A stretch of 64,000 bases of DNA from Leptogorgia sarmentosa. Lineage: Eukaryota. The notes below the pieces were generated by a model. It did not search any database. It had not been told where the DNA came from and worked only from the letters and a program-made list of their open reading frames with translations. The DNA is taken from positions 10,726,001-10,790,000 of the forward strand of contig OZ210885.1 in NCBI GenBank assembly GCA_964658305.1. The letters are read 5' to 3'. The translations under genes were made by a program, and so were the position numbers. The stretch's first letter is position 1. The number at the start of each line of letters is the position of its first letter. Shown one piece after another: positions 1 to 64,000 of the stretch.

Positions 1-709
1 TTCAATACTGAGCCGAGTTAAAATGTTAAATTTATTTTAAAAATTAAAGACAAGTAATAAAGCTTACAGCCTGTACATGTGGTCGTGTGAAAGAAAAGAC
101 TTGGAAGAATTGCCACTATTCTAGCTATAACGTCCATCTAACAACATCAGTATTGTGGCTATTTCCACAACAATAGCATGACGATGTTAATTAATGAATG
201 CATATGCATGCAAATCAAGTGCATGATATCAATTCACGTGTGTGATATTTTAAGTCATAAGCAAGTAAGTCATAAGCAAGTAATCATCTCGAAGTAAGTG
301 AGTTATTCAAGCATATATTAACTCAAGTTAGCAGTCGTCAACAAGTTATTTAAGCATTCCTGCACAAATTGGTAAGAGACTGTATTTGTATGTATTATGT
401 AGATTCCTGTATATATTTTCATGCTTGTACAAATTCTGTTATATAATAGTAAATATTCGCCTCTTCTAGGAGTTTTACCGGCGAATCTACCGTGTTAAAA
501 CGTGTGCAGAAATAGAAGTGTTTATCAGATATCGTTTTCAATTTTGTACGACCTGTACAATCAGACTTCTATCTTTAACTTCGCATGAATTTACGTTTAC
601 CAACGCTGTACTGGATATTATTTTGCCGTATTACTGCAACTTGGCTACTCGAGCTACATCCCATTAAAAATCGTCCCTATACCTTGAAAATAGCCTTATC
701 ACAACATAC

Positions 710-1041
710 CGTGTATTTTCTTAACCAAGATTCCGCTGCAACAATATCACTGAACGACACATCTCCACCAAGGACTCTGACGAGGGTGTTAATCAGTTTC
801 AAGCGATCAGGTGTTTGACCAATGTCAAGCCAGACAACTTGACGAGATTTTGAGACTTCCCAGGCAACAGCTTGGGCTAACACCGTCTTACCGAGGCCTC
901 CCATTCCACGGATACCAACGTCGCCACCATGACGTCCAACAACACCCACTTTATTTCCCTGCTTGAGTAACTCCAATATCTCGGTTACTTCTGATGGCCT
1001 TTCCACCATGTGAGCAGGTAGATTGCGTAATCCATACGGAA
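710..1041 (-). CDS. Exon 4: NB-ARC NTPase N-terminal part
   Basis: LPAHMVERPSEV..., Walker A GMGGLGKT; acceptor ttctAG at 1043-1042, donor GTATGT at 709. Confidence 0.8.
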
Positions 1042-4000
1042 CTAGAATATCGAATAAAATACAGATGATAATTTTGAAATCACTCTGCTGCATGCTTCAA
1101 ATAATTGTGTATACCAGAATGCATATTTGCACAATTTCAACTTTGAACATTAATTTCGTTAAATATTTTACGTCGCTCTGGCATTAAAATCTCTTGCTAC
1201 AGTTTGCAGTGAATTGTTATTGAAGTGAGTCTAAACTTTATTTAAACTTTCCCAAGAAAAGCAATTTGTAGTGTGCATTACAATTATTGATGAGAAGTTT
1301 GTGGCCGTTCCTATTTGGTCGTTTATGCGTGCGCGCAGAAGGTGCTAATTGGTACAGTCTTTCCTCACCACCTGTACTGCAGGGTGAGAGAACTTGGAGT
1401 ACGGTATGATTTTGAAGTGCTGTCCACTGGGTGCAGTGGTGATATAAAGATATATAATATCAAACTACCGTTCCTAATCATCGAGGTCACTCGTGTGCAT
1501 ATACTATATCGAAATTGCATTCGAAACCATGCCAATATGCACCTATACAAATAAGAATTAGACATTCTAGGGTATAATTCGGCTTCTGGACAGCCGACGT
1601 GTCATTGAATATATCGCGCAGAGTCCATTTCAGTTGAAGCTTTCAAATTATGCTATAGAATAAAGCTATAAACATCATTTACAGCATGGATTTTTTGAAA
1701 GTAGTGCAAACGAATAGTGACATCTCGGTAATCAGAGCTTCTAAAGTCACAGAAGTGGCAACCAGCAAGCTAACCAGTCTCTTCATACAAGTCACATAAT
1801 TTTGCCGACAGAACACTTTTCCCATCGCCGGGACCTCCATTTAGGATCATAACTCTCGATTTCGTATCGTGAAGCCATTTTTCAAAGTCGTCAAAGAACC
1901 ATTGCGTGGTCCCTTCTTGAAATTTTCGAATAAGCTGGTCAATCTTTCCATTAAATACAAATTTAGCTAATTTACAGAAGATTTTACATTTTCTACCACA
2001 GTTCGCAAAAGAAGAAGCATTTAACTACTATGAGCAACATTTAAGCATTCTTGTCGCAATTGAGTTGCGTCAACTTTTCATGAGCGTTTTTTATTTGGTT
2101 GTGACCTACGCAGTTAACCCGCCCAACATTAAAATTCATTTTTTAGTGATGATGAGTGCGACAGCGCGTACTGCACTGCCAATGCTTTCGGATTCCCACT
2201 AAATCTGGGAAGTGTTAGAAGACATGTTGTATTCCTGTTGCCGTTTACTCTAACGAGATATTTTCCAACAAGAAATTCTTAGAAACAGAACGTTGAAGTC
2301 CGGGAAGGTTCGTGGGGGACAAATTTTGAAAATTGAATGGCTGCCTGATACTAGAGTACTCTGTAAATTTTCCTGCATAATATATTTTGCATAAATATAA
2401 ATAGTTTCCCATCTTTCCTAGTTAATTGAAACACTACCTTTTTTCTCTGCAAAATCTGAATGCTCCGTCCACGGCTTTTTCTGACGACATTCGATTTCAT
2501 CTGTTTTTTCCGACAGACGTTTAAGCTCCATTGAATGATGTTCAAGTTTATCTGAGTTCTCAGCTGCAGACCTTTCAACCTCTGTAATTTTGCGAAGCAG
2601 TGTGGATTGTATGCTATCGAGTTTCTCCATCACTGGATTTATCTGAATAGATAAAATTGATTTAGTAATAATAACAATTTACGGGCTGAAACAAATTTGA
2701 AATCACTCTCAACTTCACAAAGCGGCTTAAGGTGTGTGATGTAATAATAGTTATAATCTAACGTTATTAGTATAGGTAATTGTATGGTTTCGAGTGCAAT
2801 TTGGAAAAAAAACATGCACGAGTGAGTTTTTCAAAGACATTAAAAATTGCACGAGTCCAAAGGACGAGTGCAATTTGAAGTCTTTGAAAAACTCACGAGT
2901 GTATGTTTTTTCAAATTGCATGAGAATTTAAATAGAATATACTTGTCTCGCTTTGTTCGCCCGCTAATATACGGAGATGTTTTGCTTGTCCACCGAGCAC
3001 TTGCTTGAAAGAAGAGAAATCTTTGTCTTTTATTATAAAAAGGTTGTCATCATCGACTGCTGTTAATATCACTTTTAAGTGTCTGGTTCACATTCATCGC
3101 CGTTTCTTTTTTCAAATCGCAGTTTTCGTTCAGCATAAAAACAATCGAGCAAAATGTATAATCTAACACCTCTTGCGGAATATTTTGTACTGGCGCTGTA
3201 TTTTCTTTTCAATGCAACACTTTATCCGCACAATCAACCACGAGACTAGATATCTTTGGTGGTATTTTTATTTATTCAAACTATTTGTAAGCCCCTCTAT
3301 CATTTGTCTGTTGCCAAAAAAATCTACTCAAAGATGCAGCCATTATTTAATCCTCGAATAATTTCATATTTTTTATTGTTCGCCAGAAATGGCTTAATCT
3401 TATTGGCTAGCTTTATAATCTCAGCCAATCAGAAGGCGTAAACATCTGAAGAAATTTGCACTGAATTTCTTTTTTTGGCACTGAATTTCCTTGTTTGGTA
3501 GCTACTGTATCTCCTTAAAATTGCACTTCTTTCAACCAATCAGAATCGAGAATTTTTTTCATGTATATTATTAGATTAGAGATTAAGATGAGTGTGTAAA
3601 TTAATGAGAGAATATATATGAGCCGAGGACAGAGTTCGTTGCGCTGTGGACGACCTGACAAGTAAAGAGGGCAGGGTCACAAGGATTCGAGAAGAATTAG
3701 TTGGAATTGAAAGCGTGTATCGAGGTGACTGAAAACAATCTTAGGCGAGATGAGTAAAGTAAAATTGTTAGTTCCTGAATGAAAAAAAGGTGACGAAGCG
3801 TAACCAGCGTGGGGTGAACTAAGCTCCAACACTGAAAAGAACCAATTAGGGTCTGATGTCCTGAAGTTTAAAGACAGTCGTTCTATATTTGGAGTGCTCT
3901 AGTCGATAAAAGATGGAGTTATATGCAACTCTCGCCCAGCAAACATGAGAAACAGAAGCCAGTCGCTTAAACAGTTAATTCCCAAATTAAATAGAATTAC

Positions 4001-7000
4001 TGAAGGAGAACTTGAAGGCAATTACTGAGCAAGTCAAGAATCCTCGGGACAGAAACTACGCATTGTGGCTAGCTGAAGAGAGAAGACGGAAACTCTGTGG
4101 ACTTGTTTTGTTTGAACTGCGACGCACGCCCGTGTGCTTAACCGTCTGAGCTTTATCAATATTTTCCTGACTTTAATGGTTGGGATTCTTGAGAAAGGGA
4201 AAATTGCTTCGCCGATCTTTTACGGGCTACCCACATGCGTACCTATTTTTCCTCTCTTATAAATTGGCCCTTTTTTCTCAACATTTTCGAATTGCCATCG
4301 AATAATTTTTACCTCACTGTGAGGACGAAATATTCCAATGTTTGGTCGACACAGATGTAAAGTCGAATACGAGCTAAAATTCGTCTTCTGTCGATTCTGA
4401 ATGGCATACTTCTAGCTACTGTTTACAGTCACAAGTTAATCTGCAATAATTAGAATTTTGTGTGAAATGTTCGCATCGTAATTCGTAACGAGGATGACAA
4501 TACTTATGTCGTAAAGGCTTAAATATCAGCGACAGAGCACAAATCATGGCGGAGCAAAATAACTGTTGTGATGAAGCGTGGGATTTCACTTCTACTGAAG
4601 GCTGAATATAAGCCCCCGGCCTGTTCAAGGCCCTATTTTGACGCTTACAATTAAAGTACAATCACAATAAAATACATGAAGTGGAGAATATTTTTGGAAT
4701 ATTTTATCGAATATTTTATTCACTTCTTCCACGCACTCGATTGCAAAAAAAATCATCGCAAAACAAGGAATTCATGATCGATTTTAAAAGATTAAGCACT
4801 AAGTTAGAGATCATATGAATAAAAAAACAAAAATCGTCATCTAAAACAGTTGTTTGCTAACTTTTTGCCATGTTTTGGAATGTGCTTCGCTTGTGCCCGC
4901 GATTTTTTGGTCAGCGACAAATTTCCCACCTGTACTTGTGACATAAGACATAAGGTCTATTGAAATTTGATATGCAAGTTTCCTAGTTTCTAAACTTTTC
5001 AGAAATTTGTAGTTCAACGTTGGAATAGCAATTTTGCAAGGAAAAATAATTGTGATCTATCAAAATTTAGTTTTATCTCTTGCCTATGAGAATGGCTCAA
5101 TTGTTTTGCCTAATGGGATATTTATAATATAGTATTTATCAGTAATTGATATGTAGTGTGTTTTATTCATCGGTACACGCTTCGTTCTAAGTGTTCTATT
5201 GCAAACGTCTCCGCAAAAAAGTATGCACATGTTTGACTTGTAACGTTTAACGGGTAAAGCAAAACTCATAAAAACAGCATTATCGAAAAAAAGCACATAT
5301 TGCGTTCCCACGCTGAAAATTTGCACTCGCTCGCATTTGAAACATGTCATATTAATTTGAACTGCGTCTTCCTACTTATTCAACGACTGTTAAATGAAAC
5401 ATCAAAAGTTCCTCAAACCTTTGTGGCGTCCAAATCGTAGTTTTTGATACAACGGCAAAGTTCAGCTACACTTTCTGCAATTAGTTTTGCGTCACGACCA
5501 TCAACAAGAATGTCTGGAAATAATGAAGAAAATTTATCTTAAGTATCACAAACACTATAAATATATCGCTGCTAATGGGCGTAGCACGAAGGATACATGG
5601 AAAAGCATGCCCTGCTGTCCATACAAACTATTTGATAAGCATGGTCTGCCGTCGTTATTAGCAAATTTTATTATGCGGCCAGTGTAGTGGATAGGGGATA
5701 ACAACATCAGCAAGCAGCACATGTCATACCCACTACCTAAACAATGCAAACAGGTTTGGACGTTTTGAATAAAGTAGATTTTTCCATCGGGAATGGGCCA
5801 ATTGCATAATAGACAATTTTTAAAAAATTCAGAGCCACAGCGTTAAAGAGCATCCCAAAGTTAGTAAAATTGTAAAATTTGGTTGAGAAATGTTGTCAAA
5901 TGCGACAAAATATGACCCTGTAAAATTTTCAAATTTTGTTTAGTTTAGTATCACCCATGAAAAATTGATATCCCTTTCGAGAAAAGGCCATCAATTTTGC
6001 GTGCGTGAAAGACAAAAAAAATTGGCAATATTGAGTAAGGCCCGTTTCAAGCGTCGAATTTTGGTCGCATCGAATGCAATTCAAACAATGGATAATGAGA
6101 TGACTAACTTCATTATCCATTGTTTGAATTCCATTCGATGCGACCAAAATTCGACGCTTGAAACGGGCCTTAAACATTCGCTTTTATTCGACTTTTGAAT
6201 GACTGAAGTTTTGAACACAAATTTCGAACTGGAAGTCAAGTCAACAATTTTGATTTTATGCATGATCATATATTAGTTGTACAATACTGTATACGATGTT
6301 GAATACGGTATTAAATGCATTTGTCAAGGCATTTAATTTCTGCACTTATATGAAGGTCTAAAAATGAATCACTGTCTTCAATTAAACACTAGATTTCTTC
6401 GTAAAGCTTCAAAGTACACTATGATGCAAGGCCCCATGCGATACGACCCCATGTAATTCCAAAGATCATATTTAGAATTGCATTGAATTGTGTTGTAGTA
6501 TATGGATCAAATTGGATAATAATAATAATAAATGAATAATAAGAGAATTTTTTTCCACACATGGGGGTTTTCTTACAGGAGATCAAAAATGATCTGCGCA
6601 AACATATTTAAAGGCATGATGAGATTCCGGCAATAATGCTAATAATACAGTACCTGTTTTATTCCAGAAATCTAGTTCATCACAAATTTTTGTTTTGTCA
6701 GCTGTTGGTAAATTAAACAATTTGACCAAAGATTCCATTCCTTGAAACGAGGCATTAAACATATGTACTGTCCATTCAGAGATGTTACAATGAGCCCATG
6801 GGTTTCTGATGTCCGACCGTATTTTCTTTGCTTCAGCTGCAGCGCCAGAAGATACAAAAGGAGCTGCCTCACCCATAATAGTCAAAAGTGCTGACATATC
6901 CATGGTCTCGTCAAATCCAGTGCAATGTGCCATAAACTCCTTGAGGAATAGTTTCGCCAGCGACAGAGAATCTTTAACAGCATAATCATAGGCGGAAGCT

Positions 7001-7272
7001 CGGTTATGGATACGGTTGTTGTTGATGTTCCTGTACTCCAGCCTCTGTTTGGAAGGAGGTAATTTCTTCTTGTGCTTTGTAAAATCTTGCTTTTGAATTT
7101 CATCAGGTGGTTGGCATAAAGAATGATACCATTTCCCAAGTTCAGTGGCGACAACTTTCCTCAATGCAGGTGCAAGAACTTTGGTAAAGGCAATGCCAAC
7201 TAAAACCCAATGTTGTTCTTCCTCCGATATCTTTTCGCTGCTACTCGGTAGAGAATGTGCCGATCTATCCAT
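710..7272 (-). CDS. Multi-exon NLR/STAND-like gene: DZIP3-like HEPN domain, coiled coil, NB-ARC (APAF1-type) NTPase; probably continues off the left edge of the window
   Basis: Phase-compatible GT-AG exons 7272-6654 (phase 1), 5513-5419 (phase 0), 2642-2438 (phase 1), 1041-710. Exon 1 carries the HEPN Rx4H motif IRNPWAH. Exon 3 is heptad-like (LDSIQSTLLRKITEVE). Exon 4 has the P-loop GIRGMGGLGKT and a VVWLDIG motif typical of NB-ARC. Confidence 0.75.
1700..1975 (-). pseudogene. Degenerate NACHT NTPase exon (Nephrocystin-3/HET-E N-terminal type) lying in intron 3 of the NLR-like gene
   Basis: Manual translation: KLAKFVFNGKIDQLIRKFQEGTTQWFFDDFEKWLHDTKSRVMILNGGPGDGKSVLSAKLCDLYEETG*LAGCHFCDFRSSDY. 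Walker A GGPGDGKS near 1815-1838; in-frame TAG at 1772-1770. Confidence 0.8.
2770..3575. mobile_element. Non-autonomous interspersed repeat with an internal palindrome
   Basis: Inverted arms caatttggaaaa..acgagtgagtttttcaaagac / gtctttgaaaaactcacgagtg..tcaaattg (about 2795-2920). The right boundary is approximate. Confidence 0.45.
6038..6170. mobile_element. Hairpin MITE
   Basis: Near-perfect inverted repeat AGGCCCGTTTCAAGCGTCGAATTTTGG... / ...CCAAAATTCGACGCTTGAAACGGGCCT, flanked by TA on both sides. Confidence 0.8.
6654..7272 (-). CDS. Exon 1: HEPN-domain (DZIP3-like) putative RNase effector
   Basis: ORF from ATG 7272; EEQHWVLVGIAFTKVLAPALR N-terminal helix; RNPWAH motif near 6790-6807; donor GT at 6653. 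Confidence 0.7.
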
Positions 7273-7492
7273 TTGATATAAAAAATGAGGGTTTAGAATT
7301 CTAGCAGCGAAAGCATAATTGTGTAATCAGTACAGGCGAGATTATCCTCAGAGAGCTAGTTTTCAAGGCTTTAAAATTATCTAAAAGTGAAATTTCCTGG
7401 TGTGGATTCATTTGGTAACAACTGGCTTGGAACATTAAAATAATTCGGTAACCTTACATGACTACATTTATCACAAATACATTTTAACTGCT

Positions 7493-7622
7493 TTAGCCAG
7501 ATGTTACACGGGATGATTTTCAACGACGATTCGAAATGCCAATGAAGTTGCGCGAGATTTGATTGGTTAGATTTGATTGATTTCATTGTCGTTAAAAATC
7601 GTTTTGTGTAACATCAGCTTTA
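7493..7622. mobile_element. Short degenerate MITE
   Basis: gatgttacacgggatgattttcaacgac / gtcgttaaaaatcgttttgtgtaacatc inverted arms. Confidence 0.5.
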
Positions 7623-10600
7623 GCAACACAACAATCAGACATTGTTGGCCGCAATTACTGATTCACGGCCCCCCTCTTAGCGTCGGCTATATTGTGCATA
7701 CACAGAAATTCAAAAATTGTCGCCAAATTTGAACTTCTGGACGCACTCTCCGTCGGTGTTCGTGGTAACTTATGGACTTCTTCAATAGTGAACAACAGAA
7801 TATTGCTACAATCAGACAACTTTTGTTTAATGATTGTAAGGATATCAGTCAACTACAACGTTTCGCACATCAGAAGCTGCCATTTATTGTGAAATATATA
7901 TATATAACGGTCTCATACCATGCCTTGCATCATAGGCATGAAATTGTAAATCCCAGTGTATGCCCGAGTGAAATGTGTAAAGAGGCCTAAATTAAGATTG
8001 ATAGTTCAAACCTTTGGATTCGATTCCCCATGGTTTTTACCTCATTCTATAGTGACGCCTCCACAGAAACCTGAAACGATAATAAATGCTGGATTAACGT
8101 TGATCGAGAAGGACAGAAAAACGACTATGGCTGGAAGCACTAGACATGTTCATTCACTTAGTGCAGGAAGTCTGGGTGGGTGGTGAAAAACAATATTATC
8201 AGGCAGGAAAAGTTCTACTTACCAGCGGAGCTAAATGATACAATAAGATTCGACGTTCGGACCAAAGGCCGTTGTCTCAAACTAAAACATTTTTGCACAT
8301 TTATGTAGCTATAATATCCACGGCACCATATCTTTATGGCAGATATTCAAATAACGTTTTAACCACGTTCGCAACATACTCACACATTGTTGAAACTTGG
8401 CAACGTTATAATGACTGATTCAATGTCCTAGTCTATAGCGTCCGCCGTATTGTGTGCACAAATATTTCATCCCCCGAACACGAGCTGAATAAAACTGACA
8501 CTTTAAAACGAAGAACATAAATTTTCGTGTTTTAACTTTGCTTTCTATACAATCACATGAATAAATGTAAAGCATCTCATACTTTGAATGATGTAGTATG
8601 TGTTTTTAAAATGAAATATAGAGAGATTTAGACCTTTACGTGTGTACGCGTAAGCCTTAATTCTGATAGGGAAAATTCCCTTGCAATGGCGACAACACAA
8701 TCAGGTATAACAAATGGAATAGTGACATTTTGAGAGGAATTCTGTCCAAATTGTGACATACTGAAACAACGACCTATCAACTCGAATGTTTTAGGTGGCA
8801 ATGTTGATTGTTTTTAAAAATCCGACAAGCCAGATGAGTACAACTGGACAGTGCATTTTTAAGGAATTTTCATTACTGGGCAAAAACTGCCAAAGGGCAA
8901 ATCAAAAAAGATTTTTGAAAAAATCTCAGCTTCCCCATAACAAAGCTTTGATAGAGAAATTTGCAATAAATTGCACGCTAAGCATTCAAACACAACCATG
9001 CCGCAAGTATAAAATGGGTGAAGCGCATACGCAGTTACCAAAAATTATTTCTGAGAATTTCTGAGTGGTTGTCAAGGTACGGGTATGATTTCCTGCTACA
9101 CCAATCGGCAACAAAATAATTTTTTGTTTTATGTTAGTATACTATTAGTATAGAACGATGAAAAAATATAGTTTTAAACTTCTTTTCAATGTTAAGCTCA
9201 TTTTTTACTCAATACAGGTCCTAGGGCTCTGGCTTTGGGGCAACTGGCCAATTTTTTCTTCAGTGGTTGGGCAGAGGAAAGGACCAGTGGGGAAAATGCC
9301 CACCAGTCCATAGCATTAAAAAAAGCCATGCGAGTAGAAAAGATTGACCTGTAAACATCCGGATTCGTGCTTCGCGCTTCGTTATGTTAATGGTATTTGC
9401 AAATTTACTGCCATTAAATACACTGTATTTGTTTCGTTATGTGTGTCATTCATGCCGTGCCATTCTAATGCAATAATCGCTCGAAAATACGCTTCACTTT
9501 ACGCAAAACATTGTTCGGCACAATTCATAATTTCCCTCCTGAAATACGCATATATAGTACAATGGAGGCCAGGGCATAATAAACATGCAACCACAAAATC
9601 GTCCGCTATAATACGGACGGAATCTATCAACTTTTAGACTGAAATGTTGCCAATCATATACTATAGTTTTTAATGAAACTTGTAAACAAACTTGCGTGAG
9701 GTATATACTGCTATTATTGAAGTTTGCTTTCCTATGAATTTGAAGACTTCGTCGCAACCTAATTAGTCAAGAACAGCAAATTTGCTAACAGCGCTACAGA
9801 CTGAGCGTTGCTAAGATGCAGAAAAGACGCTGAAACCCTGAAAGCAATAAAGGTCCACCTGTTGTTTGGTCCCTGGTTATTGCATGCTCAAGTCTGTATT
9901 GAATAAGCCCGAAGTGAGGATGGAGGCTGCTTTGTTTGGCAATGCTCAATTCAATTTATGATGTTCAACATCATGAAGATTTAGAAATACAGATACAAAA
10001 GGAGAGAATTAAACTACCCACAAAAAATGAAGTTCTAATTTTAACATTATGTTGAAATTGGGTTAATGTCTGAGTGCGATGTAATAACTTATCGACAACC
10101 AGCAACCCCCCCCCCCCTATCTACATATTAAATGATGCCACAATAAGGTTTGACATTTTGAACAACTGCGTCCTTTGTGAGGAAATATTGTGGGAGATGA
10201 GAGACACATGGGGTTATATACAATTGTATTAAGTAATCTATATATGTAGGTGACTAAAATAAAAACCATATTGGAAAACCATTGACAACAAAGATGTTAA
10301 TATGTTCACCCTCATAAAAATAATATGTGCACTTTTCCTTAACTATCAACACTGATTCTCGATCAAGGAGCACCTCATACTTGTCGATTCTGTTATCCGC
10401 TGGTAATACTGACCACATTCTGAAGTTTGTTACGGGACAATTAACTTACCTTAATTTATTTTATAATCTCAGGAAACTAAATGTTCTAATTTGGCAGCCT
10501 TGATTCAGGTTGAAAATCAAGTTTTTCACACTCTGTATTGTTGTTGGATGATGTCAACAGCTGAACCAATCACATTTCTATAAGGAGATCAGAAAATGGG

Positions 10601-13405
10601 GCAGAGCCAGTGTTAATTTTGACAAGAAATCAACAATTTCATTGATGTTTCATAGACCAACTAAATGATGTGGTCTACTTTATTATAACATGACCCAAAC
10701 AAAAAATCAGTACCCCCTCCCCTTGTTCTCCCCCACCCTCCATCTATACTCTAAGCTATCAGCAAAGTACAGGAATATATAATAAATGAGGTAATCAATG
10801 TGAGGATTATATATACTGTAGCTACCATGTTTAAGACCTGATCATGACCAGGGATGGGAAGTAAAACACTTAATGTTCTTTGGCAGTATCTGTGGCATTT
10901 GATTTTGTTTGGACAGTATTATATAACAACTGAGCAATAACAACCAACCATCTGCACAAATACAAGATAAATCTACATGAACTTAAAGTTATTACTCAAC
11001 AGGTGACTTCTATACCTCGGTCAGTCAGAATGCTGGTCTGGAATCTCATGGTTACAATTCCTGACAGTCAGGTTTTATAGATTCAAACAGTTTATAAAAC
11101 TTATATCATAAGCTAACAAATCTAACAATGAAAATTAAAGTAAAATGTGCGAGAGGCAGGGGGGATTTTTCCAGTAAGTGGCAGAAAGAAACTCATGTCT
11201 AGTTTGACAGTTTATGTACATGCAAACTGGAATTTAAGGAATGAAAACATGTGGGCAAAAAACATGCATGATTTGTTTTGCAGTTTCAGGCCCAGTCATA
11301 TTCTCTCTGCAATAAAATTTGGATTTCACATTCAATGCATTATTTTCAATCAGCAATTCAATCCATCCAGATTGAAATCAAAATCAAAATTGACTCAATC
11401 CAGAATGATGTAGTCAAATCTAATCCAATCCCTTATTAGCCTTATGATTTCAAAACACAAATGAAATATGTAGATCTGATCTAAATCTGAGGTAAAAACA
11501 CTCTAAATTCAATTGTGACACTTGAAATTTGCAGTGAAATATAACATCAGTATGTAAATCAATATGGTTTTATAGAACTTCAACTCAATGTGAAAATTTT
11601 TGAGGGAAGTTAATGCGTCTTAATATTGAGTAAAAATTATACACATGCTGGGACAGTTGCTGCAATGTATTAAAATGCTCCAAAATGTCTTTTTGTCAAA
11701 TTAAATTTCTGGTTGTGTAGTTTTTACTTTTTGATGGAGATTGACATCCTTGTAACATCAAAACATGATTGAATTCTTGTGGTATAAAACAGCTATAAAT
11801 ATATGTAACACAAAACTTGTTTGCTGTGGGCAAATAATAGAATTGTCTTCACTATTTAATAAATTTATATTAAGCATAATATAATTGTACTGAAAGAATG
11901 TGGGTTAGCAGAGCAAAAGCTAGAGGTTTTGGTGGTGTTTTTAGAGCAAGTGAAGGCCCTGTGTAACAGGGAATGCTCTGGATTTATGTGCCATGCTAGG
12001 AATCACCAGCTAGGTCACAAACTATTGATGCAATATACAACTTGATGCATGCTGTACTACAGTATAAAGTCAATGATGATAGGGTTAGAGTTTCTATATC
12101 ATTTATTAATGTATGTCTGAACACAGCTTGGCTTAGTCACTGCCAAGAAATTTGTATGGAATGGGCTGGGATGCCTTAGAGAAGCTGTAGGAAAAATCAT
12201 TAATGAAGGGGACAAAATTAGCCACTGAATTCACCAAAGTGACACAGTATATATTGTTATGAACACCCTGTTTCATGAGAAGGTGAATTTTAGCCTACGT
12301 AGTTACTGATATTATTTCACTAACATTAAATCATGATTGTAACCTTGTCATATGAAATGCAGTTATAAATATTTGTAAGCAAATCTTGCTTAGTAAGCCA
12401 TATTCCCCTCATGAGCAATTTCTATTAGCATTAGTAATATCAGTATTGAAAAATTCCGTGTTAACAGAGCGAAAACTTTTAGGTTTTAGTGGAGTTTTCA
12501 GCAAATAAATTCTGATAGGGATATAAATTCGCTTGAAATGGCGATCAATACAATCATGTATGGCAAAATATAAACGTACAGCATGAAGATTTAGCTTCCG
12601 GCTTTGGTCTTTCGCAGTTCGTTCATTATTTCGAGCATATTATACCTATTTGTAACCTTATTACGGTTGAATATATTTGTTCCGTCATTTGTGTCGTTCA
12701 TGTCTAACGTATTTTCCTTTCAACGGGTATATTGCTTCCCTAACACACGGAATCTTCGCAGCTCTGTGACGGGAAATCCTACGGGAATTTCTTTGGTTTA
12801 CTAGACATTTAAATCAAACTCACCTCGTTTCTTATTCCTTGTCCCGCTTTCAATTACTCGTCAATGTAGTATGATTGCGATTATATTGACAGAGAACGAA
12901 ATACATGAAACTCACTGCTACAATAAAGCACAGACTGGCTAAAATATTAAAACTCTGAGTGTAATCAGAACATGGCTTGAGAAAAGGGGAAATCCCTTTC
13001 AATTTCCGGCAGATTAAAATTCAGCCTGCGAGAACTTGAGAATGCCTTAGAAATAGTTTTAAATTTCCTTGAATTTTCCTTTAGTTTCTATCAATATGTC
13101 ACTTCGATTTCTCTATCGTGCTACCATCAGACGTGAAAGTCAAACATATTTTATAACCATATTGTATACAAAGAGAAAATGACGGTAACACATCTATCTA
13201 AGGCTTAAAATGTCGTTTGTCAAATTCAGGTAGAGTTATGACTTTTGCTGCCTTTATTTCACTAAATACATCACACTTGCCCACATTTCACTAAGACCTC
13301 TGCTCTAAAATATCATCTTGGAGGCTCAAAATGAAAGTGGAGATTAATCACAGTCTACGTAGCCAAGAGCTATGCGATACTACCCCCATTACAATCTCTA
13401 AATTT

Positions 13406-16400
13406 TTATCCTAACTACAGCGCGCAACTCAAACTTCATCCGATATACCAGAATATGATTTTTAATTTCTGCACATTCACTGCGGATCAGTATAGATAGT
13501 ATCGTGCAAAATATAACGCGAAACCTGCTCAGCATAAGCAATTTTGTGTGGCATTCTTGATCGGTAATCCCTTCGATTTGTAAGCGCACATTATACGAAC
13601 AGTCTTCCTATATTCTTGTTAGCATATTATAACCCAGCAAAAAATTGAGGAAGCTACAGCCCACTCTGGGCCATGGGCTCTGCTGCGCTTGTAGAAAATA
13701 GTTGCAATTTCTCGTATGATATTTTTAAAGACTTTGTATTCTACTCTACATTGCACAGCCATAGGAAAATATCCGCGAGTACACGCAGTCTGCATTCCGC
13801 AGTAATCGCATTGGCCGAGTCAAGCTAAATATGTTACATTTCGATCGAAATATTTTTAATACAGCAAATATCGTTTTATGTCATAACGTACAATCTTTCC
13901 CGTGTAAAAGTACGAAACCTAAAAGCATAAAGATTTTTGTTCCATAACAATGATCTTCTGTGAATTTAATTGAGAAGAAGAAAGCGTTGTGAACCCATGA
14001 GTAAACTCACTAAAATGCAATCCATCTTGACACTGTAGGTCATTAATTATTATTCAAATTTTCTGATGCCATACAATTTTATTTGTCAAATGGAAACCAC
14101 TTTCTTGCTTAATCATCCTAACATAATGTGAAACAAATTTCATACGCAGATCTTGATCAACGTATTTTTCAAGTTAAATCCTCACTACAATATCACTTGA
14201 GTGGCAAGCTAAAACATTACATCTGGCAAATATCTGTCTCAACGCGTCTTTGCGCACAATAGCTAATCTCAATGGATTTGAAGGTCAAGTATGCTTGATA
14301 TTATTGTAGCTACGATCTTCTCAGTGATGTGAGATAAAGCAAAACAGAAAAACGATGTAATAAATGTTTTGGTGATTGTAATAAATGTAGTGGTGTCCTA
14401 AAGAATGAGGCCGTAGTTGTTATGGAAAATTCGCATTGGGAACATTTCTTTGAAGCCGCGACACATGAAATGAAATAATGATATTTGATACGAATTGTGT
14501 TTATAATGTGCTAGACTGACACAGCGAGCTATCAACCGAAATGTTTTCAATTGCATGAAGCGCATAAAATGTCTTTAAGGCAACATGAATGCTCACTCCA
14601 ATAGCTGCACTTAGGGATGGAAAATAACCACTCATTCAATGTCGTCTCTATCAATCACGTTATTCATTTATAAGTGGAACTGCTAAATCTTCTAGTCCGA
14701 CTCATTTCCTAAGGCTACCTCGACCTCCATAAGTCCATAAAGTTCCGCGTTTATGTATCGCAGCTTTTCAAAGCCTGATTTACGCCTGCGTTGTGGATAT
14801 TATATTAATTTATAAAATTTACTGTCATTTCTCGGTCATTTCTTAGTACACACCCCACTTCGTTAATTCTTGAGATAGTAACTTCGAAGCCAAAAAATAT
14901 ACTAGTGTAGTATGCTACTCAAGTTCAGTGACCTGGTCTAGTAGAAACATTATCTGTATGTATATTAACTATAACTCTGTGTATAGTAAATCTCAGTATG
15001 AGTCTATAAATCAGGATCAAGACCTTTTGGTGATTTCAACGAACAAAGGCAACTGATTCTTGTAGGTGAATCACCAGATATCTCACATCATAACAGTGAG
15101 AATATTTCAGCGCATATTATGAAATTTTACACTAATAATCAGTCATTATAGCGATATGTAAAAATTATGTTAGGTTAACTTTTCAATTTTAAAACCTACA
15201 ATATTGTTGCAAATCATTCTGAGTCATGTCTCGTATTGCATATTTCAATAAATATGAGTAGACCTTGTTTGTGCTTTTTTGCCTTGTCTTATGGTAATGC
15301 AAGCTATAACAATAACATGTGTAGGTAGCATTATACAACACGCTGAAACAGGAAAATATTCAATTCGAATCCATACATTTATCCATCTTAGAATAACTCA
15401 TATTTCTCGTATTGTGTAGCATATTTGAAGATCATTTTGCACCACATTCCAAAGGCATTTGCGAGTGTACACAGTCTGCATTCCACAATAATCGCGTTGG
15501 CTAATTGACACTAGAAATATTATGTTTCTTACCTTTATTTCAGTATGTCTATCGCAACATTTTGAATAAATCTTTTCTTGTGCTATATCGTACGGACTTT
15601 ACGTTCAAAGTACTAAACATAAAAGTGTAAAGATTTCGGATCCCAAATAGATAATCTTCTTTTAGTTTCAAAACGAAAGTGGAAATAAATCATTAGGCTG
15701 CACGTATGCTAAGAGCAATGCGAGAAAATATTGAAACCTGACACGTTAAAAATACATGGCATGTTGCTTGGGAAACAAATAAAACTTCAATCAAGAGTAT
15801 CGAAAGTTCAATATGGCCTCTTTCTACTACGACTTGTGTTAATTATAGATTGCATTACCAGCGCTCTCACAACGAATTTTCAAAATTCCTTAGCGTAAGC
15901 TTCGGAATTCCTCAGATATTCCCAAAATTCCTTAAATGACTTGTTTGTCCTTGCAACTACCCCCAAAGTACCCTGCAATCCCGTTCTTTTGCCTCTTGTT
16001 TTAAAAACAAGACTCAAATAGTTTCAAAATCGTTAATAAACACAATTTGTGAGGTAACTGAGCTTACTAAAGTATATACAAGATAAAATGGGATTGAATG
16101 AGCGACTCATCATCTCCTGAGCCGGACCGGAAGCGCACATTCGCGCTAATTATCAGAAACTATAATTATGTAAATTGTGTTTCACAGGCATTTTACCACG
16201 GAGATAAAGAATTACTTCATTATTAATTAGTAATTCTTTAGCTCAGGGCATTTTACCAAAGGCTTTTCTCACTGAGCTAAAGAATTACTGGAGAGAGTGG
16301 CTTTTCTCGAAATATTAAAATTCCTTAGAAAATTCCTTAAAAATTGAATTCCTTAAAAAAATCCTTAAAACTTTGCTAAATTCCTATTTCTGAGGAAAAA

Positions 16401-16740
16401 TCCTTAGAAGTGAGAGCACTGTGCATTACACATCGTTTTGCCTGCGTGAGTGCCTGTTATAATTTAGTTGGCGTTACTGTAAAATTATGACCTGAAAAAC
16501 ATTCAAAATTAGTAATAGATACTATATAGTGTCATGGATTAACTTGGAATAAAAATAGTTGTGGAAATCTAGCTATAAAATAGTAAACCAGAATATATCG
16601 CCAATCTCCCAACGCCTCTCGTGAATACCGCTGGGTTACATTAGTGCATGATGGAAATGTTTATTGGTACTGAAGAAGATAACCTTGATTGTCAATGCTT
16701 GAACTCATTAACTCCAATCCATGTACTTTATTATTTTATT
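13406..16740 (+). repeat. Copy A of a local non-coding segmental duplication
   Basis: Colinear, highly similar to 30689-33540; starts ctaactacagcgcgcaact in both. Confidence 0.85.
15859..16421. mobile_element. hAT-type MITE
   Basis: TIRs CAGCGCTCTCAC / GTGAGAGCACTG; 8-bp TSD TGCATTAC (15851-15858, 16422-16429); absent from paralogous copy B near 33230. Confidence 0.85.
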
Positions 16741-17171
16741 CTGAAAACGATGTAAAATGTTTTGGTGATTGTAATAAATGCAGTGGTGCCCAAAAGAATG
16801 AGGCCGTAGTTGTTATGGAAAAATCGCATTGGGAACATTTCTTTGAAGCCGCGACACATATGAAATGAAATAATGATATTTGATACGAATTGTGTTTATA
16901 ATGTGCTTGACTGACACAGCGAGCTAGCAACCGAAATGTTTTCAATTAATGCATGAAGCGCATATAACGTCTTTAAGGCAACATGAATGCTCACTCCAAT
17001 AGCTGCACAGGGATTGAAAATAACCACTCATTCAATGTCGTCTTTATCAATCACGTTATTCATTTATAAGTGGAACTGCTAAATCTTCTAGTCCGACTAA
17101 GTCTACCTCGAGGTCCGTAAGTATAAAGCTCCGCGTTTTTGTATCGCAGCTGATCAAACCCTGATTTACGC
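16741..17171 (+). repeat. Partial third copy of the duplicated segment, interrupted by the Mutator element and resuming at 30143-30688
   Basis: Matches about 14345-14785; the sequence after 30143 continues the match to about 15230. Confidence 0.8.
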
Positions 17172-17597
17172 CGGAATCTGTAAAATCCGGAACATGAAAA
17201 GCCGGAATCTGTAAAACCCGGAACGAGAAAAGCCGGAATCTGTAAAACCCGGAACATGAAAAGCCGGAATCTGTAAAACCCGGAACATGAAAAGCCGGAA
17301 TCTGTAAAACCCGGAACATAAAAAGCCGGAATCTGTAAAACCCGGAACATGAAAAGCCGGAATCTGTAAAACCCGGAACATAAAAAGCCGGAATCTGTAA
17401 AACCCGGAACATAAAAAGCCGGAATCTGTAAAACCCGGAACATAAAAAGCCGGAATCTGTAAAACCCGGAACATAAAAAGCCGGAATCTGTAAAACCCGG
17501 AACATGAAAAGCCGGAATCTGTAAAACCCGGAACATAAAAAGCCGGAATCTGTAAAACCCGGAACATGAAAAGCCGGAATCTGTAAAACCCGGAACG
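17172..17597 (-). repeat. Left subterminal 31-bp tandem array (about 13-14 units)
   Basis: Unit CCGGAATCTGTAAAACCCGGAACAT(A/G)AAAAG. Confidence 0.95.
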
Positions 17598-18819
17598 AGG
17601 TTTTACGGCAAAATGAGCATGTTTACTGTAACACAGTCTCTCATGTAAAAATAATGTAAAATGCACTTTTGACTAAACTTGTTATGCCACAACCTACCAC
17701 GCAGATACAGAGAGATGAAAAGAATGAAACGTTTTCGCAACGTTCGCAACGAAACCAAGACAAGCACTTTTCTTTCTTTTATGTACGAGTGCACTACAGC
17801 TAAGACTTCTCATTTATCCGGATTTCGTGCTCTATGATATTTTATACACTGCAATAAAAATCTGTCATACTTGCCGGAGGAGCCATAGACCTTTGATTTA
17901 GGTACAAACGATAATACTATGAATCATATATGACCCTAACATATACTCACATAGTCAGAGAGACAGGAGAGAAAGGAAAACGCAGCGTAATAAGGTAGTA
18001 CTTTCAAACCTACGCAAAGAATAAACTGGCATGAATCAACCAATCAGTCGAACCCTTAAATCGCATCGACAAAGACCAGGCCAAAGGGAGACAGTCCCTA
18101 GCAGAGCCAAAAACGAGGGCAAGCCTTTAGACGGCTATGCGCGTGTCAAGGTTGTGCGCGCGTAAGCTCTAATCGGTTTTATTGCTTGTCGAGAATTATA
18201 AATTCAACCTTGTTTTTGTTTGTTCTGAACACTATATGCGCACGGCAATTTATACTTTGTTATGTTATATAACGAACGAAAAATTCTGCCTAGTGGAAAA
18301 TGGCGTGGATATATTTATTTAAAGTAAACTATTTGCTTGCGAATAGGAATTTTAACCATGCCGTCGTGTAGGTATTGTAGATATTGTAGATAAGAGAATG
18401 GCTCCAGGTGAAGGCGTGGAGGAAACTTGTACTCCAAAGATAAAAATCTTGCTGTAGGTAAATAATTCATGGCAAGATGGAGTTCAGGTTGTGATGGTTA
18501 TCCTTGCTAGCTGCTCTTGTTCGTATATCAATAATTGTCATTCGATATTTTTTGAGTTTTTTTTATGAAAACTTTGAGGAACACGTTGTTAAAGGAATGG
18601 AGTTAAGTTATTCTGATTAGTTAAACAGTTTTTGAACATGCGGCAGTTAGAAATTTTGTGTCGACTCTTAGCTTCGACAGACTGGCTAATAAATTGTGAC
18701 TTGCAACTTAGGTGTCGTATGACATATTACACTTAGTGATATCACAACGAAACGCGTGCTTTATAAAGCATCTTTAATGACACATCCGATCTTTGCTTTG
18801 CTGCATTCTTGGGGACAAG

Positions 18820-19603
18820 ATGTCTTTCAAATTCCCTTGCTTTAATTCTAAAGCAAAGAATTCTTATCCAGAGTTTACGAAAGGTCTTGAAACATTTTCG
18901 TGGAAAGACCTCTCAAACACAAGTGAAATTGGGAGGGGATCATTTGGAGTGGTTTTACTCGCTTCGTTTAACACTAGCGCTACCTCGAAAGCAGAAAAGG
19001 TCGTTGTCAAGAAGCTATTGCCGTCGAGTAGATTCGACGAGAAACAGCGTTTCTTCAAGGAAGCCAGGTTGTTACACAGTCTCGACCACAAGAATGTCAC
19101 GAAATTTAGAAAAGTGTGCCTGGAACCACCAGCAATGATGATGGAGTATGTTTCCTTTGATTTTACACCATTTTGTCCGGACGGACAAAAGGTAAGCAAC
19201 CTGCAAGATTTTCTGGGCTACTTGGACGAGAGTGATGCTGTTGGTGAATTCCCTCCGGCCCTGTACCGAAAAGTTGTCAGTGATGTCGCAATGGAATTGA
19301 AGTACTTGCATGAGACAAACGTGTACCACAGAGATTTAAAAACTTCAAATATCTTGGTTAGTAACATCCATTACTGCGACCTCAATAAAGAGGATCTTTT
19401 GGAAGCTTTTAACCTCAATCCTATCGTATGTAAGTTAACTGACTTTGGCGAAGGCAGATCATTGGGCATACAAACGCAATTATTGGCCAATACTAAGACC
19501 ACTAATGTCGACCGAGGCACCCCATCCTTCATGGCTCCAGAAATTCATACGCTGCGAGAAGTCGGAGCAGAAGACTTAAAACGGATAGATATGTGGGCGT
19601 ACG
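18820..19603 (+). CDS. Ser/Thr (TKL-like) protein kinase domain, exon 1 of the transposon gene
   Basis: GRGSFG, VVVKKL, KEARLL, HRDLKTSN, DFG, GTPSFMAPE, DMWAYG; donor GTAAG at 19604. Confidence 0.92.
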
Positions 19604-19844
19604 GTAAGATACGAAACTATATTTTAATACTAAACTCATCAACGAACACTAAAGGATGATTTTCATTCAGCGAATTGAGCGGAAAAATATCGCATGATCG
19701 ACTTTCCTGCTCGCTATCTATTGAATTGCAATGATTACATGCAGATCAGTGGATTGTCATTACAAAAGAAAAACAGTGTAAAACGTCGATCGCGTGACTT
19801 AAAACACCTGTTAGCCTCAGAATAACATGATATGTCTATGTTAC

Positions 19845-20180
19845 TGTTAAACCTGATTTAGATGCTGTTTGATCGCTTTTGCCCCGGATTAAATGAAGCG
19901 TAAAATGATTTTGAGGTATTGAAATGAGGCTAGTTTATGATTTGACGAAAATGTTTAATTCCTGATTGCTTACGATTTTGTTCTGCTGAAACATGAAACA
20001 GTTAAAATGTTGTAAAATATATCTATTTTATTGAGCAGTACCAGAAATGTTTTAGCTTTGGTAGTTTGGTTGATTCGTTTCATAAAATGACTCATTTCAA
20101 TACCTCAAAATCATCCTATGATTCATCGAATCCAGGGTAAGCGAGATCATATAAACAAATTAAAACAACCCTAACAGTAT
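19845..20180. mobile_element. Degenerate palindromic MITE in intron 1 of the transposon gene
   Basis: atgattttgaggtattgaaatgag / ctcatttcaatacctcaaaatcat inverted arms with weaker outer pairing. Confidence 0.55.
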
Positions 20181-20482
20181 CAATAATCAAAGCTCCAGTG
20201 ATCACAGTAGGAAGTTTTCATAGGTAAACTACTAGCAAGCTGGAAGCGAGTGCCTTCAAATATAGTAATTAGATGAAATTTCTAGTCCCAGCAAGCTTGC
20301 GGGTTGGTTTTTGCATGCGAATGACTGATGAGTGGAAAAAGCATTCAGATATTGCATCATTTCCCTCGAACATTTCAAATCCTTCAAATTCTATGTAAAA
20401 TCCCTACAGTTATCAAAGAAACTTCCTTTCAATCAGCTATAACTGGGTGACCATCAGCAGTAATTTCTTCTATATTTTATAG

Positions 20483-21470
20483 GCATGGTTATTTACTGCA
20501 TTTTAAATCCGAATGCCAAATTTCCTTTTTATATCGATGCTAAACATGCACGCGAGGAATGGTCCGGTCCCGGGCAATTTCAGATTTTGAAATTTGTTGA
20601 AGACAAGCTTATCAACAAGCATAAGCCAACGCATTCTACTAAGTATGCCAACTTCCGTGAAGATGAAGAGCTGCAAAATTTAACTGGACTATAGGAACGA
20701 TGTACAGCATCTGATTCCACAAAACGGCTAACTGCAACAGAGGTCGTGAATTTACTAGCTAGCAATGACCATCTCGACATTATTCCATTGGCAATTAGCC
20801 AAAACTCTGCACTGGAGAGGTACGACATGCAGGTTGCAGCGAATGAGGCTGAAGAGATCGATCCACTTTTGGAAAACGCCATAAATGCTTGCTCATTTAT
20901 AGCTGTGGTTCTGGGTGATCTCATTTTATCTCCGTCCGAGAGCTCATCTGCAGAAACATCCCAAACTGATTTCAAGGCAAAGGTCATATCGTACGCTGAA
21001 CGATCATTAACCGACTACCCTCGTTACTTCAACCAATACAGGAACACTGAACAGCTTTACGACGCGCAAGAAGCGTACACGATTTTAAGACAAGCTGGAG
21101 TGATCAACAATGAGTACGAGCTGACAGAAGAAGTGTTGACATCGCATTGTGCCTATTCAGAAGATGGACGGACGATTTTCTTAAGTGCAATGGATAAGCT
21201 TCATCGTGAAATTCAGAGTAACGAGAAAAACGTATCTATCGCTGTCTACACGTTTGGAAAATACGTGATTTTAATTGGATGCGCTAACGGCAGGTTTTTC
21301 CTTGTGGACAGCCATCCGGTAGTCGAAGATGCTCACGGAAACAAAACAGGAGTAGCGTTGTTTACTGACGGGCACCCAATGCAATCTTCTTTCCTTTACG
21401 AATGGCTGATACGCAGGTTTCGCAAGTCTGGAGTGGCAAAAGAAAGTATGCAGTCATTTGCGATACTCAA
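20483..21470 (+). CDS. Exon 2: kinase C-lobe (with premature TAG) followed by a putative papain-fold cysteine peptidase (C76-like)
   Basis: One frame runs through TAG 20692: GMVIYCIL...L*ERCTASDSTKRLTATEV; then NACSFIAV (Cys 20890) and GRFFLVDSHP (21307-21315). Confidence 0.6.
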
Positions 21471-23693
21471 GTAAGTCTTTCTTCGTTTATTTTTTTTGTC
21501 TCCGACCTTAGCTACAGGGACCGCGTCACACTAACTATAGTTAACTTTAACAAATATTCTTATAAAACCGGGGAGTTTATTTTGTATAAAACCATGAGTT
21601 TATTTTGTTAGAAAATGTTATCAAAATAGCTGAAAAACGTTAAACCTTGCAAGGACAACTGTTACACGGTTTTAATGTCGAAACTGTATGGCACCGCAGT
21701 TTTTACAGTGTAATGAAAGGAACTTATATGTAGGGGCAAGGAACTGTGACCCATGCACTTCTTAATTTCAACGTTCTTATTTAATAGACCCACAACTACA
21801 CACTCGTCCTGCACTTCTGCGATTGGGCCACCAGAGGCCACACAAAACTCAGCGTCAGACTCCGCAGGTAATATAAACGCATGGTATCGCGTTATTGGTA
21901 TATCTATAGGTTCATCTCATATATTGTCAATTAGATAAAAAATGAAATTTATTTCAACTATAACATTAAAATTTAGAATTTCCTCTAATTCAAACGGAAA
22001 CAAGTTGTGACAGTGTCAACCATGAAGGGGAGTCGACCACCAACATTCAGGCAAAAGCTAATGACAAGGTATTAACTGTAACAAATTTCTTACCTAGACG
22101 TCAAATGTCGGTTGTAGAGATTCAAATCTTTTTCTCAAATGAATTGATCTAAATGTGAAACTTTATGATGACATAGTTCCATTGTACTGTATTTTATAAA
22201 ACATTGTACTGTGTTTCTATAATTTATGAAGACATCGATGTATAGATTTGGCGAGCAGAAAGCGCATGTAGAGCTGGGGTAGCTTAAGGGTTTGTTAGTA
22301 CATTTACAAAATAATTGCAGTATCTACAGTAGTATATATCCTAGCATTGTGCTTATTCTACTAAAGGCAGAGGCAGTTACGTGTGAAAAGGATATTGTGG
22401 ATGCAGAGAACCAATCTTCAAGGTATATGAAATCAGTAATACGTTTCTATATTTAGAATGTTATATAAGTTTAAAATGTTTAGGGAAGACAATGTCGACA
22501 TACGTGTAATATATTGCATGATTGCAGAGAACTATGACTTTATAAAAGATGAACCCATGAATAGCTAGAGTCTGTTTCGATTGCATGGGTGTTTTTTTTC
22601 ATCTCTCTCAAGCACTTACAGGATATACTTGCGTTTTGAAATTACTACTATTATCTTAATCTTAACTTTCTTGTTAAATAGACCCACAACTACACACTTA
22701 TCAAGTACTTTGCTCATTGATCAACCAGAGGACACAGAAAGCGCAACGCCATACTCTTCAGGTGATATAACAAGTCTTCCATATTAACAAAACATAGCAT
22801 CGTTTTCCTGGGAATCTACGAAATCCCAAAATTCCAGAGATTTTTTTGGAATACTTTAAAAAATGGAATTGATATTTTTTATAGGAACGCCTCGCCCACC
22901 TGCTACCCTTGAAAGTGTGCATAACAAAAGTTCAAACTGTCCGGTTGTGGACTTGACTAGTTTTAGTTCTGACGACGACATTGGTGAAAGAACTGCGGAC
23001 ATTGTCACAGCTGGCGAACACGACAGCAATTCGCAGGTAATTTTCAATTTCAAGGCTAATTAATGACGTAGCTACGACGCGTCATTCACGTAATCATCAC
23101 CATTTGCGTTTTAAATGCTATTTATCACAAATACACGACGCACAAAAAATACCTTATAATAGCAACGGGGATATTATTTTAGCACTGTTGTAAGAAAATT
23201 TCATATTTAAGTATTTCAAATTAGAAGTACTACTATTATTAGTGATAATTGGAACTCTGCTAGCTAGATTTTAACTGATCATGTGATCAGTTTGTAACAT
23301 ATACTTCACCCCACAAGAGTGTAAAAATTTGTTGTGAAAACCAAACGGTGGGAAAGCACAATGAAGCATAAAATATTATTTAATAATCAAATTATTTTTT
23401 TGCACACGAAAATATAGTTTATGCACGGTCTTTGACCGTGGTTTCACCGCGACGTTCGTATATTGAACATTTATTTATAGTTCATTTTCTATATTATATT
23501 AAAGAATAACAACGCAAACGAGTCCCAAAGTGGTTCGAGTAAGGGAGAGCAGTCGGATAAAGACGAGTCTTCCAGGTATGTATAGTATAACTTCTGTAAG
23601 TGTATTCGTTTTACAGCTCAGTTTTACCATTCAAAGTGGACATATTCTTTACACGTGCTGAATCATATGACATGTTGAATGTATTGTTGATAG

Positions 23694-24142
23694 TGGTGAA
23701 GAGCTGCCAGTTGAAAGTTACAAACCCGTTGGCGAACCTTACAAGGATGATGCCATGACCCCAGTCTTCGCGTGGAATAAGACAGCGTACACTAGTGAAC
23801 AATTGGTCTTGATACTTTTGGGAACGTACGCCGCAGAAGAAACGTGCATATCTCAACCTATTAACGTTTCCCACAACGTTTCCTTCCTAGTGGATACCAG
23901 ATCTTTTCAGCACGCAGATGACCTAAAGTGTGACGACATGGGTGCCTGGAAGCACAATGGTTCCCCAAAATGTAGTTTCAGAGTGGTTAAAGACTCCAAT
24001 GGAATTAAAAAGATTGTTTCAATGGGTAGAAATTATGACAAGTCAACCCGGCGGCCAAGTGCCAATGATTACGAACTGAGGAGGACGTATTACCAAAATA
24101 CTTCAGATCCTGCTGTCCGCAAGATTGTATGCAAATTATATG
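23694..24142 (+). CDS. Exon 9: CG-1-like DNA-binding domain
   Basis: DDLKCDDMGAWKHNG...LRRTYYQNTSDPAVRKIV, continuing into YVLVQYLF in the next exon; resembles the CAMTA CG-1 motif order. Confidence 0.5.
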
Positions 24143-24483
24143 GTACGTATCTACGTTTATATTCCATGGACTTTAAATTGCAATTATTCTTCTGGGATCA
24201 TGATCGGCCGTACCGCCCTTTGAGTGGCGCTGTACCGAGGGAGAGGCAACCGAGATCAGTCTGCTATAGCAAAGTATTAACCTTAGAATTGGAATCGAGG
24301 CCATTAGGTAAAAATACAATTGAATAATCGGTAAGGTCCAATTGAGAAAACTTCAAATAGTACTGATCTCAAATAGTACTGATTCCTCAGACTCGTGCAA
24401 TTATGATCATCTTTGAAAAAAAATATTCAGTGTTGTAGCTATATTGTTTGATTACTATTATATTATATCACCTTTTACTCCAG

Positions 24484-25571
24484 ATACCTCTGTTCAACAA
24501 CTCCCGTATGTGCTGGTGCAATACCTATTCAAAGGCCCTGAGCACGAGGTAAAACGCAAACCGCATGGGAACGCAAAGAGAAAATCATCATACAAGCGGC
24601 TCTTACCAAGCACAAGGGACAAACTAAAACTTTCAATTACGGACAAAGAGAAGACTGCAAAAGAAGTTCTGGACGAAGTTTATGTTTCTGCTGGTGATGT
24701 CGCAATGGCCCGTTCGCTAAGTGAGCTGCCTAGGGGACCCAACGATATATACAACGCCAGACGTTCCGCACGACAGGAGAACGCCGTTAATATCGAGCCA
24801 AGAAACCGCTCCCGGATTGCAGGAGAATGTGCTCCAACTAGCAATGTAAGGTTAGACAGTGTTTGGACACTTTTAGAACGAGCCAAGAGAGAAGAAGATG
24901 AATCGAAAGATTCAGTGTTTATAAGAGAGTGCTCGATACATCCCGCTCTTTTTGTTGTCCTGGCAAACGACCAACAATTAGATGAACTTGTGCAATTTTG
25001 CACAAACCCCCGGAGTTTCTGCGTGCTTGGAATAGATCCCACGTTTAACATTTTTGATAGGAACATAAGTCTCACTGTAACAACTTACAGAAACCTCAAG
25101 TTAGAAAATAGTAAAACCGGAAAACCTCCAGTGTTCGTGGGGCCGTTACTCATGCATCAGCGAAAGGATTGGCAGACGTTTTCAAAATTTGCGCACTCTT
25201 TGAAAACGGCCAGACCGGATCTCGAAGGAATTCTTGCATGCGGTACGGATGGCGAGAAGGCTTTAATCGATGGTTTCAAGCGAAATCTTCGTTTCGCTCT
25301 GTTTCTGCGTTGTTTCATTCACTTCAAGGACAACGTTAAAAGAGAACTGACTGACAGAGGAATCTCACCGGAGGCCAAAGCCCAATACCTGACTGAGATA
25401 TTCGGTAAACAAGAAGGAACGTCGAAGTACACTGGCCTTGTCGACAGTAACTCGGCTGAGCAATTTGAGAGCAGACTCGAAGGTCTTAAATCTGAATGGG
25501 AAGAAAGAGAAACCGTGTGTGGAAACAAGAGCAAGAAGCAAACGTTTTTCGAGTGGTTTACGAGTGAAAAG
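24484..25571 (+). CDS. Exon 10: MULE (Mutator) transposase catalytic domain
   Basis: GIDPTFN (first Asp), GTDGEKAL (second Asp) and LRCFIH (CxxH) are diagnostic Mutator motifs. Confidence 0.9.
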
Positions 25572-25664
25572 GTACGCCAAGCATTTTGTTAGCCCTAAGG
25601 GGGCTTAAACGGCCTCCCCTACTTTCTAATGAGCGCCTCTTTTTAGATGAGGAAAATTATTATG

Positions 25665-25696
<32 letters not shown>

Positions 25697-26007
25697 CTCG
25701 TTTTACACACATTTTTCTGGCTGGAAAGAAGTAAGCCCCCGTCTCTAATTAGCTCTCTCCCTTTAAAAGGGTCTGACAATGAGCCCCCTCCCGAAGAGGC
25801 GTTTCTTGTCTAGATGGTGTTCTCGACAAACGTTTCCGTCAGTGTAAACGGACAAGTGAGAAGGTTCACACGGAAAACCGCTGCCTCTCAAATTCGGCCA
25901 TTGTATCACAAACGCAATGTGACGCGAATTTTGTCAATACCAATCTTGTCAACCATGCAATCAATTAAAAATAATGTTTTTTTCTCATGATTTTTTTTTT
26001 ACACCAG

Positions 26008-27615
26008 GCTATTGATATGAAATACTCTATGCTCAAGCCCGTTAGAGTTGAGGCCGGATTGGGAGACCCACCACCTGAGTATACGAACAATGATCCTGAG
26101 TCAGCCAACTTTATCATAAAGCACGGCCTTCACTTTAGCGCCAGTAGACCACACGAATTCATCGGAAAAATAAAGAATATCATTAAAACTCAGCAGCGAA
26201 ACGAGGAACGTGCAGTATTTGGAATGGGCCCATATCGAGTGCGCAAAGAATTCACGCACCTTACCGTTGATGACACACAAAGAAGCCGGTTGAATCATGC
26301 CCAGCTCAGTAAGAAGTTGCTTGATTTCAAAAAGGCAGGAATGAATGACATGAAAGAGATCCTCTCCACCCAAGTCGAACCCGGAGAAGTGCCACCAGCG
26401 CGTATTGGTATAACTGCGGAAGAAAGTGGCATAAAATCCATTCCATTGGCGATACTCGAGTCCATGTTTCAACGAGCTTCAAACCTCCTGAGTGTTCCAG
26501 GAAATGTCATTCAAAAACCTGGAGCAGTTGATGGATCGTTTATTGTTGCTGGAACGTGCAACAAAGTACATAGTGTTCAGCCTGGAAAAGGCGGTTCACT
26601 ATCGTGCGATCGCCTTTGTACAAACTTCTCCTCAAAGATATGCGAACACGTTTTGGCCGTAGCTCAAGTGAAAGGCATGTTAAAAGAATTTCTTGCATGG
26701 TTTAAAGGGAGAAAAAAGAGAGTAATGCTGATGGACATGGTGGAACAAGGTGGCCCTAAGAATGCCGGAAAGAAACCATCATCAAGAAAGCGGACGAATT
26801 CCAAACGGAAGCCAATCGAGCAATACGTCGATCTCTTTGATGCAGCGCTGCCTCAACCAGCAGCAGATTCGCCAATGACCACATTTCAGAATGCACCTGA
26901 AATGCAGCCGCCAACTTCATTCGCGTCGATGCCGACTTCACTTGGAAGTCCACGGGTGCCACACTGGTCCGATGGATTGCCTTCACAAATGTCTTCGTGT
27001 CGTTATCCCTCAATGGTGCGATTTCCCTCTATGTCGTCAGCTTCTGGAAGTACCCCGCACATGCCGCCGGTTAATTCACAAATGTCTTCATGTCCTTATC
27101 CTTCAACGGCGCGATTTCCCTCGACGCCATCATCCTCTGGAAGTACCCCGCACATGCCGCCGGTTAACCCACATGCTTCTCCATTTGGGTTTTCTCAACC
27201 ATTTGAATCCCCCGCCACTCCTTATATTAATCAAAGCAGTGGCTTGACAAACCAAGAGAACGGCTTGCCAGCAATTGCTAGCTTTCAGTTGAAGTGGGTG
27301 CAGGGAACCACGGTGAAGAAATGCTACGGATGTGGCGGCGATATCCAAAATCCACCTGTCCAGCGGCCGGATGACCTCATTGTCGTTTGCCGAGATTTCC
27401 GTCAATACAGAGACAGAGTAACGGGACAACTTGCAAAAAGTCCTGCTCCTCAAAATGTACATTTCCACCTTCGACGCCAATGCATTGTGACACGATATCC
27501 GAGGTTTCATTCTGGTCTCCTGGTGATAAGTAGGGAATTTCAAGCATCGCTGCACCAAGATCACAGAAATAGTTTGGTTGAAAATTTTGGATACAACAAC
27601 CTGTATACGGTATAA
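26008..27615 (+). CDS. Exon 11: catalytic Glu, SWIM zinc finger, basic patch, Pro/Ser-rich region, C-terminal CxxC...H...C zinc finger
   Basis: YTNNDPESAN; CDRLCTNFSSKICEH; GKKPSSRKRTNSKRK; KCYGC...HFHLRRQC; stop TAA at 27615. Confidence 0.85.
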   Translation, partial: AIDMKYSMLKPVRVEAGLGDPPPEYTNNDPESANFIIKHGLHFSASRPHEFIGKIKNIIKTQQRNEERAVFGMGPYRVRKEFTHLTVDDTQRSRLNHAQLSKKLLDFKKAGMNDMKEILSTQVEPGEVPPARIGITAEESGIKSIPLAILESMFQRASNLLSVPGNVIQKPGAVDGSFIVAGTCNKVHSVQPGKGGSLSCDRLCTNFSSKICEHVLAVAQVKGMLKEFLAWFKGRKKRVMLMDMVEQGGPKNAGKKPSSRKRTNSKRKPIEQYVDLFDAALPQPAADSPMTTFQNAPEMQPPTSFASMPTSLGSPRVPHWSDGLPSQMSSCRYPSMVRFPSMSSASGSTPHMPPVNSQMSSCPYPSTARFPSTPSSSGSTPHMPPVNPHASPFGFSQPFESPATPYINQSSGLTNQENGLPAIASFQLKWVQGTTVKKCYGCGGDIQNPPVQRPDDLIVVCRDFRQYRDRVTGQLAKSPAPQNVHFHLRRQCIVTRYPRFHSGLLVISREFQASLHQDHRNSLVENFGYNNLYTV

Positions 27616-27666
27616 GGGGTAGACCCAAATGACTGCATTTGCTGGAGTGTAAAATTTAGGCTCCAG

Positions 27667-27872
27667 GGGCCGGTTGTTCGTAGCCCGTTGAGTTTAAACG
27701 GTGGATAAGTCTACCTGAACGTAAATTTTACACACTGAATATGCAGTTGTATACATAGGTGTTCCTTTCAGGTTGAACGATTTTATTTTGATCGTTCAAT
27801 GAACACATAGTCTTGTTTGATATTCTGGACTTATCAGCCGTTTAAGCTAAACGGGCTACGAACAACCGGCCC
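27667..27872. mobile_element. PIF/Harbinger-like MITE nested in the Mutator element
   Basis: TIR GGGCCGGTTGTTCGTAGCCCGTT / AACGGGCTACGAACAACCGGCCC; 3-bp TSD CAG. Confidence 0.8.
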
Positions 27873-29661
27873 CAGTCAAAGTTTATTGTACCTACAGGCG
27901 GGAGCATAACCATTTTCAAATGTAAAGAAAGTACCTACCCCGCTTCGGTTGGAGACACTCACTCAAAAAAGGTTTGTGCCCCGTCACGCGTGCACTTGGA
28001 AAATGCTATCTACGGTATTCCCACCTCTAAAATAGCAATCTACCACCTCTATGGTGCTTCCGGGAAATTATCTGCCCCGTCCCCTTTTGCTCCTACTCTG
28101 TACAAAAATTTTTTTGCATGGTTCCCTATTTCACAACTGTTGGTATGTTCTAAGAGTTTTGTTTTGTTATGTTTAATTGTTTAGTTTACTGTAGATTACC
28201 AATCGTGCCGGTAGAAGACAAGTAATATTTGAACAAACTTTCGGGTATTACAGCCCTAAAATTAAAGATAACATTTTATTCATCAACCACTGTTGAACTA
28301 CGGTTGAATTTTTATATTGGTCATTTTGCCAAAGATGAATACATTTAAATGCTATCCGTCGGTGTTACACTGCGCATATCAATTTATAGCTTTATTCAGC
28401 GGTAAATTTAAGCGTTTCACGGTTCACGATAACTAAATTCATCTATATCGTATAAAAAGACATGACAGAATTTCACTAGTGTGAGTAGTCTCATGAAAGA
28501 TAAATTACAGCCTACATGCATAAGTTATATTGTATAGGCTATCATGACAGCACAGTTCAGACCAAGTTCTTTCGCGGAAAAACATGCAAAGTCATCATGG
28601 ATATTGATTTAAGGGTTCGACTGCGCCCTGCTGTTGATTCATGGCAGTTTATTCTTTGCGTAGGTTTGAAAGTACTACCTTATTACGCTGCGTTTTCCTT
28701 TCTCTCCTCTCTCTCTCAGAAAGCAGATTCCGTTGCACCCCAATATAAGTGATTACAGCGTTCCGCGCGCACAACCTTAACACGCATATAGCTGTCTAAA
28801 GCTTGCGCCCGTTTTAGCTCCTTTATACTTTAATTAATTAATTATTTTCGAACTAATCTTTGAGCAAGTCTGCTAGGGATTGTCTCCCTTTGGCCTGGCC
28901 TTTGTTTCGCTCAACAACAGACAAAATCACAATCACGTTGATTTTACAAAAATTCAACGAAGGTCACAGGTCACGATGACACTAGATACGTTATACCAAC
29001 TGTGGTTATACTTCACTGTATTACAATCGTAAACAGAGGTTCTGCTGCTTGTTCTGTTGATTACTGTACTAACGTGTCTATCTAAAATATACAGGCTATA
29101 TTTATAGTAAGATAACAGAAACGTATATTGCGGATATAATGACCAAGTTCTTTTGCGGCAAAACATGCGAAGTCATCATGGATATTGTTGCGATTTAACT
29201 AAGGGTTCGACTGCGCCTTGCTGTTGATTCATGCCAGTTTATTCTTTGCGTAGGTTTGAAAATACTACCTTATTACGCTGCGTTTTCCTTTCTCTTCTAT
29301 CTCTCTGACTATGTGAGTATATGTTAGAGACTTAGAGTCATATATGATTCATAGTATTATCGTTTGTATGGCTCATCCGGCAAGTCTGACAGATTTTTAT
29401 TGCAGTGTATAAAATATCATAGAGCACGAAAACCGGATAAATTAGAAGTTTTAGCTGTAGTGCACTCGTACATAAATGAAAGAAAATTACTCCTAAGTGC
29501 TTGTCTTGGTTTCGTTGCGAACGTTGCGAAAATGTTTCAATATTTTACCTATCTGTATCTGCATGGTAGATTGCATAACAAGTTTAGTCAAAAGTGCATT
29601 TTACATTATTTTTACATGAGAGACTGTGTTACAGTAAACATGCTCATTTTGCCGTAAAACC

Positions 29662-30075
29662 TCGTTCCGGGTTTTACAGATTCCGGCTTTTCATGTTCCG
29701 GGTTTTACAGATTCCGGCTTTTTATGTTCCGGGTTTTACAGATTCCGGCTTTTTATGTTCCGGGTTTTACAGATTCCGGCTTTTCATGTTCCGGGTTTTA
29801 CAGATTCCGGCTTTTCATGTTCCGGGTTTTACAGATTCCGGCTTTTCATGTTCCGGGTTTTACAGATTCCGGCTTTTTATGTTCCGGGTTTTACAGATTC
29901 CGGCTTTTTATGTTCCGGGTTTTACAGATTCCGGCTTTTTATGTTCCGGGTTTTACAGATTCCGGCTTTTCATGTTCCGGGTTTTACAGATTCCGGCTTT
30001 TCATGTTCCGGGTTTTACAGATTCCGGCTTTTCATGTTCCGGGTTTTACAGATTCCGGCTTTTCTCGTTCCGGGT
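29662..30075 (+). repeat. Right subterminal 31-bp tandem array (about 13 units), inverted relative to the left array
   Basis: Unit TTTT(T/C)ATGTTCCGGGTTTTACAGATTCCGGC. Confidence 0.95.
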
Positions 30076-30688
30076 TTTCCCGTTCCTCGTTCCGTTCCTC
30101 GTTCCGTTCCCCGATTCCCCGTTCCGGGTTTTACAGATAGCCGATTTACGCCTGCGTAGTGCATATATTTATTTATCAAATTTAAAGTAATTTCTCAGTA
30201 ATTTCAATTCATCATTCGAACAAACGTCACTATAAAATAAAATCTAATTTTCTAAAATTTTATACACTCGCGGGTGTCTTAGCACACAGCCCACTTCGTT
30301 CCTTCTTGAGATGGTTACTTCGAAACCGTATAAATATAGCATGCTGCTCAAGTTCAGTGACCTGGTCTGGCAGAAACATTATCTGTATGTACATTTACTA
30401 TAACCCTGTGTATAGTAAATCTATGAATCTATAAATCAGACCTTTCAGTGATTTCCACGAACAAAGGCAACTGATACTTGTAGGTGAACAGCAGATATCT
30501 CACATCATAACAGTGAGAATATTTCAGCGCATATTATGAAATTTCACACTAATAATCAGCCATTATATCAGTGCATTATGTAGGAGCGATATGTAAAAAT
30601 TATGTTAGGTTAACCTTTTCAGTTTAAAACCTACTAGACCTACTATATATTGCTGCAAATACTTACAAATCATTCTGAGTCATGTCTC

Positions 30689-33540
30689 CTAACTACAGCG
30701 CGCAACTTAAACTTCACCTGATATGCCAGAATATGATTTTTAATTTCTGCACATTCACTGCGGATCAGTATAGATAGTATCGTGCAAAATATAACGCGAA
30801 ACCTGCTCAGCATAAGCAATTTTGCGTGCCATTCTTGATCGGTAATCCCATCGATTTGTAAGCGTGGATTATACAGTCTTCCTATATTCTTGTTAGCATA
30901 TTATAACCCAGCCAAAAATTGAGGAAGCTACAGCCCACTCTGAGCCATGGGCTCTGCTGCGCTTGTAGAAAATAGTTCGAGTTTCTCGTATGATATTTTT
31001 AAAGAGTCTGTATTCTACTCTACATTGCAAAGGCATAGGAAAATATCCGCGAGTACACGCAGTCTGCATTCCGCAGTAATCGCATTGGCCGAGTCAAGCT
31101 AGGAATGTTACATTTCGATCGAAATATTTTTAATACAGCAAATATCGTTTTGTGTCATAACGTACAGTCTTTACCGTGTAAAATTTCGAAACATAAAAGC
31201 GTAAAGATTTTTGTTCCATAACAATGATCTTCTATGAATTTAATTGAGATGAAGAACGCGTGGTGAACCCATGAGTAAACACACTAAATTGCAATCCATC
31301 TTGATACTGTAGGTCCTATTCAATTATTATTCACATTTTCTGATGCCCTACAATTTTATTTGTAAAATGGAAACCACTTTCTTGTTTACTCATCCTAACT
31401 TAATGTGAAACAAATTTCATACGCAGATCTTGATCGACGTGTTTTTCAAGTTAAAATCCTCACTACAATATCACTTGAGTGGCAAGCTAAAACATTACAT
31501 CTGTCAAATACGCGTTTTTGCGCACAATAGCTAATCTCAATGGCTTTGAAGGTCAAGTATGCTTGATATTATTGTAGCTACGATCTTTTCAGTGATGTGA
31601 GATGAAGCAAAACAGAAAAACGATGTAATAAATGTTTTGGCGATTGTAATAAATGTAGTGGTGTCCAAAAGAATGAAGCCGTAGTTGTTATGGAAAATTC
31701 GCATTGGGAACATTTCTTTGAAGCCGCGACACATATGAAAGGAAATAATGATATTTGATACGAATTGTGTTCATAATGTGCTAGACTGACACAGCTAGCT
31801 AGCAACCGAAATGTTTTCAATTGCATGAAGCGCATAAAACGTCTTTAAGGCAACGTGAATGCTCACTCCAATAGCTGCACTTAGGGATGGAAAATAACCA
31901 CTCATTCAATGTCGTCTCTATCAATCACGTTATTCATTTATAAGTGGAACTGCTAAATCTTCTAGTCCGACTAAGCCTACCTCGACGTCCGTAAGTCCAT
32001 AAAGTTCCGCATTTTTGTATGGCAGCTGATTAAACCCTGATTTACGTCTGCGTTGTGCATATTATATAAATTTATCAAATTTAAAGTCATTTCTCAGTGA
32101 TTCCAATTCATCATTCGAACCAACTTACAATTTACACATTAAATACTCTCGCGGGTGTCTTAGCACACAGCCCACTTCGTTCCTTCTTGAGATGGTAACT
32201 TCGAAATAGTAAAAATATAGTATGCTGCTCAAGTTCAGTGACCTGGTCTGGCAGAAACATTATCTGTATGTACATTTACTATAAATCTGTGTATAGTAAA
32301 TCTATGAATCTATAAATCAGGATCAAGACCTTGCGGTGCCGGATTTACACGAACAAAGGCAACTGATACTTGTTGGTGAATCAGCAGATATCTCACATCA
32401 TAACAGTGAGAATATTTCAGCGCATATTATGAAATTTCACACTAATAATCAGTCATTATATCAGTGCATTACATAGGAGCGATATCTAAAAATTATGTTA
32501 GGTTAACCTTTTCAGTTTTAAAACCTAAAATATTTTTGCAAATACTTCCAAATCATTCTGAGTCATGTCTCGTATTGCATATTTCAATAAATATGAGTAG
32601 ACCTTGTCTGTGCTTTTGCCTTGTCTTATGGTTATGCAAGCTATAACAATAACATGTGTAGGTATAGCATTATATAACACACTGAAACGGGAAAATATTC
32701 AATTCGAATCCATACATTTATCCATCTTAAAACAATTCATGTTTCTCGTATTGTATAGCATATTTGAAGATCATTTTGCACCACATTCCAAAGGCATTTG
32801 CGAGTGTACACAGTCTGCATTCCACAATAATCGCGTTGGCTAATTGACACTAGAAATATTATGTTTCTTACCTTTAATTTGAGTATGTCTATCGAAACAT
32901 TTTGAATAAATCTTTTCTTGTGCTATATCGTACGGTCTTTACGTTCAAAGTACTAAACATAAAAGTGTAAAGACTTCGGATCCCAAATAGATAATCTTCT
33001 TTCAGTTTCAAAACGAAAGCGGAAATAAATCATTAGGCTGCACGTATGCCAAGAGCAATGCGAGAAAATATTGAAACCTGACACGTTAAAAATACATGGC
33101 ATGTTGCTTGGGAAACAAATAAAACTTCAATCAAGAGTATCGAAAGGGGGTTAACATACGCAGTTTAATTTCCTTACAGTTGACTATGGCCTCTTTCTAC
33201 TACGTACGACTTGTGTTAATTATAAATTGCATTGGACATCGTTTTGCCTGCCTGTTAAAATTTAATTGGTGTAACTGTAAAATTATGACTTAAAAAACAT
33301 TTAAAATTAGTAATATATACCATATAGTGTCATAGATTAACTCGGAATTAAAATAGGCGCGGGAATGTAGCTATAAAATAGTAAACCAGAATATATCGCC
33401 GATCTCCCAAAGCCTCTCGTGAATACCTCTGGGTTACATTAGTGCATGATGGAAATGTTTATTGGTACTGAAGCAGATAACCTTGATTGTCAATGCTTGA
33501 ACTCATTAACTCCAATCCATGTACTTTATTATTTTACTCT
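30689..33540 (+). repeat. Copy B of the local segmental duplication
   Basis: Matches 13406-16740 except that it lacks the hAT MITE. Confidence 0.85.
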
Positions 33541-36500
33541 GATGTCAGATGATATTACGTACTGACATAAGGGAAAGCGATGCTTATCAAATGACTTACC
33601 CTGTTACCCATTCAATTGAAAATACACCTTGATGATTGATCAGTACTACTTTAACTTTGGACACATTGTAATGCCAGACAATTCATATTTCCCTTGACAA
33701 GCGAAAACCACAGCTGTGTTTTTTCCCATACCAAGACTCGATTTAGTTTCAAAACGAAAGCGGAAATAAATCATTAGGCCGTATACGAAAAATCTTGCTG
33801 ACGTGCTTCTTGTTGCTGCCTTCCCGGAATTTGGATATCAGTCATTCCTTGAGATATGCCGTATAATATGGAAAGGAACATCGAGCCATGGCAAAAGACT
33901 TGAAAGAAAAGCCCAGATTCGAAGTATCATACATTAAATGTCGGTACGGTATTTAAGTTCAAGATCGAATGGCTCTTCTGAGTCAGGTATATGCATTATA
34001 ATAATAATTATGATTTTTTCCTCATTATAATGATTTTTTCCTCAATATTTTTCTGACACAATGGTCAGGGTTAGGATTCTAGGGTTTGGGTTGGGATTAA
34101 GGAAATTCTTAGTATATAGAAAAATGGTTTATATCTAACACTAATATAACTATATCAAGAGTAATACTGAAACGTCGACCAGCAATCTTAGACGATAGTC
34201 CAGCGTGGGCATTACCCGTGTTCTCAATTGAGAAATATTGGGTACTACCCGTTGAGGTCTTTGTTCAACGGCTGTCAGGCAATTCCTGTAGTAGGTACCT
34301 TCAGAGGAGTATGACTGGTGAACAAGACAAGGAGTTACAATTAGTTGTATCACTGAACACATTTGTAACAGACCAGGGCACTTAGGGCATTGTGAAGATA
34401 GGTAGCTACGGATCCATTGGGGTGACAAGGGTCATATGTGATGATTTCATTACTTTAATAAACTGCAACATTTTACATATATCGATGTTAAAATCGGTGA
34501 AACAAAAATCTCAGCGACATTGTTCAACTTGTCAACAACACACGAGGCATAAAAATAGATACGTCAAAAGTTAGAACTAGAATGCATTACGCAATATCAA
34601 TTCAACACGTCTTGATTTACCATTCCGTGGTCATCGTGAAGATGCTAAATACCATCCGGAGGCTGGCAGTTACTCTACGGGGGGGGGGGGGGGGGGGGGG
34701 TGGCAATTTTACAGAATCTCTTAATTTTAGATTTCGGGCTGGGGACAAAGTTTTGGAGAACCATCTGAAAAATTATGGCAAAAATTAGAGTTAATATCTA
34801 AGACTAGCCAAAATAAAACTGTTTTAGGTGCTGTGGTCAAGCGATCAGTGAGCAGATCATTAAAGACATTAAGGCGAGTCCTGGCGCCTCAAAACGAGCA
34901 GCTTTGGCCTTTGCAAAAGGGCTGTCCATGTCAGTGTAGGCTGCTACACTGTATATTACAATACGTAATTAGTCTGACTTCGTATTACCATATCACGGGG
35001 AAAAATATCTCCCAAGCTTTTCAAATACTGCTGCGATCGTATGAACCGTTGTATCCGAGAATAAAGACAATATTACAGCAAATCCGTGAAACATGCACGA
35101 AGACTTGAATGCCATCTTTACCAGAATTTTCGTGTTTGGATTTTGGGAGTTTCATTATTTTTTCTGGCTTATCGTCCGTCCTGAACAGTCATAAGACGCC
35201 GATTCATTCCTGCCTCTGCTTACACATAATTATTTAACAGTTGAACAGCGAACGCAACCAGGAAGAAAATACCGCGATTCTAACAATAAACGTATCAGGA
35301 ATTATATTTATATCTATTACATTCAAATTTGATAAGGATTCCAACAAAAAACGTATTAATAATTGTATCTTTACATCAACACAAACGCAAATTAACTGTA
35401 ATGACTTTATATATACTTCGGCTATATGTCGGTGGATTGAAATTGCTTAATTGCCGTTGCTTTGGGAATCAGCACATAGTTGAACCGCTCGCCACCAACC
35501 AATCGCGGTATCTTGCGCACGATTCAATAAAAAAGTTGCTTTTATTTCTTTTTCAAATTGACTCTAGCTCTGCTCCCTTTCTTATCTCAATGTAGAAATG
35601 TGATCGCTTCACCTGTTGATATTGACTGTCAAACAAGAATACTTGGTCAGACAAATTTGAATTTCAATGTGAATTGAGGCTTGTGAAATGCTAAGGTGAG
35701 TTAAATCAGTGCGTTTCATCTGAAATAAGTAAAACTGTTAAATATAATGGTTTAAGGAGGGTCGCTATGTGCCTGTAATGGATTGCATGCCAATATTGCA
35801 TTTTAGCTGGTAAAGCTGGGACTTGGCAATATCAGTGTTAAACAGTGTTTCGACAAAAAAATTTGTTGTCGCATTCTGGCGCGTATATAAAAAATTGTGT
35901 CTGAATAATTATATAGCAGTTGGAAAACTACTGACTGATTTTGTGTCGTCTTATCATTAGTTCTTTTCACTGTAGTTGCTTGATAGCAATGCATGGTAAT
36001 ACAACATTTTAAAGTAATAAATTCCTCTGTACGTCATGGATTATATGCTCTAATATAATATAGTATATTGCTAGGACTCGCTGAAATATAATCAACCATC
36101 TGTAGGGAAACTGATTGAAAGTGTCATTTTCATTTTAGTTGTCTTTCAAGCCAGGAAATGATAACAACAGACGGAGCAGTTACTTCCAAGTGTCAACATA
36201 TGACTGGTCATTCGATGATGGTCCGTTTGGCGAGATTGTTGGCATAAGTGATGCAAAGGAATGGGTAAAAAATGCAATGAGATCTTGCACCACATTCGTG
36301 AAAAGACCCAGGATGAATCGATTTATCCAAGACACCCTTGTTGGTTTGCCCAAAACTGACCACTGGCAAGGTTGCCTAAAAAGTAGGGTGGTGTGTTCCA
36401 ACTATAATAATTGTTAAAGTTTATTTCAAACAAAACCATTCTTGGCTTTGTGTTCCAACTTCAAACTATGCCTGGTGACAGCTACCTACAATCTTGCTTG

Positions 36501-37420
36501 GGGGGGGGGGGGGGGTTACATCATTTTTATCCAAGATTGTCTTAAGACTCAGATTTAATTTCTCTTACCATCAATTCATATAAATCAAATGTACATTATT
36601 CTCAAGCACTTAGTAGTGATAATAACACATTATTATTTTATATTATGATTATGTATAACAACATATCATCAATGAATAAGCATTGTTATCGAAAAAAGAG
36701 ACAATTAAAGACTGAAGTGAAGTACTGATTTAGTTGCTATAAATAACTTAAATTGGAAGAATATGTGGTATATTACACTGTAGGTGTATTATCTATGCAT
36801 CAGTATTCTTACTGTATAAATCAAATTTTTGTCAACTAAAAAATAGCGTTATGGAGAGTATTGTTTGATATTACTGTAGGGGTTGCTACAACAATTCTAG
36901 CATGTTTTAAATATGATAAATATCTACGTCAAAAGACTTATTTATCACTGATAAATGTGTTATTATATTGTTAACCTATTGCATAATATATGCATGCAGC
37001 TTAAAGACTAATAAAAGTCGAAGAACAAAGAAAAATTTAATTGCCAGTGTAACTTACATGTTATAATTAAACCAATAACATAAAGCCATGTTACTAGTTT
37101 AAATCTTGCATGAAGGTCAATTACCCAAATTCGTATATTATTTTTGTTTTTCTTCCTTTTTTACATGTTATATTAGAAAATAACCCTAAAAATCATTTCT
37201 AATTTTTCATATAATAGCAAGATTATTAGTATTAAGGTCGTTGTTCAAAACGTTTATCAGTGGAAAAGGCATTACCCTATACTGAGCACATTGGATGGGG
37301 CATACTTTAATACAAATTGATATAGATGAATGTGTTGTGTGAATTGTCATATTTACGTTTCAATTGCAACTCGTGAAAAAATTTGGGTTCGTAACACAGA
37401 CACGATCTCCAAATTGTAAC

Positions 37421-37492
37421 TCCCATGTGGTCTAGTGGTTAGGATCTGGCGTTTTCACCGCCATGGCCCGGGTTCGATTCCCGGCGTGGGAA
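37421..37492 (+). tRNA. tRNA-Glu (TTC)
   Basis: TCCCATGTGGTCTAGTGGTTAGGA...GGTTCGATTCCCGGCGTGGGAA; anticodon loop TTTTCAC; poly-T terminator. Confidence 0.9.
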
Positions 37493-37963
37493 TTTTTTCT
37501 GAAAATTTCTATTTGGAACAGTTTGTTTTCACATATTCGAACTCGCCCAAGACAGGGATTAGATTCCCGGCTAACGCAGAATATTTTCGTTCTGATGAGT
37601 TTTAATTTCAATTGCAACACCAGAAAAAACGCAGCTTTGTAACACAGACATAATATACTGTAATAATTTTATCCATACCAGAGGATGGTAAAATTAATAT
37701 TTTCTGATATCAACCTCTTTTAGCTAAAACTATTTGATTGCCACAAACTCTTTTGATCGTGGACAGAGTTTTTGCATTGCTTTTTAAATTCTTGACTTTT
37801 ACTCGTCATAATTTCCCATTAGTAATTAATTTTACAATCTCCCCTTCGCATTAATTTTCTTCTTGGATCAATTTGTTTCAATTAACTCTGAATTAAAAAA
37901 AGGAAGGCGGAAGAGAAAGGTAATAAAATTCGCAGCATTTTAAAAACATTCAAATGTCAAAAT

Positions 37964-38022
37964 AGGCTCTGGCGAGACTTGAACTCGGAAGTCCAAAGTG
38001 CTAACCATTACACAACAGAACC
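37964..38022 (-). pseudogene. tRNA-Gln pseudogene (anticodon/variable region deleted)
   Basis: GGTTCTGTTGTGTAATGGTTAGCACTTTGGACTT-CCGAGTTCAAGTCTCG. Confidence 0.7.
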
Positions 38023-38141
38023 TTAACACGATCTTGACAATGTTTCCCAATTGTTTAACGTTTCTTCCTTTTTTTCGTAGCAAAAGGCACACTCTTCATT
38101 GGACGTGGTTATTTTCTAAACACGAATCTAAACACGCTAAG

Positions 38142-38223
38142 GGTAGCGTGGCTGAGTGGTCTAAGGCGCTGGTTTAAGGCACCAGTCATTTCGATGACGT
38201 GGGTTCGAATCCCACCGCTGCCA
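38142..38223 (+). tRNA. tRNA-Leu (AAG)
   Basis: 82 nt, long variable arm, loop TTAAGGC, GGTTCGAATCC. Confidence 0.92.
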
Positions 38224-38344
38224 AATTTTCGTTGTTCATGGACGTTGCGATTGATTTAGCAACTGTAAACTCACGAGTGTGTTTTGTTAAATAGTAATAT
38301 CCATTATTTTTGTTTTTCTTTTCGGAAGGTTTTCAATAGTGTCA

Positions 38345-38418
38345 GTCTCTGTGGCGCAGTCGGTTAGCGCCTTGGGCTGTTGACCGAAAGGTTGTTGGTT
38401 CGAGTCCAACCAGGGACG
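38345..38418 (+). tRNA. tRNA-Asn (GTT), divergent copy
   Basis: GTCTCTGTGGCGCAGTCGG...CTGTTGA...GGTTCGAGTCC; stem mismatches. Confidence 0.75.
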
Positions 38419-38534
38419 TGTTTGGTGTGTTCAGACGTCGTGACGGTAAATGTAACCGAAATTTTTACACGGGGTTTTCTAAGAATTTATGGAATCTTTC
38501 AAAAAAGAGAACATCTTACTTGGTTAATTAACTA

Positions 38535-38606
38535 GGGCTTGCACGGGAATGGAACCCGTGACCTCTCGAACCCTAAGCGAGAATCATACCACTAGACCAG
38601 CAAGCC
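38535..38606 (-). tRNA. tRNA-Pro (AGG), divergent copy
   Basis: GGCTTGCTGGTCTAGTGG...TTAGGGT; T-loop mutated (GTTCCA). Confidence 0.75.
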
Positions 38607-38692
38607 ATTGATGTATCAAATTGTTTTCTAATGTACTTTGTACTGACGGAGAAAAATATGACATTAAGTAATATCTCAGCCGTTCCAAAGTC

Positions 38693-38737
38693 GCCGTGAT
38701 CGTATAGTGGTAAGTACTGATTGCGTTGTGGCCGCAA
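38693..38737 (+). pseudogene. 5' half of tRNA-His (GTG)
   Basis: GCCGTGATCGTATAGTGG...TTGCGTTGTGGCCGCAA, then truncated. Confidence 0.7.
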
Positions 38738-38749
38738 AATAATATCCAT

Positions 38750-39194
38750 TATTATACATTTAAAATTTATTCTCGTTCCTGATTGGTCAGAAAGCACCGG
38801 CTAATTCTCAGTATTCAGTATTTATTACGTATTTTCCAAAAAAATAATTTATTTTCAATAATTATTTTTTTGGATCGAACTTGCATCCAAAAAAAAATTA
38901 TTGGACTCTCTCTTGCCCAAGCCCTTGCGCTGTCAAAAGCTTGAAGCTAAAAGCGAGCGAAAAAACAAACAAACAAACAAACAATGGCCTGCGGCAGATT
39001 TGCTTCGCTGAATGAAAGTGAACTCTCTTTTAAATGTATAATAAAACAATTATTAGATTCGGCTTTCGCATGATATCAAGAATTATTCAGACCTCGGTCA
39101 ATGTTATCCGCCTCAGCTTCGCTTCGGCAGATAACATTGACCTCGGTCTGAATAATTCTTGATATCATGCTCAGCCTCATCCAATAATTGTTTA
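38750..39194. mobile_element. Non-autonomous repeat with a long terminal palindrome, inserted in the tRNA-Asn flank
   Basis: Palindrome about 39045-39193; the flanks rejoin to match the uninterrupted copy near 38297-38330. Confidence 0.65.
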
Positions 39195-39235
39195 TTATTT
39201 TTGTATTTCTTTTCGGAAGGTTTTCAATGGAGTCG

Positions 39236-39309
39236 GTCTCTGTGGCGCAATCGGTTAGCGCGTTCTGCTGTTAACCGAAAGGTTGTTGGTTCGAGTCCAA
39301 CCAGGGACG
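39236..39309 (+). tRNA. tRNA-Asn (GTT)
   Basis: 74 nt, loop CTGTTAA, GGTTCGAGTCC. Confidence 0.85.
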
Positions 39310-39521
39310 TGTGTGGTGTTATTCAGACGTCGTGACGGTAAATGTAACCGATTTTTTGCGCGGGGTTTTCTGCGATTGATTGAAAAAATTCCAAAAAAAT
39401 AATGTGTGCCTCCGTCACGTATTCGGCTCACGTCAGTTCTCAAGAGAAAATCAGAACGGGATGTAGCATGTTGAAGGTAGCAAAGAATAAATGTGGTAGG
39501 AAATTCCATGTTTTCATGCGC

Positions 39522-39645
39522 GTCAGGATGGCCGAGCGGTCTAAGGCGCCAGACTCAAGTGCAGAAACTTGTCTCGATTAACCTTGACATAATAGGGCGT
39601 TCTGGTCCACACATGTGGTCGTGGGTTCGAATCCCACTCCTAACA
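39522..39645 (+). tRNA. Intron-containing tRNA-Leu (CAA)
   Basis: GTCAGGATGGCCGAGCGGTCTAAGGCGCCAGACTCAAG, then an intron of about 40 nt, then TTCTGG...GGTTCGAATCCCACT. Confidence 0.85.
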
Positions 39646-39786
39646 ACAAATTTACAAACAAATTGAGAACATTTCTTTTCAGAGTTGATCTGTTTACACA
39701 AATTCGATATCACCAAGAAATGTTACTGGTTTTTACTGAAAAATTCCAATGAAAAAAATTTCTCCATTTAAAAAATCGCATATGTA

Positions 39787-39863
39787 TGTTTCCGCCCAGG
39801 TTCGAACTGAGGACCTTCCGCGTGTTAAGCGCATGTGATAACCACTACATGCACTAAGGAAAC
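39787..39863 (-). pseudogene. tRNA-Val (AAC) pseudogene
   Basis: Val body with a 4-nt insertion near the D stem. Confidence 0.7.
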
Positions 39864-39976
39864 TGACATATGCGCAAACATATAGAAATAGATGTATTCA
39901 CTTTAATGAATTTTTTTCGTTTTTACTGAAAATTTCCAATGAAAAAAACATCTCCATTTAAAAAAGCTCATATGTA

Positions 39977-40049
39977 TGTTTCCGCCCAGGTTCGAACTGG
40001 GGACCTTGCGCGTGTAAGGCGCACGTGATAACCACTACACTACAGAAAC
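39977..40049 (-). tRNA. tRNA-Val (TAC)
   Basis: GTTTCTGTAGTGTAGTGGTTATCAC...CTTACAC...GTTCGAAC. Confidence 0.85.
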
Positions 40050-40215
40050 GAATTGGAAGAAAATTACAAAACAGAGACAAAGTTTCGGAGATGTGAACAT
40101 TTCTTTTCAGAGCTGATCTATTTACAAAAATTCGATATCACGAAGAAAATGTTTCTGGTTTTTACTGAAAAATTCCAATGAAAAAAAATTCCCCATTTAA
40201 AAAAGCTCATATGTA

Positions 40216-40288
40216 TGTTTCCGCCCAGGTTCGAACTGAGGACCTTGCGCGTGTGAGGCGCACGTGATAACCACCACACTACAGAAAC
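40216..40288 (-). tRNA. tRNA-Val (CAC)
   Basis: Same body, loop CTCACAC. Confidence 0.8.
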
Positions 40289-40599
40289 GAATTGGAAGAA
40301 AATTACAAAACAGAGACAAAGTTTGGGAGATGTGAATCGATGCAACAAAAAAATATGAAGCAAGTTAAAGGCCATGCAGGTCCAAGCCAGATTTAAACTG
40401 GGGTCCTTCCAGTGTGAGTCGCATGCAGTGACCAGTGTCCTACACGAAATGTATAACAATCCCTCAAATTCACCGTCGAAATTGATTATGCGAAATTTGT
40501 GGTGCCATTTCGTGGTTCCAATATAATTATTTCCAAGTAACAAATTTAAAATGAGAGCAGTAAGACTTTCCGCCCTCAGTCGCTGAATTAATGATTCTT

Positions 40600-40672
40600 T
40601 GTTTCTGCCCAGAATTGAACTGGGGACCTTGCGCGTGTGAGGCGCACGTGATAACCACTACACTACAGAAAC
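40600..40672 (-). tRNA. tRNA-Val (CAC), divergent T arm
   Basis: Same body, loop CTCACAC. Confidence 0.75.
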
Positions 40673-40918
40673 GAATTGGTACAAAATTAAAAAACAGAGA
40701 CAAAATTCTGGAGAAGAGCATTGATGCAACAAAAAATTTGAAACAAATTCATGGAGATGCAGGTCCTAGCCAGATTTAAACTGGGGTCCTTGCAGTGTTA
40801 GAAACTGTACAGCAATCCCTAAATTTAACCCTCCCAAGCACTAACAAGATAATACAAAAATAACATAAACACAGTATTTCCAATGACCATTGAAAATTCG
40901 CAATGTGTTAATTAACTA

Positions 40919-40990
40919 GGGCTTGCACGGGAATCGAACCCGTGACCTCTCGCACCCTAAGCGAGAATCATACCACTAGACCAGCAAGCC
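40919..40990 (-). tRNA. tRNA-Pro (AGG)
   Basis: 72 nt intact cloverleaf, GGTTCGATTCC. Confidence 0.92.
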
Positions 40991-41105
40991 ATTGATGGTA
41001 TAAATAAGTTCTCTAATATAATTTGTACTGACGAAGAAAAATATGGGATTAGTTAATGTAATATCTCAGCCCTTCCAAAACATTTTCCAATTTTTCAGCG
41101 ACGTG

Positions 41106-41177
41106 GCCATGATCGTATAGTGGTTAGTACATTGCGTTGTTACCGCAATGACCGAGGTTCGAATCCTGGTCACTGCA
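41106..41177 (+). pseudogene. tRNA-His-derived gene with anticodon GTT and a broken acceptor stem
   Basis: His body GCCATGATCGTATAGTGG; loop TTGTTAC. Confidence 0.7.
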
Positions 41178-41675
41178 TCTGTTTCATACAGCCAAAAGTA
41201 TTGTAATCACCATTACGGACATCGTCACCGTTGAAGTTCTGTTTATTATTGCCGTTGGATGTGAAGAGAAGATAAAAGCTATATTTTCGATCAGAAGACA
41301 ATTTTTGCTTTGTTTAGCGCGTGCGCTATGTTTGTTTTGCTTTGAAGCAATCTGTAGCTTGAGCTCTAATTTAATTGGTTCCAAGTGATAACAGAAAATG
41401 GCACTGTGATTACACAAAATTATGCTATGATTTGGGATTAACTGCACTGAAATAAACCAATCACAGTCGAGCTATACATTTACGTATATTATTAAGAAAG
41501 AAACGCCCTAAAGAATCCATTTTATTCGCACGCACCCTTGGGCTCAGGCCCCACGCAACGGTATAACCTCTTCTCACTATTCTACATATTATTCACAGTA
41601 TGGCGCTGAGAGTGTAGGTCAGTTGTAGATGTGAATGTTTAGTTTAACAACGCGAAACCTGTTGGTTGCAGCAAC

Positions 41676-41757
41676 GTAGTCGTGGCCGAGCGGTTAAGGC
41701 GACAGACTAGAAATCTGTTGGGAGTTTCCCGCGCAGGTTCAAATCCTGCCGACTACG
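41676..41757 (+). tRNA. tRNA-Ser (AGA)
   Basis: 82 nt, loop CTAGAAA, long variable arm. Confidence 0.92.
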
Positions 41758-42156
41758 TTATGCAAAGTCTTTGAAATTTTGGCCTCGAATATAAACATGA
41801 ATTTTTTTTTGGAAAACTCGATGAGAGGAAGTTCTGTTTTCGGTGGTGGTGGCTGAGTGTTTAAAGTGACAGATTCAATGTACAAGTTTTCCATCTACAA
41901 AATCAACGAAAAGAAATCCCGTTTTTATTGTATTAAGGTTATGAAACTGAAATGCAACGAAATTGAAATGCAACGAAATGAAAATATTCTGGGTTAGAAT
42001 TCTAGGTAACTGTTTTGGAAAAGCAAAATCATGACAACAAAGGCATACAGAAAACACCAAAAGAATGGGTAAGGTGGGATGGAGCTATTATAATAGCAAT
42101 GGTTTTGCTAATTTCTCGAATTGCATATTTTTTTCCTTCTCTCGTAAGTATTATTA

Positions 42157-42228
42157 TTCCCACGCCGGGAATCGAACCCGGGCCTTAGCGGTGAGAGCGC
42201 CAGATCCTGACCACTGGAATACATGGGA
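42157..42228 (-). tRNA. tRNA-Glu (CTC), divergent
   Basis: Glu body, loop CTCTCAC, A-box mutations. Confidence 0.75.
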
Positions 42229-43046
42229 GAAACATTTATCTTTTCTCAGAATGTGAAAATAACGATAATATTTTTAATTTGAATTTGGAAGAAAATTTCG
42301 AGAGATTACTACGAGTGAGAGTACTACGTATGAAAACATGGAATTTCCTACCACATTTATTCTTTGCTACCTTCAACATGCCACATCCCGTTCTGATTTT
42401 CTCTTGACAACTGACGTGAGCCGAATACGTGACGGAGGCACACATTATTTTAGTGGAATTTTTCAATCAATAGCAATCTATACTTCTCGTGTAGTGCACC
42501 AAGATGCAGGAGTGGGATTCAGATGCTTTTCCAATTTTGATAAAAAACATGCATGCACTTGTAAAAGTAACTGCAAGTCGTGCATCTTTGCAAAATCGTT
42601 CGCACATCCCAGCAAATTTGTATAGGAAATTACGCGGTTCGAGAAGTATTAATGAAAATTGCACGCGTGTTTGGCGAAATATTTCGCGGTATTTCGCCAA
42701 ACACAAGTGCAATTTTTCATTATTACTTCGAGAAAAAGTGTAATTTCCTTTTAATATCATTGTAGTAATTTCAGGGCAATTTCAATATCAAACAAATGAA
42801 AATCCATCGTAAATTTCTACGCAAACGAAAATTTTACAGTAGTTTACTTGTTTTTAAATTTACCGCTCGCATATCGCGGGCTCGAAACCGAGGTATTTGA
42901 AAAATGAATTACACACCTGTGTAATTAATGTTTAATTCGCACAATTGTTGAAGCTTTTTAGCCAATCAATTTAGCGCTGAGTGTGTTGGTGAGTGGTAGA
43001 TGTCAATGTTTAGTTGAACAACGCGAAACCCGTTGGATGTAGCAAC

Positions 43047-43128
43047 GTAGTCGTGGCCGAGCGGTTAAGGCGACAGACTAGAAATCTGTTGGGAGTTTCC
43101 CGCGCAGGTTCAAATCCTGCCGACAACA
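43047..43128 (+). tRNA. tRNA-Ser (AGA), second copy
   Basis: Duplicate of 41676-41757 including flanks; acceptor-stem mismatch. Confidence 0.8.
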
Positions 43129-43383
43129 CTACGCAAAGCCTCGAATGTAAACATGATTTTTTGGGGAAAAACCTTGATGAGAAGAGATTCTGTTCTCGGT
43201 GGTGGTGGCGATGAGTGTTTAAAGTGACAGATTCGAGAAGTCGCGTTTTTTTTGTATCAAGGTTATGAAACAAGCCAAAAATGATTTTGTATTTGAATGT
43301 AAATTTGAAAACAAAGAGGTCCGTGAATTGATTACAGCTGCGTTTGAAATAATATGTACGTAATTATCTTGGTAGTCCACACA

Positions 43384-43455
43384 GGGAGTGTAGCTCAGTG
43401 GTAGAGCATTCGACTGCAGATCGAGAGGTCGGTGGTTCAAATCCGCCCGCCCCTT
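43384..43455 (+). tRNA. tRNA-Cys (GCA)
   Basis: GGGAGTGTAGCTCAGTGGTAGAGC...CTGCAGA...GGTTCAAATCC. Confidence 0.85.
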
Positions 43456-43669
43456 AATTTACCGAACCTATAAACTGTAAAACTTTCAAATTCATGGGAA
43501 AAAATGCAACCCAAAGGGTTAAGATGCATATACTGCCATTCGTGTTAAATATATCCACCAATACTTGAATACGATTAGTCCTTCTGTTAAGTACTAAAAT
43601 ATTTTGTTCGAGTTTACGGCAGATTGAAGATTTATTCATATCGAAGTGCAAGCCAATACTAATGTCAAC

Positions 43670-43803
43670 GTAGTCGTGGCCCGAGTGCTTAAGGCGACAG
43701 ACTTGAAATCTGTGGGGAAATTCCCGCACAGGTTTAATTCCTGCACAGGTTCAATTCCTGCACAGGTTCAATTCCCGCACAGGTTCAAATCCTGCCGACT
43801 ACA
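43670..43803 (+). pseudogene. tRNA-Ser (TGA) pseudogene with four tandem copies of a 17-bp T-arm segment
   Basis: CC(C/T)GCACAGGTT(C/T)AA(T/A)T repeated four times. Confidence 0.85.
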
Positions 43804-44013
43804 CAACAGCAAATTTTCAAAATTTTCCATCAGCAAGCCATTGATTGTATCCAATCTCTAATGTACTTTGTACTGAGGAAGATAAATACGGGCTTAATGT
43901 AATATCTCAGCCGTCCCAAAAAATTTTCCATTCTTGCAGCAGTTGGAATGCTTGACAAAGAAGCATTGTAATGCACGCAGAATGAATTCAACCCAAAGAA
44001 TTCTCTCGTGAAT

Positions 44014-45113
44014 TCACTTGACCCAATTGATGTCAAGTAACTCTTTCCCAGTCACATCCCCTCTCATGCATTTTATTTCTGCAAACGGAAAATCAGCTTG
44101 GGATTTGATATTTTGCAATACCTTCTTTGTGGCTCTTTGCCTTTTCAATTCCATCTTCCGATATTTCGTGGCAATTTCCACTAATGTGTGGAAAACTTTG
44201 TCACCGACATCAGCACACACAAACAGAATATTTGCAAGTGTAGACTCCTATCAAGTAAATGCCAATATGAATATGGCTCCCCTATTTTATCACACTATAT
44301 CAATAAAAATGCCAGTTTATACTATAACTTCCACTCTCAAGGTATTATTATTCTAGAAAAACTTAGTGATTCACCAATAATGGCAGATCGCATACTCCTC
44401 CATTCAGGGCACTTTTCTTTATTAAATTGCTCCACCAATAGTTTTCGGCACAGTAACATCTAGAGTTAAAAAATGTTATATTTTGCAATTGGTTGCAATA
44501 TGGAGATTATGATTTATGTTATAAACAAGAGGATATCTTTTTAAAACTTAATTACACTGTTGATTGTTTTCCGGCAAGATCAAACAAACATTGCGTATAC
44601 AGGTTATGGTACATCTCTTCAACTTATTATACATAATGGTACCTTATCAGCTGTGTCGAGGTTGTGGTGCAAGGATCTACAGTACCCTGTTATGCAACTG
44701 TGCCAATCGTAATGCATCTTTAGAAGGCATTTCTGGAAAGAAAAGGGAAGCATACATTGCTTGTGATTAAAAATTCCTAAACACCCTAATTCATCCCAAA
44801 GCAACTGACAAACCTGTATATAACTGCACCATTGCATACATTATGGGTGCTCTTTAAGTTGTCCTTCTTTGTTTAGTTGCAACAATGCCTCACGGCGGTG
44901 GTTTCCACCCATCACTTCTAGCGATAATCCATCAATTTTGGATTCATCAAAATCTTCCTTGGTGATGGCATTCTTTACAATTGCAATCAACGGTTTTGCA
45001 AATGTTGTAGGCCTTTCTAAGATTTCACTTTTCAATACAGAGACAAACGTTTGATCAATGTCTCTCACTCTATCCTCTCTCAATACCTTGTAGGGTTCTT
45101 CAAGAAACGTCAA
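44014..45113 (-). pseudogene. Decayed multi-exon ParB/Srx-like gene
   Basis: RVRDIDQTFVSVLKSEI...PLIAIV...LEVMGGNHRREAL; frameshift near 44840 then VQLYT; next exon MPSKDALRLAQLHN with a stop. Confidence 0.65.
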
Positions 45114-46099
45114 AACAAATTTGATATTTGCTGCAAAGCAAGTGTTATAAAACTATTTTAGGCAAAGGTAAAACTTGGAAAATAACTATAGAGAATGGCC
45201 AGCCAACTGTGATTGGCTGGCCAAACGTAATGCCGACAACGCTAACGTTAACAACATTCAATCAGGTCATGGCTAGAAATGGCGTTGGAATGCACGCATA
45301 CGTTCTCGCAAAGATAGAGAAGGCAGGAGAAACGAGGATGGATTGAAATACAGGACAAGCGTGTATGTTGTTTGCATATAAAATTTTGCGTATTTTTATG
45401 AATTGCTGGTTTAGCGCCACATTAAGTCTGTTATTTCAAAATACTAACGAACTTTAGATTTTTCTGTTAAATCAAAATAGACTTTCTGAAGGTTAAAACG
45501 TTTCATTGGCCAAAACAACTTCAAAAATCTCTTTTGTATGTCTGTTTTAATGGAAAAAATTGAAATATATATCGGAAACTTGCAGTTTATCTTAAGTTAA
45601 AAATTAAAGTTTTATAAAATGCGATCGCCAGTTGATTTAATTTCCCTTCTATATTTTTGGAAATACTTTTTAGTACGAACATTTTCGGCGAAATATTTTG
45701 GTGTCGTAAACGGTATATTTTAACCATTGAACAGGGTGATTAAATCATTTCAATGAATTTACCTTTTATGATTGTCATGTGGAATAAAAAAGCAGCAATT
45801 TTATATATTTTTTCATTTCGCTTTGGCTGTTTGCCAGCAACAGTAACAAAGTAAACAAACAACTGATGTCAAATGAATTTGACTATAGCATTGCACGGCA
45901 AATGAATTTTTGTTGATCTCTTTAAACCTATTGAGTTTTCTGAATTACTTTGGACTTGTACAGCATTCTTTGGGCGAAGCATAAGTTTTTTTTTATTTTA
46001 CCGGATTTCTAGCGGATTTTTTGGCATTAGATGCACTAAGTGCACTGGATTTTTTGAATTGAAATGAATTGATTGGTGAATTGACTCTCGGTTCGACTG

Positions 46100-46797
46100 G
46101 CTTTACTACAGATGCCGGCTTTTAAAGGACTCCTGATTTTACAGATTCCTGGTTTTGATTCCTAAATTTACCGATTCCTGATTTTATAAAATACTGATTT
46201 TACAGATTCCTGATTTTACAGATTCCTTGTTTTATAGATTTCTGGTTTTACAGATTCGTGGTTTTATAGATTTCTGGTTTTACAAATTCCTGTTTTTACA
46301 GTTTCCTGATTTTACAGATTCCTGATTTTGTACATTTCTGGTTTTACCGATTCCTGGTTTACCGATTCCTGATTTTAAAGATTCCTGATTTTATAGATTC
46401 CTGGTTTTACAGAGTCCTGATTTTATAGATTCCTGATTTTACAGATTCCTGGTTTTACAGATTCCTGGTTTTACAGATTCCTGATTTTATAGATTCCTGA
46501 TTTTACAGATTCCTGGTTTTATAGATTCCTGATTTTATAGATTCCTGGTTTTACAGATTCCTGGTTTTATTGATTCCTGATTTTATAGATTCCTGATTTT
46601 ACAGATTCCTGGTTTTACAGATTCCTGGTTTTATAGATTCCTGTTTGTTAGGTTCTAGATTTTACTGATTCCTAGTTTTACATATTCCTGGTTTTACACA
46701 TTCCTGGCTTCAGAGATTCCTTGTTTTAAGATTCCGTCTTTTACAGGCTCCGGCTTTTACAGGTCCTGGTTTTACAGATTCCGGCTTTTACAGATTC
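46100..46797 (+). repeat. 16-bp tandem array TTTTA(C/T)AGATTCCTG(G/A)
   Basis: Directly visible; degenerate at the edges. Confidence 0.92.
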
Positions 46798-49749
46798 ATG
46801 TATTCCCTTTACCATCCCCTTTCCTGGTTCCCGGTTTCCCGTTCCTTGTTTCACACATAGCCTTTAGTTATCCCCTCTTGTTACAATGCTGGCACAATCA
46901 TGGTCACCAAATCAACATCTACTTTGAAATGAAAAATGAAGCCCCACATGAAATGAGAAATGAAGCCCCCCGGCCAAATTTCTCGTTGTAATAATATTAT
47001 GTGTTGATTTCGTCAGATTCAATAATTACATCATTCAAATACTTTGACACAAAGCGACGAATGGTTATGTTTTCACACCTTAAACAATCACATTTTGACT
47101 TCTGGGCAGTAGACGTATCAAAATTATGGAAAGGTTCTGATTGGGATGAAACCAGAACTATGTTGATTCAAGCTTATGAAAGTTATGAATTACTGCTTAA
47201 ATGCACCATACCCAATGAATGCCCATTTACAGTGTGCGACGCGGAAAATAGACCTTAAAGCCTAAAATTGCAAAGCGAAATGACAAATCTTTGTCATTTA
47301 CTATTACTCTTGCAAAATGGCAAACTCACCAAATATATAGAATCACAAATAAAAGCTTATAAGCCAATTAATGTTCGAATATTATAGATATTATACCGAC
47401 ATGGTCAGATGATCTCTCAGACTTGCAAATCTAACTGCATATAATGTTAGCTTGAAGATTACCTTTTAAATCTCTTTCTTTATCTTTGTATCCCAAACCA
47501 AATGTAGCCCAATCTTTTCAATGATATCGATTATGTTATATATTGTTGAAAATACAAACGTTGTGCGATAATCCTGCCGATTTTATATACTCTCTCTAAA
47601 GAATGATAACAAATATCTCGCTGGCACCGAACTACGAGAAATAACAAAGTTGCTTTATTCATCAGTGTGATTGATATCAAAGAGTTTTTATAAGTGAAGT
47701 GTTTTGATTCTCTGGGATATTTTAATTTCTCGTTTCGCCACTTCCTTTCTATCTGTAAATCCTGTAGACATATATTGTTGACGTTTTTTGTTATGTTTTG
47801 CACATATACATGCAAATTAAACTGGACACTTTAAGACCAGAAAAATTGCCATCCCTATTAAATATATATTAACTGTACAAGTTCATCTGGTGCCCTGAAA
47901 ATTTCAATGATTGCGCAGCAGAGACGTGTAAAAAGTTTGAAATTTCCCGCTACAAAGCATGACTGTAGTGTATGTTTTTATAGCTTTCTGCCAGTGGATT
48001 AAAATTATTATTGCTTCACTTGATATTTACCACAATAACTCAGGTTTGGTTCCTGCTGATTACAATTATAATTATAATTATTAGGTCTGCATATTGCCCG
48101 TTTAAAACCTTACAATTCTATATAGAGAAGCTAGCGCATTTTCTGAAGTGATGAATCAGAACATTGTGTATAGCTCCCTCAATACCATGTGACCATTGTG
48201 AAGATATGTATTTGTAGACATTTGTCACTTGTCAAAGTTGTATGCGCTCAATAAATCATTTTCTAGAGAGTAAGAAATTTTGAAAAAGGTTACGTAACTG
48301 TCGTTGGCATGGCAACAATGACGTTTCTAAAATGGCAGATAACTGCCCTTTAAAGTAATTTAACTGGACAATTAGTTCGGTGACCCCCGTAATATGCTTT
48401 TAGTTATGGCATTTTGAATTATTCTGGTGAGTTTAACAAACATTATACAAACTAGGTAGCTAAACGTGATTATTTGACATAAAAAAAGTTTCGCTTGGTA
48501 GGAATTTTTTAAAATTCTAAAAATAATTTTAAACACGAAACGAAAGCCTTCTGTGAAATAAGAAATGGGGGTCAACTAACCCATTTTCAAGTTAAACTAA
48601 TTTAAATGGTGTCATTGTTGCCATAGCAACGACAGTTAGGTAATTTCTTTTTCAACGACAGTTATGTAATTTTTTTAAATTTCCTGACATTCAGACCAAG
48701 TGTTATTAAGCATATATATGTTCATTGTCTTTTAACGACTATTAATTGTCCAAAAATACAGATCAAAACTCCATATTAACCAGTATTAAAAAACTGTGTA
48801 GCGAGCCACCTGAAGGCAAGAGATTCTTGCTCACGCGAATTGAATGATCTGATCATGAATTTACAACTTATTGCAAAGAACTCCTGTCAGTGATGAAATA
48901 TTGTCAAACTAGCTTAAATTTCAATTTACAAGACCTTTTTTATAGGCTAATGTATTAGTACTCGCTGCATTTTACACACCACTAAATATTTACTCGCTAA
49001 CTAAACTAGTATTGCGTGGGGGTCAACAATATTAATAGCGCTAACCTAACAATTCTCCTGCAGGGCATAATATTATTATGGGCATATTATATTATTATGT
49101 TATAATTGAGGTATCCTATAAATAAATGTAAAGCTATTGGTCATGCATAAAGTGGAGATATTAAAATATTTCAAAACACTTTTTCGAACTGTGGGGTTCT
49201 TTAAAGGAATGTAAGATATGTGCTTTCGTTTTAAAGTTCTCGCGCGCATATCTACAAAACTCTTTCCCCTCAGTTACATGACTGATAGACGAGAATCACA
49301 GTAACATCTTCTTCGCTGTGATCGGTATTTGATTCTCGAAATCGTTAGTGCGAACTATTTTTAATTCTCCAATCATGCCTATGATAATTTCTTCCAAGAA
49401 GAAAGACAATACTAGAAGATGATTTGAAATTCACGACAGACTATAAAGACTTTTATTTACTGACAACCTAAGCAGTGAGGCTACGAACTCGTATCACAGA
49501 CCAACAAAATTTCCTCTTTTTCTTCAAACGGTAATCGCTATTGCTCCGCGTTTATACGTGTTTTGTGAAAGAAATCATTTGAATACTATTGAATTGAATG
49601 AAAATAAATATACATTATTTTGCAGGTATATTCTCGAAGCTCAAAAGTCATAACAATAACTGGCTTCAGCGAGATGTAGCTGCTCTGTACGCCGAACATT
49701 GAGTGCATGGTGAGTAGAATTTCTTTGTTGACGGAGTTAGTTTAACAGA

Positions 49750-49990
49750 ACAGTGTTCGTAGCTCGTTTAGCTTAAAAGGCGGATAAGCCCAGAATATAA
49801 AACAAGTCTATCCATTGCTTGAACCGTCAAAATAATACTTTTCGATCTAAGAAGAGCATCTATGTGTACAACAACATAATTATTCAGTGTTTAAAATTTA
49901 TGCTCAGTTATTCACAAGACGAACGGGAGTGTAATTTAAATTTGACTTATCCGCCGTTTCTGCAAAACGGGCTACGAACAACTGGCCGCA
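49750..49990. mobile_element. Diverged MITE of the same family as 27667-27872
   Basis: tgttcgtagctcgtttagcttaaaaggcggataag / cttatccgccgtt...aacgggctacgaacaactggcc. Confidence 0.7.
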
Positions 49991-50847
49991 GATAAATTAT
50001 TGCCGAGCAATTTGATGATCGATATACTAGTTATAGCTTTGTACGTATTTAGGGCTTAGGCTAATTAGTTTGTTGATTAACTATACAAAATCGCCCAGCT
50101 TTTCAGACTTTGCATAAAACTCACTGCAAAACCAAGTATATATTTCAATAATTCAGTTTCTTATCAAGCTCGTATTTAACTCTTGTAAATGAAAATTAGC
50201 GTGTTTACATGATAAGTGTTTAAACAGACTTTCGGAGTTCTGACACAGTGCAAACGCAGAGTTATAGCCACGTATGATGTATATGACTATTTAACAACTA
50301 CATTACTATTTACACGAGCTTGCGAGATCTCTATGAGGCATAGCCGTGATTTGTAAAGTATACATAACGAATTTTACGCGGTTTTCCAGCAAGCTAAATT
50401 CATGTGCATCCTAACCCTGTCGAGTGTTGGTGAGACGTGACGTGTGTTTATTTAACAATTAGATTACGAGCTCGAGACTTGAGCGAAGCACGAATCAGCT
50501 TCAACCTCGCAGAAATCGAAAGCGGGTAATGCAATAGTTTTATTCGAATCACAGATCGAACATAGAATATTTCACATAAGCAAACACGGTGATATAAACG
50601 ATCCAAAATGTACGATGAGAAAATCACAAAGGAAATCAACCGTAGCGTGATTTTATATTGTATGAGATAAACATTGACCTTAATTTAATAATGTCACATG
50701 ATATGTATGTCGTTTTTGGAGCCATCTAAAATACTCGCAATCTGTGCTTTATCTGATCCAAAACACTCGGCTGTCGCTTCGACCAGAATATCTGATGTAA
50801 GATTCCAACGAGGGGGCGAATACTTTTTTGTAAAATTAATGATGTTT

Positions 50848-51038
50848 AAAGGCACGTTCACACGAGTGATTTTTTGCTACGATATGTTCTTCTTTTTCAT
50901 AGATGTGAAAGATTGGATTAACAACAATTGTTCGGAGTGCGTGCTTTCTCACCTCAACTGACATTTGTGACTGGTTTATTCGTTCACATCCGTCAAAAGG
51001 AAAAAATCGCAGCGAAATCGCTCGTGTGAAAGAGCCTC
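50848..51038. mobile_element. Short MITE
   Basis: aggcacgttcacacgagtgattt / aaatcgctcgtgtgaaagagcct inverted ends. Confidence 0.55.
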
Positions 51039-52487
51039 AAGGTCTGTCAGCATAAAGGTAGGAATATTCGCCCCGCCAATTATCGATACTGGCTACACCA
51101 CTGAACTGTTTGAAAGTCAAATTAGTGTGTTTGATCTTTCTCTCTATAAGAACTCCCTAGTTCTAAAAACACAATGGAATGCCGGTCAACTAGTGATAAT
51201 TAAACTAAGCGAGTGTACGAGCTGGGGGTTTCAATATGGCATGACGGTAGATGAGAGGGAAACTCGAGTCGATCAACTGTCACCTTGGAGAAATCGAGCG
51301 CGAGTAACTCGGATCATTTTAGTAGAATCAAACTCAAAAATGAAACCTAATTAAGATATCGCACTTCATCATACATGCAAAATCACAACCGTAGCGAGGT
51401 TTTATATTGAGAGCATGACAGATAATTAAAGATCAACCTTCAAGTTAATTTACATAAACTTCAGCTTGAATTTTGTGACCTCTCGACGTTTACAGTTTAG
51501 ATTTCGTTCATTTTGAAGTTTCTTCGCCAACAAGCAAACGCGATATAGGTCGTTTTGAAGCCGTTTTTAAAATATAAATGGCTTAATTCTGGTTTGTTAA
51601 TTGTTGTATGAAACTTTATTAATACATGCATTCTTTTGCAGGAATATTCTCGAAGCTCAAAATCGCAACTGGCATCAGTGAGGTGTAGCCTTTATAATTA
51701 CAACAAGATTCCGGTGGTGAGTAGAATTAAATCAAATAATGTGTATAGCAAATATACAGGGCGTTCAAGAAAAGGTAATGAAGTTTAGCGAGCAATATAA
51801 AGCTTCATAATATAAGTAGGGTAAAACCTTTTAACTTGATTGGCTGATGAGCGTGCATAACAGCGTAATTCGAGCATCTGGCTATTGAATTTTCCCGCCA
51901 CTTATTTGTTTGACAAAAAGACTGTTAGATCTCCTATTTATTTCCTAGCTCAGAACTTTAGGACCAGCACACCAGCAACAGCAATTTATCACACACGGAA
52001 AAACAACACTTTATTGCACACCTCGAGTCCTATATATACAGTAATCTTTACATATTAATTAAGGTATTTACATAATTAGGCACGCCATATTACAAGACAA
52101 TAAAAATACATATACATGCTAATAATACATACATAAGAACGCTTCACTTGTTTGCTTTCGCTCAGCTAAAAAAATGAAGCTTGTTGTTGCTTGGCAACAT
52201 TTGAGAACACGGGTTATCACATGTAAGGAGAATTGTAATTTTGATCTTCCTGATGAAGTTGTTTATTGCGTTAAAGAATTACTGCAACGAATTTTTCGAA
52301 CCCCTTTTTATTGGCTTATTTTAAAGTACTTACTCTCCGAATATTTTTACCGCAAACAGAATTAAAATTGCTCTTTTCAAACGGATTTTATGGCCTTTCA
52401 AAGTTGCGATTTTTGGCTACTTCCGTGCGAACTTTTCGACCACCATATTAATGCCGTGTGACGTCACAAGTGTAACACATTGTCAAC

Positions 52488-52775
52488 ATGGCGTATATTT
52501 CTAATAGACGTAAAGCTACCCGCGGAGGAAAACGCTGCGTTGCTGACGGTCCTAACATAGTTAGCTGCGTCAATGATTGGAAAACTGAAGGAATGTCTAT
52601 GCATCTATTCCCTAATGAAGAAACAGATGCTCAGAGACGGAATAAGTGCGTGAAATTTGTCTGTAAACATAACCCGGGTTTTGACGCTACGGCGACCTCG
52701 TGCCTTCACTTCGAAGATTCGTGCTATGATATGAATCTAGAGTTAGCAAAATCGCTAAATATTAACTTGCTATGA
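52488..52775 (+). pseudogene. Degenerate THAP zinc-finger ORF
   Basis: CVA...SCVN...SMHLFP...RRNKC(W expected)VKFV...CLHFEDSCY. Confidence 0.75.
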
Positions 52776-53215
52776 ATTAGGACTATTTTCCTTATCATAT
52801 CAAATCAAATCAAATCAATTTATTCTGCCACAGCTTAAGTATTTACAAATTTAATAATTAGAAGGCAAGGAAGCCCAAATGAAAGGGCCTATAAAATTGT
52901 GCTCTTTTAAATACACACTTGTTCTGATAGATATTGAGACGGCAATGTGGAATCAATAATTATACTGATATCAATATATTGATACCAAAATTAACAATAT
53001 ATCATTACAGATGAATATTAAATAAAAGCAATAAAATATACATTCAAATTTAGCCTACGTCGGCTATTTTAATTAGGCTAAAGTCTAAACAGTCTTGAAC
53101 CTTCACTTATCACTGTTCCAGAGTTATTCTACCGTCGCTTCTTTGTTCAATAGTTGCTGGCAACAATCCATCTGGATCTTCTGGAACACAATTCGTTTCC
53201 CCAGGTTCTGCTATA

Positions 53216-53801
53216 CAGGGTGTCTCAAAAAAAAGGTAATCCAACTTTGGCATGCCATTGTGCGTTAATTACTGGGTGTACGAACGTGACTTTTGCATGG
53301 TCATAAAGATCAAGGTCTTAGCAGTTGAATGACATATTTCTTGCACGATATGGAAGAAAATCAGGCAAATGCGAGCCTATTGAAAAATCTCGGTGAAAAA
53401 CGCATTCTTTCACCTCTGAGAATTGCAGCTAAACTTATTCAAAATTAACTCCCTCTGGGACTCGAAGATGACGACCTTCCCTTCAACAATCGACCTGAGT
53501 ATGCATAATTATTAATAATCCTGATAAAATCTTTGTTACCATGACACATTCGTGATGAATGGCATTTTTCTTTTGTTATGCACTGCTTTAATTAGGCACA
53601 GAGGTGAAAGAATGCGTTTTTCACCGAGATTTTCCAACACGCTCGCATTTGCCTGATTTTCTTCCATATCGTACAAGAAATATGTCATTCAACTGCTAAT
53701 ACCTTGATCTTTATGACCATGCAAAAATCACGTTCGTACACCCAGTAATTAACGCACAATGGCATGCCAAAGTTCGATTACCTTTTTTTTGAGACACCCT
53801 G
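53216..53801. mobile_element. Tc1/mariner-type MITE nested in the Kolobok-like element
   Basis: ~215-bp TIRs beginning CAGGGTGTCTCAAAAAAAAGGTAATC; TA flanks. Confidence 0.9.
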
Positions 53802-54299
53802 TATATATAGGTTCGACGTCGTACGCAAAGAAGTGCGATATGACATGAACTAACGAGTCGGATCACCGGGTCATGCAGTTTCACTTGAACTTTCACACGA
53901 TTGCGGGTCTTTCACACGATCCCCGCCAGACTCGTTACTCGACTTGAGCAAAATATATTGTCTTAAAATGCCTATGTTCAAGTTTTGTTTCAAAAGATAT
54001 TTTTTCCGGCCAAAAAAGCGCGAGAAACACAGAGTATAGCTCTAACGCAATACAATTTACTAGTAGCTTCGCTAAACGTGTTACACTTGTGACGTCACAA
54101 GGTGACAAAATGGCGGCTGTTTTGTTCGCATCCGGTATCGAAGTTTAGAGGCGAAATTTAGTTACTTCCACTCAACGTACAAAAGTCATCTATACACCAA
54201 ATTTCATCTTTCGACCTGATTATTTATTTAAGGCAAAAAAAACGAGGTAGAAAAAATTCGTTGCAGTAACACTTTAATAATCTCTTATATTATCAAAGA

Positions 54300-54540
54300 A
54301 ATACATAAAGTCGTCGGATTCCATTATGCTGTTATAATGCTCGAGGGGAATGTTGTAAGGATACTCGAGAATCGCATAAAACACTCGGCAATATGCCTCG
54401 TGTGGCAACAGAGGCGGATTCACTGAGAACTTGTCGGCTATGCCTCGTGTTTTTGGCGATTCTCTCGTATTCTCCCAACATTCCCCTCGTGCATTATAAC
54501 AGCATAATGGCACCGGACTCGTTATCTATTTCTTAAATAG
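54300..54540. repeat. Palindromic interspersed repeat
   Basis: ccattatgctgttataatgctcgaggggaatgttg / caacattcccctcgtgcattataacagcataatgg. Confidence 0.7.
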
Positions 54541-55813
54541 TGTATTTCACCAGTCATAGAGGTGAATGAATGACATGTCTTTTTTCTCCATTTTTGGAAC
54601 GTTAAAAATATTTCCGAAAACACATATTTTCACCATTACGAATTGAAACTGAACTAATTGAAAATTTACTCTCGTGAGATTTAAAAATTACCAGCTGCAC
54701 TCCAATAAGCGCCTAGAATATGAATAATTTTTAATAACCCTGGTAAACTATATAAATCATCGAGCTGAGCTATATGTGAGCGCATTTGATTGCCCTTATC
54801 ATTTGCTATGCACTGCTGTTTATTAAGCGCGGAGTGATTACCGTGACACCAATCTTTAAATTGTATTACCTTTATCAAGTTGCATTACCTTTTTTTATAG
54901 ACCGTGTATAATAAAAATTGGCTTATTAAAATACTGCCGATATCCTTGTAATGCCACGATTGTTCGCTTTAGGGAATTTTAACCGGCTTCACACACTATA
55001 AAATTTTTTGTATAAATGATAAAATTGCCAATTAATTTTGTTTACAATTCGTGAGAAATTAAAGTGGCTCCACTCACCACAGATTGAACCATTCAAATTC
55101 GAACAATAGGTAACTTCACCCAAACGCTAACCCTAGATATAGAGGGTGCCCAAAAAACCAAAGGAGCATTGCATGAAATTCACCATTTTTCTAATTTGAA
55201 TTTCCTAAAACTAAGCTTAATGGATGGTGTTCTTCTTCATTATTAATGCGCACTTTTTTGCTCATTAGAATTTAAAACTATACAGTATCATTTTACTATT
55301 AATTTTGATAGTCATCTCAATTTTTCACGCTCTCCCATAGATTCGATAGTGCTTTTACATTGACAAATTAGATTCACAATGTATGAAAACGCTCCTAAAC
55401 CCCCCTAGAGTATTCGCACGAGGGATGTAGAAACGTTTTCGATATAACGCCAGCAAACCAGGATGAGAGTTTGGGTTTTTTTGTGCCTTTTAGCACCATG
55501 GAAGCTGTGTAACACCATGTAACATTGTGAAGGATCACTTTGTCGTCTTCTCTTACCACGGCACTGTTTAACACCTAATCCTGTTACAGAACTCCGCACA
55601 GTTTAAATCGTGCAAAGCATAGAATTAAAATATTCACCCAAAGGCCTCACATGCATTGAATTTGTGACAGTAATGTAATAGGGGGAAACACACAGTACTA
55701 TATACGAAATATACGAAATATTAGCAGCCTTGACGGTGACCCACCTGATTGTGAGGAAGAACTGGATTACAAAACTCATGATCAATTCTTATTTAATTTT
55801 AAGGTGTCCTCCA

Positions 55814-55940
55814 ATGGCGAAGGCAGTAAGCACCGTTGCCACATCACCTGAAGAAAAAAGATGGTCTACAAATGGTATTTGTCTTAACAAAATTCTTACA
55901 CCTAATTAACTTGAGAAATGTTCTTGTTACAGGATTCCAG
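55814..55940 (+). pseudogene. Remnant of a DZIP3-like HEPN exon upstream of the kinase-KEN gene
   Basis: MAKAVSTVATSPEEKRWSTNGICLNKILTP, then frameshift, LRNVLVT; aligns by eye with SEEEQHWVLVGIAFTKVLAPALRKVVAT near 7230. Confidence 0.65.
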
Positions 55941-56137
55941 TAGTCCTATACACACCTTTAGGAGGTTCTTAGCTTGATTTGGTATTTTATATTATTTCTG
56001 TATAAAAGAGAGATTTTTAAAATGCCAAACGCCACAAAGATGAACAAGCTTTAGTAAAAATAGCTATTATATTCGAGATTTGTAGGTGCATAGTCACATT
56101 CTGACCATCTGTAATCTGAATAAATATCTTTTTTAAG

Positions 56138-57644
56138 AGAGCAATGAATCATGGAAATGGGAAAAGGTTTCTAAAACACATGAAAAAAAGTTCGAAAAGT
56201 TGATCAAACATGGACAGGAGCATCCTGGCGAAATCATGGAAATAAACGGTGTACGTGTTTGTTTGGATGAAAAGTTTCTTATTGGCACTGGTGGTCAAAG
56301 TAATGGAGTTTATGTGGGATTAGGAAAAGATGGTAGTGAAAAGGCTGTGAAACTTTTTCTCAAAGCTACTCACGGGCATTTAGCTCAAAAAGAAAAGGAG
56401 TTGTTGATAAAATGCGAAACTAAAGAGCTAGCTCATGTTGTTAGGTATTGGTACTTAGACAACACCAGTCACAACACATTCGCATTTTTAATCATGGAAT
56501 TGTGCGAGGAAACATTAGAAACTTTTGTCACTCGCAATGGTCAGGACGGTTTGATAAAAGCTGCACCAGGTATACTTAAGCAAATTTTAAAAGGATTAGC
56601 AGATCTCCATCGCGAACCATGTTGTATTTTGCATCGTGATGTGAAACCGTTGAATATTCTGCGAAATGCCAATGGTAAGTGGTTGCTGGCAGATTTTGGA
56701 ATCGGGCGGATCTTGTCAGATGATGAAACTACGTTCATGAGCATGGAGAGGGGAACAAAAAAATGGAGAGCCGTTGAATCGTGTTCTGAAAGCAGCACTT
56801 CCGGTGATGGCAGAGTTAGGTACAAGACGAAATCTGATATCCAGGTGTGATTTTTCTTATATAAATTCACGTTAATTTACCTTCGATCACTCGTCTTATT
56901 TAGCAATTTAGGGTCTGAAATAAGTGTGGCCTGGTCATACACGTTACCTGTGAAACATAATTTTATCGTATTTTCACTTTGTTTACATGTACAGTACTAG
57001 TCTTTCTGTTCTTTTGTTTATCTTATAGGTAACTGGAATGGTAGCATTTTACATTTTGACAAAACGTAAACATCCTTTCGGAGAAAATGAACAACGAATA
57101 CATGACAACTTACTCGCCGGCAATCCTGTTAAACTGAATATGTTGGACAGTCATCCTTTGGCGAAGGATTTGATATCCTGGATGTTGAGCCACGATCCCA
57201 ACGATAGACCATCGGCTGAAGAAGCATTACAACACCCTTATCTTAAGTCAAACGAACAACAGTTCAATTTGTTGTGTGGAATAGGAAATGAGTCCCACGT
57301 CAAGAAAAAGGATGTGAATTCTGATGTCGTGAAAGAGTTGAATAAAGACACAACAGATTGGAGAACTCGGATGGATAGCGATGTTTTGAATTATTTAAGT
57401 TATGATCAGTTGAAGAAGATATCATTCAAATACACCTCGTCTTGGACGGACTGTTTACGGCTAATTCGTAATATCAAAGAGCATTGGAAAGACTGTCCTA
57501 GGACGGAACCCGGGGCAATGAAAGTGGGTGATCCTCAAGAATATTTCCTTCATTTCTTTCCTGATCTTGTTCTCAGAGTTTACAAAATTATCAGATCATG
57601 TGATGATTTGAAAGAACTGCCAGGTCTGAAGGAATATTTCAGAG
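56138..57644 (+). CDS. Kinase-KEN module (two exons)
   Basis: Intron 56845-57028 (GT-AG) joins SDIQ|VTGMVAFYILT; HPFG, RPSAEEALQHP and RNIKEH are typical of the IRE1/RNase L family. Confidence 0.9.
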
Positions 57645-60600
57645 GTACGTATAGTTTTCGAAATAAAGCCTTTTTTAGCAGCCTGATTTAGGCTGCTCGA
57701 TTTATGTATCTACGTACGCTCTCTATGAACGTACACAAGCTTGTTCAGTATTTCCAGTTGAGCCCCAAAGTTCAATCTCAAAGTGATTTAACGATTTTAC
57801 TGAACATGCATACTTAAGCTTCGACATTAAGCGCGACATAGTGACGCGTAATTTAATGAAATTTTTGCATTTTCAACAAAAAAGCAGCAAACATGTTACA
57901 ACAAAAAACGTTATTTTCCGGCTACAGACATTTTAAGAAAATTGTTTCCTCTACTAGGTGTTCCACTAGAATCACAAGAAAGGGCACCGGCAAATGATAA
58001 TAAAACTGACCCAATCGGCAACGAAGACTCGATTAGTGATGTCCCGGAGAGTAGTTTTCGAGTTACCAAAGTCACTGGGGAAACGGCAGATGTGAGGTAT
58101 GCAATTAAGATTAATGAAAACACATGCTCATACATGTTTAATACCGATATAACATGTCCAGTGGATATTAAAATGTCCAATATGAACAAATGAATTGAAC
58201 AAATAAACAAATGGCATGCTTAATTTACGCTGTACGTAATTTGCATACGGAAATACCTACCTGTAAAATATTCCACTTAGACCTAACACTTGTTTCAAAT
58301 CATCACATGATATATGGCAATTTGGTACACGGACGTACGAACTCCTCTTTGCATACTAATCACTTTCGACGCCAGATGTACGTGGTAAATTGGTAATACC
58401 ACAGAGTAATGCTACTAGTGCTCGCTTCGGCCATGCCAATTGTGAGAAAAACCCATCTCGCCTCTGTTCATCTCATCTGGTTTTAATTTGGTCTTTTCAC
58501 TATGGTATTTTAGCGGCTCAGGCGGTTCAAATACCCAACAAGCAACATTTTCTAAACTTGTTTACATATTTATCAAAATAAGAAAACTTTTCAAAACATG
58601 ATTGTTTTCATCAGGTAAAACACTGCAGTATTTATGAATTTGTTGATAAAATTACGGAAGAAACAGAACTCAAAGTAGTTCTATGAAACATTTTTGTCAA
58701 CAATATAGGTTCAGATTTCGAACATCATAATTGTCAAAAACACACGAAAGGAAGTAAGGACTAAGGGCTGTTTAACAACATACGTACCGCTTGAATTTAA
58801 AAAACAAACGATTTTCATGACAAATGTGTGCTTTTTCCTCAGATAGTCCAAACAAAGAAGCAAACCGTTTTCAAAATACGGCTGAGTAGTCTCGAATTTT
58901 CCATGCGCATCTGATCTATATAGATCGCGTTAAACTGCAGGGAGCTACCGTAATTGGTTAGTAAGGCGAGGGGTTACTGCATATATCTATTTCTAGTATT
59001 ATACATAACCGTAACGTCGTTGCGTACTAATTTTCTGCTAACCACTACATCATTGCATACTAATTATTGCGATATTAAAATCATGACGTCGTTGCATACC
59101 AATTAGCTACGCCCAAAAACATGACGTCATTTGTATGTTTACCATTAGTCGGTGTTTGTAATCAATCCCTAAGTGATATTATGATAAAACTGAAATATTG
59201 AACGAGTTTCTCAGATAGACCCAATGACTTTCACGATTTATTATTTTACACAGATCTCTTGACAACAAGGATCTTTCTGCGGGCGTGGAACATATTGTTA
59301 TAACTGCTGAGAAGAGTGACTTGAATAAATATACGCAGGTAATTATACATGATTTTCTGAAACTTTAATTCTCTAGATAAACATAAAATAGTGAAACACA
59401 CCCAAACGCACCTCACCCCCAGTCCTTCCCAAGACAAACTATGAATTGATCCCTCACCTTTAACAGGTACAATATAATTGCATGGTCGTTACTTACTCAC
59501 AGCGCATTGTCGACCATTTACACATGTAACGAAAGCTGCTTTATGGTCTAGACTTCATATATTTGAAAACTATGACCAAAAATGGCTGCCGTCATCTGTT
59601 GCGTATTTGCACGTGCGTTTACCACGGAAAAGTTCATGATTTTATTCCTTTCAACTTTTCCTTATGAAATAACTATTTGCATAGAAATAAAGCATACAAC
59701 TTCATTTGTGGTTTAATGTGTATTCTTTAACTAAAGTAATTGGTACTTTAATGAAATTTTGAAAAATTTAAGCCTTTCCGAGCGTCACGCAAGTGCAAAA
59801 ATACCGTAACTGGAAAGCAGCCTTAAGGAACTGAATGTATTTACCGATACTTTGAAGCGCTCTATAAATTTTTAGCAATTTATTTTAGATGCGGTGTTCA
59901 TTCCTTTTTTTCCCTGCTGGCTTTTGCGTACAATATACTACGCCTAATCCCACCCTAAACCCTAAAATCCTAAGCCTAACCGTAGAGGTCGAAGAAATAT
60001 GTAGGAAAAAAGACGTTTTAACTCGTTTTAAGTATAATCATATAGAGGGCAAATTTGAGACACATCGCGTGCCTCGCCGTTTGAGCTAATTTCGAACTCG
60101 CTCAAAACCACGATCAACGAAAGTATTTAAAATGAAAATGTATTCCGTCAAATTTAATGTGCTTTCCATTTTTCAAATTAGCTTAATTAAAGTTTTCGCA
60201 CATTTGTGATCGTGCTTTGAATAAGCGCCGCAATTGTCGATACTCGAAAACTTGAGTAAATATTATATTTCCCCGATATAATTATGCAATCTTTTTGTAG
60301 CGTAAAAGAATAGAAGAAATGAAAACAACTAATTCAGTATCGAAAAAGAAAGCTCTTGAAACGGCAATAAACAAATACCGAGAGAATCATGCTGACACTG
60401 CTAGAAAGTATAATGAAATGGGAGTCGCACAATTTAACATGAAAGATTATAAATCCGCATTACAGTCATTTCAACATGCTCTTGAAATCAGATTAAAACT
60501 GTTTGGAGAAAATCACGCTGACACTGCTCGAAGTTATCACAACATTGGAGCTTCACAACATGAGATGAAAGATTATAAATCCGCATTACAGTCACATCAA

Positions 60601-61356
60601 CATGCTCTTGAAATTAGATTAAAACTGTTTGGAGAAAATCGTGCTGACACTGCTCGAAGTTATCACGAAATTGGGGCTGCACAACATAAGATGAAAGATT
60701 ATAAATCCGCATTACAGTCATTGCAACATGCTCTTGAAATCAGATTAAAACTGTTTGGAGAAAATCATGCTGCCACCACTCGAAGTTATTACAGCATTGG
60801 AGTAACACAACATAAGATGAAAGATTACAAATCCGCATTACTGTCATTTCAACATGGTCTTGAAATCAAATTAAAACTGTTTGGAGAAAATCATGCTGAC
60901 ACTGCTCAAAGTTATTACAGCATTGGACGCACACAACGTGAGATGAAAGATTATAAATTCGCATTACAGTCACATCAACATGCTCTTGAAATCAGATTAA
61001 ACCTGTTTCAAGAAAATCATGCGGACACTGCTGAAAGTTATCACGAAATTGGAGTTACACAACATGAGATGAAAGATTATAAAACCGCATTACAGTCACA
61101 TCAACATGCTCTTGAAATCAGATTAAACCTGTTTCAAGAAAATCATGCGGACACTGCTGAAAGTTATCACGAAATTGGAGTTACACAACATGAGATGAAA
61201 GATTATAAATCCGCATTACAGTCACATCAACATGCTCTTGAAATCAGATTAAAACTATTTGGAGAAAATCATGCTGACACTGTAAGTACCTATAAGCTCA
61301 TTGAACGCTTGCGAGGTGATATGAAAGATGGATTTATAATACAATATAGCTTTTGA
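56138..61356 (+). CDS. RNase L/IRE1-like kinase + KEN ribonuclease, probably spliced to a C-terminal TPR array
   Basis: Exons 56138-56844, 57029-57644, 57958-58091, 60301-61356 are phase-compatible using donor GAT|GTGAGG. Kinase motifs IGTGG, AVK, HRDVKPLN, DFG, GTKKWRAVE; KEN motif CLRLIRNIKEHW. Start codon uncertain (in-frame ATG at 56236). Confidence 0.72.
60301..61356 (+). CDS. TPR array (42-aa kinesin-light-chain/nephrocystin-type repeats, 7 full plus 1 partial)
   Basis: 126-bp near-identical units ENHADTAxSYxxIGxxQHxMKDYKSALQSxQHALEIRLKLFG. Confidence 0.92.
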   Translation, partial: RKRIEEMKTTNSVSKKKALETAINKYRENHADTARKYNEMGVAQFNMKDYKSALQSFQHALEIRLKLFGENHADTARSYHNIGASQHEMKDYKSALQSHQHALEIRLKLFGENRADTARSYHEIGAAQHKMKDYKSALQSLQHALEIRLKLFGENHAATTRSYYSIGVTQHKMKDYKSALLSFQHGLEIKLKLFGENHADTAQSYYSIGRTQREMKDYKFALQSHQHALEIRLNLFQENHADTAESYHEIGVTQHEMKDYKTALQSHQHALEIRLNLFQENHADTAESYHEIGVTQHEMKDYKSALQSHQHALEIRLKLFGENHADTVSTYKLIERLRGDMKDGFIIQYSF

Positions 61357-61954
61357 TAATTACGTCCAACACAAAGTCTGGTAACTTTCATATACCTGTC
61401 AGGTTTTGAGAGTTCTTTCTCTATTTGGACTTTTTTATTATTGTCCTTACCACTAAAACACCTAACATTAATCCCAAACTAGATTCTAATTTAAAAACCC
61501 CATTCCCAACATTAACCGTAAACCCAAATACTCACTCTAATCCTAACCCTAAACAAAGTCCTAACCCAGTTGGTAATGCCATCCCTAGTTTTGAGTCATA
61601 GGTATCACTTTTCATACATAACTTTGTCCAGAAAGGATAATCACTGGGATTAGCCAGGGCAGCCAATACGGTTATTGCTAGGGTTGGTTTGAGGGTCAGA
61701 ATTAGAGATTAAGTTTCGGGATTATTGACATGGAAATTGAGCCTCAAATTTATTGTCTGCTGAATAATGAGAGCGCAGTTATAAGAGAGCAAATTTAAAG
61801 CTCCCAGGCCACAAAACGTAATTATCGAAGGGTGTATTGAGAATGGAGTTTGATTGGTGGACACAGGGAAACAAAAACGGTCATATATATTATAAAAGTT
61901 AAACATTGTGAAAGGTCGGTCTCTTTGTTGAATCGAGAACTTTTTTAAACGTTC

Positions 61955-62477
61955 GATAGATAGATAGATAGATAGATTTATTTATTTAGAACTTAAAAAC
62001 TTGCAGCCTAATACTTGTGCATCTGCTGAATAATGTTAAGTTTTACAATATCGACTAGTCATAATAAAAATTAATTCGATTCAGTTACATATTTACACTA
62101 GTTACAATTAATAAAATCATTCTTAAATCTGTTGGTCTTAAAAGAAGGAACTTGGAATATTCTTCTTCCTCGCAGGTTTGTTTCGCCGGAGGCAATAAGT
62201 CATATAATTTATTATTAGGGTCACTGACAATGTTTTTAAAAAGTTTATTTGTTAAAAACTGTCTTCTTGCTGCCAGGGTAACTAGACCCATTCGGACCAT
62301 GGCTTCCTTGTACCGATAATCTGGTAATATAATTTTACAAGCACGTTTCTGAAGTCTTTCAAGTTCATCAGATAAGTATGCTGAGAGGGAGTCGTGAAAA
62401 ACTTCGCAGGCGTATTCGATGACTGGACGGATACAGGTTACGTAGAATAGAAATGTATAGCAAATACTCAATTTCAC
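61955..62477 (-). mobile_element. 3' fragment of a CR1/L2-group non-LTR retrotransposon with a microsatellite tail
   Basis: FYVTCIRPVIEYACEVFH...LERLQKRACKII is typical of LINE ORF2 C-termini; (gata)n/(ttta)n tail at 61955-61990. Confidence 0.8.
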
Positions 62478-62726
62478 CTTCCCAAATACTAAGAAGATGA
62501 CGCAAAAACAACATAAACTCAGAACGTTCCATTGAAAATTCCTAATGGAATATATTAAAATCGTTCGATTTTAACTGCGATTGATTGAAAAAATTCCAAT
62601 AAAATAATGTGTGCCTTTGTCACGTATTTGGATCAGGTCAGTTGTCAAGAGAAAATCAGAACGGGAAGTGGCATGTTGAAGGTAGCAAAGAATGAATGTG
62701 GCAGGAAATTCCATGTTTTCATGCGC

Positions 62727-62849
62727 GTCAGGATGGCGAACGGTCTAAGGCGCCAGACTCAAGTGCAAAAACTTGTGACGAGCAACCTTGACATAATAGG
62801 GCGTTCTGGTCCACACATGTGGTCGTGGGTTCGAATCCCACTCCCGACA
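62727..62849 (+). tRNA. Intron-containing tRNA-Leu (CAA), divergent duplicate
   Basis: Paralogue of 39522-39645 with a D-arm deletion; flanks also duplicated. Confidence 0.7.
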
Positions 62850-62989
62850 ATAAATTTTAAAATATTGAGAGCATTTCTTTTCAAAGCTGATCTATTTACA
62901 CAAATTCAATATCACCAAGAAAATTTTTCTGGTTTTTACTGAAAAATTCCAAAGAAAAAAATATCTCCCGTTAAAAAAGCTCATATGTA

Positions 62990-63062
62990 TGTTTCCGCCC
63001 AAGTTCGAACTGAGGACCTTGCGCGTGTTAAGCGCATGTGATAACCACTACACTACGGAAAC
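62990..63062 (-). tRNA. tRNA-Val (AAC)
   Basis: GTTTCCGTAGTGTAGTGG...TTAACAC...GTTCGAAC. Confidence 0.8.
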
Positions 63063-63371
63063 TGACCTATGCGCAAAATAATTCAGTTTAATTCGATAAT
63101 TATTGTTCGAAATTTGTAGTGCCATTCGTGGTTTTAAGTTACAACTTTCACACAGGAAGTCAATAAGCGAGGAACTTGTAACAGGAAGTGAGGAACTTCT
63201 AACAGACTTATCGACTCTGGGAGTAATCGTTTGTCAAAGATAGAAAACCAGGACATTATCTGAATTTTAATCTTTTTGCAATATGAACTGAATTAGTGAA
63301 GAATAGCAAAGATAAATTGGGTAATAAAATTGAACGGCAAGCTTCTGAAATCAACACGGAGTTGTCAACGT

Positions 63372-63456
63372 GCCTCATTAGCTCAGAGGTTAGAGCACTG
63401 GTCTAGTAAAACAGCTAGTAAACCAGGTGTCCTGAGTTCAAATCTCTGATGAGGCT
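63372..63456 (+). pseudogene. tRNA-Thr (AGT) with a duplicated anticodon loop
   Basis: CTGGT-CTAGTAAAACAG-CTAGTAA-ACCAG. Confidence 0.7.
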
Positions 63457-64000
63457 CAATTTTTCTCGATTTCTTCGAAGCACGGTGAAGACAATTGCCA
63501 CGAATATGTTGCATGAGTTATATCCAAGATGTGGACACTGATCAAATAAAAAACCTAATCAAAGAGCCTTATGTACGATAAAGCATCTTAGAAGGTTTCA
63601 CCTGCATGTCGCCTCATTAGTTCAGGGGTATAGAGAATTGTCGAATTTAAAATACGTAATAATAAGCATTTATAACTGGATTGGCGTTCATATCATTTTG
63701 TGGGGAAAATATTTAATGGAAGGACGTTATATTGAGCAGTGGTTTGACGTTTAAGTTTAATATAGACGTGTCATAATCTATGACGCAACGACGAGAGCAC
63801 ATGTTTAGAAGAGTGCGCTTCGATTGCTAGTAGGAACATTTAGTTCAGTGTATTGGGTTTGTATTTGTGCTAACCACGCAGGGCTGTATATAAGTTTATG
63901 CTAACCGGGAGAACGTTCATTGTTTAGTTGAATTTGTAACAGAAGTGAGTACGCTTATATCTTATATCTATGGTCATAAATCTATTAATTTGCATGCGTA

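Follow-up and report, generated by a model that had tools for sequence, protein, structure and literature searches.

The locus at positions 17172 to 30142 of the window (the whole 64,000-nucleotide stretch analyzed here) is a Mutator-like (MULE) foldback cut-and-paste transposon, and the copy found there is a broken, dead copy of a real element. Its gene joins, in one spliced frame, a protein kinase and a putative VTD-type deubiquitinase to a MULE transposase. Comparison with relatives indicates that this fusion is a family trait. Together, the kinase and VTD behave like a cassette carried by transposons of three or more MULE-type lineages and unlike a host fragment captured recently.

Ends and insertion site of the element

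The element is 12,971 bp long, with introns, terminal inverted repeats (TIRs), and nested repeats making up a large share of this length. The original prediction had called it giant, a term that holds only in a modest sense, since Rehavkus-1_HR, at 10,679 bp, is listed in the available part of PMC6446971, where about 10 kb is the largest listed size. The predicted target-site duplication was borne out: GATTTACGC lies on the plus strand at 17163 to 17171 and is copied at 30143 to 30151. The next base matches too (10 bp if position 17172 is counted), so that 9 and 10 bp are indistinguishable at this site; both sizes fall within the 8 to 10 bp spanned by MULE target-site duplications (PMC5225508). 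An element-free version of the site was present at 14777 and near 32039, in paralogous host repeats within the window, the latter with one mismatch to the duplicated target. Moreover, the empty-site joint (17162 to 30143) was found in contigs from two of four runs, with 10 ambiguous letters at the joint. A host duplication of about 92% identity predates the insertion.

TIRs of about 0.9 to 1 kb, close to the predicted length, were found on the left (17172 to 18184, plus strand) and on the right (28741 to 30142, minus strand). They pair at 17182 to 18058 and 29200 to 30078 (92% over 892 columns) and again at 18110 to 18184 and 28741 to 28815, and 31-bp tandem arrays of 13.8 and 13.4 copies lie within them. 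The left array runs to 17596 and is followed by unique TIR sequence; the right array occupies 29664 to 30078 and is followed by a terminal block whose GGCTAT end is on the minus strand. The right TIR region also contains a partial internal duplication (28560 to 28716 versus 29141 to 29306). These long TIRs are those of a MULE with a shortened left terminus: the left end begins inside the tandem array, and the terminal block is missing there. At 46862 lies a second TIR remnant, related to these ends, which likewise terminates in the GGCTAT block, and a search for the terminus in viral contigs gave no match. Two MITE-like inverted repeats are nested in the element. One lies in intron 1 (19870 to 20149; arms 80%) and showed many loose ends and a high summed read depth, which is not a copy number; the other lies in the 3' region (27666 to 27873), with a further copy at 49754 to 49907.

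The fused gene, its domains, and its broken copies

The gene model comprises 11 exons on the plus strand and 10 introns, all with GT-AG borders and matching phases, for a total of 5448 nt or 1815 codons. Exon 1 (18820 to 19603) encodes kinase subdomains I to IX (GRGSFG, VVVKK, HRDLKTSN, DFG, and APE), and exon 2 (20483 to 21470) encodes the end of the kinase and then the VTD-like cysteine protease. Exons 3, 4, and 5 (21788 to 21867, 21977 to 22068, and 22367 to 22422) and exons 6, 7, and 8 (22682 to 22761, 22885 to 23036, and 23505 to 23575) encode a linker that is acidic and Ser/Thr-rich; two of them, exons 3 and 6, are duplicates of each other (78%). A conserved domain preceding the transposase core is encoded by exon 9 (23694 to 24142), the core itself with D1102, D1173, and CxxH by exon 10 (24484 to 25571), and E1311, a SWIM-like finger, a Ser/Pro-rich stretch, a C-terminal PARP-type-like zinc finger, and the stop codon by exon 11 (26008 to 27615). 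The model had been predicted in this form and proved right, as all ten introns were skipped in contigs of three samples (X4, X5, and X6). The proposed junction check across exons 2 to 9 yielded splice joints for introns 1 to 8, and contiguous records crossed introns 9 and 10; one X5 contig of 4125 nt spanned exon 2 to exon 11, and the exon 1-2 joint was present in X4 and X6 contigs. These contigs, which are not single molecules, all came from one study, and the samples are taken to be RNA from the intron-skipping joints and the uncovered introns. One full-length kinase-VTD-transposase protein would presumably be made.

The kinase was matched by Pfam Pkinase (7.6e-27; exon 1). All the eukaryotic kinase motifs that the prediction had called complete were found (Gly loop, beta-3 Lys, alpha-C Glu, HRDxKxxN, DFG, and APE), indicating a kinase domain with complete catalytic motifs. 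With relative P0032 as the query, the nearest solved relatives were on the TK/TKL side (JAK2, CTR1, and LRRK2).

By its papain-like fold and its catalytic residues, the middle domain is a predicted VTD-type deubiquitinase, in keeping with the original assignment. Its candidate catalytic residues are C398 (20890), D537 (21307), and H539 (21313), the last two arranged as Asp537-x-His539 (D537-S-H539); a catalytic Cys plus Asp-x-His is the VTD hallmark according to the available part of PMC9741609. The predicted structure (pLDDT 91.8) gave VTD chains in the best four rows of a Foldseek search (E, 1.4e-5 to 2.3e-4), and VIA against 8add gave Z 15.0, rmsd 3.3, and 187 aligned residues (13.9/3.6/183 against M48). 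Among the sequences covering each position, the Cys was conserved in 106 of 107, Asp or Glu in 121 of 124, and the His in 117 of 124. A profile search found a weak match to 8adb (E, 0.13) in which both motifs were aligned. Run against PDB as a single sequence, the middle domain returned 0 matches, and ESM Atlas offered none that was usable; Pfam Herpes_teg_N was absent from the window domain and reached E values of 0.04 to 0.07 in two relatives. Identity to solved VTDs is 9 to 17%, with YopT-like proteases next among the fold neighbors, so that ubiquitin specificity is a prediction. The rank of the papain-like YopT relatives, next after the VTDs with Z 10.9 for AvrPphB, and the 180-residue low-complexity linker after the protease domain would also suit a protease that is no deubiquitinase and cuts a long precursor, freeing the transposase (and kinase). 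However, VTDs and M48 rank first, the Asp-x-His order is that of VTDs, and the linker is unconserved among relatives and contains no di-glycine motif; we regard such self-processing as improbable.

The MULE DDE transposase of the original prediction was recovered as D1102 (25035), D1173 (25248), and E1311 (26098), with C1194xxH1197 between the second D and E, residues that were near-invariant in 30 aligned sequences. The Pfam scan of the window exons gave no MULE match; MULE or Transposase_mut was matched by 16 of 27 relatives with E values up to 0.05, the cut-off being passed only by P0014 (MULE) and by P0015, P0025, and P0027 (Transposase_mut). A transposase profile run against PDB sequences returned nothing meaningful. 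The per-domain structure check that had been proposed pointed to the VTD fold for the protease and, for the transposase, made use of relative P0001, which is 56% identical to the C-terminal half of the gene model and whose fold was modeled. ISCth4 (IS256/Mutator; PDB 6xg8) came first in both structure searches (E, 2.6e-3; Z 10.5/5.3/233), ahead of Hermes (Z 8.6), and these modest scores suggest, via P0001, a transposase fold of the IS256/Mutator type. ISCth4 differs in being prokaryotic, about 400 residues long, 9 to 11% identical, and devoid of accessory enzymes. The exon 9 domain, conserved among relatives, is likely a DNA-binding domain of the CG-1/WRKY-GCM type (CG-1 in P0018, E = 0.014, below the cut-off). 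The SWIM-like finger comprises C1480, C1484, C1492, and H1494 (SWIM in relative P0026, E = 0.0054), and the C-terminal finger weakly resembles PARP-1 Zn2 (Z 6.9; rmsd, 3.3; 87 aligned). Pfam found no PHD finger in the window exons scanned or in the 27 relatives.

The original prediction of an intact element did not hold because the frame contains an in-frame TAG (20692 to 20694; codon 332, in the last subdomain at the kinase end) and the left end is shortened. The claim of a fusion in one open reading frame thus stands for the spliced frame, supported by splice joints, structure, and relatives, and fails at this codon. An intron spanning the TAG (28 GT-AG candidates of suitable length) was rejected because X4 to X6 contigs cross it unspliced. 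All four runs (X1, X4, X5, and X6) carry another base at 20694. A frame-breaking change was found in four of the five sampled versions, namely, the window, X1 (codon 334), X4 (+1 at 24113), and X5 (+8 where exons 2 and 3 join), and no complete open copy was seen among the five, the fifth (X6) being partly covered. The spliced contigs in three samples, together with the X4 and X5 changes that leave the kinase-VTD frame open and cut off the transposase, might suggest a domesticated host gene (the locus or its kinase-VTD part) whose transposase half is being lost. We consider domestication somewhat less probable still than self-processing: the window and X1 versions stop within the kinase, and the insertion is younger than the host duplication. 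Furthermore, among the window-private changes listed, 8 of 11 alter the protein, two of them at family-conserved residues, and therefore neutral decay fits.

Relatives of the kinase-VTD cassette

The same domain order was found in a jellyfish gene model (Sanderia malayensis P0004; 36% identity), and the kinase-VTD-transposase order recurs in genomic contig L007. When full-length P0004 was the query, the search recovered nothing beyond P0004 itself, P0005, and a single transposase relative. P0095, P0102, and P0200 are ORFs without interruption that join kinase-VTD to three types of MULE-type transposase, and one of these three lineages has a RecQ helicase between the cassette and the transposase. 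Academ, which we took to be a candidate class for the RecQ-bearing relatives, was set aside because their cores, on which this judgment is based, align with the MULE D-D-CxxH-E pattern. The transposase cores of the other cassette-bearing lineages have no significant similarity to that of the window. In an unbiased set of 150 VTD matches, most of which are fragments, the kinase was present in 50 of the 56 relatives with at least 60 residues upstream; of the 10 with at least 100 residues downstream of the VTD, half enter MULE parts and the other 5 have no recognized domain. The cassette was not seen in many distant transposase relatives (P0008 to P0027), although introns or the ends of contigs may have truncated their N termini. 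L003 has 4.6 kb upstream without the cassette, yet repeated linker-like pieces occur there, and it was therefore left out of the kinase-less count. A quick VTD tree, in which deep branches were not separated, is compatible with both exchange and co-descent.

MULEs often take up host fragments, including kinases, according to the available part of PMC8647823, so a single capture event in the manner of a Pack-MULE, with a host kinase gene spliced to the transposase by chance, was weighed, as the original prediction had foreseen. Whereas a Pack-MULE fragment is copy-specific and outside the transposase frame, the cassette here is in frame and recurs across hosts and lineages. The jellyfish model, L007, the three transposase lineages, and intron-free ORFs with 26 to 50% core identity share the fusion, and the catalytic residues are conserved; such a capture is scarcely credible.

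Known elements and possible roles of the cassette

Rehavkus elements carry a Ulp1/C48 domain; the window element shares with them tandem repeats inside long TIRs and differs in having a kinase and an N-terminal VTD-like protease and in a transposase where no PHD finger was found. Rehavkus and other foldback MULEs also resemble the element in subterminal arrays and one ORF, their target-site duplication is of the 9-bp class next to 9 or 10 bp here, and the Rehavkus hosts listed are arthropods and annelids (PMC6446971 and bioRxiv 10.1101/2024.12.02.626372, available parts). MuDR-6_HM and MuDR-1_NV (Ghost subgroup), likewise cnidarian Mutator elements, were compared by their descriptions in the available part of PMC6446971: the deubiquitinase-class domain of MuDR-6_HM is OTU rather than VTD, and MuDR-1_NV has 5366 bp and 177-bp TIRs. 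The word "kinase" is absent from the text and three readable supplements of that source and from the text and three supplements available for PMC9741609. In the latter, Helitron and herpesviral tegument VTDs (8add, 2j7q, and 8adb) share the fold and the Cys plus Asp-x-His triad, Helitron VTDs are likewise sited within a transposon ORF, and mention is made of cnidarian genes in which a VTD is joined to "transposon-associated domains". Helitrons are rolling-circle elements, whereas the present element is a DDE MULE in whose family a kinase almost always precedes the VTD. Two cut-and-paste transposons carry kinases: ciliate TBE, with a 57kD zinc-finger/kinase ORF under purifying selection and of unexplained function (PMC4724952; PMC3491425 contains nothing on TBE kinases), and fungal IS3EU, which keeps an alpha-kinase (PMC12730594). 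These kinases are separate genes in other superfamilies and have no deubiquitinase partner, whereas the window kinase is fused to the transposase. Separate kinases in DNA transposons and VTDs in Helitrons were known before, and a fusion of kinase and VTD with a MULE transposase is apparently undescribed; no description of it, which would have undercut the original prediction, was found in the papers searched, Repbase and Dfam being outside this search.

We give roughly an even chance to the reading in which the locus is a broken MULE copy whose fused kinase and predicted VTD act in cis on the transposase or its complex. In working copies, the protein would bind the tandem-repeat TIRs and would cut and insert with a 9- to 10-bp stagger, like other MULEs. 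The protease would likely strip ubiquitin off the transposase and its immediate partners, so that degradation is avoided, and the kinase would likely phosphorylate the same protein or complex, tuning transposition; what suggests action in cis is that the enzymes are fused and that the linker is rich in Ser/Thr. Those Helitron VTDs that were assayed cleave ubiquitin, and protection of transposition proteins was the role proposed for them (PMC9741609, available part). A less probable reading is counter-defense in trans, in which the cassette would hit host proteins of silencing, DNA-damage, or innate-immune signaling and the fusion would serve merely for joint production and import with the transposase. 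The cassette persists across dissimilar transposase cores, as expected for a module against a host target; herpesviral VTDs act upon host signaling (PMC9741609, available part), other transposon accessory enzymes have been interpreted as anti-silencing (PMC12730594), and the TK/TKL affinity of the kinase (query P0032) points the same way. However, acting in trans needs no fusion, a host target is hypothetical, and the cis and trans readings are not exclusive. With somewhat less than even confidence, we propose that cnidarian Mutator transposons possess a dedicated kinase-VTD cassette, which three or more deep transposase lineages have kept or exchanged and which forms the first kinase-transposase polyproteins; we hold with the same reserve that it rewrites how the transposase or host defense proteins are phosphorylated and ubiquitinated.

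A transposon that retains an accessory enzyme points to host pressure on it. Here, the fusion of mark-writing and mark-erasing enzymes to the transposase persists in scyphozoan as well as anthozoan hosts and from one transposase lineage to another, and therefore it becomes a testable question whether animals restrain DNA transposons via ubiquitin-dependent degradation and phospho-signaling. Unexplained transposon kinases, such as the TBE 57kD protein, and transposon VTDs would gain a shared system, and the cassette may account for cnidarian gene models that bear the name of a mere kinase or of SGS1 helicase. If the proposed role is true, the cassette would mark a level at which early-branching animals control transposons post-translationally.

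Insertion of a foldback Mutator-like element

The element at 17172-30142 was flanked by a 9-bp direct repeat, and the following base was identical as well, which puts the length of the duplication at 9 or 10 bp. Empty sites without the element were present in two more copies of the host repeat within the window, at 14777 and about 32039, and contigs from two of the four sequencing runs compared with the window joined 17162 to 30143. Together, these observations showed that the element, with the target site duplication expected from the original prediction, is a genuine insertion and that it postdates a host duplication whose copies are about 92% identical. The empty sites stem from a segmental or tandem duplication of the host (13409-17170 and 30143-33542; about 85-93% identity). 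The predicted terminal inverted repeats (TIRs) of about 1 kb were also recovered, with 92% identity across 892 columns, an additional 76-bp match further inward, and internal arrays of a 31-bp unit present in 13.8 and 13.4 copies. The right end closes with a short nonarray block whose minus-strand sequence terminates in GGCTAT. No such block is present at the left end, which begins within the array; we infer that this reflects a deletion between short matching sequences. Although the ends are like those of Rehavkus, the PHD test was negative, and the element was therefore filed outside Rehavkus as a foldback Mutator-like element (MULE).

A diverged TIR remnant at 46107-46862, with a 16-bp array of 43.6 copies and the same GGCTAT terminus, is a single end left by a related foldback element of greater age. 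Searches of the window found neither its other end nor remains of its coding sequence, and the terminal motif gave two exact matches and one with two mismatches there (0.30 expected). Palindromic or inverted-repeat elements at 2795-2920, 6036-6172, 39038-39198, 42624-42749, 53212-53805, and 54296-54534 are likely MITEs. The minus strand holds an NB-ARC exon (677-1096) and a 247-codon ORF with no Pfam match (6583-7326), which may be parts of the same STAND-type gene, as well as a TPR ORF composed of 126-bp tandem repeats (60301-61356) and a 161-codon ORF (62085-62570) that we take to resemble the C-terminal region of proteins from non-LTR retrotransposons.

One spliced frame and the state of its copies

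The predicted eleven-exon gene model was exact to the base (5448 nt, every intron GT-AG, phases in agreement). Among the runs, X4, X5, and X6 are three samples from one study that is not on record as RNA. Splice joints for introns 2 to 8 occurred in all three, with odd letters at intron 2 in X5; the intron 1 joint was seen in X4 and X6, and introns 9 and 10 were crossed without intron letters by single records of X4 and X5. One 4125-nt contig of X5 spanned exon 2 through exon 11. The cover of X1 extended over the introns, and these joints were absent from it. Because the evidence consists of contigs and not single molecules, one mRNA for the whole frame is strongly suggested but not proven. 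Ahead of the ATG, unspliced cover extended at least to 18250, so that transcription likely starts in or adjoining the left TIR.

The open frame and intact element of the original prediction were not borne out for the window copy, which lacks the left terminal block and carries a single in-frame stop, a TAG at 20692-20694 (codon 332), that had been overlooked. Since all four runs have another base at 20694, the stop is peculiar to the window copy. Among the 40 of 151 differences listed, 11 were coding changes separating all four runs from the window; 8 of these altered the protein, and 2 of the latter hit family-conserved residues. In X1 a separate stop falls at codon 334, one base is inserted at 24113 in X4, and the exon 2/3 joint of X5 gains eight bases. 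For X6, with only partial cover, the listed changes include no frame break, and exon 3 is shortened in frame by 12 bases. In the X5 change (21470-21794), 14 letters stand in place of 6, among them the start of the exon in reverse complement, and a template switch and a small genomic rearrangement are candidate readings. The frame was thus broken in four of the five sampled versions (window, X1, X4, and X5), which fits neutral decay following recent activity and counts against an active family; domestication appears quite improbable. The two independent stops lie two codons apart at the end of the kinase (20692-20700), likely by chance, since the X1 stop sits at a CpG.

Domains of the encoded protein

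Exon 1 matched Pfam Pkinase (7.6e-27), and the complete set of catalytic motifs, as predicted, was preserved in 13 relatives having a whole N-lobe. The closest solved kinases to one relative (P0032) were JAK2, STK33, EGFR, CTR1, and LRRK2, at E values of 1e-15 to 1e-11, so that no close relative has a solved structure. Elsewhere in the window (56137-57691, plus strand), two ORFs encode a kinase and a Ribonuc_2-5A (KEN) domain, IRE1/RNase L-like; this kinase was only weakly similar to that of the element.

The middle domain had no Pfam match. Its fold was modeled at pLDDT 91.8 (66 aligned sequences), and viral-tegument-like deubiquitinases (VTDs) ranked first in both fold searches: Foldseek gave an E value of 1.4e-5, and VIA gave Z scores of 15.0 against the VTD structure 8add (rmsd, 3.3; 187 aligned), 13.9 against the VTD M48, and 10.9 against the YopT-like protease AvrPphB. 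C398 and D537-x-H539 agree with the VTD triad as given in PMC9741609. Among covering hits, some of which had also served to build the profile, the Cys was conserved in 106/107, Asp or Glu in 121/124, and His in 117/124. We consider the domain a predicted VTD-type deubiquitinase; that the protease instead performs self-processing is unlikely. Exons 3 to 8 encode an acidic, Ser/Thr-rich linker of 180 residues that originated in part by exon duplication.

The transposase catalytic residues are D1102, D1173, a CxxH, and E1311. The fold, modeled on the relative P0001 and not on the window protein, had the IS256/Mutator family transposase ISCth4 as its top match. Beyond the core lies a SWIM-like finger, and the C-terminal finger resembles PARP-1 zinc fingers at Z scores of 5.5 to 6.9, under the tool's trust level.

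The fusion across relatives and its possible role

Among the 26 longer proteins from the transposase search, 3 carried the kinase and 2 more carried part of the VTD; P0004, from Sanderia malayensis, had the entire domain order. In a quick tree, the window protein fell in a nine-row clade with octocoral and jellyfish models (SH-aLRT, 100), six rows of which had kinase or VTD, the remaining three being shorter at the N terminus. The relatives and the genes neighboring the element indicate a cnidarian host, probably a coral. Of 13 metagenome loci, L007 ran from kinase through transposase in order and L006 from VTD through transposase; the kinase-VTD cassette was not found within the available DNA of the other 11. 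At L003, short coding pieces that resemble the linker are repeated 5' of a related transposase (pieces at 1359-3345), comparable to the duplicated linker exons of the element.

The VTD search gave 259 matches at E ≤0.001. In the best 150 of these, 149 matched the VTD profile, and a kinase match was present in 50 of the 56 having at least 60 residues upstream, with a kinase-end motif visible by eye in 4 of the other 6; the 10 with at least 100 residues downstream had MULE parts (5) or linker or unrecognized sequence (5). Uninterrupted ORFs show the fusion independently of splice models. P0095 has the element's transposase type (26% identity). P0102 and P0149, the latter beginning at the VTD, have a GCM-like finger together with a second transposase type. 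In P0187/P0200 (2039 aa; from a cluster of 190 that includes a Porites evermanni member), the kinase and VTD are followed by a RecQ helicase, a GCM-like finger, and a third type. The lineage of these ORFs (P0183-P0187 and P0200; up to 2039 aa), which joins the same domains to a MULE-type DDE core, includes an Acropora cervicornis member labeled "ATP-dependent helicase SGS1." By BLAST, the second and third cores had no significant match to the element core; they align with it at D, D, and CxxH, the pattern on which they are provisionally filed as MULEs. Their kinases were 36% (second) and 24% (third) identical to the element's. The predicted fusion is therefore family-wide, and a one-off capture is exceedingly improbable.

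In the literature, protease-carrying MULEs (OTU in MuDR-6_HM; PMC6446971) and Helitron VTDs (PMC9741609) are described, cnidarian VTDs fused to transposon domains receive one sentence (PMC9741609), and the TBE (PMC4724952) and IS3EU (PMC12730594) kinases are separate genes. A kinase-VTD-MULE fusion was not found in the literature searched, mostly at listing level; a description in Repbase Reports, Dfam, or subscription journals, which lay outside the search, is a real but lesser possibility.

The original prediction thus stood for the element and the fusion and not for the intactness of this copy, and its interpretation was supported in part, for the architecture of kinase, deubiquitinase-like protease, and transposase in one frame. 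Tentatively, the cassette might act on host defense proteins. The reading that we favor, at about even confidence, concerns the element's own proteins. As MULE transposases do (PMC5225508), the transposase would bind the TIRs, cut the element out, and reinsert it; the tethered VTD would, in line with a proposal made for Helitron VTDs (PMC9741609), strip ubiquitin off the transposase and its complex, and the kinase would modify the same protein or complex.

Follow-up and report, generated by a model that had tools for sequence, protein, structure and literature searches.

What protein does the Cys...Asp-Ser-His reading frame at 20695-21474 (+) of this Leptogorgia sarmentosa locus belong to, and what would such an enzyme do inside a transposon? 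The original prediction, made from the letters of the window (the whole 64,000-nucleotide stretch of DNA that was analyzed), was a peptidase of the herpes tegument type (C76) carried as transposon cargo. Our best explanation overall, to which we give a probability of about 0.6, is that a protease of the VTD class (viral tegument-like deubiquitinase) and a Ser/Thr kinase form the N-terminus of a Mutator transposase and, tethered to it, would favour transposition. Papers are cited by PMC number.

A spliced gene in a delimited element

The element that carries the gene is 13 kb long (Table 1). Its inverted repeats, about 0.9 kb each, are 92% identical over 892 columns (17182-18058 versus 30078-29200) and 96% identical in their inner part. 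Comparison with the empty paralogous site gave a target-site duplication of 8-10 bp, the exact length being blurred by microhomology with the terminus. The flanks 13409-17170 and 30257-33542 form a tandem segmental duplication (91-94%) with two empty copies of the insertion site, and at these paralogous empty sites, 32039-32046 and about 14777-14786, the target site is single-copy. Mutator (MULE) transposons have a target duplication of about 9 bp and share the long terminal inverted repeats, although these are stated as 14-500 bp in PMC6446971, compared with about 0.9 kb here. Elsewhere in the window, a related 16-bp tandem array at 46100-46850 is about 76% identical to the terminal arrays, has the same terminal bases at about 46830 and is probably one end of a related element. 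Kinase-like frames, together with a 126-bp repeat frame resembling TPR repeats, were seen at 56137-57688 and 60301-61353, and these kinase-like frames may resemble IRE1/RNase L.

Eleven exons with GT..AG borders join into a single frame of 1815 codons with one internal stop, whose product is ordered as kinase (about aa 26-356), protease (358-590), Ser/Thr/acidic linker, conserved region, DDE core and Cys/His fingers. The window gene has every kinase hallmark (VAIK Lys, alpha-C Glu, HRD, DFG and APE), as do most of 16 relatives. Asp1102, Asp1173, Cys1194-xx-His1197 and Glu1311 of the MULE core are common to the relatives, and we take these DDE and CxxH motifs to be the catalytic signature of Mutators; moreover, the exon 10 core scored 0.96 to MULE-bearing clusters in the ESM Atlas, and Pfam MULE (PF10551) was matched in relatives only, at E about 1e-3 and under its cut-off. 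The exon 9 region is probably DNA-binding, to judge from its position; it may resemble WRKY/GCM/CG-1-type DNA-binding domains, and we take the Cys/His finger of exon 11 to be SWIM-like.

Table 1. Positions in the window of the element, its gene and the catalytic residues of the protease domain
Feature	Position	Strand	Evidence or remark
Left target-site copy	17163-17172	+	8-10 bp; same bases at 30143-30152
Right target-site copy	30143-30152	+	Matches left copy
Left terminal inverted repeat	17173-18065	+	31-bp tandem array at about 17170-17596; starts inside the array, the right repeat extending ~64 bp further outward
Right terminal inverted repeat	29189-30142	-	31-bp array at 29664-30078; complete terminus
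Exon 1: Ser/Thr kinase, N-lobe to activation loop	18820-19603	+	VVVKK, HRDLKTSN, DFG, APE; Pfam Pkinase E 3.5e-28
Exon 2, first part: kinase C-lobe	20483-20766	+	Acceptor at 20483; nonsense codon 20692-20694 in window copy
Exon 2, second part: VTD (C76-like)	20770-21470	+	Model, fold matches, conservation; ends at GTAAGT donor
Candidate catalytic residues	Gln 20800, Cys 20890, Asp 21307, His 21313	+	Asp-Ser-His = 21307-21315
Exons 3-8: Ser/Thr/Asp/Glu-rich linker	21788-23575	+	Six GT..AG joints in X8 contig; in frame; composition
Exons 3-8, single spans	21788-21867, 21977-22068, 22367-22422, 22682-22761, 22885-23036, 23505-23575	+	
Exon 9: conserved region ahead of catalytic core	23694-24142	+	X8 contig 28; no Pfam or PDB match
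Exon 10: Mutator transposase core	24484-25571	+	Asp 25035, Asp 25248, CxxH; ESM Atlas, alignment
Exon 11	26008-27615	+	Catalytic Glu 26098, Cys/His finger, low-complexity stretch, C-terminal Cys/His domain, stop

The protease frame lacks its own start: on the upstream side it passes through the TAG at 20692-20694 into the kinase C-lobe, and its apparent stop (21472-21474) sits within the GTAAGT splice donor. That the kinase and the VTD form a separate passenger gene ending at 21474, as the original prediction implied, is very improbable in our estimation; 70 of 104 database relatives do end within 15 residues of the domain, but in the window gene those end points fall at a splice donor, contigs continue beyond 21470, and relatives with unbroken fusions exist. 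The predicted transposon context holds, in a Mutator element that is now delimited, but stand-alone cargo does not, the domain being the 3' part of a kinase exon with its "stop" in a splice donor. In all likelihood the VTD belongs to a fusion protein in which splicing joins kinase, VTD and transposase, and the existence of such a fusion bearing a VTD fold is the part of our reading that we regard as very probable.

The stretch was present, whole or in part, in 11 of 16 listed public runs, none recorded as RNA. The X8-X10 contigs come from one study, and we take them to be RNA because their joints are GT..AG and the introns lack coverage. In X8 and X9 contigs 19603 is spliced to 20483, a single X8 contig skips the six introns between 21867 and 23694 at the listed joints, and two more introns are skipped between consecutive pieces; nine of the ten introns were thus seen spliced in public contigs, all with GT..AG ends. 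The VTD-to-linker joint, 21470-21788 (intron 21471-21787, GTAAGT..TAATAG), is one that we infer: contigs of X8 and X10 depart from the DNA exactly at 21470 and continue for another 22 and 3141 bases, and a spliced length of 3141 bases counted from 21470 reaches 27080, which is 6-8 bases away from the 32-bp repeat that ends the X8 transposase contig. Exons 3 and 6 (near 21780-21800 and 22675-22695) are 80 bases each with a common acceptor context, which suggests duplication of a linker exon. Short high-copy repeats lie at 19880-20110 in intron 1 and at 27660-27875 past the stop codon, and many contigs are loose-ended there.

Broken copies of the gene are common. The in-frame TAG of the window copy, in the kinase C-lobe, is a Tyr codon in 7/7 runs compared and in 5/5 near-identical database proteins; X1 has a different nonsense change two codons further on, and X2 has a one-base deletion at 21411, which fits the frameshifted tail of the database protein P0013. 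Among the listed differences across exons 1-2, the X8-X10 contigs have no such break. The window copy is most likely dead, and it is probably immobile because its left end begins inside the array, without about 64 outer bases.

The predicted protease domain and its candidate catalytic residues

On its modelled fold, the domain is a divergent VTD (peptidase C76), a known enzyme family. The structure model from 111 sequences (pLDDT 92.6) has a papain-like alpha-beta-alpha fold, nearest to M48 and DrT1-VTD2. A first model from 11 sequences (pLDDT 71), with the Cys within a helix, was superseded by it. In a VIA comparison with 48,161 chains, the zebrafish Helitron VTD 8ADD (DrT1-VTD2) was best (Z 15.9, rmsd 3.2, 185 aligned) and herpes M48 (2J7Q) second (Z 14.1, rmsd 3.4, 181 aligned), while Waddlia Wc-VTD1 (8ADB) reached Z 11.7 (rmsd 3.6, 169 aligned), close to the YopT-like AvrPphB (Z 11.0, rmsd 3.6, 164 aligned). 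UfSP2 (Z 6.8) and ATG4A (Z 6.3) lie about 9 under the best VTD match, so the fold is not nearest to UFSP or ATG4. In Foldseek the VTDs fill the top six rows, and herpes tegument proteins lead in the viral library. The predicted herpes-tegument-like fold with Cys...Asp-x-His in a Mutator element is thus borne out by the structural comparisons.

Identity to the solved VTDs is 10-17%. A domain-only profile found 8ADB at E 0.25, ranked under one unrelated ribosomal match, and puts the Cys and the Asp-x-His on C313, D440 and H442 of Wc-VTD1 (numbering as in PMC9741609). Pfam gave no match to the window domain, and PF04843 was matched by 6 of 111 family members when E values up to 1 were allowed (the best being 0.0021), the window protein not among them; PF04843-bearing clusters rank first in the ESM Atlas at 0.87, which we treat as a lead only. 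PDB sequence searches returned just noise or kinase C-lobes, and word-index searches for longer homologues found none, which is weak evidence. In BFVD, the VTD model has matches (E 2e-4 to 1.5e-2) among uncharacterized giant-virus proteins (Tupanvirus A0A6N1NWC7, Indivirus, Catovirus and Yasminevirus).

All of the predicted motifs (ISQN, NACSF, YVILIG and RFFLVDSHP) were found in the frame, and in the spliced product their key residues are Gln368, Cys398, Asp537 and His539. The Cys of NAC is the first residue of a helix in the high-confidence model, as had been proposed, and of the residues expected on strands the Asp closes one and the His lies in the loop after it. Searching 1.84 billion representatives for homologues yielded 248 clusters (50% identity) at E up to 0.001; the best 150 of these, minus one false hit (P0178, a WD40 protein), made up an alignment of 149 relatives, in which column counts exclude gaps. 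The catalytic Cys is kept in 101/104 rows, the Asp in 110/127 (Glu in 13 more), the His in 120/126 and the Gln in 82/89, whereas the domain's remaining seven Cys/His positions are conserved in just 3/114 to 48/128 rows, so that the conservation of the motifs goes beyond chance. The triad (Cys, Asp or Glu, and His) is present in 67 of the 84 rows that cover all four positions. The distance of the Gln from the Cys had been a caveat of the original prediction; since the Gln is conserved despite a spacing that varies from 19 to 42 residues over 70 rows, the alignment indicates an insertion between the two in this VTD family. In addition, the VTD class has ubiquitin-tail-binding acidic residues about 50-55 positions after the Cys, and the conserved Asp455 (99/134) and Glu458 (105/137), 57 and 60 residues after it, are candidates for the same part.

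All characterized VTDs cleave ubiquitin (PMC9741609), and by analogy with them we consider it likely that ubiquitin or NEDD8 is the substrate here. The insertion may set specificity, because it is placed where Wc-VTD1 has a helix proposed to bind the proximal ubiquitin (PMC9741609). Could the domain instead cleave another modifier (SUMO, UFM1 or ATG8), replacing the Ulp1 of other Mutators? The same insertion could shift specificity, UFSP2 and ATG4 likewise use Asp-x-His (PMC9741609) and Ulp1 is present in animal Mutators (PMC2836005), but the fold scores of UfSP2 and ATG4A against that of the best VTD, and the lack of reaction of SUMO probes with Helitron VTDs (PMC9741609), make us think this quite unlikely. 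We give slightly more credit, though still little, to a peptidase that processes its own polyprotein, so that kinase and transposase are released, as AvrPphB/YopT-type proteases are the next structural neighbours and a long unstructured linker follows the domain. This linker contains no Gly-Gly, however, deubiquitinases are the best structural matches, and the order Asp-x-His is that of the VTDs (PMC9741609), whereas YopT and AvrPphB, for all their related fold, have the order Cys-His-Asp and are not ubiquitin-directed.

Relatives of the kinase-VTD pair

The kinase lies upstream of the VTD in 44 of 48 relatives with at least 60 aa before the domain, and for one of the exceptions longer members of its cluster do carry a kinase. 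Trees were compared for 24 proteins that have a kinase as well as a VTD: each of the five starred clades of the kinase tree is found again in the VTD tree, where four carry a star as well, and on these trees kinase and VTD travel together. That the catalytic sets of both are conserved at about 30-40% identity shows that both are under selection, but does not indicate the function selected. Relatives with a named source belong to Porites, Desmophyllum, Paramuricea, Actinostola, Sanderia and the sea cucumber Holothuria. Many genes of this kind carry a mistaken label as plain kinases, such as "Cyclin-dependent kinase-like 2" or "STY46". Scans of metagenome and viral contigs found no loci of this kind.

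At least 60 residues follow the domain in 21 of 223 VTD proteins: five of these tails are the window-type transposase, four a second transposase lineage, three a helicase and nine unassigned. Most VTD relatives are single-exon fragments and just 12 of the 223 have a tail assignable to a transposon-type enzyme; therefore, some kinase-VTD genes may be host genes. Kinase, VTD and transposase occur in one predicted protein in the jellyfish Sanderia (P0159/P0214; 37% over 1373 columns), and P0123/P0215 have the kinase C-lobe, VTD and MULE together. Between the window gene and the jellyfish protein, identity is 29% in the VTD, the least conserved folded domain, 48% in the exon 9 region (aa 781-1015) and 58% in the DDE core. 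The second transposase lineage has no Pfam match, and from its motifs we take it to be Mutator-like/GCM. P0229 has a kinase, a VTD and then a DEAD-box helicase (E 5.6e-27), and P0221 and P0197 have a VTD fused to a DEAD-box helicase; the helicase of the P0229-type proteins is presumably RecQ-type. One might guess that the helicase-linked kinase-VTD genes are tied to the helicase-encoding AcademH elements (PMC10045372). In P0191 (Actinostola), tandem repeats with basic and poly-Asp stretches follow the kinase-VTD. The backbone of the VTD tree (78 rows) is open and gives no order of transfer, and it is plausible that Mutators recruited the VTD independently.

Known systems and proposed function

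The enzyme class is not new to transposons: Erven et al. (2022) described VTDs in Helitrons and mentioned cnidarian VTDs fused to transposon-associated domains (PMC9741609), and the cnidarian VTD cluster of their Supplementary Fig. 2 may include the present kinase-linked subfamily. The known VTDs (8ADD, 2J7Q and 8ADB; PMC9741609) and the present one have in common the fold (predicted here), the Cys at a helix start, the Asp-x-His and the transposon setting; they differ in the Gln-Cys spacing (13 in Wc-VTD1) and, besides the low identity, in that the VTD here is tied to a kinase and stands on a Mutator transposase. The words "kinase" and "Mutator" have 0 occurrences in the main text and three supplement files of PMC9741609. 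Mutator and Ginger transposases with Ulp1 or OTU domains (PMC2836005), such as MuDR-6_HM with OTU (PMC6446971, Table 1), likewise place a ubiquitin-like deconjugase on a cut-and-paste transposase, in cnidarians too, but their protease is of another class and is C-terminal in Ginger rather than N-terminal as here, and the extra domains listed in these two papers include no kinase. IS3EU elements also bring a kinase to a eukaryotic DNA transposon (PMC12730594), but theirs is an alpha-kinase encoded by a separate gene in opposite orientation, whereas here a typical Ser/Thr kinase is fused to the protease and the transposase. Full-text literature searches found neither a kinase-VTD fusion nor a Mutator transposase with a kinase attached; Repbase and the original Phantom and AcademH descriptions are places of possible prior mention. 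Transposon-borne VTDs and the Ulp1/OTU domains of Mutators are already known, and what appears new, judged from sequence, is the kinase-VTD cassette fused to a transposase, with its predicted function.

Intact copies would encode one protein that combines a phosphate writer, a ubiquitin eraser and a cut-and-paste enzyme. Cys398, with His539 and Asp537, would attack the isopeptide bond, and Gln368 may form the oxyanion hole, a term that PMC9741609 does not use. The transposase would bind the element ends and cut, and, in what is the weakest step, would tether both enzymes via the long linker so that they reach nearby proteins. There the protease may strip degradative or repair-signalling ubiquitin or NEDD8 from the transposase and its neighbours, thereby keeping the transposase from the proteasome or dampening repair signals at the break, and the kinase may phosphorylate itself or host targets in favour of transposition. 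Analogous roles have been proposed for Helitron VTDs (PMC9741609) and for Ulp1/OTU. That kinase and protease act tethered in this way to help transposition is a view to which we incline by a small margin.

A rather unlikely but not negligible rival is that the cassette is a counter-defence effector that acts away from the transposition site on silencing or on innate-immune signalling in the host (cullin ligases, K63 chains), the fusion merely securing co-expression and co-inheritance. Known activities of herpes VTDs include inhibition of NF-kB and interferon signalling and the removal of NEDD8 from cullins (PMC9741609), and the cassette heads different enzymes including a helicase, which argues for a job not specific to one transposase; but it is in frame with the enzyme in 12/12 relatives with an assignable tail, which is simplest if proximity matters. 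More tentatively than the tethered action itself, we suggest that an old, portable kinase-deubiquitinase cassette heads the enzymes that mobilize several transposon lineages of marine invertebrates (two Mutator-like transposases and a RecQ-type helicase, the latter possibly from AcademH elements), the kinase controlling or priming the deubiquitinase so that phospho-ubiquitin marks of the host are rewritten where transposition takes place. If this were true, the cassette would be a transposon-encoded signalling device.

Why transposons repeatedly acquire ubiquitin-like proteases is an open question in the field (PMC2836005, PMC9741609). The present family adds a large VTD subfamily, mostly missed by Pfam (the 248 clusters above), in which the protease is joined by a conserved kinase on the transposase chain; with the element delimited and spliced, intact-looking copies at hand, domain-by-domain mutants can test each enzyme.

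What the first reader, a model, noticed from the sequence alone, without database searches (positions are those of the whole stretch)
56138..61356. RNase L/IRE1-like kinase-ribonuclease with a C-terminal variable TPR sensor
Seen: kinase, KEN domain with RNIKEH, linker exon and TPR exon in compatible phase; no transmembrane or ankyrin region. Known: IRE1 uses a luminal sensor and RNase L uses N-terminal ankyrins; RNase L has a similar RN-x-x-EH site. Inference: a cytosolic innate-immune RNase using an NLR-type TPR array as sensor.
Basis: partly seen in the sequence, partly recalled or inferred. Interest (0 to 1): 0.7.

Follow-up and report, generated by a model that had tools for sequence, protein, structure and literature searches.

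The report
Soft-coral RNase L cousin, TPR sensor
This coral-type gene encodes a kinase joined to an RNA-cutting domain resembling our antiviral enzyme RNase L, and it is predicted to be spliced to a variable repeat array that likely serves as a pathogen sensor in place of RNase L's own trigger-binding part.

Summary
The domains are real, but the gene model needed correcting. The window holds an intact kinase (VAVK, HRD, DFG), a KEN nuclease with RNIKEH and seven full 42-residue TPRs, with no membrane segment, ankyrins or NTPase. A small 5' exon (55804-55874) supplies a likely start; the model is 887 aa. The KEN alone scores closer to RNase L than to IRE1 (40 vs 22 bits), and the kinase-KEN falls outside IRE1 (UFBoot 99), in a clade whose named members are octocoral. 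Relatives carry N-terminal TPR, WD40, Macro/KH or HEPN, or C-terminal Death or TROVE; 0 of 134 KEN-bearing proteins fetched put TPR after KEN. The repeats are the type found on coral NLRs and vary mainly at the known ligand-binding positions. Best reading: a cytosolic, NTPase-free sensor-nuclease in which a bound ligand would dimerise the kinase-KEN and cut RNA. Splicing, expression, activity and immune role are untested. New variant of a known kind.

The parts
55804..55874 (+).
   Evidence: In frame with the kinase exon; weak local alignment to the spliced linker before the kinase in relative L002; single-copy contigs break around it and a second contig with differences covers it; donor is weak (2.7)
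56138..56844 (+). Kinase exon: N-terminal helix, Gly loop, VAVK, helix-C Glu, HRD, DFG, activation loop
   Evidence: Pfam Pkinase E 3.5e-20; best PDB match IRE1, E 6e-13; motifs located
57029..57644 (+). Kinase C-lobe plus KEN (HEPN-type) ribonuclease, ending in a phase-1 donor where close relatives have a stop
   Evidence: Ribonuc_2-5A E 5.8e-16; relatives L001-L003 run across the 56845-57028 intron without it and L004 has an open frame through the same point; L001-L003 stop just after the KEN; another copy in this organism has a same-phase donor
57467..57484 (+). Predicted catalytic R-N-x-x-x-H motif (RNIKEH)
   Evidence: Aligns to RNLGEH of RNase L 4o1o and RNKYHH of yeast IRE1; H672 is catalytic in human RNase L (PMC10400998)
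57958..58096 (+). Low-complexity linker exon, phase 1 to 2
   Evidence: Stop-free; score reached in 21 of 1000 resamplings; covered by many more contigs than the middle of the preceding intron; gaps in one divergent contig sum to 6 nt
59254..59338 (+). Missed 85-nt linker exon, phase 2 to 0
   Evidence: Best acceptor of 86 and best donor of 110 in the intron; 5 of 1000 resamplings; a break between single-copy contigs falls on it
60301..61356 (+). Terminal exon: seven full 42-aa TPRs (60388-61269) plus a partial capping repeat and stop
   Evidence: Pfam TPR_12 E 2e-89; repeats 82-96% identical in DNA; 81 of 126 pairwise residue differences at TPR positions 2, 5, 6, 9, 12, 13 against 107 of 756 elsewhere

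Best explanation
This is a six-exon gene, likely from an octocoral, predicted to encode an 887-residue cytosolic protein with an intact kinase, an RNase L-like KEN nuclease and a C-terminal array of NLR-type TPRs, which likely works as a one-piece immune sensor-effector: a ligand bound in the TPR groove would bring two kinase-KEN modules together and switch on RNA cleavage. Shown: the domains, catalytic motifs, lack of membrane, ankyrin or NTPase parts, phase-compatible splice sites, placement outside IRE1, further copies in the same organism, and variability concentrated at TPR ligand positions. Inferred: that all exons lie on one mRNA; that the nuclease needs a dimer, as in IRE1 and RNase L (PMC4536996); that the intact kinase adds an IRE1-like autophosphorylation step; that the ligand is a foreign or damage-associated protein; and that the outcome is translational shut-off or cell death. 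The family appears to treat the kinase-KEN as a plug-in effector whose input domain is swapped by exon shuffling, the same step by which RNase L is proposed to have gained ankyrins (PMC10400998).
For: Gene model: every junction is AG/GT and in phase, giving 887 aa with no internal stop. Two intervening exons with strong sites bridge KEN to TPR (5 and 21 of 1000 by chance). A donor replaces the stop seen in L001-L003; another copy has a same-phase donor and one contig joins the KEN end to the linker exon across a different intron (side only 27 letters). Nuclease: KEN-only search ranks RNase L first, 40 vs 22 bits; profile of 5 KENs gives 45 vs 24 bits. Tree: 49 sequences, a 37-member clade without the 12 IRE1-side sequences has UFBoot 99. 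Sensor: 0 of 120 listed long relatives of the TPR exon carry kinase or KEN, and by inspection most list NACHT/AAA/NB-ARC families. Variability at positions 2, 5, 6, 9, 12, 13 is matched by 49 of 5,245,786 six-position sets; these are the ligand-contact positions in PMC1261162. Highly conserved TPRs under diversifying selection typify fungal NLRs (PMC4986451). Direct TPR-effector fusions without NACHT are expanded in corals (PMC12314368). Partner domains in relatives are largely immune-type: TPR, WD40, Death, HEPN_DZIP3, Macro/PARP14-KH, TROVE.
Against: 0 of 134 KEN-bearing proteins fetched have TPR after KEN, while 12 of 49 clade members have it before the kinase by my profile, so no relative vouches for this order. 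The three closest loci (79-80% identity) stop right after the KEN. No listed contig spans KEN to TPR. The TPR exon has its own ATG near its start (60319) and could belong to a separate transcript. Over the whole kinase-KEN, IRE1 scores higher than RNase L (169 vs 103 bits), and the KEN-only tree gives the non-IRE1 clade just 41. No true RNase L sequence was in my trees. The 5' exon matches an internal exon of relatives, so unseen upstream exons are possible. The seven repeats are related by duplication, so the permutation figure overstates significance. Some C-terminal partners in Xenia models (asparaginase) and an N-terminal PALP may be annotation read-through.
Confidence: 0.55

Rival explanations
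1. The fusion is real, but the TPR array is a guard, adaptor or autoinhibitory lid rather than a direct sensor: it binds a host protein or an NLR complex, and the nuclease fires when that partner is altered or oligomerises.
For: The repeats are the same type as those of coral NLRs; Death-domain fusions in Xenia relatives suggest recruitment to signalling platforms; partner-less 400-440 aa relatives exist.
Against: Variability concentrated at groove positions fits changing ligands better than one fixed host partner, though it does not exclude a guard role.
Confidence: 0.2
2. The kinase-KEN is a stand-alone gene (reading on to the stop at 57689-57691 or ending in the linker), and the TPR exon is a separate gene or an orphaned NLR fragment, or the fusion is a recent non-functional shuffle.
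For: Closest relatives stop after the KEN; no relative has this order; TPR exons are very abundant in this organism; no contig spans the locus.
Against: Strong donor at 57645 (9.7) and two phase-matched bridging exons; other copies share the donor phase and the linker exon; all reading frames are intact.
Confidence: 0.15
3. It is a non-immune cytosolic stress or trafficking enzyme: the TPRs bind chaperones or cargo (as Hsp70/90 co-chaperone or kinesin-light-chain TPRs do; recalled), giving a cytosolic version of IRE1-type RNA decay, or the kinase is the output and the KEN is accessory.
For: The kinase is intact and most like IRE1; only 44 of 75 clade units match the R-N/K-x-x-x-H pattern while 63 of 75 keep the kinase motifs.
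Against: This copy keeps RNIKEH; multi-copy, rapidly shuffled families with variable repeats are typical of immune genes, not housekeeping adaptors.
Confidence: 0.1

Closest known systems
RNase L (clade B of Chu et al. 2023, PMC10400998; PDB 4o1o, 4oau)
   Same: Cytosolic kinase-fold plus KEN with a repeat domain as input; KEN motif RN-x-x-EH and flanking GNES, GDP and FPDLV blocks align.
   Different: No ankyrins; TPR instead, and C-terminal; the kinase keeps its catalytic motifs whereas RNase L has a pseudokinase (PMC4536996); RNase L proper is reported only from jawed vertebrates.
IRE1 (PDB 2rio, 3p23)
   Same: Intact kinase followed by KEN; best whole-module match.
   Different: No luminal domain or membrane helix; KEN motif is not RNKxHH; separate clade; multi-copy and domain-shuffled.
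'RNase L-related' PK-RNase proteins outside clade B (Chu et al. clades C1-C4, D, E)
   Same: Non-IRE1 animal kinase-RNase proteins, some with independently gained ankyrins; fish, lungfish, amphioxus and Lingula proteins group with this family in my tree.
   Different: The main text does not contain 'TPR' or 'cnidaria'; its Fig. 2 and supplement could not be seen, so the clade assignment and any TPR architecture shown there are unknown.
Coral NACHT/AAA-TPR NLR-like proteins and TPR-CHAT / glycosyltransferase-TPR proteins (PMC12314368)
   Same: Same 42-aa TPR type as the NLR-like proteins (44-61% identity); effector fused directly to TPR, as in TPR-CHAT.
   Different: No NTPase; the effector is a kinase-ribonuclease.

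Membership tests
KEN/HEPN ribonuclease | R-x4-6-H motif with a polar residue after R | tested here: met
   RNIKEH aligned to RNase L and IRE1 sites; motif definition from PMC3710099 passages
KEN/HEPN ribonuclease | Endoribonuclease activity | not testable with these tools
   Needs an assay
IRE1 | Luminal sensor and transmembrane helix | tested here: not met
   Max hydropathy 0.94 vs 2.2-2.6 in controls; tblastn of all fetched proteins found no such exon upstream
IRE1 | Intact Ser/Thr kinase motifs before KEN | tested here: met
   AVK, helix-C Glu, HRD, DFG
IRE1 | Groups with IRE1 orthologues | tested here: not met
   Non-IRE1 clade UFBoot 99 on kinase-KEN; only 41 on KEN alone; one IRE1-side sequence is named IRE1 by its source, three have a hydrophobic segment
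RNase L | N-terminal ankyrin repeats | tested here: not met
   No ankyrin hit; ankyrin-bearing queries found nothing upstream
RNase L | Pseudokinase | tested here: not met
   Catalytic motifs intact; RNase L described as a pseudokinase in PMC4536996
RNase L | RNase L-type KEN sequence | tested here: met
   RNase L ranks above all IRE1 chains for the KEN alone
RNase L | Monophyly with vertebrate RNase L | tested here: inconclusive
   No bona fide RNase L sequence was available for the trees
RNase L | Activation by 2-5A | not testable with these tools
   The 2-5A-binding ankyrin domain is absent, so activation by it is unlikely (inference)
NLR/STAND receptor | Central NACHT or NB-ARC NTPase | tested here: not met
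   None in the model; 120 NLR-type proteins used in tblastn hit nothing in the gene outside the TPR exon region examined; introns hold no other + strand ORF of 80 aa or more except the linker read-through
NLR/STAND receptor | C-terminal, highly conserved repeats with variable ligand positions | tested here: met

The most novel reading that the evidence does not exclude
Octocorals run an expanded, undescribed immune receptor family built on the pre-vertebrate ancestor of RNase L: a kinase-KEN effector cassette with an active kinase, exon-shuffled onto interchangeable sensors (TPR at either end, WD40, Macro/KH, HEPN, TROVE, Death) and into tandem arrays of up to five units. These would be NLR-like receptors that use kinase-KEN dimerisation instead of an NTPase switch, and this gene is a recent capture of an NLR's TPR sensor exon.
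Probability: 0.45. Interest if true: 0.8.

Novelty: new variant of a known kind. Interest (0 to 1): 0.62.

Why it matters
RNase L is reported to have arisen in jawed vertebrates when a kinase-RNase protein gained ankyrins (PMC10400998), and corals were scored as lacking it (PMC6307210, Table 1). What the precursor proteins sensed and did is open. This family shows the same cassette being fitted with other input domains in corals, and it offers a direct test in the published yeast growth and RNA-decay system. It would add an RNA-destroying arm to coral innate immunity and a natural modular, ligand-gated ribonuclease.

Tried and rejected
No whole genome is held, so the other copies could not be read whole. 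No RNA holder was listed; this is no evidence on expression. The three runs are one sample of DNA-type contigs covering introns; summed depth is not a copy number. Structure predictions were poor: relative P0002 pLDDT 54 with the kinase mostly under 50, and the single-sequence TPR model 41 (not used). The fold search returned IRE1 and RNase L at similar weak scores and does not discriminate. No homodimer prediction was obtained, so there is no verdict on binding. The Atlas returned kinase plus Ribonuc_2-5A clusters, nothing new. The linker peptides matched none of the fetched proteins at E up to 1 among rows shown, nor the 3' parts of L001-L004. The 58091-60301 direct splice is kept only as a possible exon-skipping isoform; 58096-60309 is in frame but has a poor acceptor (-0.6). 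Three look-ups of earlier findings were empty. Literature searches for the architecture: 0 papers; 0 papers; none listed a paper on coral kinase-KEN proteins. PMC3974923 was not held. The supplement and figures of PMC10400998 could not be read and may show such architectures.
Full report
Setting. The window is intron-rich eukaryotic DNA at about 36% GC. The named relatives of the gene are from Paramuricea clavata (56% identity) and Xenia sp. (40-44% to the query relative), and those of the TPR exon are from stony corals, so the source is likely an octocoral (inference). No whole genome is held.

Observation. Pfam finds Pkinase in 56137-56844, kinase C-lobe plus Ribonuc_2-5A in 57029-57643 and TPR_12/TPR_10 in 60301-61353. 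The kinase intron is supported by relatives: L001-L003 align to both flanking exons with no intron between, and L004 has an open frame through the same point. A scan with a generic splice-site matrix of my own (approximate textbook frequencies, recalled) found an 85-nt exon at 59254-59338 with the best acceptor of 86 and best donor of 110 candidates, stop-free in exactly the phase that joins 58096 to 60301. Chance level was 5 of 1000 first-order Markov resamplings, and 21 of 1000 for the linker exon. A 5' exon at 55804-55874 provides ATG 55814 in frame. It aligns weakly to a coding linker that precedes the kinase in L002, so more upstream exons are possible, but tblastn with all fetched proteins found only an unrelated kinase and a minus-strand HEPN-like exon in the 55 kb upstream. 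The model is 887 aa in six exons with no hydrophobic segment.

Copies in this organism. Contigs of one DNA sample (X1-X3) cover introns and exons alike. Summed depth is about 195 in the middle of the KEN-linker intron and mostly 2,200-3,600 over the linker exon in X1, with one bin at 850. The tool warns that this is no copy number, but it shows many similar contigs on the exon. One divergent KEN end carries a GTAAGT donor in the same phase, gaps in one linker-exon contig sum to 6 nt, and one contig joins the KEN end to the linker exon across other sequence. No listed piece spans KEN to TPR.

Family. Searches with the KEN exon (12 hits among 429 candidates), a kinase-KEN profile (29 hits) and the representative library (best 150 of 651 at E up to 1e-30) gave a family with many architectures: TPR-kinase-KEN, WD40-kinase-kinase-KEN, Macro/PARP14-KH-kinase-KEN, HEPN_DZIP3-kinase-KEN, tandem arrays of up to five units, and tails with Death or TROVE-vWA (Pfam was run on 51 of the fetched proteins). 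With my own profiles, 12 of 49 clade members have N-terminal TPR, and 0 of 134 KEN-bearing proteins have TPR after the KEN. Pfam shows N-terminal TPR in P0166 and P0025 as well, which my profile missed. Of 75 kinase-KEN units, 63 keep the kinase motifs and 44 match the nuclease pattern. The three closest loci stop after the KEN, so the donor and the TPR tail look like a recent, lineage-specific gain (inference).

Placement. The whole module scores best against IRE1 (169 vs 103 bits for RNase L), which is expected if RNase L's pseudokinase has drifted (inference). The KEN alone ranks RNase L first (40 vs 22 bits; 45 vs 24 for a 5-sequence profile). FastTree on 147 units and IQ-TREE on 49 of them put the window outside the IRE1 group (UFBoot 99), in a clade with amphioxus proteins (100), next to fish, lungfish and Lingula proteins (names). 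The KEN-only tree is weak at that node (41). No vertebrate RNase L was in the trees, so 'nearer RNase L' rests on the PDB scores.

Sensor. The 120 listed long relatives of the TPR exon (of 581 at E up to 1e-40; 7,994 candidates scored) have no kinase or KEN, and by inspection mostly list NACHT, AAA or NB-ARC families. The seven repeats are 82-96% identical in DNA. With the register set by the Pfam TPR_1 match, positions 2, 5, 6, 9, 12 and 13 hold 81 of 126 possible pairwise residue differences, against 107 of 756 elsewhere. These are the ligand-contact positions given in PMC1261162. The repeats are not independent, so this is a pattern, not a test of selection.

Mechanism. IRE1 and RNase L both activate their nuclease by dimerisation driven by an input domain (PMC4536996). 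I infer that ligand binding to the TPR groove plays that role here, with autophosphorylation possible because the kinase is intact, and RNA decay as output (0.55). Rivals are a guard, adaptor or autoinhibitory role for the TPR (0.2), no real fusion (0.15) and a non-immune role (0.1). I put the fusion itself at about 0.8.

Literature seen. PMC10400998: parts 1-4 of 6 of the main text (abstract, results, discussion, most methods) and a term search; figures and supplement not available. It defines RNase L as clade B, derived from a PK-RNase protein by ankyrin gain. Passages only: PMC6307210, PMC3710099 (lists KEN fusions to kinase, ankyrin, CCCH, ubiquitin and BRCT, not TPR), PMC1261162, PMC12314368, PMC4986451, PMC4536996, PMC11797021 and PMC13319465 (nothing on this family). 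Ten searches listed no paper on coral kinase-KEN proteins; most subscription journals are not covered.

Verdict. A real, intact gene whose exon model is corrected here. It works like RNase L or IRE1 but is a member of neither. New variant of a known kind; interest 0.62. The bolder reading, an expanded coral receptor family built on the RNase L precursor, has probability 0.45 and interest 0.8.

Noticed in passing
window 677-1096 and 6586-7326, minus strand: An NB-ARC exon and a HEPN-like exon with RNPWAH that matches the N-terminal domain of Xenia kinase-KEN protein P0172 (E 2e-14): likely a HEPN-NB-ARC NLR, showing a domain pool shared with the kinase-KEN family.
   Followed up: partly
proteins P0013-P0025 (Xenia sp.): Tandem arrays of 2-5 kinase-KEN units in one model, often with only some units keeping the catalytic motif; some end in Death or TROVE-vWA (Ro60-like) domains.
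   Followed up: partly
window 37421-43456 and 62990-63457: 16 tRNA gene calls, 14 in one cluster and 2 just downstream of the gene; 62575-63077 is a 90% copy of 39370-39878.
   Followed up: no
window 49626-49709 and 51642-51716, plus strand: Two similar small exons with strong GTGAGT donors; the first has stops in all three frames by eye. Possible 5' UTR exons of this gene.
   Followed up: partly
window 58253-58311: Inverted 83% copy of the KEN end (57595-57652) inside the next intron.
   Followed up: no
window 18781-21474, plus strand: A second, unrelated kinase followed by a 259-aa ORF with no Pfam match.
   Followed up: no
window 23671-27615, 52476-52775, 53212-53805, 62085-62570: Long ORFs without Pfam match that look transposon-derived (recalled resemblance to MULE and THAP proteins), a 207-bp inverted repeat at 96.6% and a LINE-like tail.
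   Followed up: no
proteins P0030-P0039, P0199, P0206, P0217, P0244: Further non-IRE1 kinase-KEN proteins with ankyrin, ubiquitin or CARD domains in fish, lungfish, Lingula and unnamed records.
   Followed up: partly
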